A stretch of 64,000 nt of DNA from Gracilinanus agilis. Taxonomy: Eukaryota. The position numbers were made by a program, and so were the translations under genes. Positions 1 to 64,000 of the stretch are shown here, piece by piece (within the stretch, counting starts at the first letter, position 1; every line of letters starts with the position of its first letter). The DNA lies in NCBI RefSeq assembly GCF_016433145.1, contig NC_058133.1:476977330-477041329 (forward strand). Reading direction: 5' to 3'. The notes beneath the pieces are model-generated. The model did no database searches and was not told where the DNA came from. It saw only the letters and a program-made list of their open reading frames with translations.

Positions 1-216
1 TTAACAGGAGATAATCCCTAGACTGATCTCTCACCTCCATATTTTCATATGGGCCATTCATTTATCATACAAAGAAAGCAAAACAAAGTACTATGAGAAA
101 TTTGAGGAAGGAAAGGTAACTTTCAATAGGGGATGGAGTTGCTGGGACTGGTGTGGTTAGGAAATCAGAGAAGGCTTCATATTAGAGATATCTGGCATAT
201 GTACTAGACCTTGGAG

Positions 217-386
217 CAGTGGTTCCCAAACTTTTTTGGCCTACCATACCCTTTCCAGAAAAAATATTACTTAGTGCCCTCATCACATACTATCACCGCC
301 CCCAAATACACCTGTGGCCATCACCGTACCCCTGGATCGCTGCAGCACCCACCAGGGGGCGGTGGTGCCCACTTTGGGACTCACTG
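217..386. mobile_element. hAT-superfamily MITE, family A copy 1
   Basis: Terminal inverted repeats CAGTGGTTCCCAAA...TTTGGGACTCACTG. 8-bp target site duplication (TSD) ccttggag/ctttggag. Confidence 0.85.
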
Positions 387-679
387 CTTTGGAGGGAGGG
401 ATTTTAACTGGAGTTATTGCCTAGAACTGGAATTCTTAGTCTTTTTTTGTTTGTTTGTTTGATGGCTCTCTTTAGCAGTCTGGCGGAACCTTTGGAGACC
501 TCTGAAATTTTTTTTTCAATTAATAACTGAAGGAAATGCTAAATTTCAGCTGTAGAAGTTAGGAAATATAAAGATGTAAGCTTTCCCATTCAAGTTCATG
601 GACCCAGTGATATCTGTCCACAGACCCCAAGTTAAGGAGTCTTTCCTCTAAGAAACCTAAAGGGTTGTTAGCAGAGAAT

Positions 680-1480
680 CACAGAATGACCACATTTTGG
701 AATTGGAAGAGATTTCAGAGGCCTAACAACCCATTCCACACCTTCAAAGAAATTCCCAGTCTAATATGCCCAACAAGTGTCATTTAGCCTCCGCTGGGAG
801 AGTTCTGAGGGGGAACACACTGAGGGAGTCCAGTCAACTTTTGTACAGCTTTGATTGTTAGGAAGTTTTTTCTGCCACCAAGTCTAAAATTCTATTTTCT
901 CCCCTTAACTTCTATTCTTCCTAGCCCTGCCCTCTGGGGCCCAACAGAACAAATCTGATACTTCTTCCATATGGTAACTGTTCACATCCAGATATCATAT
1001 TCCCCTGTAGTCTTCTCTTCTCCAGGATAAACCTCCCCAGTTCTTTTAAATGATTTTCACACAAGGAGTACTCAAAGACCTTCACCATCCTGGTTGCCCT
1101 CCTCTGGACAGCTTTTCAATGCTCTTCCATGGCTCCCAGAATGGAATACAATTGTCTAAATATGGTTTGCCAAAGGTAGAGTACAGCAGAACTGTCATCT
1201 CCGTCTTCCTGGAAGCTATGCCTCTCTTAATGGAACCTCAAATCACATTAGTCTTTTTGGTGGCCACCATATACTATGTTAAGCTTGCAGTACATTAAAA
1301 AACCTCTGTATTTTTTAAAGCAAATTGCTAACCATGCCTTCTTCAACTTAGACTTACGAAGCTGATTTCTTTGAACTGCAAAGATTTTACATTTATCCCC
1401 TTGTTGAATTTCATCTTGTTAAACTCATCCCAGTGCTTATCAGTGAAAATCTTTATGGATCCTGCGTCTGTCATTTACTA
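680..1480 (-). mobile_element. L3/CR1 LINE remnant
   Basis: ccatcctggttgccctcctctggac, gttaggaagttttt and other antisense L3 motifs. Confidence 0.65.
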
Positions 1481-1559
1481 TGTTAGCTATCCCATCCAGC
1501 TTTGTGTTAGATCCTAGTGTTAACTGTCTACCAGCCTCCAGGTCATTACTCTTTTCTCA

Positions 1560-3330
1560 ATGAGTTCAGACTCTTCCTCTCCATAACAACTTTTGCTCCT
1601 ATAGTAGGAGTCTTAAGCATTCTGATGTGTCCTCTTAAATATCCTAACCTCCAAATTCCCCAATTTCTTTAACATTCATAATCTATTCCTCCATAAGACC
1701 TCAGTTACGGATTGTTATGTCTTTGATCTATTATCAACCATAAGTGTTCTACTTCCATGACCAAAACTCTATTATTTCTTTATCAGATCATAACTTCATA
1801 TAATTCCATCCCTTAAAATTTCCAGCTGGATCTCCAATCTCTTCATTCCTTATGACTCTTCCATACCACCACTCATGCTTTAATTTCACTTTCTTTTTTT
1901 ACTAACTTCTATCCTACAATTAATGAGTTCAACTCTTTTATAACTATTCTCTTGGGTTTTGTCAAACCCCAACCCTGGGATACAACACCCATGCCTCCTC
2001 TGCTCCTACTCACATGCTACTGAACAGAACATGCAACCGCATTGACTAGGTTATCCATTACAAATTTATGTTGGCTAATCTTATCCTTGACCTCACTATA
2101 TGCAAAGCAATCCTTTTATTCTTCGCTAAATGATTCTCTATTCCATTCCCTTTAGAGGCTGTTCCAAATCTTTTCTTTGCTCTTCAAATCTCCCATTCAA
2201 GCCTCCCCCACTCTCTAAGCTGAAGAAGACTTTAGCTCATATTTTGTTGAGAAAATAGAAACAATGTGCTGTGAGCTGCTTCTTTCTATATCTCAAATCC
2301 CTCTGACATCATCTTCCATTTTCTTCTTTACCTCAAATTCTGAAGAAAAGGTGACCCTTCTCATACCCTCTCTATATATCCTTGATTCCATCTCATCCTC
2401 TTTTCAAGCAGACTATCCCTACAATTATCTTTCTTTTCTCTCTAATCTTCAATTTCTCCCTGTCTCATGGTTCCTTCACTGATGCCCAAGACCCTTAAAA
2501 AACATTCATTAGACCCTGCTATACCCTCAGACTGTCTTCTGATATTAACTCCCAGAAGAAGCTCTCTATGCTTGTTGCTTCAACTTCCTCAGACACTGCT
2601 TTCAGCAGGTTTTTCAACTATCAGTCTGGTCTTCTTAACTGGTTCATCATTCATCTCATTTCCCCTAACCCATGGGTACCCCCCAAGGCTGTTCCTAGGT
2701 CACTTTCTTCTCTGTCTACACTCTCTCACTTGATGACTATATAAACTCCCATGGGCTCAATTATAACAAATATGAGTTCTAGATCTAGAAATCCATTCCT
2801 AGACTCTTGTTTTACTCTAATTATGCATTTCCAACTGCCTAATGGACTTTTTGAGCAGTATGTGCCACTGACATTTCAAAGTCAACATGTTTAAAACAGA
2901 ACATATTATCTTTCCACCCCCATCTCCATGAAACTTTTTCATATCTTCCTATTATGGGTAACACCATCTTTCCAGTCAGCCATGTTCACACCCTTGGTAT
3001 TATCCTCAGATCTTCACTCTCCCTTATCCCACATATTCACTTAGTTGCCAAACCTCAATATTTCTGCCTCCACAACATCAAGTCTTACAATCTTTTCTCA
3101 ACCAGCATAGTTACCAACTTAGCTTAGGTCTTTACGACCTCTTTCCTGGATTATTACCATAGCTTCTTTCTTGTTCTCCTTGCCCCTTCTCACTCCAGGC
3201 CAATTCATTCTCCATAAACTGACAAAGTGTTTCTTGAAGCACAGGTCTGATTATGTCACTCCCCTACACAATAACCTGCAGTGCTGCCTTTAGGACAAAT
3301 ATATGCTCCCTAGTTCATCCAAGGGCCTTT
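1560..3330 (+). mobile_element. L2 LINE remnant
   Basis: C/T-rich degenerate L2 ORF2-like sequence. Confidence 0.6.
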
Positions 3331-3959
3331 AAGGACTTCTAAGTTAAGAATTTTTTGACACTTTTTAATGCCTATGATTTTTTATTTAATAGGTAAGTGA
3401 TCACATAACAGGGCATAGAACTGTGATACCTTCAGTGAAGTAGGGGTAGTTTGATTGATTCAATTTACTCACTTCCCTTATTAAAAAAAAACGAAACAGC
3501 TCCTTTACTCAGGGGGCTTATATTCTATCAGAGTAGAACTGTATAGAAGGACATACAGAGTAGACACAAAAAAATATACAAGCTAGTTTTGGACAAAAGG
3601 TGAGTTCTAACAGCTGGAGGAATCAAGAAAGATATAAGCCATGTTAGGGAGGTAGAAACAATAAGATTTGGTATCTGATTAGATGTGAAGTCAGCAAGAG
3701 AGCTGAGGAAAATGCCAAGTTTGTATACCCGAGTTATTAGAAGTTATTAGAAAACCCCAAATGGGGTCACAGAGTTGGACATGACTGAAACAACTAAACA
3801 ACAACCACTACCACCTCGTATTCTTAATAAAACTGTCCAAAAAACACAGAGAGACAGACAGAGAGAGACAAAGAAAGAGACAGAGAAAGTGTTGAAACTT
3901 CATGCCAGTAGGGGCATGGAAGGATTACTGATGGAAATGGAAATTAAATTTGTATAATC

Positions 3960-4370
3960 TTTTTGAAGAATAATCTAGCAATACAGAGAAAAAAATCACC
4001 CCCCCCATATTCTTTGACCCAATATTTCCTTGTTGATAATACTGTGAAAGTATTTTCAAAAACATATAAGAATTATATGTTCGAAGATTTTCATAGCATC
4101 ATTATATATAATTGCAAAAATGGGAAACAAACATCCAACAATAGGGGGGAATGGTTAAATAAGTTGCAGTCTATTTAAATAATGGAATACTACAACAAAA
4201 TTAGAAATGATAAGAAGTGGAATACAAATAAGTATAGAATGACCTTTATGAAATAATGCAAGATAAAAAAAAAAAAGAATGAGAATGATGGTACATACAC
4301 CATGACCTTGTTATGAAGAAAAATGAATGAGAAAAGAATCCCAATAAGGATTTTGAAACACTGAACATTT
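3960..4370 (+). mobile_element. L1 3' fragment
   Basis: Resembles the L1 ORF2 C-terminus (ggggaatggttaaataagttg...atggaatactac). Confidence 0.6.
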
Positions 4371-4904
4371 TATGAAGTTAATTTTATTCATAAAAAGGAA
4401 TGGGAGAAGTGGGAGAAGTCCTTAAAAGTCGAATTGATGATCTACAGGAGGTATTTTAGGATTGGCTGAAGAAATTAATTCATGCCCTGGGGGTTTTGTT
4501 TTCAGTAGTCAACCAGTGGATAGCAGGTCCAGCCAAGCCCCAGAGAGGAACTGAAGGAGACAAACCTTTCAAAACAGAACTCATTAACCATCTCCTTTCA
4601 AACTTATTTCTGTCAAAAAGCACCCACATTTTCCCAGTCTCTCTTCAAGGTTTATGACCATGGCATTAACCTTAACTCTTTATTCTTCCTCACTCCACCT
4701 CTTAGTCAGTTGAGAAATATTTATTAGGTGCCTACAGTTAGCTAGACACTATGCTAAGCACTGGATATACAAGCCCTCAAGGAGCTTACCATCTAATGGG
4801 GGAGGACAATACACCAATGAAGGAGAAGAATGCTCAAAAAGAGTACCAAAGAGGACCAGAAACAGGTGGGAATGGGGAGAAGGCTGGGTTAAGTCCTGTC
4901 TTTC

Positions 4905-5127
4905 TTTTTTCTTTCTTTCTTTTTTTTTTTTTTAAATCCCTTACCTTCCATCTTGGAGTCAATACTGAGTATTGGCTCCAAGGCAGAAGAGTGGCAAGGG
5001 TAGGCAATGGGGGTCAAGTGACTTGCCCAGGGTCACACAGCTGGGAAGTGTCTGAGGTCAAATTTGAACCTAAGACCTCCCATCTCTAGGCCTGGCTCTC
5101 AATTCACTGAGGTACCCAGCTGCCCCC
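4905..5127 (-). mobile_element. SINE1_Mdo-like SINE
   Basis: Full length. Degenerate TSD aagtcctgtctttc/aagtcccatctttc. Confidence 0.9.
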
Positions 5128-6680
5128 AAGTCCCATCTTTCAATATCGGTCCTGGAGTCCACAGCCTTGGCCTCTAGTCAGAGGGACTGATAAAACCCAG
5201 GGTGAGGCTCAGGCCAGTTCGATCTTGTAACATAATGAACATATTCAATCGATTACCACATTTTTGCCATTTTGATCTCCCTAGCATCTCTTGCTTCTGG
5301 CCCCCTTATCAGGTAGCTATCACCTCAGTTCAGACTCATCTCAACTCCAGGTTGCATTATTGATAACTATGGCCTTTTGATTGGTTTGCCCAATTTTGTT
5401 CTCTCACTACTCCATTCCATGTGACATGACTGCTAAAGTGATTTTCCTTAAAAACAAATTTGTCCCAAAGCATCACCCCTCCCTAAACAACAAAAACCTC
5501 TCTGTTGCCTCTAGATCTAATTTAAATGCCTTGCCTTAGCCTCTAAAGTTCATCACAGTCTAGCCATAGACCCATCTGTCCAACCTCTTGCCACTGTGGA
5601 CTTATCCTGCCCCTTACCATGGCATACCAACTGCAGGCCTTTGCAGTGGCCACATGCCATAACTGGAATGTTCTTGACCTCTGCCTGCCTCATAAAAGCC
5701 TTTTCTTTCTTCCTGACTTGGTTGGTGCAATACCTTCTACACAAAGACTTTCTCAAACCTCTTAACTGCCAAAGTCCAACCTCTCAGACTACTTTGTACG
5801 TATTTTATTTATATTTGTTCTGTGTATTCTTAAGCAATGAGGGATTGTCCAATCAGGTTGTTAGGCATGTGCACATTCTGCTCCGCCTGACACAGCCCTC
5901 TAAGGAGACTTGGTGATCAGTCCACTGCTGAGCCAGGTAGGACAAAAGGCACTGACTGGCCAGAGTAGTCTCCCTTTTCTGATGGTGAGCAAGGTGGCCT
6001 CTAGTTTGGGAGAGAGAGGTGGGACTAACAGCCTTCTTCCCCAACAAGTGGATGAGTGTTAGTTTATGTTTTATTTGCACTTGGTTGTTTTTATTCTAAT
6101 GTAAATGTAGGTGAAGAACTGCAGTTTTGGAGAGAGTCTCCAACCTTGAAAGGAATCACAAGAAGTCCAGGACCTGGAGTTCACACCAGACCAACTCAAT
6201 AGCCCAGATGTTGTGGCTGCAGCAAAGGGTGTGAACTTGGTGGGGTGAATGCTTCTGGCAACTACTTTAAGGATATATTCATTTGTAGATAGAGGTGATA
6301 TGGGGAGAGAATGCCCCATTTCAGAGGACTTTCTGAACTTTGGGGCTTGCTATCTCTTTTCAGCAAATACATTTTGTAAAAGCTAATTGATATTAATTGC
6401 CTAAATGGATATTAGGATGTTCTGGGTCAAATCATTGATATCTATGAGATAACTAACTGGTGATTGATATTGGGAGGGAAACCCTAGAACAGGGGCTCAA
6501 AGGCCACAGCATTAGAAAGATCTTCCAACCCCTTAAGTGCATCCCCAGAACCCTGAAGGAAGTTGTAGCTAACTGCCCTCTGCATACCTGGCTTGTGTAA
6601 GTTGGATAAGGATTGCCAGAATTCCTATTGCCATGCTTATATATGCTTTTTTGCCTCCCCTGAAATATATAGGCACTTTT

Positions 6681-6885
6681 TTTTATAAGATTTAAAAAAT
6701 TTTTTTTTTCAAACCCTTAACTTCTGTGTATTGACTTATAGGTGGAAGAGTGGTAAGGGTAGGCAATGGGGGTCAAGTGACTTGCCCAGGGTCACACAGC
6801 TGGGAAGTGTCTGAGGCCGGATTTGAACCTAGGACCTCCCGTCTCTAGGCCTGGCTCTCAATCCACTGAGCTACCCAGCTGCCCC
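6681..6885 (-). mobile_element. SINE1_Mdo-like SINE (short-tail variant)
   Basis: TSD tatataggcactttt/tatataagcactttt. Confidence 0.9.
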
Positions 6886-7489
6886 TATATAAGCACTTTT
6901 AAAGTAAGAATTGTTTCATTTAATATTTGTATTCCTAGTGCCTGGCACATAGCAGGCACCTAGTTCAGGATGGATTGAAAGGGCTGGGTACAGGGCTGTA
7001 AAGATATGCGGAATAGATGAATAAAAAAACAATTCTTAAGTTCTTTTGAGTGCTGGGCACCATGGGGAACACAGAATAAACATACCAAAAGGACAAAGTC
7101 GTCCCCCACCTCCCCAGGATCTTACATTTTAATAGGGGAAGACAGAAAGGGGGAATGGTGCCAATGGACAGGAATTTTTGTCTGGGAGCCACAGCAAAGG
7201 TGAACTGAGCCATCTGATTGATGTGACTCTTCCAAAGGGATGGTAGTCATGGTTCAATGACTGTGCCCAGGGCAGGGAGCTGATGTGCAGCCACAGGGCA
7301 CGTGGGAAGATGGCCCTGGGTGCATGGATGGGATGTAAAACATGATCTGGTTCGAAAAGTCCAGCTAGATACAACAGGTGAAGTGAGTCTGGGCTCAATT
7401 TACTGGTCAATGAAGGCAGCTTAATCCCAAGGCGGAGAGTTCTCAAAGGGGATGGCTGAAGTGCCCCAGGCAGGGCCTGGGACCTGGCA

Positions 7490-7950
7490 ATGGTGGGATC
7501 TCAGTCAATAAAATTCATGAAGAGCCTCCAATGTGCAAGCACTGGGGATACAAAAAGGCACAAATGACAGCTTCGGCCTCCAGGAGTTCACAATCTAATG
7601 GGGGAGACAAGTAAACAAATATGTACAAATCTATTCTCTAAGGGGTGGGTAGGAAATTTAAGAGGGAAGGCACTAGAATTCAGAGTAGAGATGCTACTTA
7701 AAGGTGTAGTCCTGGACACCTGGAGGCAGAGATGAGAAGGGGAACAGCCAGAGATTGGCCCAGGGATGGGGTGTCCAGTTCCTGGACCAGCCAGGATGCC
7801 AGTGTCACAGGATGGAAGAGTGCCTGTGGAGAGGCCAGGGTGTAAGAAGACAGGAAAGGTAAGAGGGGAATAGGTCATAAAGGGCCTTGAATGCCAAACA
7901 GAGCATTTTGTTTCTGGTCCTGGAGGCAATGGGGAGCCCTTGGAGTTGAA
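7490..7950 (-). mobile_element. L2 fragment
   Basis: L2 3'-end motifs in antisense (caagcactggggatacaaa...ggagttcacaatctaatggggg). Confidence 0.6.
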
Positions 7951-9070
7951 TGGTGGCAGGCAGCACCCCCAGCTGCCTTGACGTTGAGGACCTGCACCGG
8001 GGGAGAAGGGAGACTGCCGAGGTGTGAGGCCTAGGGAGCTGTGCATATAGGGCCAGTCAACAGAGTCAGAACCCATGTTTGGTGCAGGCACACAAAGGCA
8101 TAGAAAGGTTTAGAGGAGGCTGTAACAAGGCCAGGTGCACTGAAAACACCTGCAGGAAGGTACTGCCTCCCTCGGAAGGAGCCCCTCAGCCTAGGGTCTC
8201 AAAGCACCAGGGGAGGGATGGACTTTCCTCCTAATTAGAGGCCCAGAAGAATTTGCCCCCTCTCTGCCCCACCACCAGAAATTCCGGGCCAGGGCGGTGG
8301 TTTTGGTGGGGTGTTGAGGGGCAGCACGGGGCCCCATGAGGTCCAAGAGAGGAGAAAGGGGGATCCTGTTAAAGTCACACAAAATTCGTGGGTTCGAATC
8401 CTGCCTCCGACTGCTGGGGAGGTGGGGTGGGTTAGGAAGAGTCTCTCGGTTTCCTCAAACATAAAAGGAGGGCGGTTGTTCTAGAACAACTTTACTATGG
8501 CCTCTCGCAGCCCTGGGCTCCAGGCACATACTCGGCCTCGCCTGGGTCGGGGGTCGCCGTGGACTTAGGAGTCCATCTAGCTCAGCACCCTCGCTTGGGA
8601 GACGAGGCCACTTGAGGTTTTCAGGACCGCAAATGGTGGGGGTCAGCGGCTGAATTCGAACGCAGGTCCTCTGCTTCCAGAGTCAGAGCTCTCCTCCCAG
8701 TACAGCATCTCCTCCAGCTCGGTAGGGGTAACGGGCCCAGAGGCCCCTAAAAGCGGTGCCACGGGTTGGCGGGGAGGAGTTGGGAGGACGCTGGGTCTGG
8801 AGTCAGAGGTCTTACATTCGAATCCTACCGGCCACCAGTGGGGAGCTCTCGCTTAACACTCGGAGCCGCCACTTACCTCTCGGGGCCTCCGCGCCCTCAT
8901 CTGTCACGTGACGATGTCGGACCCGGCGGCCTCCGAGCACCCGCCCTTCTCCACACCCGCGAGCCCGGGGACCAGCCACGAGCTTCCCCGCCTCAAGGTA
9001 CTCCCCTCCGCCTCCGCCCCTCGGAGCCCCGCCCCCGGAGAGCTCCAGGAGGGGGCGGGGCCTCACGGGC

Positions 9071-9084
9071 GTCGTCATGGCAAC
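9071..9084 (+). promoter_or_regulatory. RFX X-box GTCGTC-AT-GGCAAC
   Basis: Fits RYYNYY-WW-RRNRAC and ends 10 nt before the RIIAD1 ATG. RFX factors regulate ciliary and flagellar genes. Confidence 0.7.
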
Positions 9085-9093
9085 CGCGACAAG

Positions 9094-12000
9094 ATGGCTT
9101 CCCTGTACTCCGGGCTAGAGGGTCCCGACCCAGGAGCGCTGAGCCAAGAACAGCTCACGAAGCTGAGGGATTTCAAGGTGGGCGCAGTCCCAGCGTAGAG
9201 AGGGGGGTAAGGGAAGTAACGCGGACACTGTGTCTGTGGGGTTCAGAGGAGGGTGGGAGGCGGGGCCACGGCTCCTCTCCTAGCCCCTCTCCGTTGGAAG
9301 AGCAGCATTTGGTCGAGGGTGGAGACAGAGCCAGAGCCAGAGCTCCTCTCCCTTCCCCTCCCCCCCCCGCGCAGGTGGCCTGGAGTCGGTCAAGGGGCGG
9401 GGGCAGGACCAGAGTTCCTCCCTCCCCTCCATCCCCAAGCGTGTCGGGTGCCCAGGTTTGGTCCGGGGTCGGGGTCAGAGCTCCTCCTTTCTCCCTCCGC
9501 CACGCGCGTCAGGTGCCCGGGTTCGGTCCGGGGGGCGGGGCCAGAGCTCCTCCCTTGCCCCACCCCCCCCCGCAAGGTGCCCGATCTTAGTCGAGGGGCG
9601 GGGCCGGCCCTCCTCTCTCCCTCTTCCCCCCAACCCCTCAGCCGGGGCTCCCAGCAGGGGGGGTCCCCAAGTGTCCCATCGATCTCCTTTCCTGACCAGA
9701 TCAACACGCGCATCGCTGACGAGAAGTACCTGCGCTCGCACAAGGAGGTGGGGCTGCTCCTGAGCGGCTTCTTCAGGTAGGTGACCCGGCCTCAAGACCC
9801 CGCGAGGCCCACGATGGCTGGGCTTCAGGCGCTCCGGTGCTCGGGAAGGGGGAGGGGGGCGGACGGGCATGGGCGGTCCCGGGAGCTCCTTCTCTCCCCC
9901 TCGCTCCCCCACGGTCCGCCCCTGGCTCTGCAGCCGCGGGAGCCAAGTTAATTTCTTCAGACAATTAGAGACAACTTTCCTACGATTCTGGTGATGTCCG
10001 GAGCCAGCATGGCTACATCGCTGACTGTGGGACCAGGCCTCACACTGCTTCGAGATGGATCGATCACCCATTCCCGACTCCCATTAGACCTTTCCACCTG
10101 GCGTTTGCCTGTTAGGGCCCGAACTGCCACAGAGAAGGAGCGGGATAGCAAACCCTCCTGGTGGTGAAGAGCAAAATGAAGACACTGAATGTGGCCACTT
10201 GGGTCTGATGCACAAGATGATGGATGGGAATGAGTGAATGAGGAGGGAGGGGGCAAGGGCTTTTTTCCATTTTTGCCTGAAAACTGAAATCGGGTTCTCT
10301 TCCCTAAGCCCCTTCGCCTCCCTTTCTTTACATTGATTCCTTCCTTTCAACCATTTTCTTAATTATTTGGGGCCCTGAAGGGGTAAAGAGAAACATTCAA
10401 ATCTAACGATGTTACTCTGTAAATCGTATTCTTTTTTTTTAATCCAAGAAAAGGTCGCAGTTGTAGGCCAGAGGGGTTTGTGGAGTCACTGTCTATATTA
10501 TCTGTTCACTGCTCCCACCACCACCAACCACCATTATCAGTTATGAGTAAAAAAAGGTTGGCTTTGTAATAATGCAATTAAAGTCAACCGTGATCCCCAA
10601 AGAGAGTGGAGACCTCTATTAAATACCTGAATTAAATCAACATTGATAATCCAGATCTTCAACAGTTAGACTATGTGGGGGGAATGGGAAAGGTGATGTA
10701 ATAGTAATTGCATGTCAACTGAGGTTCTACTTGGCTTGAAGAATTTCCAGGAGGAGCTTGGATCATTGAGAATTGGCTGTATCTATAATTACATTAAAGA
10801 TAACAGGATTCATACATGTCTGCCCAGTTGGCCCTGAGAAGTAGTGATGGTAGTTGCCATGGAGCAAAATTTTTGTCACTAGATGATTCCAATTTGCTCC
10901 CTCAAAGTTCTCCCAACTACATTCTTTTTGACCCATTCCATTCCCAATCTGCTTTCCTCTGTGGTTTTTACTATTTTACTAGGCAGTAAGAGAAGAAGGA
11001 AAGGGCATATTTAGGGTTTATTTGTTTTGTCTTTATGGCTGGGTGGCAACAGACTGAAACATTCAGCTTTTCATTTTTTTGGATGCTTCAGATAGCCCTG
11101 CTGAGAGAGAGCACACACTTTGCAGGGTTTGATTTTGTAGTATTTAGCTCCAGGATTGACCCAAGTCATGAAGTCACCGTGGTCTATGCTGGGGAAATGT
11201 CTTCCTACTTGGATCTTTCAAATCCTGCTGTTTTACTTACTATTTTATTCAGTCAGCCCTCTAGTATGTATTGGCATATATGTAAAACATATGCATATGC
11301 ATATAAATACAGTAGACAGAATTTCAAACTTAGAGATAAAAGGAGGGAATTAACTTATTTTATGGAACTTAAAACTTCTGGTTTAATATGAGGTACACAA
11401 TGTGTCAGATGGTAGTGTTCTGTCTCTTATTAGCCAAAAGGAAAGAGGAAGCAGAATTCATAGGGCTATGGAGTTAGGGAGTCCCCAGACATAAAAGTGC
11501 ATTACTGGGCAGCTGGGTAGCTCAGTGGATTGAGAGCTGGGCCTAGAGACAGGAGGTCCTAGGTTCAAATCCAGCCTCGGACACTTCCCAGCTGTGTGAC
11601 CCTGGGCAAGTCACTTGACCCCCGTTGCCTACCCTTACCAGTCTTTCACCTATAAGTCAATACACAGAAGTTAAGGGTTTAAAATTTAAAAAAAAAAGTG
11701 CATTACTGTAGTGTTGATTAAAATTAATATACAATAACTAAGTATTATATTTTATAAATTTTATTAATAATGACTAAAGTAAAAAAGCTAGAGTAGATAA
11801 GGTGCTAACCTGGCCTCGGTGGGGAGGAAGAGAGAGAAATGTGATTACACAAAATGGTGGAGCAATTAAAAGGAGTTCTGGGGAATGTAGTTCATTCCCA
11901 CTTATACAGTAGTCAAGGTCTGAGAACAGGTGTGTGGTTCATGATTGAGGGTAAGTCTAACAACTGGGAAAATAATACAAAAGAAAAATGAACTGTTGGA

Positions 12001-13845
12001 ACTCTCAGCTGATATAGCACCACATGTATTCCACAGTTGCCATTATAAAACAGGGTGGAAACCCATGGCAACCTTTCCCTCTTAGAGAACTTCAACCCAA
12101 TCTATTGGAGGATTTTTTTACATCTCCAATTTTATAATGTCAATCAGTGAGAAAATGGGATTAATTTTAAATCAATCTGGCCTATTCCATAAGGTGAAGG
12201 GTAGTTCCATATGTTTCCTTTGAGAGCATAAGTTCTTTATCTTTAAAATAGGGGTATAGGGGCTATAAGAGGTCTGAGGATGGATTTTCAGAATGAATTC
12301 AGATGGGGAAAAATTATATCTTTACTCCAATATGATTGGTTTCCTTCGTAATTCTACGTACTTTATTTTAAAAACATGATTTGGCTCTCACGGCCAAAAG
12401 GGTTGCTGCCAGGACTGGCCAGTCGGGAGGTGGAGGCCAGATATGGCTCGAGAGCCATACGTTGCCGACCCCTGTTCTAGAGGCTCTATCTAGTACCCAA
12501 AGTTGAAGACACTTTTCTGACAAGGACTGATTAGGTTATAATCTAGTTGGAAGTAAAAGACTTCCATTGGTTATGCTGTGGATTAACCTGATTTCTCTTT
12601 ATGATGAAACAAATGCCTGTTTTAAGTCCTTTTTTTTCCTTTCTTTGCCTTTTTATATTCTCCAGAGAAATGTTTTTGAAAAGGCCAGTGGATATCCAAG
12701 AATTTGCAGCAGGTGAGACTTATTTTTTGGTGTTTGATCAAATCAGGAAAAAAAAAAAAGATATTGCTGGTTTAGACTGACTGGTAGTCTCTGCAGTATG
12801 GGGTCTACTTAGTGGAACCCTAGAAAGTGATTCCCTTTCTTTCTTAGAATATAGTCAGGTGAGAAAGGAGGCATTAACTTTTCACGAGAGATGTCTGTTA
12901 AGTACTGCACTTTGGTGCTATTTGGTCCTATTTATGCCTTTGCATGTTCCCTGACCCCCTCCTCCCCCCCACTCCCGGTCCTGGGAGACTTGCTCCCACT
13001 TTGCCCCCACTTCTTCTAATCCTTTAGTTTTCCTTAGTTCAGTTTCTGCATCATACAGAAAGCTGAATCTGATACCTCAGATGCTAATACCCTATGCCTA
13101 GAAATTACTTTGTATTTAATTTTAGATACATATTGTTTTCAGGCAGAGGCGGCTTCTTTTTCTTTCTTTTCCTTAGAACCTGGCACTTAATATAGGGACT
13201 TATTAAACATTAGTCAAACCATCTCCATCTCTGGAAATCTTTGAGGGACGGAGCGTTTAACAGCTTGGTGGTATTTGGTTAGATAGTGGATTTCCTGGCC
13301 AGATGAACTCATTGGTCCCCTTCTAGCCTAAAGAATTTGTAGTAGGTCTCTTCAGACTTATTCAAGCAGATATAGCTTGATTCATGCCCTGCTATCTGTA
13401 TAAAGTCTTCTTTTGTTGTCATCCTGAGATCTGGCTCTCCTCTGAAAGGATATTCTCAGAGAGGGTGTGAAATCTAAGATTCAGAAGCTGGCAAGCAGAG
13501 CTTGGACAAGAATAACTCTTGTTAATTGTATGGGCCAGAAATGGGCTAGGGAGCAGAAAAACTCAGATAATCCATCTTCAGAATGTTTCCTGTGCATCGG
13601 CAGGCAAATAAGCAAATATATTTGAGCCAAGGGAAGCTTGGTCTTTGGGGAAAGGGAACTCTTTTCCCTAAGAAATGTGATGTTGAGTTTAGACTGCCTC
13701 ATCTTCTAACAGTGTAAACTGTCTGCATCTAATCCTTTTCATCTCCACTCAAATGTTTTTCCCCCTTTGCTCAGAGTATTTCACAGATCCAAGACTTCCC
13801 AAGAAGATACAAATGCAACTAATTGAACAAGAAAAGAACAGTTAG
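9094..13845 (+). CDS. RIIAD1: RIIa domain-containing protein 1 (92 aa, 4 coding exons)
   Basis: Exons 9094-9177, 9700-9776, 12666-12712 and 13775-13845 (84+77+47+71=279 nt), all GT-AG and in phase. Translation MASLYSGLEGPDPGALSQEQLTKLRDFKINTRIADEKYLRSHKEVGLLLSGFFREMFLKRPVDIQEFAAEYFTDPRLPKKIQMQLIEQEKNS* matches mammalian RIIAD1. Confidence 0.95.
9338..9650 (+). repeat. Degenerate GC-rich minisatellite, about 66-bp unit, 4.5 copies
   Basis: CAGAG(C/T)TCCTC recurs at 9338, 9410, 9476 and 9542. Each is followed by a C tract, a GGTG(C/G)CC motif and a GGGG(C/T)GGGG-like tract. Confidence 0.7.
11507..11693 (+). mobile_element. SINE1_Mdo-like SINE (short-tail variant)
   Basis: Perfect 14-bp TSD aaaagtgcattact. 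A and B boxes intact. Confidence 0.92.
12382..12475. mobile_element. Rearranged hAT MITE family B fragment
   Basis: Ends in GTTGCCGACCCCTG followed by ttctagag. Shares both end sequences with 33119-33285. Confidence 0.6.
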
Positions 13846-14471
13846 CAGAATTGTGATGTTCTGCTATTGGAAGCACAGGTGAGAGAATCTAGCTTTTGAA
13901 AGTTCCTCCACCTACTAAATCTTCTTTACTTTTTTGAAAAATATGCACTGTTATGTCCGGGGCCTAAAAGAATTTTGGCAGAAGACTCAGGTTTAAAGTA
14001 GTTGATATTCATTTTATTGAGATTATTGATATAGAAGAGAGCAAGAGGGAATCACTAAATGTGTTAGAAGGAAGAAGTGTTTCTTAATCTAGTGAGAGAG
14101 ATGAAATAGAAGGCATGAATAATAGGTCTAGAGAAAGATAGCTTTGTTGAGTATCAAAGCTTGGAGAATTTTGCATTTTCTGTTTGATTATAGACTTCTG
14201 TCCACTTTTGTGCCTCCTTGGGGGAAAGGGTGGTGGTGCAGCTAAAGGGTTTTCTGGTTGCTTCTCTCCTCATTCAGTAGCAGTAGTTCTCCTACTGCCA
14301 TCTTCTGGGTTGGTCTAGGATTCTTCATGGTACAAAGAATAAAAAGTGGCAGGAATTCCATTTCTTTGCAAACAAGATTATTTTCTGGTGCAAACACCAG
14401 TTTAGTTTTGCCATTGTGGCTGGCACTTGTTTTTAGTCCAGGGGATTTATGAAATAATGTTGACCTTTTTT

Positions 14472-14652
14472 GGGGGCAGCTAGGTGGTACAGTGTACCAG
14501 TATAGAGAATCAGGCTGGAGCTGGGAGGACCTGGGTTCAAATTTGGCCTTTCTATCTATGTGTCTCTGGGCAAGTCACCTATCCCTGATTGCTTAGCCCT
14601 TACCACTCTGTCTTAGTACTGATTCTAAGAGAAGAAAGTAAATGTTTTAAAA
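14472..14652 (+). mobile_element. Older SINE1_Mdo-like SINE
   Basis: ggggcagctaggtgg...ctgggttcaaat...gggcaagtcac. Confidence 0.8.
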
Positions 14653-14850
14653 AGATCGACTTTTTTGGAGGAATGGGCAAAATCCACACTGCTAGGTATA
14701 CCTAAACCTGTTCCTATTTCACAGGGTCATATCAAGATAAGAAATCTGCTCCATCATCATGGGTTCCTAAGTTACTCTGGACTTTGCCTCTTATGTTATA
14801 AAGCATTGCATTTAAACAAGATTTATTTCCCCTATTTTATTTCCCTGCAG

Positions 14851-15070
14851 TCTTCTTCCTCCTGAGCCCCTGTACTATTCCTGTTACTGAAAAGACTTTA
14901 GTAGCAGGTTAATTCATATCTCACTGCAGAATCTGAAATGACTCCCTTATTCTTGGGACCATTGTACCTTCTGCATATTCTGATTAACTCTTGGTCAGAA
15001 TACACTGGATGTTTTTAGTGGGTGGGTGGGTGGGTGCAAAAATAAAAAGGGGCTGGGATTTATAGGGACA
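14851..15070 (+). other. RIIAD1: Probable non-coding last exon (3' UTR) of RIIAD1
   Basis: Donor CAG|GTGAGA at 13878/13879 after the stop codon. Acceptor tttccctgcag ends at 14850. AATAAA at 15041-15046. Confidence 0.5.
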
Positions 15071-17850
15071 TGGAACAAAGGCAAGTCAAGTGTGTACCAG
15101 TTTTGTCTTTTTATTGTTATCTCTCAGGAGATCTTCTCCTAATGGGGGTGATGATCAGCTCTTTTATCTCAAAAGAGGCAAGAATAGGAGGAAGTAGCCT
15201 AAAGTGGTGGGCAAAAGGCAGTGAGGCTAGATGTCAAGAAGCAACTTTCTTAGTGCTGAGTATTAGAAGACATGAAAAACAGCAGACAGTGGGAGGTCAG
15301 GCATTCTGTCCCTCACTGTCTTCAGGAATAGGACAGATACCAAAGCTATCTGATGACTTAGGTTCAGCCCTGCTAAGACTTTAGGATTAGAAATAGATCA
15401 ACCTTTGGAGTCCAAGAAGTCAGGAAAGTCTTGTTTGTCTTACTCCGGCTTCCCAAATTCATCATGTTTAGTGGCTCTATTATATATAGAACCTCATACC
15501 CTCATCATCCATCAGTGTCACCATAGCAACATTCTAGAGTAGGAATTGTGGTTATAGTCAAAGAATTTTTGAAATGAAAAGGACCTTAGAAATCATAGGA
15601 TCTTGGGTTTAAAAATGTAAGAGGCCCTTCAAGATCACCTGGTCCAACATTTTACATGTGAGAGTCCTGGAGCCCCGAGAGGTGAAGAACCTTGGGTCAA
15701 AGTTACACAGGAATCAGAAGATGGTAAAGCTGGGTCTCACCCTAGGATCTAATGCCTTGGAAGTTCAGAGCTTTTCCCATCGTCACATACCATTCTATGT
15801 CTGTGTTATCTTTTATTCTTTTTCCTGGTCCTGTCACTTGTATCATCATGGAAGGAAGCAAAGTGGGGCACTCAGAACCACCCAAAATTAAACTATGACC
15901 CTCTGGGTTTGGGGTAGCAAGCATTTTGATCATGTCACAGCCATAACTATAACAGCCATGGCATCTCTTCACAGTAGGGGGGAGTAGCAGAATGCCTAGA
16001 GAAGTGAGACAAAGCTCCAGTCTTCAAATAACACACCAGTGCTGCTCACTTGTCACATAGACTGTTTGGCTCCTACCCTTAAGTTTAGACTGTGTCAGGA
16101 GGCCAAGACAGGCAGACATGTAGTGTTTGTCAGTACAATGATAAAGATGAGGCAGTGTGGCATTGTGCAAATGGTGCCAGATTTGTAAGAAGAGGACTGT
16201 GGCACTGCCATTCTTGTGGGACTCAGTTTGCTCATCTGTAAAATGAAGGGCTTGGACAAGATGACCTCTTATGTCCTTTTTGGCTCAAAATCTGTGAATC
16301 TATGTGAATACCCAGGTACATATATGTTTAAATAGCATGTGATAAGAGTTCATATTATGAGAGGAAAACTTCAGATATGGGGACTTCTGTGGAGGTGAGG
16401 TTAGTTTCTACTTTAAATGCCTGAATTTCCATACAGTTATTCAAAATTTTCAGTTTCTTTGTTTTAAAATGCTTTTATCTCCTTGAAAATTTATCAGGGG
16501 CTTTCTGAAAAGTCTCATTGGAATAATCAGTATACTCCAAGGCCCTGGATTAGCTTCTACAAATGTGGGGTACACTTAAAGCTTCTTTTTTCTGCCCCTT
16601 TCACTCCCACAAATGGGAAAGACTTCCTAATCTTACCAATTAAGGGTGGAGAGGGTAAGCCCCTGCTGCTCTCTACTGGCCTGGGTCTGTATGTAGCCAA
16701 ATGAAAGGAATCGGGATAAAGAGGAGCTGAATTTAGTAGTAGTGAATTACCATCCTTCCTTGGCTGTATCCAGGCAGAACTGTGCTACCCCTATCTCAGA
16801 CATAACTGATCGCTTTAGAACCAGTGACTGAAGGACTGTGTGAGTGACTTTTTTTTATTCCTCTGGATAATAATGAAGTTCTGATTATTACAGAAATCCA
16901 GAGTAGACAGGACTTGGGCAGGCCATCTATCCTTAACAAGTAGTCATTCTGCTTTTGCTCAAAGATCTCTCAGATTTGATGGTGTATCCTGCACCACTTC
17001 AGAGAGTTCTAATCAACTGAAGTTTTCCCTAACAGAATCTTTCTGAAGTTTCAGCTCCATATTTCTAGTTCTGCCCCTGAAATCCATTCTGGAACCAGGA
17101 TAATTATTCTCCCACGTGATAGCCTCCCAATTCTTAAAAACAACCATGCCACAGTATCACAGATTTATAGATAGAGAGGACCACTGTGAAGTATCAGATA
17201 ATGACGGGAGTAGGATTAAATGATTTCTTCCTTTTCCAAACTGGGCTACCTCACAATGCACTTAAAAATGACCTTGGCATAATCCATCAGTCTTAATGGA
17301 TAGCCTTTCTCTTGCTAATGGGCCCTATGCTCACGCAGGATCATCTCCTCCCCTTAACTTCCATTAAAAGTGAGTTAATGACTCTTTTGGCCCCTATTCC
17401 AGAATCTCCTAGCCACCAGTTCCTATACATTTTAAGTACTAGAGTAAAGGCAGCCCTTCCTTTCTAAACCTTTACTCTTTTTATTCTAACAACTGCCATA
17501 AAACTTCTGTCTTCAGGCAGATGCAGATTTTTTTGTAGTTACAGATGAAGTTATATACGTAAGTAATAGTACCTTTGCCTGACACTAAGCTTATCTATAG
17601 GATTTTTTTAAACCTCAGACTCATTGCTATTACCAGAAAACGAAATGGAGAAGTTAACTATTCCTTTCATCAGATTGGCCAAGAACAACTTGCCCATGGA
17701 GAGCTGCAATATATGGGAATAGCCTCATTTGCTTTTTCCTTCACTATCTAGAGTCAAAATTTAGTACCTTGAGAATCTGGCTCAAGTATTCTTATTTCCA
17801 TGTCCCATCCCCAAGTAATCACACCTACAGAGGGCACATAGTACAATCTT

Positions 17851-17937
17851 TTTATTGATGCTCATGATGCAGATGGTTGGCATGGCCCACAATGAATTGA
17901 CAGATCCCAGGGAAGCTAGTTAGGACTTCCATTTATT
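17851..17937 (-). terminator. Candidate MRPL9 polyadenylation signals
   Basis: Minus-strand AATAAA at 17937-17932 and 17856-17851, about 390-470 nt past the stop. Confidence 0.45.
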
Positions 17938-18322
17938 TCATTCAGATGGGCTCAGTCTGACTCCAGTTTGAAAGATACCCCATGACAAAAAAATCTCTTG
18001 TGACAAAGCTGGGTCTGAGAAAACTATCACTGACTCCGGTGCAGTGCTTCCTAACTAGGTCTGCAGTAAGGACAGTGGGTGGAAAGTGGACGGGTACTGG
18101 CAGTGTCCATCATACTATTAGCAAACACAGGGGACAGTGATGTAGCATTCTCTCTGATGCCCTGAGACCCTTAAGACCCCAAATGAAGGTCACAATAGGG
18201 GAAGCAAGATCAAGTGTCGATCTATATTCATTCCACTAATTCCAGAGCAGGAGGCCCAAGGTTAGCTGGTTGCCTTAGGTGGAGAGAATAGTTCAGGGAG
18301 TCAGGGAGCTTGTAGGGATCAT

Positions 18323-26174
<7,852 letters not shown>

Positions 26175-26719
26175 AGCCTGGGAGACCGAAATGTGAAGGG
26201 CCCAAGCGACTGGGAGAGAGAAAGGACCCCAGCGTGGACCAGAAAGGCTGCCGAGACGTGCCTGAGTCAGAACGTACTGCGCTTGCGCACGCGAGAGCAG
26301 GCGGTCGGGCAAGTCTCCTTTGGGTTTCTGACTGGAAAGGTCCTTGGGAAGCGCGTAGCCGAATCTCTAAACGAGAGCCGGAAAAGTAGAATGGTTAACG
26401 TTGTCCGATGTTTACTGGTCAAGCTTCGCGTCTGAGGAAATTTTCCGTTAGACGTCAATCCGCCTCACAGCGCAGTTTGTACAGAGTTGTTTGGGGCCCA
26501 CGATTTTAACAAAAATTTAAAAAGCAGCCTGATTTAGCCGTAAAGCAATCTCAGACCAAGTAGGAGAGCTGGATTCTAGTTGTCCGGTCTCTGGGATCTC
26601 AAGATTCTCCCACCAGGAAGGGGTCTTCCGGACATTAGAAAATTCGGGGACATTCCTCCTTAAAAGATGTAAGGAGACCGACTATCCTCAGCGATCACCT
26701 CTGTTTTAGAGGGCTTAAT

Positions 26720-28440
26720 CAGATATCGAAGGAAGAATGAACCAGATATCATTCTTCGCAAATAACATGGTGGTGTACTTCGAGAATCCTGGAGAATTAA
26801 CTGAAAAATTAGCTGAAATAATTAACAACGTTAGCAATGTTACAGGTTATAAAATAAACCCACACAAATCGCCAACATTTCTATATGTTGCCAACAAAGT
26901 TGAGCAAGAGGTAGACAACGAAGTTCCTTTAAAATCAATAGTAGATAATATGAAGTACTTGGGAGTCAATCTGCCAAGACAAACTCAGGAACTATATGAA
27001 CTCAATTACAAAATTCTTCACACAAAGTTAGAATTAAACAATTGGAAAAATGTCAGTTGCTCATGGGGTGGCTGGGCAAATATAATAAAAATGACAATTT
27101 TACCACCATACCAAACTACCCAAAAATTATTTTATAGTGCTAGAAAAAATATCAATTCATCTGGAAAAACAAACGGCCAAGAATACCAAAGGAATCAATG
27201 AAAACAAAATGGGAAGGAAGGTGGTCTAGCTATAGGTCTTGCTGTACCTACATCTCAAAATGTATCACAGTGGTAATCTTCAAAATAATCTGGTACTGGC
27301 TAAGAAATAAGAATGATAAGTGGAATAAATTAGGTACACACTACCTAGTGATAAGTGACCATAGTAATTTAGTGTTTGATGAATCAAAAGATCCATGCTT
27401 TGGGAACAAGAACTCACTTATTTGACAAAAATTTTGGGGAAAATTAGAAAATGGGATGATGACAGAGACAGGGATAGATGGTCAGTATGGATTCATGATT
27501 TAGACATAAAGGTTGATACCATAAGCAAATTAGGGTAGCATGGAATAATTTATTAGTCAGATTTGTGGATAAGGAAAGAATTTGACCTAATAAGAGATAG
27601 TGTGCATTATAGGATGCAAAATGGAGAATTTTGGTTATACTAAATTAAAAAGGGTTTGTACAAGCAAAACCAATGCAACCAAGATTGGAAGGAAAGCAGA
27701 AAGTTGGGTGAAAATTTTTACAGCAAGTATTTCTGATAAAGGTCTCATTTTAATATATGTAGAGAATGAAATCAAATTTACAAAAATATAAGTTATTTTC
27801 CAGTTGACAAATGGTCAAAGAATATGAACAGGCAGTTTTCAGAGGAAGAAATCAAAGTAATTTTTAGTCATATGAAAAAATGCTCCAAATTAGTCTTGAT
27901 TAGAGAAATGGCCATCAATTGAGGTATGGCTGAACAAGTTGTGGTAAGTGATTGTAATGAAATAGTAGTATGTTATAAGTAATGACAAGCAGAATGATTT
28001 CAGAAATATCTGGAAACATTTACATGAGCTGGTACAAAGTGAAGAAAGCAGAACTAGACTAGCAATATTTTTTGATGAACAACTGTGAATGATATATATC
28101 TTCTCAATAATATAGTGATCCAAGACAATCCCAGAGACTTGTGATAAAAAAAAAAAATGCCATCTCCCTTCAGAGAAAGAACCAGTGGAGTCTGAATACA
28201 GACCAAAACATACTACATTTCACTTCTTTTTTTTTTATTTCTTTCCCAAAATATGGAAAAACTATTTTATAAGATTGCACAGATAAAATCTCTTATCAGA
28301 TAGCTTACCTTCTCAGAATTGGGAGAAGTAGGAGTGAATAAAGGATAAAGGATAGGGAGGGAAAGAATTTGGAACTCAAAATTTTTTAAAAGAAAGTTAA
28401 AAATGTATTTTTACATGTAATTTGGGAAAAATACACAAAT
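26720..28440 (+). mobile_element. L1 LINE remnant (ORF2 RT/C-terminus and 3' UTR)
   Basis: Translation ISFFANNMVVYFENP...VTGYKINPHKS...MKYLGVNLPRQTQELYELNYK...WKNVSCSW is degenerate L1 ORF2, with FADD changed to FANN and frameshifts. Confidence 0.9.
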
Positions 28441-29298
28441 ATTTTTTTAAAAACAAACCAGACAGTTGTATGCTCCACAAAAGTGGTTTTGTAGCTGTCA
28501 CAGATAGTAGTAGGTTACAAATGGAAAAGAAGTTATAGATGGCTAGGTGACTTCCAACATTGTATATTGGTTACATCAAGTTCTGGAACAGTATAAGATT
28601 TCTCAAACAAACCCCACAAAAACTATAACTGAATTATCCTCATAATTAAAAAAACAGAAAAGGAATATTTTTCAGACTGTGACATATTCTACACATTGTA
28701 GGTACTTAATGCATATTAAATTGAATGAACATTGACTATGAGGAGAAGGAACCCTAAATTTATACCCCAAATTTGCCCAGAAGTTGTTGAATGGCAGGAT
28801 GAACTCTGAAGGAACTCTTATTCTGCCAAGTTAATAACATCATAGCAGGAAAGAATTAAGCAAAGAGATGAATACATTCTAGATTATGGGCCACATAGGA
28901 GGATACTAGTGGCTTTGTCAGTTGAGAAAAGAGGTGTTTAGAACACTTCATCCCTTGGATAGCAAGTAGTTTTATGGTGGAGAATATACCCTCTAACCTT
29001 TCCCCTTTCAAAATGCCACTACCTAGAATGGGGAGAGAGGCTAGCTAGTTTTTAAGGAAAGAATGACTTTCAGAGAGGAATGCTGGAAAGCCTAGGTGTT
29101 GTCTGTAAGTACCTTGAGCCATTGGGTGGAGTAGACACAGCAACAGTGAGATCCTGAGATGAGTTAGGGCTGGGGCTTCTGTCCATGTCACAGTGGGATT
29201 GTCTCTGGCCTAGTGGGTCACAATGGTAGGAGGTAGCAGGAGTCTCAGCTCCTCTTTCCTCATCTCACTTTGCCGCTGGGTGGCACTGAATTAACAAA

Positions 29299-31842
29299 CT
29301 GTCGTGTGTCAGGCTGTGCCCCGATACCTTTTCCCTTTCTTATATCAAGAAAGGGAAGAAAAGGAACTATTGTTACCCACCCTGCTCTCCTTTTGCCTAC
29401 CTTGATTACTGTTACACGTACAACTACATTGTCCGGGAGAAGATGCTGCCTTGTTACCCTTGTTTCAAAAGGTAATTAATTCTTTCAAACTTCCTTAGCC
29501 ACAGTTGCTCCTTTAATCTCTATTCTTCCATTGGTATTTCAGATTTCAAAAGAATTTACCAACTTGCAAGGAGTGGGAAAACACTGAAATAGGGTGGGAA
29601 TTTGGGATGCTTCTTCTCTAGAGAACTCTCAGTAATAAAGACGCTAGAATAGAGGACAGCAAATGAGGATTACTATAATAATTTGGGGGAAAGGAGATAG
29701 CACGAGGGGTCCAATGTGCCATATCCCTCCCCACCCCAGCCCCTACCCCATACACAGATGAGCTAATTTAGGCCCCTGCTTCTTAACCAGAACCACCGTA
29801 ACTGAGAGGGATAACCTGACACTCCGACCTCGGTGCTGCCTCCAGTGCTCCTGAGTCCCTAGCAGGCCTCCAGGTGGGCAGAAGCACTGAGCAGGGAGAC
29901 CACGACCAGCTCAAAGAGCTATATTCGGTAAGTGAACTCTAAGCAGGTCACCCTTCCTTCCACCCAGGCTTATTCTCTACAGTGACATCCTAAGAAAATA
30001 GTCAGTTAGAGAAGGGAGAATTAGAATCACAATTTTAGAGTTGTAAGGAAATGTAGTGATCTACTTGAAGCTCATTTTACAAATGAAAAAGCAGGCCCAT
30101 GGAGGAACAATTAAGACTAGAAACCAGGTGTTCTGACTCCCATTGTTTTTTATACTGTCTTTCTTAGTGTGACATGGTTAGTTTTGATTTTCTTATTCAT
30201 AAGAGGGAAGGGAGAGAGAGAAAACAAACTTAAATGATGAAAGAATTAGCAGAGTAGATAGTAAGCATGACAATGCCTAAATGAATAAGCAGAGAGCAGA
30301 AAAAGTTGGCATAATTGCCTTGAAAACAGGACAATATTGCTACATTGGGAAATTTTTTTCTGTTGGAATGATGGTAAAACAAAAGAAGGAATAAAATCTT
30401 CAAGTTCCTGAATTCTACAGGGAAAGATAAGTATTCATTCTTTTTTAGAAGAGAAAGGATAAAATGCTAATGATAAATTGAGGTTAGACAACATGATGTC
30501 TATAGATAATATGATTTTTGAATGATGTCTCTGGAATTAAACGGTACCATGGAATCTTCAATAATGAGATAACCTACATATATCTGGTACCCTCCCTCAA
30601 ACAAAGATTATGGTTTGGAGGAGTAGCAAGTTTGGATAGTAAGATCCAGGAAATTAAAACCTTCTCTACCCTTGGCATTTTTTTTTTCTTTACAGGCTGG
30701 GAACCTGACAGTGCTAGCTAATGAGTCCCTGCTTCACCAGGACCCAGTACAGTTAGATTTCCATTTCCGCCTCACCCCTCAGGCTTCTGTCCACTGGCAC
30801 GGCCTTCTCTGTGACCACCGGCTCTTCCTGGACATCCCCTACCGGGCACTGGACCAAGGCAATCGGGAGAGGTGAGAGTAGGCCCCCTTCCTTATCCTAT
30901 GCTTGATTACTCTAATGGGATAGCCAGGGAATAGTAAGTCAGCTATTTCAGAAACAGTGATGCTGTAGATGTGAAAGACCTTGCAAGGTACATGCACAGC
31001 TTAAATGAGCATGAAAAGGATATTATATGTAAGATGGTACACAGATGGAGCCAATCAGGTTTTCAGAGCATGGCCCCATAGACTAGTCAGTTTTCTTGGA
31101 GCTGGGCTTAAGGTGCACAAAACTATGGGGCCCTTAGGATTCTAGAAATTATGGTAGACCAAGAAGAGGCCTTAGTATAGAAGAATAATATTCTTCCTAA
31201 GAAAGGAAGGGTCTTTGGCATTTTGCTCAGGATAAGCCCAATAACAGCTACAGACCTCAAAGAAATATTCATACTACCAATTTATTTAAGTTGTTCTCTG
31301 GGTCAAGAGGACTAATGGAATTTGATTTTCTCTAACTAGGTCATCACCTCTATGGTTACTTATTCAGTAGCTTGTCTCTTTCTCTGACTCTTAGTTTGAC
31401 AGCAACACTGGAGTATGTGGAGGAGAAAACAGATGTGGACTCTGTGTTTGTGAACTTCCACAATGCTAGGAATGACCGAGGTACTGGGGTTGGGAAGCTA
31501 CCTTGTCCACTCTTCTCACTATTGTTCCTTTTCCTCTGCATTGCTGAGAACATGGGCTTGGGAAGTAATCCTTACTGGGAAAGTTTTCTATCTGTAATTG
31601 AGGGAAGCTGGGAGACAAAATAAGGGTGTGGAGAGGTGGAGGGGAATAAAGAACTTAGTGAGCTCAAAAGAGGTAATTTGCTTTTCCCCTCCCTTACAGG
31701 TGCCTTGCTTCGGGCCTTCAGCTACATGGGCTTTGAGGTGGTTAGACCTGACCACCCTGCCCTACCACCCTGGGACAATGTCATCTTCATGGTATACCCC
31801 CTTGAGAGGGATTGTGGCAACTTACCTAGTAAGCCTTCCTGA
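29299..31842 (+). CDS. OAZ3: Ornithine decarboxylase antizyme 3 (237 aa from CUG via +1 frameshift; 189 aa from AUG 29443)
   Basis: Exons 29299-29471, 29791-29927, 30696-30871, 31395-31480 and 31700-31842. ORF1 (CTG 29299, ATG 29443) ends CLQCS-TGA at 29852-29854. ORF2 in the +1 frame reads ESLAGLQVGRSTEQGDHDQLKELYSAGNLTVL...DIPYRALDQGNRESLTATLEYVEEK...LLRAFSYMGFEVVRPDHPALPPWDNVIFMVYPLERD. Confidence 0.96.
29849..29855 (+). other. OAZ3: Programmed +1 ribosomal frameshift site TCC-TGA-G
   Basis: The canonical metazoan antizyme shift site UCC-UGA sits at the ORF1/ORF2 junction. ORF2 has no AUG until the last exon. Confidence 0.93.
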
Positions 31843-31966
31843 ATCCATCCATGTTCCCACTCAAGTGGGAGGGCTGAAGTTTTAATATGGCTTAGGCCCC
31901 AGGCACAGTAGGATCAAAAGTCCTAGGCTTGTAGATGTGATTCAGGGCACCTCCTCCCAACCCAGG

Positions 31967-31972
31967 AATAAA
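31967..31972 (+). terminator. Candidate OAZ3 polyadenylation signal
   Basis: AATAAA 125 nt after the OAZ3 stop codon. Confidence 0.65.
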
Positions 31973-32879
31973 GGGTAGTAGAATCATCAATTCTTGATTT
32001 TTGTCTTAGTCTAATGGAATAACAGCATTGCAACTGTACATATTTAATCCTGATGCAACAAGGTCTAAGGCCAATGGTGCCAAATTCAAATAGAAACTGG
32101 GTCACTAATTTGTACAGGAAGATTCTTGCAGGCCACATCTTCCCTTAGTTTTAACATGTTAGTTTTAAATTGTATATTTTATTAATTTGGTTAAATATTT
32201 CCTAATTACAATATAATCTGATTCAAGCCTCACTTGATACATGTATGACACCACTGGAACAGTGGACTTCAGGAAGGACCTGGATTTTAATTTTGCCTTA
32301 AGCTTTACCTGTGTGACCAAAGGCATATCACAACCTGAGTCTGATGCCTCCTTCATGAAGGTGGGGATAATATTACCACCTACCTTCCAGGGTTGGTACA
32401 AGGATCAAAGGATGCAAATTCACAAACTAAAGCCTTATATAAATGTGAGCTATATTATAAATTATCTTTGTCCCCTTTGTCCATCCATGGGAGCAGATCT
32501 ACTGGTTCTGTCCCTTACTTAAGACCCTTTTAAGGCTTTATCAGGAATAGGGAACAAAGAGATTCTGGAGATTGATGACCCAAAGAACACAATAATTTTT
32601 GCTAAGAAGGGGAAGGAAAAAAATCCAAGCATTTCTATAGTGTCTGTTCTCATTTGATATCCCCGTAACAATTCTTTGAGGTGTTATTATATCCCCACTT
32701 TAAAGTTGAGGAAATGGAGACAAATGACTAAATTGTAGTTGTTTACTAAAGGGAAAGTTGCCTCACTGACCTATTGTTTCTCCTGAATCAGGGTCCATTT
32801 CTTCTGACAAATCAGTATTAGAATTTTCTGAGATAATAAAAAGTTATTGTGGACATAGCAAAAAAGATGAGGTTTAAGT

Positions 32880-33058
32880 GGGGCAGCTGGGTAGCTCAGT
32901 GGATTGAGAGCCAAGCCTAGAGATGGGAGGTCCTAGGTTCAAATCTGGCCTCAGACACTCCAGCTGTGTGACCCTGGGCAAGTCACTTAACCCCCACTGC
33001 CTAGCCCTTACCACTCTTCTGATTCCAAGATGGCAGGGTAAGGGTTTAAAAAAAAAAA
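32880..33058 (+). mobile_element. SINE1_Mdo-like SINE
   Basis: Family head and core with an A tail. Confidence 0.9.
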
Positions 33059-33118
33059 GTTTGCTTAATTATCAGCTTTCTAGATCTCTAGGATACTATT
33101 CAAAACATTCCTATAAGC

Positions 33119-33285
33119 CAGGGGTCACCAACGTATAGCTCTTTCTGCAGGAGCCATAAAGTCAATTTTTTTTTCAGGCACTGTTACAGGAGCGGCACTG
33201 TGAGAACTGTACAGCTCTCATGAAATTACATTTTAAAAAATGTGGCATTTATGGCTCTCACAGCCAAAAAGGTTGCCAACCCCTG
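33119..33285. mobile_element. hAT-superfamily MITE, family B
   Basis: CAGGGGTCACCAAC...GTTGCCAACCCCTG with perfect 8-bp TSD ctataagc on both sides. Confidence 0.85.
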
Positions 33286-33339
33286 CTATAAGCTAATAAG
33301 AATGTTAAACTAATTTGTTCCTATCTTAGTCTCCCCTAA

Positions 33340-33512
33340 AATAGCAGTTCTTATGAACTTAAAAAAGTATTTTGAAAATTGTATTTCAATATAATTAACT
33401 TCCTTTGTCATCCAATGTAGTTTATGAATTAAAAATATTCTGAGAAAGGGTCCATAGGTTTTGACAGACTGTCAAAGAGGTTCATGACACAAAAAGGGTT
33501 AAGACCCCTTGT
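33340..33512. mobile_element. Old Charlie4z/OposCharlie-like hAT fragment
   Basis: attctgagaaagggtccatagg...ggttaagacccct resembles the Charlie4-type end. Similar pieces lie at about 490-640, 12300-12380 and 58180-58345. Confidence 0.55.
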
Positions 33513-34018
33513 AAAATAAAAATGACATTTCATTTCTATTAAAAATGACCACCCTGCATTTATGTACACATATTCTTTCAAAGAACTTTCATATATCTCA
33601 TCTCTTGGCTCTTAATAATGTTACTGAACAGATGGAGAAATGTGGGCCTAAATAGAGAACAAATCACTAAACCGTAGTCCTATGTCAACGTGCACTATTA
33701 TTGCTTGAGGTCACAGTGAACAAGTGAGGTACCAGACTTCTAGGTCTCCAGATTTCTAATTCTGGGCTTTTTCTATCACTAGCCATTGTTTTATTCACTG
33801 TTCCAAAACTGGCATTTGTTCTCAGGGAATCTTTTCCACGTGTTAATGAATGGGAAATTCATAAGGGGATAGACATTTCTCTTCCCTGGTTGGGACCTCT
33901 CAAATCCACAGGAGATTAAGGCACAAAGGCAGAATCTGTTCCCCTAACCTCTATGCCCACAGGACTGCTTCTACCACTAATTCAATGGACAGCTCTTGAT
34001 CATTTTTAAAAACAGAAC

Positions 34019-34508
34019 TTTATTTAGTAATGATTCCCCTAAGTGACTTACAGAGTTCTCTTTATTTTTACATACACACTCATGCACATACATATGGTAG
34101 GCAGTATACCTACCTAAGGCATTGCACCTTATTACATGTTCCTGAGCCAGCCCTCAGTTTTCTGACTTGCACTATCGCCTAGATTCAAAAGGGAAACGAC
34201 TGTCTCAAAAATCTTGCCTTCAATAATAATGGCATCACTTGAAGCTGGGAGGAAGCATTAATTGCTTATTTCCTTGGGGTATCTGGTTCAACCCTGTTGA
34301 TTTCCTACCCTGCTTCTTCCACAGTTGTAAAGACCCTGTGGAGGCTCAGAACTTCCTTAATTACAACTTAAACATTTTCCTAGTAAGTCATCTCAGAAAA
34401 TGAAGTAGATTTCTGAATGTTCCCTATTTCCACACTACTGGAACCCTAACCAATGTTTTCCAACCCAGTTCCAACAAATACCCTGCAAAGTAGGATAGTG
34501 CTTTTATT
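34019..34508 (-). terminator. Candidate TDRKH polyadenylation signals
   Basis: Minus-strand AATAAA at 34508-34503, 34066-34061 and 34024-34019. Confidence 0.4.
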
Positions 34509-34973
34509 GCTGGTAGTGGCTGTGGCCAGTGCTAAGGTAATTCCTTCTAAGGCAGCATCTGACAGACACACATGCACACACATTTATAGTCTTTTTCTGA
34601 AAAAGTCCTTCATTCTGCTAGAAAAGCAGCAGCTGTATTTGGCTCACAGCAGGTCAATCAGTAGGTAGCTCACAAAGGAGGAAATATGGGGTTATCTTCT
34701 ATGGAATTCGATTTTCTGTTCAGCCAGAGGTTCCCATGCCATAAACCTTGCCACTTCCTAAGCATAGACACAAATATGAGAAAGAGTCAATATAGAACAA
34801 GTCAAGTTTGGAGAATAACAGCCACAGAAAAGGAACATTAGGATCAGGGAGAAGGAAGCGAGAATGCAGCAACTCCCCATCCTCACCCCTCACCGTTTTC
34901 CTGCTCCATAAGACACAAATCAGAGCCCCACTCACACAGCAGGCAGATGGCTGAGCCAGCCAGAGCACAGACA

Positions 34974-37900
34974 TCAGAGCAAGTCGTCTTCTGCAAGGAC
35001 ACCATCATCACCAGAAACTGAAGCAGCTTCTAATCAAAGACAGGATAGGAAAATTAGACAATGCCAAATTTAGTGGGCCATTTCCAAAAGGACTAGGTTG
35101 GGCAGAACCAGTGAGAAAATGAGAATTCCTAGGGTTAAACAACCTGGCAAAGAACCAAGACATTCAACTTTTCCAATTCAATCCCCTAATCTAAGGTAGG
35201 CAACCAGGAGTTTCAAAGGAGGGTAGGGTAGGATAGGATATATTGATGGATACCTGATAAGCTGAGGCATGAGAGTGTGTGTGGTGTCTCTCCAGGGCTT
35301 TTCTTGGCCTCAGACAAGAGGCTATCTAGAGAGGTATCTGTTTCTGTGACCTGAGGAAGGTTAACAGAAAAAGTGAAAAATTCGGCGTCAGTAAATGGGG
35401 CATGGGAGAAGGAAACAGATCACTGCCCCAACAATGTTAAATACGAACTACGGAATTCTGAGAGTGGCTGTTTGGCCTTGGAAAGTTAATGAAGCCATCT
35501 TGGCCCCAAGGAAAGGGCAGAATCCTAGGCTGTGAACTGGGCTTCCCCAGGGGTACCACCCTACACAACCACTGGAGCTCACCCACCAATATATCCTGCA
35601 GCATCTCAGGGACAGCAGCATCTCCTTCTCCTACATCTTGAGGGAGCTCAACTGCAAAACCCTGGCGCACAAGTTCTAGCCCAATATCAAGATTCTGGAG
35701 GAAGGAAAAAACAAGGGATTAAGAAGGATAACTTTCTGATGCTAGTCATGAAAATAAGAGAGGAAGGGTAAGGTAAGGAATTTGGGGAAATAAGGAATAT
35801 CCTCAAAGGTCTAGAGACCCAAGGACAAGGGGTCCTGAATTTTCTGCCTCACCAAGATAATCCAATGATTCTCTAGGCCTCACCTGTCCATTGGTTGTGT
35901 CATAAAGGTGAATTTCTGGCCAAGTAGAAATCCCTGTTTGCACATAGCTGGAAATCTTGGCTACCAGAGGCTTCCACTCTGCACAATGAGTGAGGCGGTC
36001 AAACTCATCTAGGGCTTCCTCTTCCCAATGTTCACCTGGTGAAATAGGAAGGAGTTAGTGCTGAGAACTGGAATAAAATCAGGAGACTGTCTATCTTTTT
36101 CCTCTTCAAAAAGGAATAAATACTTGTTCAGGAAATAGAAAAGGGAGTAAATGTCCAGCAAGAGATTTCCTGGTTCATTATGGCATACAACCTTTCTAGT
36201 AAGGACGAACAGAAGTGGTCTGAACTCCTGGAAGATCTGTCAAGAAGTAGCCAGATGAAATATGAATTTTTCCAGTGTGCTATGTGGAGCTCATTCTGCC
36301 CTGAGACCAAATCACATGGCTAACTTACCTGAGGGAACAATCCTTGCTAGACTACATTCTATTGCTTGGAATGGAAGGCTTAGGAAGTCACTCCTGAAGT
36401 TTAAAAAAAAGAAAAAGAAAAAACTGTAATCAAGACTTATGACAAGATGGATCTTCTAAAAGTCACCATGTCTCTCTGCTTTTAGATTACACATGACATA
36501 TGTGCAAATACTAAACTGTTTCCATTCCAAATCTCTTAATGAGCTCCACAATCTCTCCATCTGACAGGGATGAGATGATTGGAATTAGGATCTGAATTTG
36601 ATTTCTCACCCCACATCCAAATGTGACTAACTTTGTACTGACCTGATGGCTCTCAAATCCTTGAGTGGGCTCTCTCCATTATCTCCAAAGTCAACAAAGT
36701 AGAGATCCAGGTTCCCATTCTCGAGGGTACCCAGAACACGGGCCCGATACCAGGGCCCATCTGTAGGTAAAGGTGCAGCTACAATGTCACCCACGTGCAC
36801 GGTCAGATCTTCAGGCTATGTGTCCAAGTTGGAGGTAGAGAAAAGGGGAGGATGGCAATGACAAATAGATGGGTCAGACAAGAAAAGGTGAGAGAAGAGA
36901 ACAAATAGCCCATATGAGCCATAGAAAAACCAGTTCTCAAAGGGAAAGGAAGAAAATACAGAGAAAGGGAAAAGTGGAGGATATTCCTTTCCCTTAAGCC
37001 CTAATATCCCCACCACCCCCAAGTCCATATGGCAACTCACTGACTGAGTGTTCTCATAGTATTGGGTCATCTCGTTGACCAGCTTGTCCAGCTGTAAGCT
37101 GCGGGAGCCAATAATCTGGATCCAGAAATGGTTGGGGTTTTCAGAGGCAGACACATAGACTTCTAGATATTCGTCAGCATGGAAACTGAAGTCAGGGCTG
37201 GGGACTGAACATATTGTGGGGTTGAGGTTGGTGACAAAACCACCCCAGGCAAGTAGATGAGGGAATGGGGCTAAGGAAGTGGTAGCTTTTCAGCTCTCAA
37301 AATACTCAAGAACAAAACGATTCACTGAAGAGAGAACTTTTATACTTCTCTTGTTCCTTTCCCATTATAACACCATGACATAACTGAGATCCCCAGTCAC
37401 ATTTTACATCCCTTTAGATGTTGGTTTCCTTTGGAAATTGTTAACAACTCCCACTGAACAAGGGGAGGCTAGGTGGCTCAGTTGATACAGAGCCAGGCCT
37501 GGGGATGGGAGTTTCTGGGTTCAAATCTGGCCTCAGACATTTCCTAGCTGCATAACCCTGAACAAGTTACTTAATCCCAATTAACCTGGCTCTTACCAAT
37601 CTTCTGCTTTAGATCAGATACTTACTATCAATTCTAAGACAGAAGGTAAGAGTTTAAAAAAAAAAGAAAATAGATTGAACACAAGAAGGTACTGGGCAGT
37701 AACAGATTTGTATTCTAGTGTCTATCTTGGATTCAAGACAAGGCCCTCCCCACCATCCCCAATGGACCCCTAAGCTTCCCATTTGTCATTCCAACCCACA
37801 GCTTCCACTCATGAGAGAAAAAGCTTCCAAACCCTGGGATCTTCCTCTGTACGGACACTGGAAAAAGATCTATGACATAACTACAAAGTAACAGAACCAA

Positions 37901-40900
37901 TTCCACAAACCACATAAGAAAAACAGTTTCATTCCTTTGTAATCACACCTCATGCTGAAGGAGAAATGTTTTGATGAAAAATTATATAAATCCAAGGAAG
38001 AGTCAATTTTTAATTAGTTGCTGGATTATCTGAAGAAAATCTTTAACCCTGGTTTACTTGGCTTACAGCAAAAGATTTTCAAGTTGCCTTTTCTTGCCAC
38101 CACTTTGTACTTTGGAAATGGACTGCTGGGATAACTATGGGCAATATTATTAGCTTAAGAACTGGCTATTTTCAAAGAATCACGATTCATTTCCAAGACA
38201 AATATATTTTTGGTTATCTGTAACTTTCAATTATCCATGTGAGTCCTCCCCCATTGGTTAGCATGGACAATCAAGTTGTCATTGGAGATAACATACTTTC
38301 AAACTTTGGCATCTCTGGACTGGCTTGGGCTCCAGCATCCTCCTGGCAGCTGTTGTCACTGAGTATTTTTTCATGGGAATGTTCCACCCGTTCTAGTCTC
38401 AGCCCAGCCATATCTCCTCCTCCTCGGCTAGGAGTGGCACCCAGGGAGGGAGTCAGCTTCTTGCTGCTGGTGCTCATGTCCTTAGGAAAGGCTGGCTCTC
38501 CAGCTGCTCCGGGCCCTGCTACCTCTTCTCTCTTGACACTGATGGGTTGCTTGCGCTGTACTCTGGATTCTGCCGAGTGAGCAATCCTCTTCCTAAGCTC
38601 TTCATCTTCTGAAACTTTCTCTAGGATGAGATGCTTTTGGAAATGCCAGAAAAAGAGAAGGAATAATCAGCTCAGATTCTCAAGATAAGAGGACAGGAAA
38701 GGGGCTCTTCTGATTCAGATATATATGCCCAGCTCTAGTCAATACCCACCTTGGCTGCTGCCACTTCCTTCTGTGTTCCTGAGATCTTTATGAGTCTTGT
38801 TAGTAGTAATGTCCCTTCTGATTCCTTGTCACAGGTGATTTTGGCCCCAGAGCTCTTGCAGATGGCTCGAATGGTCTCTCCACCCCTCCCTACAAAAAGA
38901 CATGCATATAAATTTCTCTGTTATCTTTCTTGCTTATTCTTTGTAGCAACTAGAAAAATCAGTGCAGGTAAGAATTCATTTTCATTTCCAAAATGAGTCA
39001 AGCACTTGGTTCTTAAATAAATGCATGAACACTAATGTTCTGGAAGTTCAGGAATGCTCTTGAAATCTTTCCTGCCAATATATCCTCCAGGCAAGGAATG
39101 TTTAATCTTTTTTTTCTTTTAACTTAAATATTTTAGGTAGATTCAATTCCTTCACTACAAATACCTCTATTTTCCAAAACCATTCAGGGAGACTCTACTC
39201 TTCAGTCCTAAAATAATCTAGAATTCTCTACTAGAACGGGATAGCTGACAGAACAGTGAACAAATTAATTGGAAGAACTGGGTTCTAGTCCTTGCTGTGG
39301 GGGACTCAACTCCATGCATGGTCTTGGAGATGTCAGAGCTTGGAGTGTGTTTGCTATTCTGTAAAATGTATCTGCCCTGCCTACCTAAGTAATGGCATTA
39401 TAAGGTGCATAGAAAACTAGCTTATCAATTACATTTTGAATACTATGAAGTGTTATAAAATTTTAAGATCTATAATAGTAACATGAAGGGATGACACTTT
39501 ATGGGAAAGTATATATTCTACCATCTTCAAAGATTAAGAATATACCATGCACAGCCTTAACTATTCTTTAATCTAAATCCTTTAACGAATTTCTCCAAAA
39601 CCTTTTTGAATTTTTATTTTGGGATATTTGAGATGAATTGGGTAAAATTACTTGTTGTTAACATCTTTTGGATCTCCCCTTACAAAGATGATACTGACCA
39701 AGAAAAACATCTGAAAAGAAGATATGAAGATGTAGAAAGGAAAAAGCATCAGAGGGAGACAATAGTACCTATTATTCTGCCCACAGATCTCTGAGGTACT
39801 GAAAGCTGTTCATACACAGGGGTGTTCTCTGTCAGGATCTGGTGGATTGCTGCTTTGGCTTTGCAAACCTGGACAGGAAAGCCACTGATGAGTAGCACCC
39901 GCTCCTCACCTACATCTTCTGTGTCCACATCAATACGAGCACCAGTCTGTTTCCTCAACTAGGGGAAGGAGGAAAGGGAAAGTGTATACATTTATGCATT
40001 TGGAAGGCCTCAGGGACATAAATTGTTTGGAATGGCCAACATGGGAATCTGTTTTGCTTGACTATATTTGTTACGAAAGCTTTCTTTTTTCTTTTTTAAT
40101 GGGGCATGGGAAGAAAAGAAAAATCTATTTTGGTTAATTAAAGAAATTAAAAGAAGAGGCCTCATGAGAACTGGTTATTGATTCTTTAACACAAATTATG
40201 GGTGATCTAGGGGGATGGAAGGGAGGGACTGTGGCTATCTAGACTACTCCTTGATCTAGCTCCTAACTGAAAATCTAGTTAACCCTTATTTTATTTGTAC
40301 TGAAGGTCAATGAATAATTAATGAAGAAGCTAACATTACAAAAAGCATTCAGGATTATAATACTTTTTTTCCCTTCAAGTGGGTTTCTTTTTTTAAAGTC
40401 AGTATTATTTTAGGTCTGCATTCTCTTCCCTTTCCTCCCCCCACTCCCAATTGAGAAAGCAAGAACTGTAAAAATCCATTACAAACATGTACACTTGAAT
40501 AAGATGTATTCCTCCAATATAAAAAAAAAAATGTCTCAATCTGTACTCTTGAGTCCTTCACCTCTCTATCAGGAGATAGGTAGCATGTTTCATCACAAGA
40601 TTGCTGGTAAAATGGTTTCTTCTTGACTTTTGGGTTCAGAAGTTTTTCCAAAGTTGTTTTGTCTTCACAATACTGTGATTATATAAATTGTTCTCCTGAT
40701 TTTTATTCATTTTACACTGTATCAGTTCATATAAATCTTCCCAGGTTTCTCTGAACCTACTCCCTTTATTATTTTTATAGCACAATGGTATTTCATCATA
40801 TTCATATATCATAATTTGTTCAGACACTCTCCAATTGATAGGTACCGTCCTCAGTTTCCAATTCTTTGCCACCACAAAAAACGCTGCCATAAATATTTTT

Positions 40901-43900
40901 GTCTACTTTTTTCCTCTTTTTATTCTCTAAACCAAAATTGCATACACTGGATAAAAGGATATGTATGGTTTTACCAGTTTTTGGTGTATAGTTCCAAATT
41001 GCTTTTTTGCACGGCTAGATCAGTTCACAGTTCCATCAACTGTATATGAAAGTAATGCTTTGCCCCATACCCACTCCAGCATCTATTCTTTTCTTTTTTT
41101 TTTCCTTTGGGGGTAGGTGGGGGAGGTCAACTTTGCCAATCTGAAAAGTATGAAGTAAAACCTTGGCGTTTTGTTTGTATTTCTCCAATTACTAGATATT
41201 TAGAGTATTTTTTCCTATGGTTATTTATAGCTTAGGTTTCTTCTGAAAAGTGGCTATTCATATTCTTATCAGTTCCCTGAGTGAGTACCTTAGAAATGAA
41301 ACTTTTATCATAAACTTACTCCACGGATTCCCCCCTCTCCCATTTACTAAGCAGTTTAATTTTTCTAGTTATTATCTAGATTGGGGAGATGGTAAGATAC
41401 AATTGCTTTCCCCAACATTCTGACAAAAGAGGAAGGTGACGTATTAGGTATATATGGTGGGTAGCAGGAAAAGTCAGGAACTTAATATTTACAGTAAAAT
41501 ATCTACAAAGTAAGTTTCAGAGTACCTGAGTAGTCTGTTTCTTGAATGTAAGAGCCTTATATAATAAAATTACATCTAAATTGAATACTGTCATCTGAAG
41601 AGAGCAATTTAACTTGCCAAAGGTACTTTTCTCTAAAGACAACTTATTTTACATATGTGCATGTGATGTTTGAGGGTAGGGAGAAAAATCTACAAACATG
41701 AAATATCCATAAAAGCCAACATACTTACCTGTTTAATATTGGCTCCTTGACGGCCAATGATCAGCTTCACAGCTTCTTGAGGAACCCGCATCTCCACCTC
41801 AATATCATCTTCCCCAACGAATGTCAACCGTTCTTCTACAAAATGACCATCGGATTAGCCCTGATGCCAAAGACTAACACTCCTCACCCCAAGGTCACTC
41901 CTACCCCAAGGACCTAACTGTCAAAAACAAATGAGAAGCCAAGAGAGAAAAACGGGAAAAGAAACCCAAACATAGCAGCAAACAAAAGTGCTATCTGAAT
42001 GGGAACCTGGAGATTCCAGAAGATTTGACTGGCATACAGGAGAGCTCTGTTGAATGCTGCTTCACAGATGCCAAAGCAGGAAAAGCTCATTAATCCTACA
42101 AGAAAAGTGTGCTGAGCTTCATACAGGCCTTTGATTCCAAACTGTCTCTAATGTTACCAGGAAAGAATCCTGTAAGACAGTATGGTGGGGAGGGGAAGGG
42201 AAAACTAGGTGGCTCAGTGGATTAAGAACCAGGCCTAGAGAAATGAGGTGACCTGGGTTTGAATCTGGCCTCAGATACTTACTACCTGTATGTCTCTGGA
42301 CAAGTCACTTAACCTCCACTGCCTAGCCCTTACTGCTCTTCTGCCTTGAAAACCAATACAACAATACGGATTCTAAGACAGAAGGTAAAGGTTAAAACAA
42401 ACAAAAAAAGATAGTATCCTAAGATTCCAGAACTTGCCTAGTTTTTCTGTTCAGATTCAGAACTTATCCCACCAAATTTTTACAATCCATCTACATCTTG
42501 AAGCATTGCCCATTAGTGAGGACGGTATGAGTGATAAAGACACTGACTTTTCCTCAAGGATGAATAGGAAAACATATAAAAAGAATAGGGCATTTAGACA
42601 TACACATACATATACACACATAAAGAACCCACTCCTCGGGATCCAAGATATATAAATAACAGATATAAGACCAAAAGCCATTCCCCAAAAGATAAGTGGT
42701 CAAAGGATATAAACAAACATCAAAATAAGAATTGCAAACTATTAACAATTATATAGAAGAATGTTTCAAATCACATATATTAAGAGAAATACAAATCAAA
42801 ACAACTATGCTGTTGCATCTTACACCTGATTTATTGGCAAAGATGAAAAAAAGATGGAAATACTTAATGTAGGAGGGGCTGTGGGAAAATAGGCACACTA
42901 AGGCATTACTGGTGGAACTGTGAATCAGTACAACTACTTTAGAAAACAATTTGGAATTATGCAAATAAAATGACTAAAAATGTCCCATTATCCTTTGACC
43001 CAGAGACTCCAGGACTATACTTATTTCTCCAAAGAGGTGAAGGATAATAATCTCCACATACACCAAAATATTTATAATAGCATTTTTCATGGTAGCAAAG
43101 AATTCAAAACAAAGTAAATAACCATTAACTGGGCAAAAATTATGGTTTGGAATGGAATACTGGCATGGAAAATGGAATATTGCTGTGCTATAAGAAATTC
43201 TGTGTGTGATGAACACAAAGAAGCATGGAAAGATCTACGTGAACTAGAGCAGTAAAGGAGGGCCAAGGAAACGATACACCCAACAACCACGACAATATAA
43301 ATGGAAATAACCACAAAAAAAAGGTCAGAAGCAAATGTTGGCAAATTACAAAGAAAAGACATGACTTGAAAGAAGAGCTATGAGACACTTCCACCTCTCC
43401 TCTTTGAAGAGGTAAGAGGCCCAGAAGTACCATATATTGTATGTATTTTCAGATTTTGTCAATGTATTGAGAAGTTATACTGACTTAAAATGTCATTTGT
43501 TGTATGAGACAGCTTTCTGGGAGGGGGAGGTATAGTGGGGAGAATTATGAAGATGTGAAAAAACAGACGTCAATAAAAACATGAAGAAAAAAAAAAGAAC
43601 CCACTACAGTTGTATTGTTGATTCACTGCTTAGATCAACAGAGCTCTCAGAAAAAAGGTAGATGAACTGGTATCTCAGTTCATAGGCTAGCCACTAGTGG
43701 CATATTTGATGTAACAAAAGGAAAGGTCCAGGGTCTCTGTGCTACTAGCAATAGCAGCCAACTGGCAAAGACCCCTTAAGTTATTTCTAGTTGTAATGTA
43801 ACAAATTATCAAGACTAAAAGGTTTAACATTTTTTATTTCAGGTTAATGAAATATGTTAGTTTATAAACTTTCCATTTTATAATATGCATATACAACAGT

Positions 43901-44234
43901 GATTCCCAAAGTGGGCACCACTGCCCCCCTGATGGGTGCTGCATTGATCCAGGAGGATGGTGATGGCCGCAGGTGCATTTATCTTTCCTATTAATTGCTA
44001 TTAAAATTTTAAAAAAATTAATTTCCAGGGGGTTAAATAATATTTTTTCTGGAAAGGGGGCGGTAGGCCAAAAAAGTTTGGAAACCATTGATATACATAA
44101 AAATACATACCTCGACTTTCTCTATACCTTCGGTAGAGGATATAAGCAACAGTCAGGCTGGCTGGGATTCCAAGGCCCAGTGCTATTTTCTGAATAGTTG
44201 ACAGGTTTGTCCAAGAAGACCATTCAGTAGACAT
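34974..44234 (-). CDS. TDRKH: Tudor and KH domain-containing protein (TDRD2), piRNA pathway, 570 aa, 12 coding exons
   Basis: Minus-strand exons 44234-44111, 41835-41729, 39958-39769, 38889-38750, 38633-38297, 37204-37041, 36815-36643, 36393-36329, 36035-35884, 35694-35587, 35350-35254 and 35029-34974 (1713 nt, in phase). It has an N-terminal hydrophobic anchor (IALGLGIPASLTVAYILY), two KH GxxG loops (IIGRQGANIKQLR, IIGRGGETIRAI) and a Tudor domain (WYRARV...YFVDFGDN). Confidence 0.96.
37462..37668 (+). mobile_element. Older SINE1_Mdo-like SINE
   Basis: Diverged full-length copy in a TDRKH intron. Confidence 0.8.
40370..41340 (-). mobile_element. L1 3' fragment
   Basis: Antisense marsupial L1 3' UTR and ORF2-end motifs (cagtttccaattctttgccaccacaaaaa). 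Confidence 0.7.
42205..42410 (+). mobile_element. Older SINE1_Mdo-like SINE
   Basis: Diverged full-length copy. Confidence 0.8.
42590..43590 (+). mobile_element. L1 3' fragment
   Basis: ORF2-end motifs (agaaatacaaatcaaaacaact, cctttgacccagag) followed by the 3' UTR and an A-rich tail. Confidence 0.7.
43897..44090. mobile_element. hAT-superfamily MITE, family A copy 3 (opposite orientation, different interior)
   Basis: CAGTGATTCCCAAA...TTTGGAAACCATTG with TSD atatacaa/atatacat. Lies 20 bp from the donor of TDRKH coding exon 1. Confidence 0.85.
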
Positions 44235-44826
44235 TTTCTTCAGAGTTCTAACCTGCATTCTGAAGCATGGGAGGGGAAACAAAGAGACATTCAACCAAAA
44301 CTTATGTGTGGCTAGTAACACTTTTGCCCAAATCTAAGCATCAACTCCAAGATGAGGAACCTGACTCATTGGACAAGCAACTAAAAGCCACACAAAAGTA
44401 AAAAGAAACTTAATTTCTCTTCACTGCCTGACCCTAGAAAAATATACATTTAAATATAAAAGGGAATACACAATTTTACCTAATAACTAAAAAAAACAAC
44501 AACATATTCTATTTTCAATTTCTGTTTTTTTTTTACTTGATCATTTTCTGATGTTTCAGATTAAGTCTTATTCACTATTAAAACAGTGATCAGGAACTAT
44601 ATATATATGTATATATATATATATATGGCTTTCCAACTTCACTTAAGTCTAAAAATCCATTTATACCTATACCTGCAAAATAGCATTAATAGCATTTAAA
44701 AAGCAAAACCCCAAATGCCTATAAATTCAGATTTATTGCATGAAAGCAGACCCCTTTTGTGTAAAGTATGCCATGTTACCACTTTTCAGAGAATGGAATA
44801 CATTCTTTCCACCTTAAAACAGATTC

Positions 44827-45027
44827 TTTTTTTTTAAACCCTTACCTTCTGTCTTGGAGCCAATACTGTGTAGTGGCTCCAAGGCAGAAGAGTGGTAAGG
44901 GTAGACAATGGGAGTTAACTGACTTACCCAGGGTCACACAGCTGGGAAGTGTCTGAGGCCAGATTTGAACGTAGGACCTCCCATCTCTAGACCTGGCTCT
45001 CAATCCACTGAGCTACCCAGCTGCCCC
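44827..45027 (-). mobile_element. SINE1_Mdo-like SINE
   Basis: TSD ccttaaaacagattc/ccttaaaacggattc. Confidence 0.9.
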
Positions 45028-46279
45028 CCTTAAAACGGATTCTGAGGGAGGTTTTTTATAATAAATTCTTTTTTGGGTGAGCAATGCTTACCCATTTAAA
45101 TCCATATTATTTAAACCAGGAGGGCTACATTTTTTGTTGTTTTAAAGAGCTTTACGGAAAGAATACTAGATGTAGAGTCAGAGGACCTATGTTTGAAATT
45201 TGGTTTTGTCACTTACTAGTAGTATGATCTTGAGAAAATCACAACCTTTCAATCTCCATTCCTTTATTCTGTCAGAGATCATCACACTACCCACTTGGAG
45301 GATTTGTTGTGAAAAATCACAACAGTGTGCCTTTATGTTACTATATACACATGTAAAAAAAATGTACTCACATATATTCAATTCTTTTAGTTTAATAAAG
45401 GGCAAAGTTCTAGGTGCTAGAGATACAAAACAAAAACAAAACAAACTTCCCTATCCTTGAGGAAGTTCTATCCTATTAGACTTTATCAACTGTAAAGTGT
45501 TATATAAATATAATAATTTGGATTGGACCTGTGATTTCACTGATATAATGAACTACTGATGAGGAAACTTCAACTAAAGCAGACTGTAGGCTATTCTACA
45601 ACTTAATAGTTTTAAATCTTGAAGGATAGTTAGGATCTTGACAGATGGAGACTGTAGACACACTCATGATGGAAAGAAATGCATTAAGTAAAAGTAGAAA
45701 GGGAAAATACACGACATTTTTGAACAGTGAACAAACTAGCTTGGCTGGAGCTTAGATGATAAAAACAAAAGAAATAGGAGTTAAGCTGGGAAGTGGGATG
45801 GGATCAGATTATAGACGACTTTGAAAGTCACGTGTTTAACTTTAATTTCTGGTTGTAGTGAACCAATAAAAGGTTTCTGAATAAGAGAGTATCAAGGTAA
45901 TAATATTGATGAAATTTGCTAAATGTTTTATTTTTACAGATGACTCTCATTTGACCTTCACAACTGTGAGTTAAATGCTATAGACATTAACTTTATTTTA
46001 TAGAAGACAAAATTGAAGCTAAGAAAGTAAAGTGACTTGCTCAGTCACATAGTTGGTTAAATAACTGATAATGGGATTCAAACTCAGGTCTTCAACTCCA
46101 AGTTCAAAGCTTTGCCAATTGTGCAATGCTGATATCAGGGTGGAAGATATGGGGAAATTATTCTTTATCAGTGGGCAGAATCAACTGGATAGTAAAGTTT
46201 GGTATGGGACTTCCAACCCCACCACTCAACTAAAACTATTTTTTAAAAGGTCGCAGTTTCTCTAGTCATTAAATCAAAC

Positions 46280-47600
46280 GACCTTTTCTTAGCCCTTACC
46301 CTTTTTGAAGTCTTTGTAGTATTTGAAATTATCCATGATTTCTGGTTCTTAGTTATTTATAATACTGCTTCCTTCTACCTGTCTAACTAAATCTCAAGTT
46401 CCATAGTAAGATTACCTATGTCCTATTCTTTTATGTATGAGTATACCTTGGAGTTGTTCTGGGCTCTCTTGTTTCTTTCTATACTATCTCTTGGTGATTC
46501 CATCATCTTGCACCATTACAACTATCAACTTTATGTAGATAACTCCCAAACCAACATGCTTCTAACTGCCTGAGCATCTTTACCTAGATATTTCACAGGC
46601 ACCTCAAAACTCAGTATATTCAAAACAGGTTATTTTTCCCTCTAAACCTATGCCTCCCAACTTCCTAATTTCGATCAAAGACACTACCTTTCCAGTCATC
46701 CAGTGTTGCAATGTCTCCTCTTGTCCTGGACACAAATCACTTAACCTGTCAGCCTTGGTTTCCTCCACTGTAAAATAGGCACCTACTTCATAGTTTGGTT
46801 GTGAGGATCAAATGAGATAGCATGTACAACTCTGCCTGGCACATACCAAGTGTTATGCCTTTTCCCTTCCCTCTTTCAATCAACATCCACTAAGTTGCCA
46901 AGTTTTGTTAAGTCTAATTCCAGAACATCTCTCATTTGTTCCCTTCTCTCTACTCGCACTTTGACCATTCTAGCTTAGACCTTCATCACTCCTTACTTGG
47001 ACTACTGAAATAGCACCCAATTGGTGTCCCTGACTCCAGGATTTCCCCTCCTTTCCAGCCTCTATGCAGTTACCATACTGATAGTCCTAAAGCACAGGTC
47101 TGACCAAATTACCCTCCAGCTCAAGAAGCTTCAGTGATTCCTTACTGCCTTTAGGTTAAAATGCAAACTCCTCTCTTTAGCATTTAAAGTTCTTCACAAT
47201 CAGACTTCAATCTATTTCTCTAGGATGATCTTATTCTCTTTTATTCACTCTACATTTTAGCCCAACTGGCCCACCTGCTATTCCCTATACACATGCCATT
47301 TCTCACATTGATGACTTGTAGGTTGTTGTTCTTCCCCTTTCTGCAACACTGCAATGCATGCCTCTCTCATTTCTGCATCTTGAAATCCCCAGTTTCCTTC
47401 AAGTACCAGATGAAATGCCTCTTCCTACACAAAAGCCTTTCCTTATCCACTACCAATGTGTATGTATGTGTGTACACACATGCACACACACACTCTTTCT
47501 CTCTCTCTCTAAATCTGAGTTTGAAGTCAGAGACTGCATCATTTCCATCTTTGTGTCCTCAGTGGCAAGCATAATGCCTGGTACATAATAGGAATATAAT
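46280..47600 (+). mobile_element. L2 remnant with embedded MIR
   Basis: C/T-rich L2 motifs ending gcataatgcctggtacataatagg. MIR core near 46735-46820. Confidence 0.6.
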
Positions 47601-47659
47601 ATAAAATTGAATTGGAAGAAGTTCAGTTAGGTTATTTTAACGATGTGTCCTCATTTTGT

Positions 47660-47825
47660 TTTTTAAACTCTTACCTATGTTGTTCTATGGCAGAACAGAG
47701 GTAAGGTAGGCAATGGAGGTTAAGTGACTTGCCCAGGGTCACACAGTGAAGAAGTATCTGAGGCCAGATTTGAATCCAGATCTCTCATTTCTAGGTCATA
47801 TTCACTAAGCTACCTGGGTGCCCTC
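47660..47825 (-). mobile_element. Older SINE1_Mdo-like SINE
   Basis: Family core gtgacttgcccagggtcacacag. Confidence 0.75.
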
Positions 47826-50800
47826 TTATGCCCATATTCTCAAGTGAATTAGGGGAGAAGGGGTAGCCTAGAGAAGACTAGCCTGGAATATTTAATCATA
47901 TATTCAAAAACTTTTTTTAACTTAAAAACATACTTTTCATAGTTATTGGAAAAGTGGTAAAAAAAAAAAAGAGGGGAAAAGGCTCTTAATGTGATGTGGT
48001 TTCATGTTTCTGTGTCAAGAAGATTGTTCAATTCAAGATTATTCCATTAACTCAAATAGATGTTCCAAATTAATTAGTCAATTGAAAAGCCTTCCACCAA
48101 TTCAGGCAGTTTTGAGGCCTCAGGCTCTAGTTGTGCTTCACCATTACCAATAAATCAGAAGGTATTTTCCTGCCAAGTTTGCCCAGATAGAAAATTATTG
48201 CATCCTTGTCTACAGCCACAAAAATGCAGTGATGATTAGCAAAAGAAAACTGGTTAAGTCCTAGTGATGCTAGAAATATGGAAAACAAAATTTACTCTAA
48301 ATTAAAGTGTCAGTTTTAAATGAGCTCTTCTCTGAATGAGAATATAATATAGGGTAATTCTTATTCAGATGGAACAGCAGCAGTATTGCCATTGCAATAA
48401 ACAAGAAGATGGAATTAAATCTGGAAGACCAGACAAAGTATCCCAGACTTAGGAGTTGAAGTTCAAGTCTTTATTCCAGTTCTGTCACTACCTAAGTATC
48501 CCTAGGCCAGTCTATATCTTAGTTTCCTCATCTGCAAAATGAAGGGGCTGAACTACCTGATGTCTAACTTTCCTTTCAGTTCTAGATCTATGACTAGATG
48601 TTTCCCACTTTTGCTTTTCAGAATAAGCATCCCTCTCTCACTCTTAGTTTAAAATAAATGCAGGCTGCCATGTTTTTGGTAATTCACTGAAGAACTTTTG
48701 TTAAATTTTAGTGTGTTCATAAAGTTTTTAATAATAGCATTATATACTCTTGCTCAGTCTAGTTCCCACTCCTTTCTCCATCAAAAAACACCCCAAACCC
48801 TTACCACTGTCTCCTGAGCTTGCAGCTTATTAGAGAGAATTCTATGCTCTTATTTTTCCTATAGTCAATTAGCAAGCCCATTCTCACCTTATAGGCCCCC
48901 AAGTAATTTCTGGTAAATTTTCATTGGCAAGGAGGCTTCAATCTAAAAGGAAGAAGTACTGATTCCCCCCTCCCCCCAACTAGGTTGAGGTTTGTGTTTA
49001 AACAGTTTTATGATCATAGAATTTGTCTCGAATAACTGTGTATAAAAAGTCAGTTTTTCTTTGAAGACAGAAAATTTCTCAGATTCTTCCCAAATAAGCC
49101 AGATAGGTTTTACTCTAAAACATAAATTGTTACCTGATTTTAATTTTGAGGTTGAATTTAAGTAACTAGTGTTAGAGAAACTAAAGGTCAAAAAGCTCTT
49201 TCCCAAGACAGAAGATTTTCTTTGAACAAGTCTCAACACATCTACATCATAAACAGTCATTTACATAATGTAAATATTATTTATATTGTGCACATATTAT
49301 TTTTCTTAGCCTTTGAGTACTTTGTAAGTTTTTCCCATAAAATCTAGAGCCCCAAATTCCTCTACTATATTAACTTATACAGTACTGATTCAATTTTATA
49401 CATAGATTCTAAGTGCTTAATCAAAGAAACCGTTTGGAATGACAGCATATACCAAGATTTCTTCCTTGGTTCTGGACTTTAAACTACATGATTTTAAATA
49501 ACAAATACTGTATCTTTGGTTTGAGCCGTCTCTCCTCCTTCCCTTTATTTCTTCTGCCTCCAATTCTAAATTTTGTTAAGGCAAGCAAACTACCATAAGT
49601 AAAAAAAAGCACGAGTTCAATCAACACCATGGCAACAGTTTGATCTGAATGCCATCCTTTTTTGGCTGCACTCTACAATTCATGATTGTGGGTTTTTACA
49701 TAATCAGTTATTTTGCTCAATATAGCTTGTTGGCATGTTGTCTCCTTCATTAGACTGTAAGCTCCTTGAGAGTGGGGAATATTTTATGCCTTGCTTTTAT
49801 ATAGTTCAGAGCTTGCGCAAACAGTAGGTGCTTAATAAATACTAGTTGACTAAGGAAGAACTTGGCAGTCCTAAAAGACTATTATAGCTATCTCGGGCAA
49901 TTCAGAAGGGAATGTACTTTTCCTCTGATTAGAAAGCACCTGGAACAAAGCCAAAGGTTCTGAATATGGCCAAATTCCCAACTAATACTCTGGTACTGTG
50001 TATAGCATATGAAATTAAGCTACAAGGGTTTCAGTATTTTTGTAACTTAATATTGATTGTTAGTACTTAGCACAATAATGGACACATAATTGGGAACTTA
50101 CTGTTTTAAAAACTGAATTGAGAGTATTTTTCCTAATATTTTTTTGGTGGTCAATATTCTCATTTCCTATTCACATCAAAGCATAAAGGGTGAAAAGAAG
50201 CAAAATCTGGTTTCATCATTTAATTAAAATTATCTGTGATATACAAGGAACTTTGCCAGGCACTAGATTTATAAAGTTCTTACCCTCAGGAATCTTATCA
50301 TTTAAGACATAAACATATGAGAAGTATTTTAGAGAGATCAGAGGGGGATCTCAGAAGCCTTCAAGGAAGAAATGGCAACTAAGAATCCAAAAGATCCTCT
50401 TCCTAACAGAGGGAAGGTGGAATACACAAGATGCTGACTAATCCCACTGTTTTCAATAAGATAATGATTGGAGCAATGCAAATAGTTTTATTTCTATGGG
50501 TCATTTGTCCAATCTGGAAAGAATGCATTCCAAACTTGAGGAACTCAAAGCAATTTGAGCAACAGAAGGCAGATGTGGCAAAGAAGGTCTGAAGTAATTA
50601 TAAATGGGAATCACACAAGTCAATAATCTGAGGGTTGGGTACCATTAAATCTTGCTCAGATCAGAGTTACCATTTGGGAAGTATCAACATTTGCTGATAT
50701 AAATGGATTTATATGACAAGCCCATTTGTACCAAAGACCACATTTAAATATTCTCACTAATTACAAAATCAAAACCTAGGCTAATTAAAATTTAAGTTGC

Positions 50801-53339
50801 CCTCTTGATAGAGAATGTATATACCATAAAAGAATATGTATATTATATTTGTTTATGCTAAATTAAAGGCAGTCTTATTTATAATTTAGATATATAACAT
50901 AACACTTATTTATAACATATATATAACATACTGAATACCACTGGACAAAAAGTTTAAAAGTGGAAGATAAAATAAAAGGGAGATAAATTACTTCTACTAG
51001 AAACTTTCTTGCTTCATTTTATTACTTAAAATGGAATAAAACAATATGTGGAAGAAAGAATGCCAGAATGTCTGACCATTCTACAGGGATATAAGACTGC
51101 CAGCTAGGTATATAGTTCAACTGTAAGGAGTTAATTCTGCTCAAGGATGATCATAAACTCCTTTGAAAACGCAACATTTGAGATCTGTGAACCCAACTCT
51201 GGCAACAATAAATGATACAGTACACGAAAAGGAAATGCAGGCATTAAAGAATCCACACTACTGCTAAAATAAGTCAGAGTTGAGTTCGAAGTACTCAAAA
51301 CAGGAAAATCTGTAATAACTCTACTGCTTTCTCTGCCATACAATTAAATATTTTGATTATTCCACCCAGCTTTCCTTTTTGGCATAGGGGCAGTGTAGAA
51401 AAATAAAATTAAAGAAAAAAAAAAAAAGCACTAACCTTTTAAGTCAGATAGAACCTGACTCTGACACTAGCTGGGTGACCCTGGGCAAATTACTTACCTC
51501 TTTTGAGTCTCTGTTTCCTTATCTGTACAAAGGGAATAGAAAGGCATTGTGGTCTAGTGTGTAAAGAGAAGCCTTCTGAATCAGAAAAATAGAATTCTGC
51601 TTCTGATAAATACCAGCTGTGTAACCCTGAGTGAGTTGCTTAACCTCTCAGTGTCTCAGGCAACTTTCTTAGACTATGAAAGTTATAAATCATTGGTAGA
51701 GAGTGTTTCCTTACCTAGAGCTCCTTAATAGATGAAATCTCAGATCTAGTCAGAAAAATATGAGGATAATACCTGCTTACTTCACAGGGCTGATGCAAGG
51801 AAAATGTTTTAAAAGTTTATATTAATTTGTAAAAATGCTTCCACTGTAAACAAGTTGCTAGTAACTAATATATATTTTCCTGCTGAATTGCCTTTTAAAA
51901 ATCAATGAAATAAAGCAAAATTATAGCTTCTAAAGAGAGTTTTAACAAACCAAGAATTAATGTTCTTCATGACTCTGAGAGCATTTTTAGATCCATCTTA
52001 GGCTAATGATCCATTCTTCTCCTTGTACATATAAAAATCGATTGAATAGAAAAACCTCAAATCCTTCATTTAAAAAGGGGCCAGGGAATAAAAACAGAGA
52101 CTTTGAAAGCAAAGTTGTTTTTCAGACAATTCCAAAATAATGCTACCTGAACTAGGAAGGCAGAAAAGAGAGGAATAAAAAAATGAGTTTAGTAATACAG
52201 GGAAAAACTAAGTAGCAATTGATAATTCTATTAAGGGCAATTAAAAAAAACAACAACTGAAGAAAGGTAAAATTACAGCTACACTCCTCCATCCCAAGGG
52301 CCTAACTTTTCCAAAAGAGCTCTGGACTGATGTGATGTGAAGCAATGCTCCAGGGCCAGCTTCATTGCTGAAAGACCTGACAGGTTTACATTATGATTTC
52401 TTACCTGTGTGATCTTGGGCAAATCACTTAACCTCTCAGGAGATTAGTTTCCTCATCTGTAGAATTAGGGAGTTGGACTAGATAACTTCTAAAGCCCCTT
52501 CCAGCTATAAATCTATGAACCTAAGATTGGAACTCTGACAGACTAAAAAAAAGGTCTCTCCAACTTATTCCAGCATCATTAAACCCTAAATTACATTGAG
52601 AGAAGAGTCTCTTTACAGTCAATGATTTTTGTAATTAAGGCAGCTAAAAAAAACGTGCACAATATACTATTATTTGTTTACTGACTACTTTAGCACTAAC
52701 ATTCTGGCAGGTTCTTTACCATAACCAGACTCATGTTCTGTATATGTCTTTATCTACCCCCCTCCCATCCTTTTAGACCCTTTCCATCTTCAACTTCTCT
52801 TCATTCCCATGACGTCTTCAACCTTAGAATTCCCCTTTCCCTCCCACATAATCTCCTTTTCTTTGCCTCCTTACTTTTTCTACCCCTCAGCCCCTTCACC
52901 ATCTTCTCGCTCTTCTACTTAGCCCTCCCTCTCCATCCCCTCAGTCCTTCTTCATGCCCAGGCTTCCCTCCTCAATACCCCTGGCCCTCCAATAATACGG
53001 ACCCTACGGTTCGTCTTCTCAGCCCCTTCCCCATTTCCCCAGGCTTCGCCTCCTCTTGGCTCCCTCCCCAAGTCCTTGACCCCTCCTTCCTCCCATCCAT
53101 TCCTGTGCCTCCCCCTCCCCACCCAAGACTCCTCCTTTTTTCTTCTCAAAAGAGGCGCTTAGTAAATGCCCGTTGGCTTGATTCCTCAACCCCCTCCCCA
53201 CAAGGCCCAGAGCCTCCATCTTCCTCATTGTCCCCCCTTCCCAGCCCCCGAGTTCTCCTCCAACCCCTCCACCCCCAGTCTTGGCCTCTTTCCAGCCACT
53301 CCGCTCTTCCTAGTTTCTCATAAGTCCTCAGACCCAGCT

Positions 53340-54300
53340 CTAAACTCCCTCTTCCACCTGGTCCCCGGCTTATACCGCTCCTCTGAGAATAGCCGTCGTC
53401 CTCTCAGCTACCCCAGTCGCCGTCTCCTCACACCCTGACTAGGGGAGCTGCGGGAGTCACTTCAACCAATCAGCATCCACACACGTGACCCACACTAGCC
53501 AATCCTTCACCACCTTGCTCTCCTACGGAGTAGCTTCCATTGCTCCCTCCCCCCACCGCCCCAACTTTCTTCCCAAGCCAATCACCCCGCGAGCTGACTG
53601 GCGAACGACGTACCTGCCGCGTGCGGGTGCCCAATAACGGGGATGAGATTCAAAGTCGGACCTCCGCGACTGCCAATAGAAGCCAAAAGCTAGGAAGGCA
53701 CAGCCCTTTCATCATTGGACTGGCACCTGCCTTAGAATTAAACAGCCAATCGGAGGCTTCAATGAGCTCGAGATGCGTAGTATTCGGCCAATCACTGAGC
53801 GAAACTTCTTCGGCTTCAGTTTTGGCTGAAAACTCGGCGTACCCCACTCCTGGGAAGAAACTGTAGAGGTTTGGCTGGAGGGAGAGAGACAAGCAATCCT
53901 GTCGCCGTGTCGCTAGACTATCGCGATGGGGTGTCGCGATTAGGGCGTCTTCTTAGCACATTCCCTATGCTGCGTCTTTTCATCTAGCTAGGGAACAGTT
54001 GCGTTGGGTGCCGCAACAGACCCGTAGTGGTCAGAGCCCCTTTTTGTTGTGACAGGGTCTCCTTGTTGTGACAGGGTCTCCTTGTTGTGACAGCAGCTTG
54101 GAGTCTTGGCATGCCCAAGGCTTGGTGTCGGAGCGCGTGGAGAGGCGGAAGTGAATCTAAGGACCGGGGTCCCTCCACCTCGGCCAAGGAAGAAACCAGG
54201 CGGATTGAATGAAAGAGCAGGAAGGATGGAGATCAGACCTGTGAAAGGCTCCTGACCTTCACGAAATGTGGGAGGCTTGGTAAGGGTAGCGGGGGTACAC
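53340..54300. promoter_or_regulatory. CpG island / TDRKH promoter and non-coding first exon(s)
   Basis: CpG-rich with eight CCAAT/ATTGG boxes. Candidate minus-strand donors are CAG|GTACGT (exon end 53614) and GCG|GTATAA (exon end 53376). The acceptor of the first coding exon is at 44253-44254. Confidence 0.7.
54044..54093 (+). repeat. 19-bp tandem repeat, 2.6 copies
   Basis: ttgttgtgacagggtctcc twice exactly, then ttgttgtgacag. Confidence 0.9.
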
Positions 54301-54411
54301 AGGGCTGGAGGAAGGGGGGAGGCATGCTTTCTTTCTTCCCTGAAGGATAAAACTATCCTGATAGCTGAAGTTTATCTAATGCCCTAAGATCCGCAGAGCA
54401 CTTTTTATCTT

Positions 54412-54601
54412 TTAAAAAATCTTACCTTCTGTCTTAAACTCGATACTAAGTATCGATTCCAGGACTGAAGAGCGATAAGGGCTTGACAACTGGGGTCAAA
54501 TAACTTGCCCAGGGTCACACAGCTAGGAGGTGTCTGAGGTTAGATTTGAACTCAGGCTTTCCCGATTCCAGGTCCATCCACTGTACTACCTAACCGCCCC
54601 C
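54412..54601 (-). mobile_element. SINE1_Mdo-like SINE
   Basis: Family core. Retains several CpGs next to the CpG island. Confidence 0.8.
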
Positions 54602-54623
54602 TGCAAAACACTTTCCAATGATC

Positions 54624-54754
54624 NNNNNNNNNNNNNNNNNNNNNNNNNNNNNNNNNNNNNNNNNNNNNNNNNNNNNNNNNNNNNNNNNNNNNNNNNNNNN
54701 NNNNNNNNNNNNNNNNNNNNNNNNNNNNNNNNNNNNNNNNNNNNNNNNNNNNNN
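54624..54754. other. Assembly gap (N run)
   Basis: 131 consecutive N. Confidence 1.
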
Positions 54755-55156
54755 TTAATTCACAGATGTGTATGTGTAATAAATAAACATTTGCTTATTG
54801 ACTAATTGCTAACTCTAGCCCATGAGTACCTGAATTAATCCCCATAGAAAGAATGAGAAACAGACAGAGAGAGAGAGGTGAACTGCAAAACTTAAGGGCC
54901 CCTCTATTCTGGGGCCCTGATCAGTCATTTATTAAAATTAAATTTACTTTTTCAATGAACAAAAATTGATTTTCTCTCTCTCCTACCTCTTCCCCATTGG
55001 AAAAATGGAAGAAACCCCCCCAAAAAAGAAAGAAAAAGAAACCCTTTGTAACAAATATGACCAGTCAAGCAAAACAAATCCCTGCATTTTCCATGCCCCC
55101 CAAAACTCTCATTCTGCATGAGATCTTTACAGTTACAATTTAAAATAATCATCTCT

Positions 55157-55361
55157 GGGGCAGCTGGGTAGCTCAGTGGATTGGGAGCCAGGCTTAGAGA
55201 CGGGAGGTCCTAGGTTCAAACCCGGCTTCAGCCACTTCCCAGCTGTGTGACCCTGGGCAAGTCACTTGACCCCCATTGTCCGCCCTTACCACTCTTCCAC
55301 CTAGGAGCCAATACACAGAAGTTAAGGGTTTAAAATTAAAACAAAACAAAACAAAAAAAAC
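55157..55361 (+). mobile_element. SINE1_Mdo-like SINE (short-tail variant)
   Basis: Perfect 15-bp TSD aaaataatcatctct. (AAAAC)n tail. Confidence 0.92.
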
Positions 55362-56726
55362 AAAATAATCATCTCTGCCTCTTCTTCCCCCTTCTGTTTG
55401 GCACTTAGTAGAGATAATGAAGGGGGACATTCCAGGCACCTGTGTCTTTTAAGAGGCAGCTTCAGACAGGTGCTACATAAGTTAGGCTTTGGTTAATTGT
55501 TGACTGGGTGGTTTGACCAATTACTTATACTGAATGTAGTAGCATTTAAAGAACACCATCTTAAACCAAGGTCTAACTCCAAAAGACTTGGGTTTAAGAC
55601 CAAATTTTGCTACTTTCCACTTGGCCAATTTTGGCAGTCACTTTATCTCTTTGGGTCGCAACTCTCATCTGTAAAATTTGGTGATGGGGGTGGGGGTTTG
55701 AACTAGGTGACCTCTCAAGTCCCTGTTGACTGAGGCTCTGCATCCTCTGTGGGAGAAAGGATTCTGGTTGGGCTGGGGGACTTCTGAGGTACCTTTTAAC
55801 TCTGAGATCCTGTAACTGCATCCTTCTATTATACAATGCCTTAGAGGAGCCATCCAGAACATGGCCCAATTAGAAGGCTAAACTTATGCACAGATGGCCT
55901 GGGAGGAGTGCAGTGAGTAGAACAAGTAGGAATACACACTGGGTTCTACCTTAACTTTTTTTTGGAAGCATCTGATACCAAATCTACTGCTGTTGGGGAT
56001 GTAGGCAAGTTGGAGAGAGTTGGGGAATGAGAAAAACTTAAGTGTAATAAGGGGAGGAACTACTTAACATTGGCCATCTCTAACTCATACATTATCTGTG
56101 ACAGAGAATAGAATAAATGATTCTGACTTGGCCTGACCCTCTTGATATCTTATCTGCATACTTACTCCTCCTGCCACCATTTTCTATCACTTGACTCTCT
56201 TATATAGCATAAACTTCCTTCCTGTGTATGGTCATAGGTAATGAGGCAAAGAGAGGTAGGAGTTCTCTCTTAGGTAAGGGGTCCAAGTATGTGTTTCTTA
56301 TTTTACAGCTCTATCCTCTGACGTTAGCCTTTGGAGGCAAGTTGGGATAGAAGGAGGCCTAGAGTCTACAGTGGGCAGCAGGGCCAAGAGACCTACTGGG
56401 AATGGGGAGCCAGGAACAGATATTTCTCTTTTCCTTAGAATTTTCCCTATATTCCAATTCTAGCCCTCCATTTCCTGGGATAAAATTGTGCTTTCTAACC
56501 ACCTAGTCCTGATGCTAGGGCACCTTGGAGTTTGGGGTCCCAGCCATGGGAAGAGTCATAATCCAAGGCATGTACTCAGCGGCTATGATTGATTTAGACT
56601 AGCATGGCATTTTATATACAGTTGTGTAGAAAGAAAACATGGATTGGGAAAGGAATGGGTGTTTGTGCTATGGCTATCAAAAAAAAAAAACCCCAAACAA
56701 TTTTAGGTTGTATTAAGAAGGCATAG

Positions 56727-56915
56727 TGGGGGCACCTAGGTGACTCAGTGAATAGATCAAAGCCTAGAATGAGGAGGTCCTAGGTTCAAATTTGGCATCA
56801 TATATTTCCTAGCTATGTGACCCTGGGCAAGTCACTTGACCCCAATTGGCTTGCCCTTTCTGTTCTTCTGCCTCGGAACTGATACTTGTTATTGATTCTA
56901 AGACAGAAGGTAAGA
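56727..56915 (+). mobile_element. Older SINE1_Mdo-like SINE
   Basis: Diverged full-length copy. Confidence 0.8.
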
Positions 56916-56929
56916 GTTTGAGAGACAGA

Positions 56930-57400
56930 CAGACAGGCATCCATATTCAGGAATGGGGAAGTGCTAGTCCTGCTGTGATGTCTGTGGTTGGACTCTGATT
57001 AGATCCTTGTGTTTTGTTCTGGGTGCTCACTTGACAAATGGAGACTATCCTGAGGAAACCAGGGATGGTGAAGAACTTTAAAACCATGCCCAATCAGGAT
57101 CAATTGAAGGAACAGGGAATATTTATCTTGGAAAGGAGAGGACTTAGAGGAGATATGATAACAGTCCTTAGGTATTTCAAGGGTTATCATCTAGAAAGAG
57201 AAATTAGACTTTTTTCCCCCTTGAACTCAGAAGCAGGATCAAGGAAACATGAGTGAGTGGAAGTAGTAGAGAGAAAAAATTTTGACTTCATGTAAGGAAA
57301 ACAATGCCTAAAAATTAGAGCAAAAGTGGTGTGGCTACCTTGGGACAGTGGTTTCCCCTCACTTGAAGTCATTTGGAGGCTTGTTCCTTGTTCCTTCCCT
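56930..57400 (+). mobile_element. L3/CR1 3' fragment
   Basis: ttgaaggaacagggaatatttatcttggaaaggagaggacttagaggagatatgataacagtc is L3-like. Confidence 0.65.
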
Positions 57401-57649
57401 TTCAACTCTGAGATTCAGTGGCTTTATGACCAGGGAGAAGGAAGAGAACCATGAAAGCCAGATTTCCAACAAGCCAGGAATACTGATGGTAGTTTTTGGT
57501 GATAAGCCAGCCCAAACTTGGAATATTTTGATTGTTAAACTTCTCATTGTCAATTGTTTCCTCTATCCTTTTGGGGCTAGGAGAAGGAGGCTTTTGGTAG
57601 TTGGGATGCATGAGATTGCCTATTGGACACTTGAAACTGCATCTCTCAG

Positions 57650-58610
57650 GCACAGTTCAAACTCAACAAATATAACTCACTTTCCCCCCAAACCCACTTT
57701 CCCCCCTGATTTCCCTTATTACCGTACATTCATAAAAGGTGCCATCACACTACCAATAGCCTAGATCTGAAGCTTGGTGTTATCCCTGACTCTTTATTCT
57801 CCCTTACCCTATTTATGTGTATTATCTCAATGGCCTCCTAACTGGTTTGTTTATCTCAGGTTTCTCTCCTAGAGTGGCTTTTTTATCTGACTATGTCACT
57901 CTTCCACTCTGATGACTCCCTATTGCCTTTTGAATCAAATAGAAATTTCTGATTACATTTTTAAGGCTCATCACAATGTCTTGCCAGCCTTATGATACAC
58001 TAATCCCTCTCTTTCCCTCTGCAAACTGACTTGGTCTTTGTTCTCAAACTGTATGGTATCTCCTATCTCTGTACCTTTGCATTGGGTGTTCCCTACACCT
58101 GGAGTTCATGCCTCTTCCTCATTGCCTCAGAAAATTCTTCTCTCCTTTCAAGATCAGCTCTAACACCACTTTCTACATCAGGGGTTCTTGACTTATTTTG
58201 GATTGTAGACTTCTCTTTTTTATCAGTCTGGTGAGCCTGTGGATGCCTCAGAATGCATAAAATACAAAGAAAACCAATTATATTGAAATACAGTTTTCAA
58301 AATATTTTAAAAACTTCACAGACTTTAAGGTAACAGGTTAAGAATGGTTCTACGTGAAGCCTTTTCTCCCTCCTCTGCAGCTGCTAGCACTTTCTCTCCC
58401 TAATTCCTTGTATTTAATTACATTGTATTTATTTTCTTTATATTTAGTTTCTATGTGCATATTTGTATTTCTTGTCTTCTTTGATAGAACATAAACTCTT
58501 TGAGAGCAGAGATTATTTCCTTCTTTGTATTTATATATTTAGATTCCTGCACCTAAGACAGTGCCTGGCACATAGTCTGCACTTGATAAAAGCTTATTGC
58601 TTGATTGATT
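57650..58610 (+). mobile_element. L2 fragment
   Basis: Ends in the L2 3' motif cagtgcctggcacatag. Interrupted by a Charlie-like piece. Confidence 0.55.
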
Positions 58611-58617
58611 GACTTAC

Positions 58618-58761
58618 TTTTTTTTTTTTTAAACCCTTACCTTCAGTCTTAGAAGTGATATTAAGTGTCAAAGCTAGGAAATATATGAAGCCAGAATTTT
58701 AACTGGAGATCTCCCATCTCTAGGCCTGGCTCTCAAACCACTGAGCCAACTAGCTGCCCCC
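58618..58761 (-). mobile_element. Internally deleted SINE1_Mdo-like SINE
   Basis: Head and tail present, central core missing. Confidence 0.7.
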
Positions 58762-58829
58762 AATGAACTTACTTCTGAGGGTTGGGTACCACCTGGTAGA
58801 TGAGACTAATCTCTGCTTAATCTATAGAT

Positions 58830-61000
58830 AATAAGTTCTACATGTTATATTTTTAAAAATTCCTACTTGTCTGTACTTCTTTCTGTTCTCTCTTGTGCAT
58901 TTTAAAACATGCTTCAATACCTCCTTTTTTGTGTGTGTGTGTCACTTCTGATCCACTCTTCTCTCTCCCTTTTTGCCCTTACTCCCTTCTCTCTACTCAC
59001 CAGGGAAAAAAAAGAGAAAGGATAAGGGGAAAAAATAAGCACAGTCAAACAAAATGAATCCACACAATAGCCACATCCAAAAAATGCATTCCTTATTGCA
59101 TCTTGAATCCCATTCCTCTGTCAGAAAGTGCATCATCATAGGTCTTTGAGAGATGATTGATTAGAGTTCTTATATCTTTTAAAGTTGTTTTTCTTTGCAT
59201 TGTTTTTGTCCTTGTATAAATTGTTCTCCTGGTTCTCACATCACTGCATCAGTTCATACTACCCAGGATTCTTTGAATTGCCTCTTTTATCATTTCTTAC
59301 AGTGTAATAATATTCCATTACAGTCATATCTCACAGTTTGGTCAGCCACTCCCCAAGTGTTAGGCAGCTTCTTATGTTATTGTTTTTCTTTTTAATTCCT
59401 TTTTCAGGATTAGGAAATTTGTTTTATTTTCACCTGTTTCTTCTGATACTGTCTTCCCTCTTGACATCTCCATACCCTTTGTTTCCCTGATAAGTTTGAT
59501 GTATTTTTACACCAAACTATTAAGGCAATGTTCCTTTTCTTGTTTCAGGTAAAAGTGAAGTTCATTTGCTGCCTGTTCCCTTACTCCTTCCATATTTGTA
59601 TACTCTTCTCATGTAGCCTGATTATGAGAAATAGCAAGTTCCAACCCTTCTTCCAGCTTCCTGTATATCAATGTATTTATTCCTTTTAGCCTTCTTTTTG
59701 TTTGCCTCTTAAAATTCTCAGAACAGAACCAATCTTCCTCTACCCTTGTCTTGTGTTTTTTTTTTTCCATTTAACTCCCTCAATATTTTTTGAAGACTTT
59801 CAGGTTCTGAAGGGACACTTTTTTCTTCTCCCTTTATTTAAATAATACATCATACAGCCCCTTCCAATTGCTCAAATAATTATTATACCTTCTAGGTTTC
59901 TCTTGTTTTTACATTTCACAGAACCTATGTGGCTCTGATATGTTCATTAGAAATACTGTATTCCATTTCTCCCAATATCCTCACCCCCAAAGGATTATAT
60001 TCAGCTTTGGAAGCATAATTATTCTTGGTTGTAAACCTAGGTCTCTTGGAATATTATATTTAAAGATCTCTAATTATAGTAGAATCTGTGATCCTATAGT
60101 CTTTGACACTTAAACTTTCTTTTTTTTCTGGAGACTTGCAGTATTTTTTCTTTGTGGCAGTTTTCAATTTTGGCTATGATATTCCTGGGACTTGCTTTTG
60201 GGAGTAGGTGTTTGATGTACTCTATCTTAACTTTGTCCTCTGATTCTAATAGATCTGGAAATTTTGATTTATGATTTCTTAAAATATAGTGTTCAAAGTT
60301 TTTTTTTTTAAAAACCCGTATCTTCTGTCCTAAAATCTATACAAGTATATCCGTTCCAAAGTAGAAGAATGGTAAGGGCTAGGCAACTGGGGTCAAATGA
60401 TTTGCCCAGGGTCATATACCTGAACATGTCTGAGGCCAGATTTGAACCCAAGACCTCCTGTCTCCATACCTAGCACTCTAGCCATTGAACCTCTTAGCTG
60501 CCCTCCTCCCCACCCTATTTTTTTTTTAATTATGGTTTTCACAACCAATTATCTCTACTTAAATTGTTTTAATAGCAGTTTTTCTGATGTCAGATAGCTT
60601 ACATTTAATTCTATTTTTTTCAGCATTTTGATTTTGTTTTAATATTTCTTCCTATCTCCTGGGTTGACGGATTTCTATTTGAGGTGTTTTATTTTAAGAA
60701 GTCTATTATTTGGTTAAGGTTTTCCACTTTCTGTTCAAATTTATCTATTCTCCTTTTAATCCTTTCTTCCAGGGCTTTTATTTCATTTTTTTATCTCTTG
60801 CTTCATTTTTTCCTAGATATTCATATAGTCTTTGTGAAAAATACTTTTTTCTTTACTTAAAAAAAGAGTTGCTTTTGCAGTTGTAATAGACTTACTTCCT
60901 TCTTTTGGGGTTCTCTAGATCTACAATCATTTTTATGTGGGTCAAAGTTTTCTTTGGTTTAATGATCTCTTCTTAGTTCCTGAAATTAGGCCTTGCACCA
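58830..61000 (-). mobile_element. Old L1 fragments, interrupted by a SINE
   Basis: T-rich antisense L1 3' UTR-like sequence followed by more degenerate L1-like sequence. Confidence 0.55.
60300..60504 (-). mobile_element. SINE1_Mdo-like SINE
   Basis: Full-length antisense copy. Confidence 0.8.
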
Positions 61001-61455
61001 AGGAAGGGAGGAAACAAGCATTTATTAAGGCCAAGCTTTGCCCCAGCTATGCTTTAGGGTGAGGTTGGCCCTCTATAGCCTTACCCTGGGACATCTGGAT
61101 TCCTGTGATGACCTCTGGCTCTTGGGTTTAGGATTCCCCACTCTCACAACTCCCCCTTATATACTCTTTCCTCAAGGATCCTTGGAGTTGTGAGTATTGA
61201 ATCTTCAGGGCTTGGTCCTCACTCTGCAAGGAAGGTGGGGAAGGAGGGGATAGTCCCTTTAGCTCTTGCTGTCTTAGGTCACAAAGCTCTCCAAGGTACA
61301 TGTGTTGTTATTTCCACTGGGAAGGTACTGGCTTCATTGTCAATGCTGGTACTAGCCCTCTTGGTGGCTCTCTTTCCTATTTGTCATAAGCTTTTGGCTT
61401 ACTTTTTGTGCATTTCTAAGGAAGAAGTCACTTATTGGGGTATTTCATTCAGTTT

Positions 61456-61652
61456 TTAAAAAATCCTCTCCTTCTGTCTTAGAATCAATACAAGCATCAG
61501 TTCCAAGGCAGAAGAATGGTAAGGGCTAGGCAATTGGGGTTAAGTGACTTACCCAAGGTCACACAGTTGGGAAGTGTCTGAGGTCAGATTTGAACCCAGG
61601 TCCTTGTGACTCTAGACCTGACTGTTGATTCACTGCACCATCTAGCTGCCCC
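61456..61652 (-). mobile_element. SINE1_Mdo-like SINE
   Basis: Full-length antisense copy. Confidence 0.8.
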
Positions 61653-62196
61653 AAATTGATTTCTTGATCATTATTCAACCTACTGCAAATTTCAGGTTTC
61701 TGATGAAATAAGTGTGTGGGAATAGGGGTAGTCTGTCTTTATTTAGGCAGCCAACTTAGTCAGAAGGTTATGCCCATTTCTTAGAGCAAAGGTCCTTTGG
61801 TTAAGTCTCCCATCCTCATCTTGGTAACTAGATTAACTTCCCTGACTTTAGAGGGCAGAACTTAGGGTACCTATCTCCATAACTCATGCATCTTCTTCAG
61901 AGATTTCTACCCTTCTTCCTTATACTAGGAGCTACAGTAAACTGTGGGGATTTCATTCACTTTCTTGTTTAATTATAATAGCTGAAAATGTGCCTTAAAC
62001 AAAGTATTTTACAAACATTTTTGCTTTTGATCTTCACCACAACTTTGTTGTTGTTATAGACATTTATTATCTCTGTTTTATAGATGAGATGGGTTTCTGT
62101 AGCTGAGGAGAGAAGAAAGGCTCTTAATGTAAGGCAGATGTCATTTTGTGATGTAGATCCCTCTCTGTATCCACTGTGTCTAGGATATGAGTGCCC

Positions 62197-62409
62197 CCTT
62201 TCTTTTTTTTTTTTTTTAAAACCCTTACCTTCCATCTTGGAGTTAATATTGTGTATTGGCTCCAAGGCAGAAGAGTGATAAGGGTAGGCAATGGGGGTCA
62301 AATGACTTGCCCAGGGTCACACAGCTGGGAAGTGTCTGAGGCTATATTTGAACCTAGGACCTCCCATCTCTAGGCCTGGCTCTCAATCCACTGAGCTACC
62401 CAGCTGCCC
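62197..62409 (-). mobile_element. SINE1_Mdo-like SINE
   Basis: Full-length antisense copy with T tail. Confidence 0.9.
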
Positions 62410-62639
62410 ATCCCCCCCCTTTTTTTGAGGGATTTGGGGGCAGATAAGGAAAGATGCGTAGGAGGAAGGGTCTAATCAACCTAGGCTTTCACCCATACCA
62501 GTAAACACTTACCTCTTTGATAGGTCATAATATTACCAATTTAAAGCAGGAATGGGCTTTACTGATCATCTAGTTACATTTACTATCAAGGAAAATGAGG
62601 CCTAAGGAGGTCAAGTTACTTGCCCAAGGTCACAATCAG

Positions 62640-63440
62640 TCAATGAATTAACAAGCATTTATTAAGCATTTAGTAATACCAGGCAGGCACTGTGCTAGGT
62701 GCTGAAGATACAAAGAAAAAAGCAAAACCAGTCCCTGCTCTCAAGGAGCTGACATTCTAGTGGAGGAGATGACCTGTCCATAAATAGATACAAATATGAT
62801 TCTTCCAAAGGAGATTGAAAGTAATTTTGAAGGTAAGGAGCAAGCAACTGGAAAGACTTCCTGCAGAAGATGGGATGTGAATTGAGTCCTGAAGGAAGTC
62901 AAGGATTCTATATAGGCAGAAGCATGGAGGGGAGTGTGTCTTAGCATGGGAGACAGGCAGGGCAAAGTCTCAAAAGGAGGAGGGATGGAGTGTTATGTGT
63001 GAGGAAAAGCAAGTAGGCCAGGATGGCTAGACGTGAAGGAAAATCATGCAGAACACTGGAAAGGGAAGGCCAAGTTCTGAAGAGCTTTAAGTGCTGAAGA
63101 AGACTTTATATTTGATCTTCGAATTAATAGGAAGCTACTGGATTTTATTGAGAAGAGGAATCAACTGGCCAGTGGTATGCTTTAGGAAGATCACTTTGGC
63201 AGCTGGGTTGCAGATGGATTAGAGTGGGGAGAGCCAAGGCAGGGAGACCATCTAGCAGGCTATTTGAGTAGTTCAGGTGAGATGTGATGAAAGCCTCATT
63301 TAGGGTGTAGTTGTGTGGATGGAGAGAAGGTGTCAGATATGAGAGATTTTTGTGGCAGTAAAAATGACAGTATTGGGAAACTGATTGGATATATGATGTG
63401 AGGGAGAAGAAGAAGAGAACATGCAGATTGTAAACCTGGG
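62640..63440 (-). mobile_element. L2 fragment
   Basis: aacaagcatttattaagc...ggcactgtgctaggtgctgaagatacaaag is an antisense L2 3' end. Confidence 0.65.
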
Positions 63441-63789
63441 TGGTCTAAACATATTATTTGGTAAAGCTGAATTTGGACCCAGATCTCCTGAATCTAATTC
63501 CAGTATTGTTTCCAACCCATCATGCTGCCTCCCCATTTATAGCTTTCTTTTCTTTTTTTTTTTCTGCTTCCAAATTAATCCAGAGAGAATAACTGCTTTA
63601 AATCCCCAGGTTCCTCCTTGTTTTGGTGCTGGGGATACAAAGAAAAAGCAAAATCAGCCTCTTCTTTGCTCCTAAGTCAAGGCTTGGCTTTCTATCCACT
63701 GAGCTGCCTCTTTTGGGAGGGTCTTGTTAAGCTCAAGATAAGGGTCATTCTGGAATGAGTAATGAGAGGGTGAGCATCACTGTCCTTTT

Positions 63790-64000
63790 TTAAAATTTTC
63801 AAGTTAATTTTTTTATTATTTTTTAAATTTTATTTAATTGATTAATTAAGGAAAATTTCCCATGGTTACATGATTCATGTTCTTTCCCTCCCCTCCTCCC
63901 ACCCCTCTCCTGTAGTCAATGTGCAATTCACTGGGTTTTACAAGTGTCATTGATCAAGACCTATTTCCATATTATTGATATAGCCTCACTGTTCTTAAAG
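63790..64000 (-). mobile_element. L1 3' end (runs off the window)
   Basis: T-rich tail then catggttacatgattcatg...ccctcccctcc...cactgggttttacaagtgtc, typical of opossum L1 3' ends. Confidence 0.7.

Follow-up and report, generated by a model that had tools for sequence, protein, structure and literature searches.

The region of the window (the whole 64,000-nucleotide stretch of Gracilinanus agilis DNA analysed here) between positions 29215 and 31842 carries the five coding exons of an ornithine decarboxylase antizyme gene, preceded by a conserved non-coding block and an open frame that continues 5' of the older annotated start codon. The features are as follows:

29215 to 29298, plus strand: conserved non-coding block just 5' of the CTG, with almost no variation among 10 therians and still recognisable in turtle and alligator
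29287 to 29289, plus strand: in-frame TGA, four codons 5' of the CTG
29299 to 29301, plus strand: CTG, the proposed non-AUG start, in the context aacaaaCTGt
29299 to 29442, plus strand: putative N-terminal extension of 48 codons, delineated from the sequence, a homology search and an alignment
29299 to 29471, plus strand: coding part of OAZ3 exon 1, with a GT donor at 29472 in phase 2
29331 to 29357, plus strand: predicted hairpin within the extension, with a stem of 11-13 bp and a 5-nt loop, in the codons for SLSYIKKG
29443 to 29445, plus strand: internal AUG, the older annotated start
29791 to 29927, plus strand: exon 2, with the +1 shift site inside
30696 to 30871, plus strand: exon 3, the beginning of the antizyme domain
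31395 to 31480, plus strand: exon 4
31700 to 31842, plus strand: exon 5, with the TGA stop

The lengths of these exons sum to 237 codons when counted from the CTG and to 189 when counted from the AUG, while the first open reading frame (ORF1) comprises 78 codons. ORF1 ends in exon 2, where the TCC at 29849-29851 is followed by a TGA at 29852-29854; a +1 shift at this TCC-TGA (29849-29854), with the frame resuming at GAG 29853, gives a downstream frame reading ESLAGLQ..., as in the curated antizyme 3 record NP_001278365.2 of Monodelphis domestica. The translation of exon 3 is identical to the corresponding residues of the same record. Exons 4 and 5 match the Pfam ODC_AZ profile (PF02100) in a colinear fashion, over profile positions 47-72 (E 0.032) and 77-113 (E 2.7e-4) respectively; each match on its own lies below the cutoff, because a single exon encodes only a fragment of the domain, and PF02100 is carried by the near-identical NP_001278365.2 and by at least 80 relatives. 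The best matches were all named antizyme 3, with antizyme 2 appearing first at E 1e-25 or weaker; searches with the window gene were run exon by exon. The neighborhood is also conserved: MRPL9 lies upstream of OAZ3 on the minus strand in the window and likewise at the koala, sugar glider, turtle and alligator OAZ3 loci, and TDRKH-like KH/Tudor genes lie downstream of OAZ3 in the orthologous loci, including those four. Judged by sequence similarity, the shift site and gene neighborhood taken together, the gene is the orthologue of OAZ3 (ornithine decarboxylase antizyme 3) and not OAZ1 or OAZ2, in agreement with the name given to it in the preliminary description.

The 5' end of this gene model depends on how exon 1 is read. 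Upstream of the internal AUG the frame is open back to the TGA at 29287-29289, which precludes an upstream AUG for the extension frame in the same exon. Between this TGA and the CTG lie the codons ATT AAC AAA, with AAA-CTG occupying 29296-29301, such that the CTG at 29299 has an A at -3 and a T at +4. It is followed by the 48 sense codons LSCVRLCPDTFSLSYIKKGKKRNYCYPPCSPFAYLDYCYTYNYIVREK and then by ATG 29443, after which 10 codons are left before the exon ends at 29471 and is followed by GTAATT. These elements, namely the upstream stop, the CTG with its A at -3, the 48 open codons and the ATG, had been pointed out in the preliminary description and can all be read directly in the sequence, as can its remark that the supplied ORF track misses this frame: the extension frame has no ATG, GTG or TTG between the stop and 29443, and for that reason has no entry in the ORF list. 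A stop-free stretch of this length is unexceptional, given that 129 of the 2090 window ATGs (6.2%) are preceded by 51 or more stop-free codons, and that another reading frame is also open here (29270-29479). Openness by itself is weak evidence for coding, and it is the conservation of the stretch that goes beyond chance.

An exhaustive search with the exon-1 peptide (57 aa) against 1.84 billion representatives recovered as its top match the Monodelphis domestica OAZ3 entry P0001 (E 5.6e-31, 96% identical), and further matches to the OAZ3 N-termini of two eutherian entries, Lemmus (P0003) and the product of a Logan contig (P0004), and of turtle (P0005), with E values of 5e-11 to 5e-9. P0001 shares its cluster with P0006, which is NP_001278365.2 itself, the 237-aa ornithine decarboxylase antizyme 3 of Monodelphis domestica. 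Two further candidates were discarded: P0002, a repeat protein that matched through KRNY-like repeats, was rejected as a compositional artefact, and a Pfam match of DUF5087 to the extension (E 0.015, below the cutoff) was taken as chance. The Monodelphis domestica record has the same exon structure as the window gene, starts at the homologous CTG (L001:3001) and agrees with the window exon translations at 235 of 237 residues, the differences being codon 1, where the record has Met and the window Leu, and residue 9, where the record has N and the window D. The DNA of the two loci is just 88-93% identical outside conserved blocks, as expected if the window belongs to another didelphid. Over exon 1 the two differ at 1 position in 173 nt and the flanks are equally conserved, making this pair uninformative with regard to selection. 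The NCBI coding sequence of hedgehog OAZ3 similarly starts on the homologous CTG (L004:2501).

The CTG was followed at the DNA level across 10 therian loci, namely the window and those of Monodelphis domestica, Dromiciops, koala, sugar glider, tammar, Tasmanian devil, bilby, hedgehog and tamandua. AAA-CTG is present at the homologous position in all 10, and the upstream TGA in 9, the bilby being the exception with TCA instead. The base at +4 is T in the window as against C in most therians, and the C at this position has been described (PMC3105428). Rat OAZ3 shares with the window the 48-codon length, the homologous CUG after AAA, an in-frame stop just 5' of it, the lack of an upstream AUG, the peptide core, the internal AUG and the end of ORF1 at the UCC-UGA shift site. 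It differs in having C rather than U at +4 and in several residues, for instance YCYKYR where the window has YCYTYNY; moreover, in the window ORF1, with its 78 codons, the shift-site motif is not triplicated as it is in rodents.

At the protein level, 23 sequences were compared, with the therians aligning gap-free from L1 to M49. The residues S12, L13, G19, N23, P31, Y39, M49 (the Met of the internal AUG) and P51 are invariant in all of them, including turtles, alligator and gecko, and the core of the extension is thus older than mammals. The invariant R22, P31, A33, Y37, Y39 and Y41 use differing synonymous codons between species, whereas the codons of S12 and L13 are invariant even at synonymous sites; the sole indel in a lineage with an intact frame is of 6 nt, a multiple of 3. 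In deep pairs dN/dS is lowest in the annotated frame (0.15 for koala/hedgehog, where the two remaining frames give 1.58 and 1.42). The statements in the preliminary description that the extension aligns without gaps and has the same length as its counterparts hold for rodents and other eutherians, and the SLSYIK, RNY, YCY and REKM motifs are present, as judged by comparison with rodent and other non-human eutherian sequences.

Under a one-ratio codon model the whole extension in 7 therians gave an omega of 0.63-0.69 (p 0.07-0.11 versus omega = 1). In the same 7 therians codons 2-11 gave about 0.9, a neutral-like value that is not significant, while core codons 12-48 in 9 amniotes including reptiles gave 0.43-0.55 (p 7e-4 to 9e-3). 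As a benchmark, exon 3 in 9 amniotes gave 0.14-0.17 (p about 1e-19). The protein-level selection proposed in the preliminary description is hence seen at moderate strength and is significant for the core once reptiles are added; for the whole extension in therians alone it does not reach significance. Between marsupials the level of conservation in the non-coding flanks equals that in the extension, so that a part of the conservation of the latter is at the nucleotide level. Seen in this manner, the substitution patterns indicate that the extension is coding, under a constraint clearly weaker than that on the antizyme domain. An AlphaFold prediction from a 19-sequence alignment returned pLDDT values below 50 for residues 1-49 and no confident fold for residues 1-96, while the antizyme domain does receive one.

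The block at 29215-29298 contains GGGTCACAATGG at 29215-29226 and TCTCACTTTGCCGCTGGGTGGCACTGAA at 29263-29290, and is likely to be a promoter or 5' leader element. An upstream ORF running from ATG 29222 to TAA 29291 was considered and set aside, as it is absent from koala and tamandua. The hairpin at 29331-29357 (z -3.45 over nt 29290-29380) is kept in 10 amniote sequences, in which most of the stem is either unchanged or held by G-U pairing and a single pair is compensatory. Hairpins that enhance initiation from downstream of a start codon act at an optimal distance of roughly 14 nt. No such role is claimed for the present hairpin, the stem of which begins further away, 32 nt 3' of the first base of the CUG, and displays almost no covariation.

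In two marsupials the frame is broken while the CTG is kept. In the Tasmanian devil the frame that begins at the CTG has TAA as its codon 21 (KKGN*LNS; L012:1417), so that a CUG start there would give a 20-residue peptide; the CTG and its context are retained, and the two devil assemblies that carry the orthologous record NP_001277230.1 (Sarcophilus harrisii) both have this TAA and are identical over 5,245 nt. This curated record of 189 aa from the AUG is consistent with the TAA at codon 21. In the bilby there is a TAG at codon 6 (L010:1371) together with a 1-nt insertion in an A-run, such that the distance from CTG to ATG becomes 145 nt. The frame is open in Monodelphis domestica, Dromiciops, koala, tammar and sugar glider at the DNA level, and in wombat and Antechinus according to protein models. 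Stops and indels in other marsupials had been named in the preliminary description as evidence that would speak against the extension; they do occur in devil and bilby, but, the window species aside, six further marsupials are free of them, as is Antechinus. Since the lesions of devil and bilby differ from each other, we read them as lineage-specific loss and not as counter-evidence to coding in didelphids; the pattern as deduced from these genomic sequences points to such loss rather than to a non-coding status. We lean slightly towards the further proposition that the CUG extension is dispensable in some marsupials, with devil and bilby having broken the frame by different lesions while retaining the CUG.

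We favor the reading that 29299-29471 is the coding part of OAZ3 exon 1, with dual CUG and AUG starts, a 78-codon ORF1 product and a 237-residue antizyme generated by the +1 shift, and assign it a probability of about 0.8. Under this scheme scanning ribosomes would begin partly at CUG 29299 and partly at AUG 29443, with CUG initiation adding 48 residues to the N-terminus. A CUG start followed by termination at the shift-site UGA would yield an ORF1 product of 78 codons that corresponds to rat p12, while a CUG start combined with the +1 shift at UCC-UGA would yield the antizyme of 237 residues. By analogy with other species and with the literature, we infer that the mRNA of the window species contains the CUG and that spermatid ribosomes start there.

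The most serious competing explanation is that in this species the stretch is part of the 5' leader and is not translated, its conservation being due to promoter, leader or RNA-structure constraint, and that OAZ3 starts solely at AUG 29443. It draws on several of the above observations, namely the commonness of such openness (6.2% of ATGs, with the second frame open too), the non-significant omega among therians alone, the equal conservation of the upstream non-coding DNA, the retention of the hairpin together with the synonymous-site invariance of the S12 and L13 codons, and the tolerance of a broken frame in devil and bilby; in addition, marsupial database models are mostly of 189 aa and start at the AUG. 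A constraint acting on the nucleotides is nevertheless difficult to reconcile with frame-specific conservation over more than 300 My that includes synonymous changes at invariant residues, with an omega significantly below 1 in the core, with an intact-lineage indel that preserves the frame, and with the reported initiation at the CUG in rat, and we regard an exclusively untranslated leader as unlikely. A different kind of objection accepts translation of the extension and moves its start to another in-frame near-cognate codon such as CUG 29314 or AUU 29290. Both of these lie in frame past the TGA, CUG 29314 has an A at -3, and the evolution of the first 10 codons is near-neutral. However, it is the CTG at 29299 alone that is kept in all 10 therians, the position of 29314 being TCG or TTG in eutherians, and curated records begin at the homologue of 29299, leaving a displaced near-cognate start quite improbable.

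It might also be envisaged that translation of the extension begins not at the CUG but at an AUG further upstream, in an alternative exon that lies close to the MRPL9 CpG island and is spliced in just 5' of the CTG. Automatic models of Antechinus, Perognathus, Microtus, Bos, Marmota, Suncus and Rangifer do join an AUG-bearing peptide to K-L-P-C, and in other therians an AG, which several of the automatic models use for the join, lies directly 5' of AAACTG. Yet the upstream peptides that these models add are mutually unrelated, and the window segment that corresponds to the upstream peptide of Antechinus contains no in-frame ATG and is not followed by a GT donor. Furthermore, the window and Monodelphis domestica read AAC in place of AAG or GAG, and therefore lack an acceptor in the interval from the TGA to the CTG. 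The use of a spliced upstream AUG is accordingly very improbable.

Initiation at CUG 29299 and AUG 29443, which we prefer over these explanations, corresponds to what has been proposed for antizyme 3 elsewhere. Ivanov and Atkins (2007; PMC1874602) reported unexpected conservation up to 156 nt 5' of the antizyme 3 AUG, described an absolutely conserved CUG and predicted a 48-residue extension for mammals; their data set contained one marsupial antizyme 3 gene, and eutherian antizyme 3 mRNAs include the extension region (PMC1874602). For rodent antizyme 3, the review of Atkins et al. (2016; PMC5009743), citing Ruan 2011, states that a considerable part of initiation takes place at the CUG, as shown in rat, and gives rise to an extended product and p12. 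It further names MYPT3 as a binding partner of p12, the product of ORF1, and reports an effect of p12 on PP1 activity. GENCODE v35 also annotates OAZ3 as a non-AUG gene (PMC9789052). The CUG-started 48-residue extension put forward in the preliminary description matches PMC1874602, PMC5009743 and the NCBI coding-sequence starts in Monodelphis domestica and hedgehog. Given the prediction, the demonstration in rat, the GENCODE entry and the curated opossum record, the CUG-started extension of OAZ3 is already known, and its presence here is no new biology with respect to non-AUG initiation.

In conclusion, what the present locus adds is comparative and modest: an extension core that predates mammals, evolves under less constraint than the antizyme domain does and has been interrupted in two lineages of marsupials. 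In terms of annotation, the didelphid OAZ3 model should begin at the CTG and comprise 237 aa, like the curated Monodelphis domestica record; most automatic marsupial models begin instead at the AUG and comprise 189 aa. If the extension is indeed dispensable in some marsupials, the CUG of devil and bilby would open a short upstream ORF instead, and these two species would be natural knock-outs both of the extended isoform and of the extension-bearing p12-like product. The devil and bilby lineages could help to separate the roles of the extended and the AUG-started isoforms in sperm head-tail attachment.

The 48-codon extension of OAZ3, running from the CTG at 29299-29301 to the ATG at 29443, is encoded by the following regions in two further marsupials, in both of which its frame is interrupted.

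OAZ3 (antizyme 3) extension regions with a broken frame
L012:1357-1503, also L008: Tasmanian devil locus, assemblies GCA_902635505.1 and GCA_048593225.1
L010:1356-1503: bilby locus, assembly GCA_037893015.1

In the Tasmanian devil a TAA occupies codon 21 of the extension frame (L012:1417-1419), despite which the CTG and its surrounding context are retained. Comparison of the two devil assemblies over 5,245 nt recovered no difference between them, and the protein model of the Antechinus OAZ3 has K where the devil has this stop. The bilby extension, as read from its single assembly, contains two lesions, namely a TAG as the sixth codon in the CTG frame (L010:1371-1373) and a 1-nt insertion within an A-run (L010:1409-1421), of which the latter could possibly be explained by a homopolymer error. 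The bilby also has TCA in place of the TGA that lies in frame upstream of the CTG.

Several elements were identified in the DNA within and around the extension.

Features of the window
20337-26300, minus strand: MRPL9 exons lie within this span, e.g. 25663-25863, 21940-22182 and 20337-20498
about 25500-26500: GC-rich island at MRPL9
26737-27201, plus strand: LINE-like reverse-transcriptase fragment, between MRPL9 and OAZ3
29185-29197 and 29215-29226: two GTCACA(A/G)TGG motifs, with conservation extending from marsupials as far as turtle and alligator
29263-29290: block TCTCACTTTGCCGCTGGGTGGCACTGAA, conserved over the same range of species as the two motifs
29331-29357: hairpin with a stem of 11-13 bp, within the extension coding sequence (SLSYIKKG)

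Elsewhere in the window there is a run of 131 Ns (54624-54754). The two motifs and the TCTCACTTTGCCGCTGGGTGGCACTGAA block (29185-29298) are candidate elements of a core promoter or leader; the ACAAT core of the motifs presumably resembles a SOX-type site. A putative uORF of 23 codons (29222-29293) extends from an ATG at 29222 to a TAA at 29291-29293, which ends 5 nt 5' of the CTG and lies in a different frame. This uORF is not conserved, with an early stop in koala and no ATG in tamandua. Directly 5' of AAACTG, at the counterpart of 29293-29298, Australian marsupials and eutherians have AAG or GAG, and the window and M. domestica have AAC; the AAG/GAG is a possible splice acceptor, adopted as such by several automatic models.

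The hairpin begins 32 nt downstream of the CUG and is conserved across 10 amniote sequences, with the codons of S12 and L13 (numbered from the CTG codon) showing no variation even at synonymous sites. As just one compensatory pair is present, constraint on the hairpin is inseparable from that on the protein.

A 2007 survey found at least two antizymes in reptiles, birds and amphibians, and considered antizyme 3 to be mammalian (PMC1874602). Among the protein-search matches listed, "antizyme 3" annotations occur in turtles, crocodilians, squamates, tuatara, salamanders and caecilians, with none from birds. The models from Alligator sinensis (L007:2501) and Carettochelys (protein P0040) take as their start an ATG that lies 28 codons farther upstream in the same exon, and thereby translate as MSQWP...GSLCRWEALPE a block that does not code in mammals. 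In Chrysemys picta the record (L006:4001) begins at a CTG that is not homologous to the therian one, being situated about 14 nt upstream of its position in homologous DNA. Given that these three starts differ from the therian CTG, either the start of the extension shifted as amniotes evolved or the upstream ORF seen in reptiles is fortuitous.

What the first reader, a model, noticed from the sequence alone, without database searches (positions are those of the whole stretch)
29791..29927. OAZ3 needs a programmed +1 frameshift at TCC-TGA-G: antizyme recoding in a marsupial
Seen: spliced ORF1 ends ...LTLRPRCCLQCS at TCC 29849-29851, then TGA 29852-29854. Skipping one base gives GAG TCC CTA GCA... 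and an open 159-aa antizyme domain across four exons to TGA 31842. The +1 frame is closed just upstream (TAA 29799-29801, TGA 29817-29819) and has no AUG until SYM in the last exon. No splice choice I could find joins the frames. Known: antizymes use polyamine-stimulated +1 shifting at UCC-UGA as feedback on ornithine decarboxylase, and OAZ3 is the spermatid-specific paralogue. Inference: the OAZ3 shift site predates the marsupial-eutherian split. Automated annotation will tend to break or mis-splice this gene.
Basis: partly seen in the sequence, partly recalled or inferred. Interest (0 to 1): 0.85.

Follow-up and report, generated by a model that had tools for sequence, protein, structure and literature searches.

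The report
OAZ3 programmed +1 frameshift site

Summary
A five-exon gene lies on the + strand at 29443-31842, and every intron is GT..AG. ORF1 ends at TCC 29849-51 / TGA 29852-54. The +1 frame from 29853 stays open for 159 codons to TGA 31840-42.

ORF2 is an antizyme domain. It is 94-97.5% identical to eight marsupial OAZ3 proteins and sits in their clade. The gene lies between MRPL9 and TDRKH, as OAZ3 does in Tasmanian devil and monito del monte.

The same TCC-TGA-G, in the same ...LRPRxCLxCS|E... context, is present in the genomic DNA of four other marsupials, a hedgehog, the platypus and a turtle. It is therefore not an assembly error.

Third-codon-position variability switches from frame 0 to frame +1 at the site. 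There is no OAZ1/2-type pseudoknot, as published for OAZ3.

Two corrections:
- One splice choice does join the frames: a cryptic CAG|T acceptor at 29844-45. I judge it unlikely to be used but could not exclude it here.
- ORF1 probably starts at a conserved CUG (29299), not the AUG.

No reads could be laid, so frameshifting in this species is inferred. Ivanov and Atkins (2007) and existing OAZ3 database records for marsupials already cover this. Interest is low.

The parts
29299..29471 (+). OAZ3 exon 1 coding part. A conserved in-frame CUG lies at 29299, 48 codons before the AUG at 29443. The donor is AG|GTAATT after 29471.
   Evidence: Frame 0 is open from 29290 and the CUG is exactly 48 codons upstream. 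The aligned codon is CTG in Sarcophilus, Dromiciops, Phascolarctos, Antechinus and Erinaceus. A 48-residue CUG extension is described in PMC1874602.
29791..29927 (+). OAZ3 exon 2. It holds the end of ORF1, the shift site and the first 25 codons of ORF2.
   Evidence: Splice sites and frames were verified. It is 95-97% identical to exon 2 of three other marsupial genomes.
29849..29855 (+). +1 frameshift site UCC-UGA-G. TCC is 29849-51, TGA is 29852-54, and T 29852 is the base skipped.
   Evidence: Read directly from the sequence. The heptamer is identical in genomic DNA of 4 other marsupials, hedgehog, platypus and painted turtle. The junction S30|E31 matches annotated marsupial OAZ3 proteins without gap or overlap.
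29844..29845 (+). Cryptic AG (the CAG Gln codon of ...CLQCS). Used as an acceptor it would join exon 1 to the ORF2 frame. It is the only splice bypass available.
   Evidence: It is the only AG in 29820-29852. The offset is 55 nt = 1 mod 3. The upstream 20 nt are 70% pyrimidine, the same as the real exon 2 acceptor. A Mirounga gene model (P0024) uses the equivalent join. Platypus has CGG here.
30696..30871 (+). OAZ3 exon 3 (ORF2).
   Evidence: Verified. The 58-aa piece hits proteins named OAZ3 at E 1e-27 to 1e-29.
31395..31480 (+). OAZ3 exon 4 (ORF2).
   Evidence: Verified. Pfam ODC_AZ profile positions 47-72, E 0.032 for this piece alone.
31700..31842 (+). OAZ3 exon 5 (ORF2), with stop TGA at 31840-42.
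   Evidence: Verified. Pfam ODC_AZ positions 77-113. It matches solved antizyme 1 chains 4zgz_B, 5bwa_B and 1zo0_A at E about 1e-8.
31967..31972 (+). AATAAA, the likely poly(A) signal, 125 nt after the stop.
   Evidence: Found. Words of 31700-31990 are held by RNA-labelled runs.

Best explanation
The locus is the orthologue of OAZ3 (ornithine decarboxylase antizyme 3) in a marsupial.

The mRNA carries two overlapping reading frames:
- Ribosomes start in ORF1, probably mostly at the conserved CUG at 29299 and also at AUG 29443, and reach UCC-UGA at 29849-54.
- Most are expected to terminate there, releasing a 78- or 30-residue ORF1 peptide.
- A fraction, with peptidyl-tRNA-Ser on UCC and the A-site on UGA, skip U 29852 and continue at GAG 29853. 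They make the 189- or 237-residue antizyme, whose ODC_AZ domain is encoded entirely in ORF2.

Shown here: the two-frame anatomy, the identity of the gene, and conservation of the exact site and of frame-specific constraint.

Inferred from published work on mouse and human OAZ3: that the shift occurs, that polyamines promote it, that its efficiency is low and it works without an OAZ1-type pseudoknot, and that expression is in post-meiotic male germ cells.
For: Anatomy.

Antizyme domain:
- Collinear ODC_AZ hits on the exon 4 and exon 5 pieces.
- Solved antizyme 1 chains at E about 1e-8.
- Precomputed PF02100 on the near-identical marsupial proteins.

Orthology:
- All best hits are named OAZ3.
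- ORF2 is 97.5% identical to Dromiciops XP_043819300.1 and 96% to Sarcophilus NP_001277230.1 (189 aa = 30 + 159). ORF1 and ORF2 abut at residues 30|31.
- A 97/97-supported clade holds the window with the 8 marsupial OAZ3 proteins.
- The MRPL9(-) - OAZ3(+) - TDRKH(-) order is collinear with Sarcophilus and Dromiciops over 22 kb.

Not an assembly error: TCC-TGA-G stands at the homologous place in seven other independent genomes, from marsupials to turtle.

Frame switch under selection: variable columns by codon position are 4, 3, 9 in frame 0 over the 48 nt upstream, and 5, 4, 9 in frame +1 over the 45 nt downstream.

No OAZ1/2 stimulator: no Rfam antizyme frameshift element at E <= 10, and the 3' folds are not unusual (z -0.4 to -1.8). 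This agrees with PMC1874602 and PMC5009743.

Transcription: RNA-labelled runs of a close relative hold 0.58 of the words of exon 5 plus 3'UTR, but only 0.17-0.23 of the 2.6-kb genomic stretch. The exon share by my arithmetic is about 0.24. This fits a spliced mRNA.
Against: There is no read-level, ribosome or protein evidence from this species.

A cryptic acceptor at 29844-45 could in principle give ORF2 without a shift, and its pyrimidine tract is as good as that of the real acceptor.

Published OAZ3 frameshifting in heterologous cells is very low (PMC5009743). The ORF1 peptide may therefore be the main product. The counts in the codon-position test are small.
Confidence: 0.93

Rival explanations
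1. Splice bypass. ORF2 is reached not by ribosomal slippage but by an alternative 3' splice site, CAG|T at 29844-45. This drops the first 55 nt of exon 2 and joins exon 1 (phase 2) directly to the +1 frame, giving ...CFK-S-APESLAGLQ...
For: It is the only AG in the permissive interval, and the offset of 55 nt equals 1 mod 3. It has 70% pyrimidines upstream, as the real acceptor does, and a CTGAC branch-like motif about 26 nt upstream. A gene predictor chose the equivalent join in Mirounga (P0024).
Against: The 55 nt that would be skipped are conserved in frame 0 from marsupials to turtle (...LTLRPRxCLQC), with changes mostly at frame-0 third positions.

UCC-UGA is invariant in all 8 genomes. 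That would be needless if splicing did the job.

Platypus has CGG instead of CAG, so no AG, yet it keeps the shift site.

Seven NCBI marsupial models keep the whole exon 2 at the cost of a LOW QUALITY flag.

Published cDNA work in mouse and human supports shifting.
Confidence: 0.03
2. Artefact or decay. The in-frame TGA comes from a one-base assembly error, or the gene is a pseudogene.
For: A single extra base is the commonest kind of assembly error. NCBI's pipeline treats the site as one (LOW QUALITY PROTEIN).
Against: The same T is present in seven other genome assemblies. A run of the window's own organism holds all sampled words of the stretch (X19), though it may be the sample the assembly came from.

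ORF2 is intact over four exons with canonical splice sites, and it is 94-97.5% identical to its orthologues.
Confidence: 0.01
3. The frame change is made on the RNA, by transcriptional slippage or editing that removes one base, rather than on the ribosome.
For: Nothing specific. It cannot be excluded without reads.
Against: There is no homopolymer run at the site (GCUCCUGAG) on which a polymerase could slip. The antizyme literature establishes ribosomal shifting.
Confidence: 0.01

Closest known systems
Mammalian OAZ3 / antizyme 3 (OAZ-t), as described for mouse and human (Ivanov et al. 2000; Tosaka et al. 2000; reviewed in PMC1874602 and PMC5009743)
   Same: Shared features:
- ORF1 ending ...PRxCLQCS at UCC-UGA-G.
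- ORF2 in +1 encoding the whole antizyme domain.
- No OAZ1-type pseudoknot or 5' modules.
- A conserved in-frame CUG 48 codons upstream of the AUG.
- Neighbours MRPL9 and TDRKH.
   Different: Codon -6 is UGC (Cys), not UCC (Ser), in this and the four other marsupial genomes. The upstream 'pseudo-frameshift site' GN-UCC-UGC noted for human is therefore GG-UGC-UGC here. Expression and shifting are untested in this species.
Marsupial OAZ3 database records: Sarcophilus harrisii NP_001277230.1, plus XP_ models of Dromiciops, Trichosurus, Notamacropus, Vombatus, Macrotis, Phascolarctos and Antechinus
   Same: Same 30 + 159 = 189-residue product with the join at S30|E31. ORF2 is 94-97.5% identical, and they share one well-supported clade.
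   Different: None is identical to the window's product, so the window comes from another species. Most of those records are flagged LOW QUALITY PROTEIN rather than annotated as recoding.
OAZ1 / OAZ2 frameshift cassette (Rfam antizyme frameshifting stimulation element; UGG-UGC-UCC-UGA with a 3' pseudoknot)
   Same: UGC-UCC-UGA shift site, +1 direction, and the ODC_AZ domain in ORF2.
   Different: There is no match to the Rfam element and no significant 3' structure. The base after UGA is G. Protein identity to an OAZ2 is only about 43%. According to PMC5009743, OAZ3 may store rather than destroy ornithine decarboxylase.

Membership tests
Ornithine decarboxylase antizyme (Pfam ODC_AZ, PF02100) | ODC_AZ domain | tested here: met
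   The exon 4 and exon 5 pieces hit PF02100 collinearly at profile positions 47-72 and 77-113. They score 14.6 + 21.3 bits against a cut-off of 24.2, and each piece alone is below it. Exon 5 matches solved antizyme 1 chains at E about 1e-8. Proteins 94-97.5% identical to ORF2 carry a precomputed PF02100. The spliced ORF2 was not scanned as one sequence.
Ornithine decarboxylase antizyme (recoded gene) | Two overlapping ORFs, with the domain in ORF2 at +1, no usable start in ORF2, and ORF1 ending at UCC-UGA | tested here: met
   The +1 frame is closed at 29799-801 and 29817-19, and its first Met is in the last exon.
Ornithine decarboxylase antizyme (recoded gene) | Ribosomes actually shift +1 at the site, and polyamines promote it | not testable with these tools
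Indirect support only: frame-specific third-position variability switches at the site.
OAZ3 paralogue | Orthology to OAZ3 rather than OAZ1 or OAZ2 | tested here: met
   All named hits with E below 1e-28 except one fragment (P0087, UniRef: antizyme 1) are called OAZ3 or carry a generic name, and the first OAZ2 appears at 43% identity. The window sits in a clade with 8 marsupial OAZ3 proteins, support 97/97.
OAZ3 paralogue | Conserved position between MRPL9 and TDRKH | tested here: met
   Gene calls in the Sarcophilus, Dromiciops, Trichosurus, Notamacropus, koala and Antechinus loci. The window is collinear with L001 and L003 over about 22 kb.
OAZ3 paralogue | No OAZ1/2-type 3' pseudoknot or 5' stimulatory modules | tested here: met
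   No Rfam match at E <= 10. Fold z-scores are -0.4 to -1.8. This is as stated for antizyme 3 in PMC1874602 and PMC5009743.
OAZ3 paralogue | Conserved CUG-initiated N-terminal extension of 48 residues | tested here: met
   CUG at 29299 with the frame open. It is conserved in 4 marsupials and hedgehog, but interrupted by TAA in both Sarcophilus assemblies. Its use as a start codon was not tested.
OAZ3 paralogue | Expression restricted to post-meiotic male germ cells | not testable with these tools
   Run tissues are coded. The word shares fit a spliced mRNA in RNA-labelled runs of a close relative but say nothing about tissue.

The most novel reading that the evidence does not exclude
Besides the canonical frameshift product, this gene may make a frameshift-independent antizyme 3 isoform. 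It would use the cryptic CAG|T acceptor at 29844-45 and lack 18 ORF1 residues. That would uncouple part of OAZ3 output from polyamine sensing.
Probability: 0.04. Interest if true: 0.45.

Novelty: already known. Interest (0 to 1): 0.12.

Why it matters
The main value is for annotation. This gene is a standing trap for pipelines. Of 82 public OAZ3 models examined, only 32 have the correct junction. The platypus RefSeq model avoids the shift site by reading intron and the +1 frame.

A correct model for this genome needs a ribosomal-slippage annotation at 29851/29853, and probably a CUG start at 29299.

Biologically it adds one more species to a recoding event already documented from fungi to mammals. 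It also shows that the OAZ3-specific site context is present in genomic DNA of a monotreme and a turtle.

Tried and rejected
I did not try to get round this.
- Rfam at E <= 10 over 28500-32500 gave only chance-level hits and no antizyme element.
- Folding 60-120 nt 3' and 60-90 nt 5' of the site gave no unusual stability.
- A Pfam scan of the ten longest ORFs in the window, meant to find neighbours, gave only a weak RVT_1 fragment. Synteny was obtained instead from orthologous loci.
- No supplement of PMC1874602 is held as text, so its marsupial alignment could not be compared.
- No DNA was served for the Trichosurus and Notamacropus loci.
- Other frame-joining splices were considered by inspection: donors at the GTs 29833 and 29845 joined to exon 3 run straight into a stop, and mini-introns within exon 2 would be too short. 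I rejected them.
- The full spliced ORF2 was never sent to a search tool as typed letters. Exon pieces by reference and local BLAST were used instead.

Full report
OBSERVATION

I read 28600-32300 and rebuilt the gene in a script.
- Exons on the + strand are 29443-29471, 29791-29927, 30696-30871, 31395-31480 and 31700-31842.
- All four introns are GT..AG with good pyrimidine tracts.
- From the AUG, ORF1 is 30 codons and ends ...LTLRPRCCLQCS at TCC 29849-51, followed by TGA 29852-54.
- Starting at 29853, the +1 frame is open for 159 codons to TGA 31840-42.
- The +1 frame is closed upstream at TAA 29799-801 and TGA 29817-19, and it has no Met before the last exon.

The hexamer TCCTGA occurs 26 times on this strand of the window, so the motif alone means nothing. 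Its placement is what counts.

WHAT IT IS

Searched apart, the exon 4 and exon 5 pieces hit Pfam ODC_AZ collinearly at profile positions 47-72 and 77-113. Exon 5 matches solved antizyme 1 chains at E about 1e-8.

A full-library HMMER search with the 58-residue exon 3 piece returned proteins that their sources call ornithine decarboxylase antizyme 3. They come from eutherians, platypus, turtles, squamates and amphibians. A profile search then brought in a 90%-identity cluster of ten marsupial OAZ3 records.

Local BLAST of my two pieces gave these results:
- ORF2 is 97.5% identical to Dromiciops XP_043819300.1.
- ORF2 is 96% identical to Sarcophilus NP_001277230.1 and to the Trichosurus and Antechinus models.
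- It is at most 90% identical to eutherian proteins.
- ORF1 residues align to positions 1-30 of the 189-residue marsupial proteins and ORF2 to 31-189, with no gap or overlap.

A maximum-likelihood tree puts the window in a 97/97-supported clade with the eight marsupial sequences.

Gene calls around OAZ3 in Sarcophilus and Dromiciops show MRPL9 (-) upstream and TDRKH (-) downstream. The window is collinear with both loci over about 22 kb. MRPL9 corresponds to about 19.1-26.4 kb and TDRKH to about 34-41 kb.

IS THE T REAL, AND HOW OLD IS THE SITE?

I fetched orthologous genomic loci. All of the following carry TCC-TGA-G at the homologous place, in the context ...LRPRxCLxCS|E...:
- Sarcophilus (two assemblies)
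- Dromiciops
- Phascolarctos
- Antechinus
- Erinaceus
- Chrysemys
- Ornithorhynchus

An assembly error in this window is therefore excluded for practical purposes. The OAZ3 site also predates not just the marsupial-eutherian split but the mammal-sauropsid split. Caecilian and snake models that read ...VPE... through the site imply the same nucleotides there too, though I did not check their DNA.

Across therians plus turtle, variable alignment columns by codon position are 4, 3, 9 in frame 0 for the 48 nt upstream. They are 5, 4, 9 in frame +1 for the 45 nt downstream. The frame under purifying selection changes at the shift site. The counts are small.

MECHANISM

No match to the Rfam antizyme frameshift element was found at E <= 10. 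The 60-120 nt after the UGA, spliced, fold no better than shuffles (z -0.4 to -1.8).

This agrees with the literature:
- Much initiation is at an upstream CUG.
- Termination at the UGA yields an ORF1 peptide, p12, with its own activity.
- Antizyme 3 may store rather than destroy ornithine decarboxylase (PMC5009743).

In the window, frame 0 is open back to 29290 and a CUG sits at 29299, exactly 48 codons before the AUG. The aligned codon is CUG in four other marsupials and in hedgehog.

My reading is therefore as follows. Ribosomes start at CUG or AUG. Most terminate at UGA, and a minority shift +1 on UCC-UGA-G to make the antizyme. The anatomy and its conservation are shown here. The shift itself, its polyamine response and its tissue are inferred from mouse and human work.

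RIVAL: SPLICING

Only one AG (29844-45, the CAG of ...CLQCS) lies between the last +1-frame stop and the UGA. An exon starting at 29846 is 55 nt (= 1 mod 3) downstream of the normal start, so exon 1 would run into ORF2 as ...CFK-S-APESLAG....

Points in its favour:
- Its upstream 20 nt are 70% pyrimidine, like the real acceptor.
- A CTGAC lies about 26 nt upstream.
- A Mirounga gene model uses the equivalent join.

Points against it:
- The 55 nt that would be skipped are conserved in frame 0 out to turtle.
- UCC-UGA is invariant.
- Platypus has CGG there, so no AG, yet it keeps the shift site.
- NCBI's marsupial models keep the whole exon despite the LOW QUALITY flag.

I give this rival about 3%. 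Only reads can close it.

RNA EVIDENCE

I did not try again by any route.

The run searches give indirect support. One organism, B, holds all sampled words and is probably the window's species. RNA-labelled runs of another, A, hold 0.58 of the words of exon 5 plus 3'UTR, but only 0.17-0.23 of the 2.6-kb genomic stretch. By my arithmetic the exonic 31-mers are about 0.24 of that stretch. This fits a spliced mRNA of a close relative. It says nothing about the T at 29852 or about tissue.

NOVELTY

[quoted passage not shown] Sarcophilus has an NP_ record of 189 residues, and seven other marsupials have XP_ models. From my own knowledge, an NP_ prefix marks a curated record, and 'LOW QUALITY PROTEIN' marks a model that the pipeline corrected against the genome.

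The finding is a correct rediscovery. Its practical content is the annotation warning, which the data bear out: only 32 of 82 models that reach exon 3 have the right junction.

I checked it and it holds, with the Sarcophilus exception listed under things noticed in passing. A word search of the scan's notes found nothing on antizymes elsewhere in this genome.

Noticed in passing
window 29299-29442: The CUG-initiated 48-codon extension of ORF1 is open here, and the CUG is conserved in Dromiciops, Phascolarctos, Antechinus and Erinaceus. In both Sarcophilus assemblies the extension is cut by an in-frame TAA (L001/L002 9917), where Antechinus has AAA. The extension is therefore not kept in every marsupial.
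   Followed up: partly
L005 3001-3320 (Ornithorhynchus): Platypus has a canonical exon 1 donor (AG|GTACCC) and an exon 2 whose frame 0 ends ...LSLRPRPCLRCS at TCC-TGA (3260-3265). The RefSeq model XP_028911311.1 instead reads on into the intron and then reads exon 2 in the +1 frame (...ASGPAPASGVPEPPP...). It thereby hides the frameshift.
   Followed up: partly
window 29834-29839 and homologous places in L001, L003, L004, L006, L008: The 'pseudo-frameshift site' GN-UCC-UGC reported 15 nt upstream of the real site in human is GG-UGC-UGC (Cys-Cys) in all five marsupial genomes. In hedgehog it is GC-UGC-UGC, and in turtle UAC-UGC. PMC1874602 says the one marsupial known then shared the human 'solo occurrence'. 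I could not see its alignment.
   Followed up: partly
window ~19100-26400 (-) and ~33900-41250 (-): Blocks collinear with MRPL9 and TDRKH of Dromiciops and Sarcophilus flank OAZ3. Their exons in the window were not modelled.
   Followed up: partly
window 26737-27201 (+): A 154-codon ORF with a weak reverse-transcriptase (RVT_1) match, E 0.001 and below the Pfam cut-off. It is probably a LINE relic in the MRPL9-OAZ3 spacer.
   Followed up: no
window 8001-10000: A GC-rich stretch (0.64 against about 0.40 elsewhere) has several long ORFs on both strands and no Pfam match. It looks like a CpG island of an unidentified gene.
   Followed up: no
window 54624-54754: The only run of N in the window (131 bases). 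It was left as it is.
   Followed up: no
public OAZ3 protein models (P0002-P0116): Models fail in recognisable ways: exon 2 read in the +1 frame upstream of the site (...SAPES......SVPEF...), micro-introns around the UGA, the cryptic-acceptor join, or truncation to an internal Met.
   Followed up: partly
window 31700-31990: Runs labelled organism A hold only 0.58 of the sampled words, while organism B runs hold 0.89-1.00. Most public RNA data are therefore from a close relative rather than from the window's own species or population.
   Followed up: no
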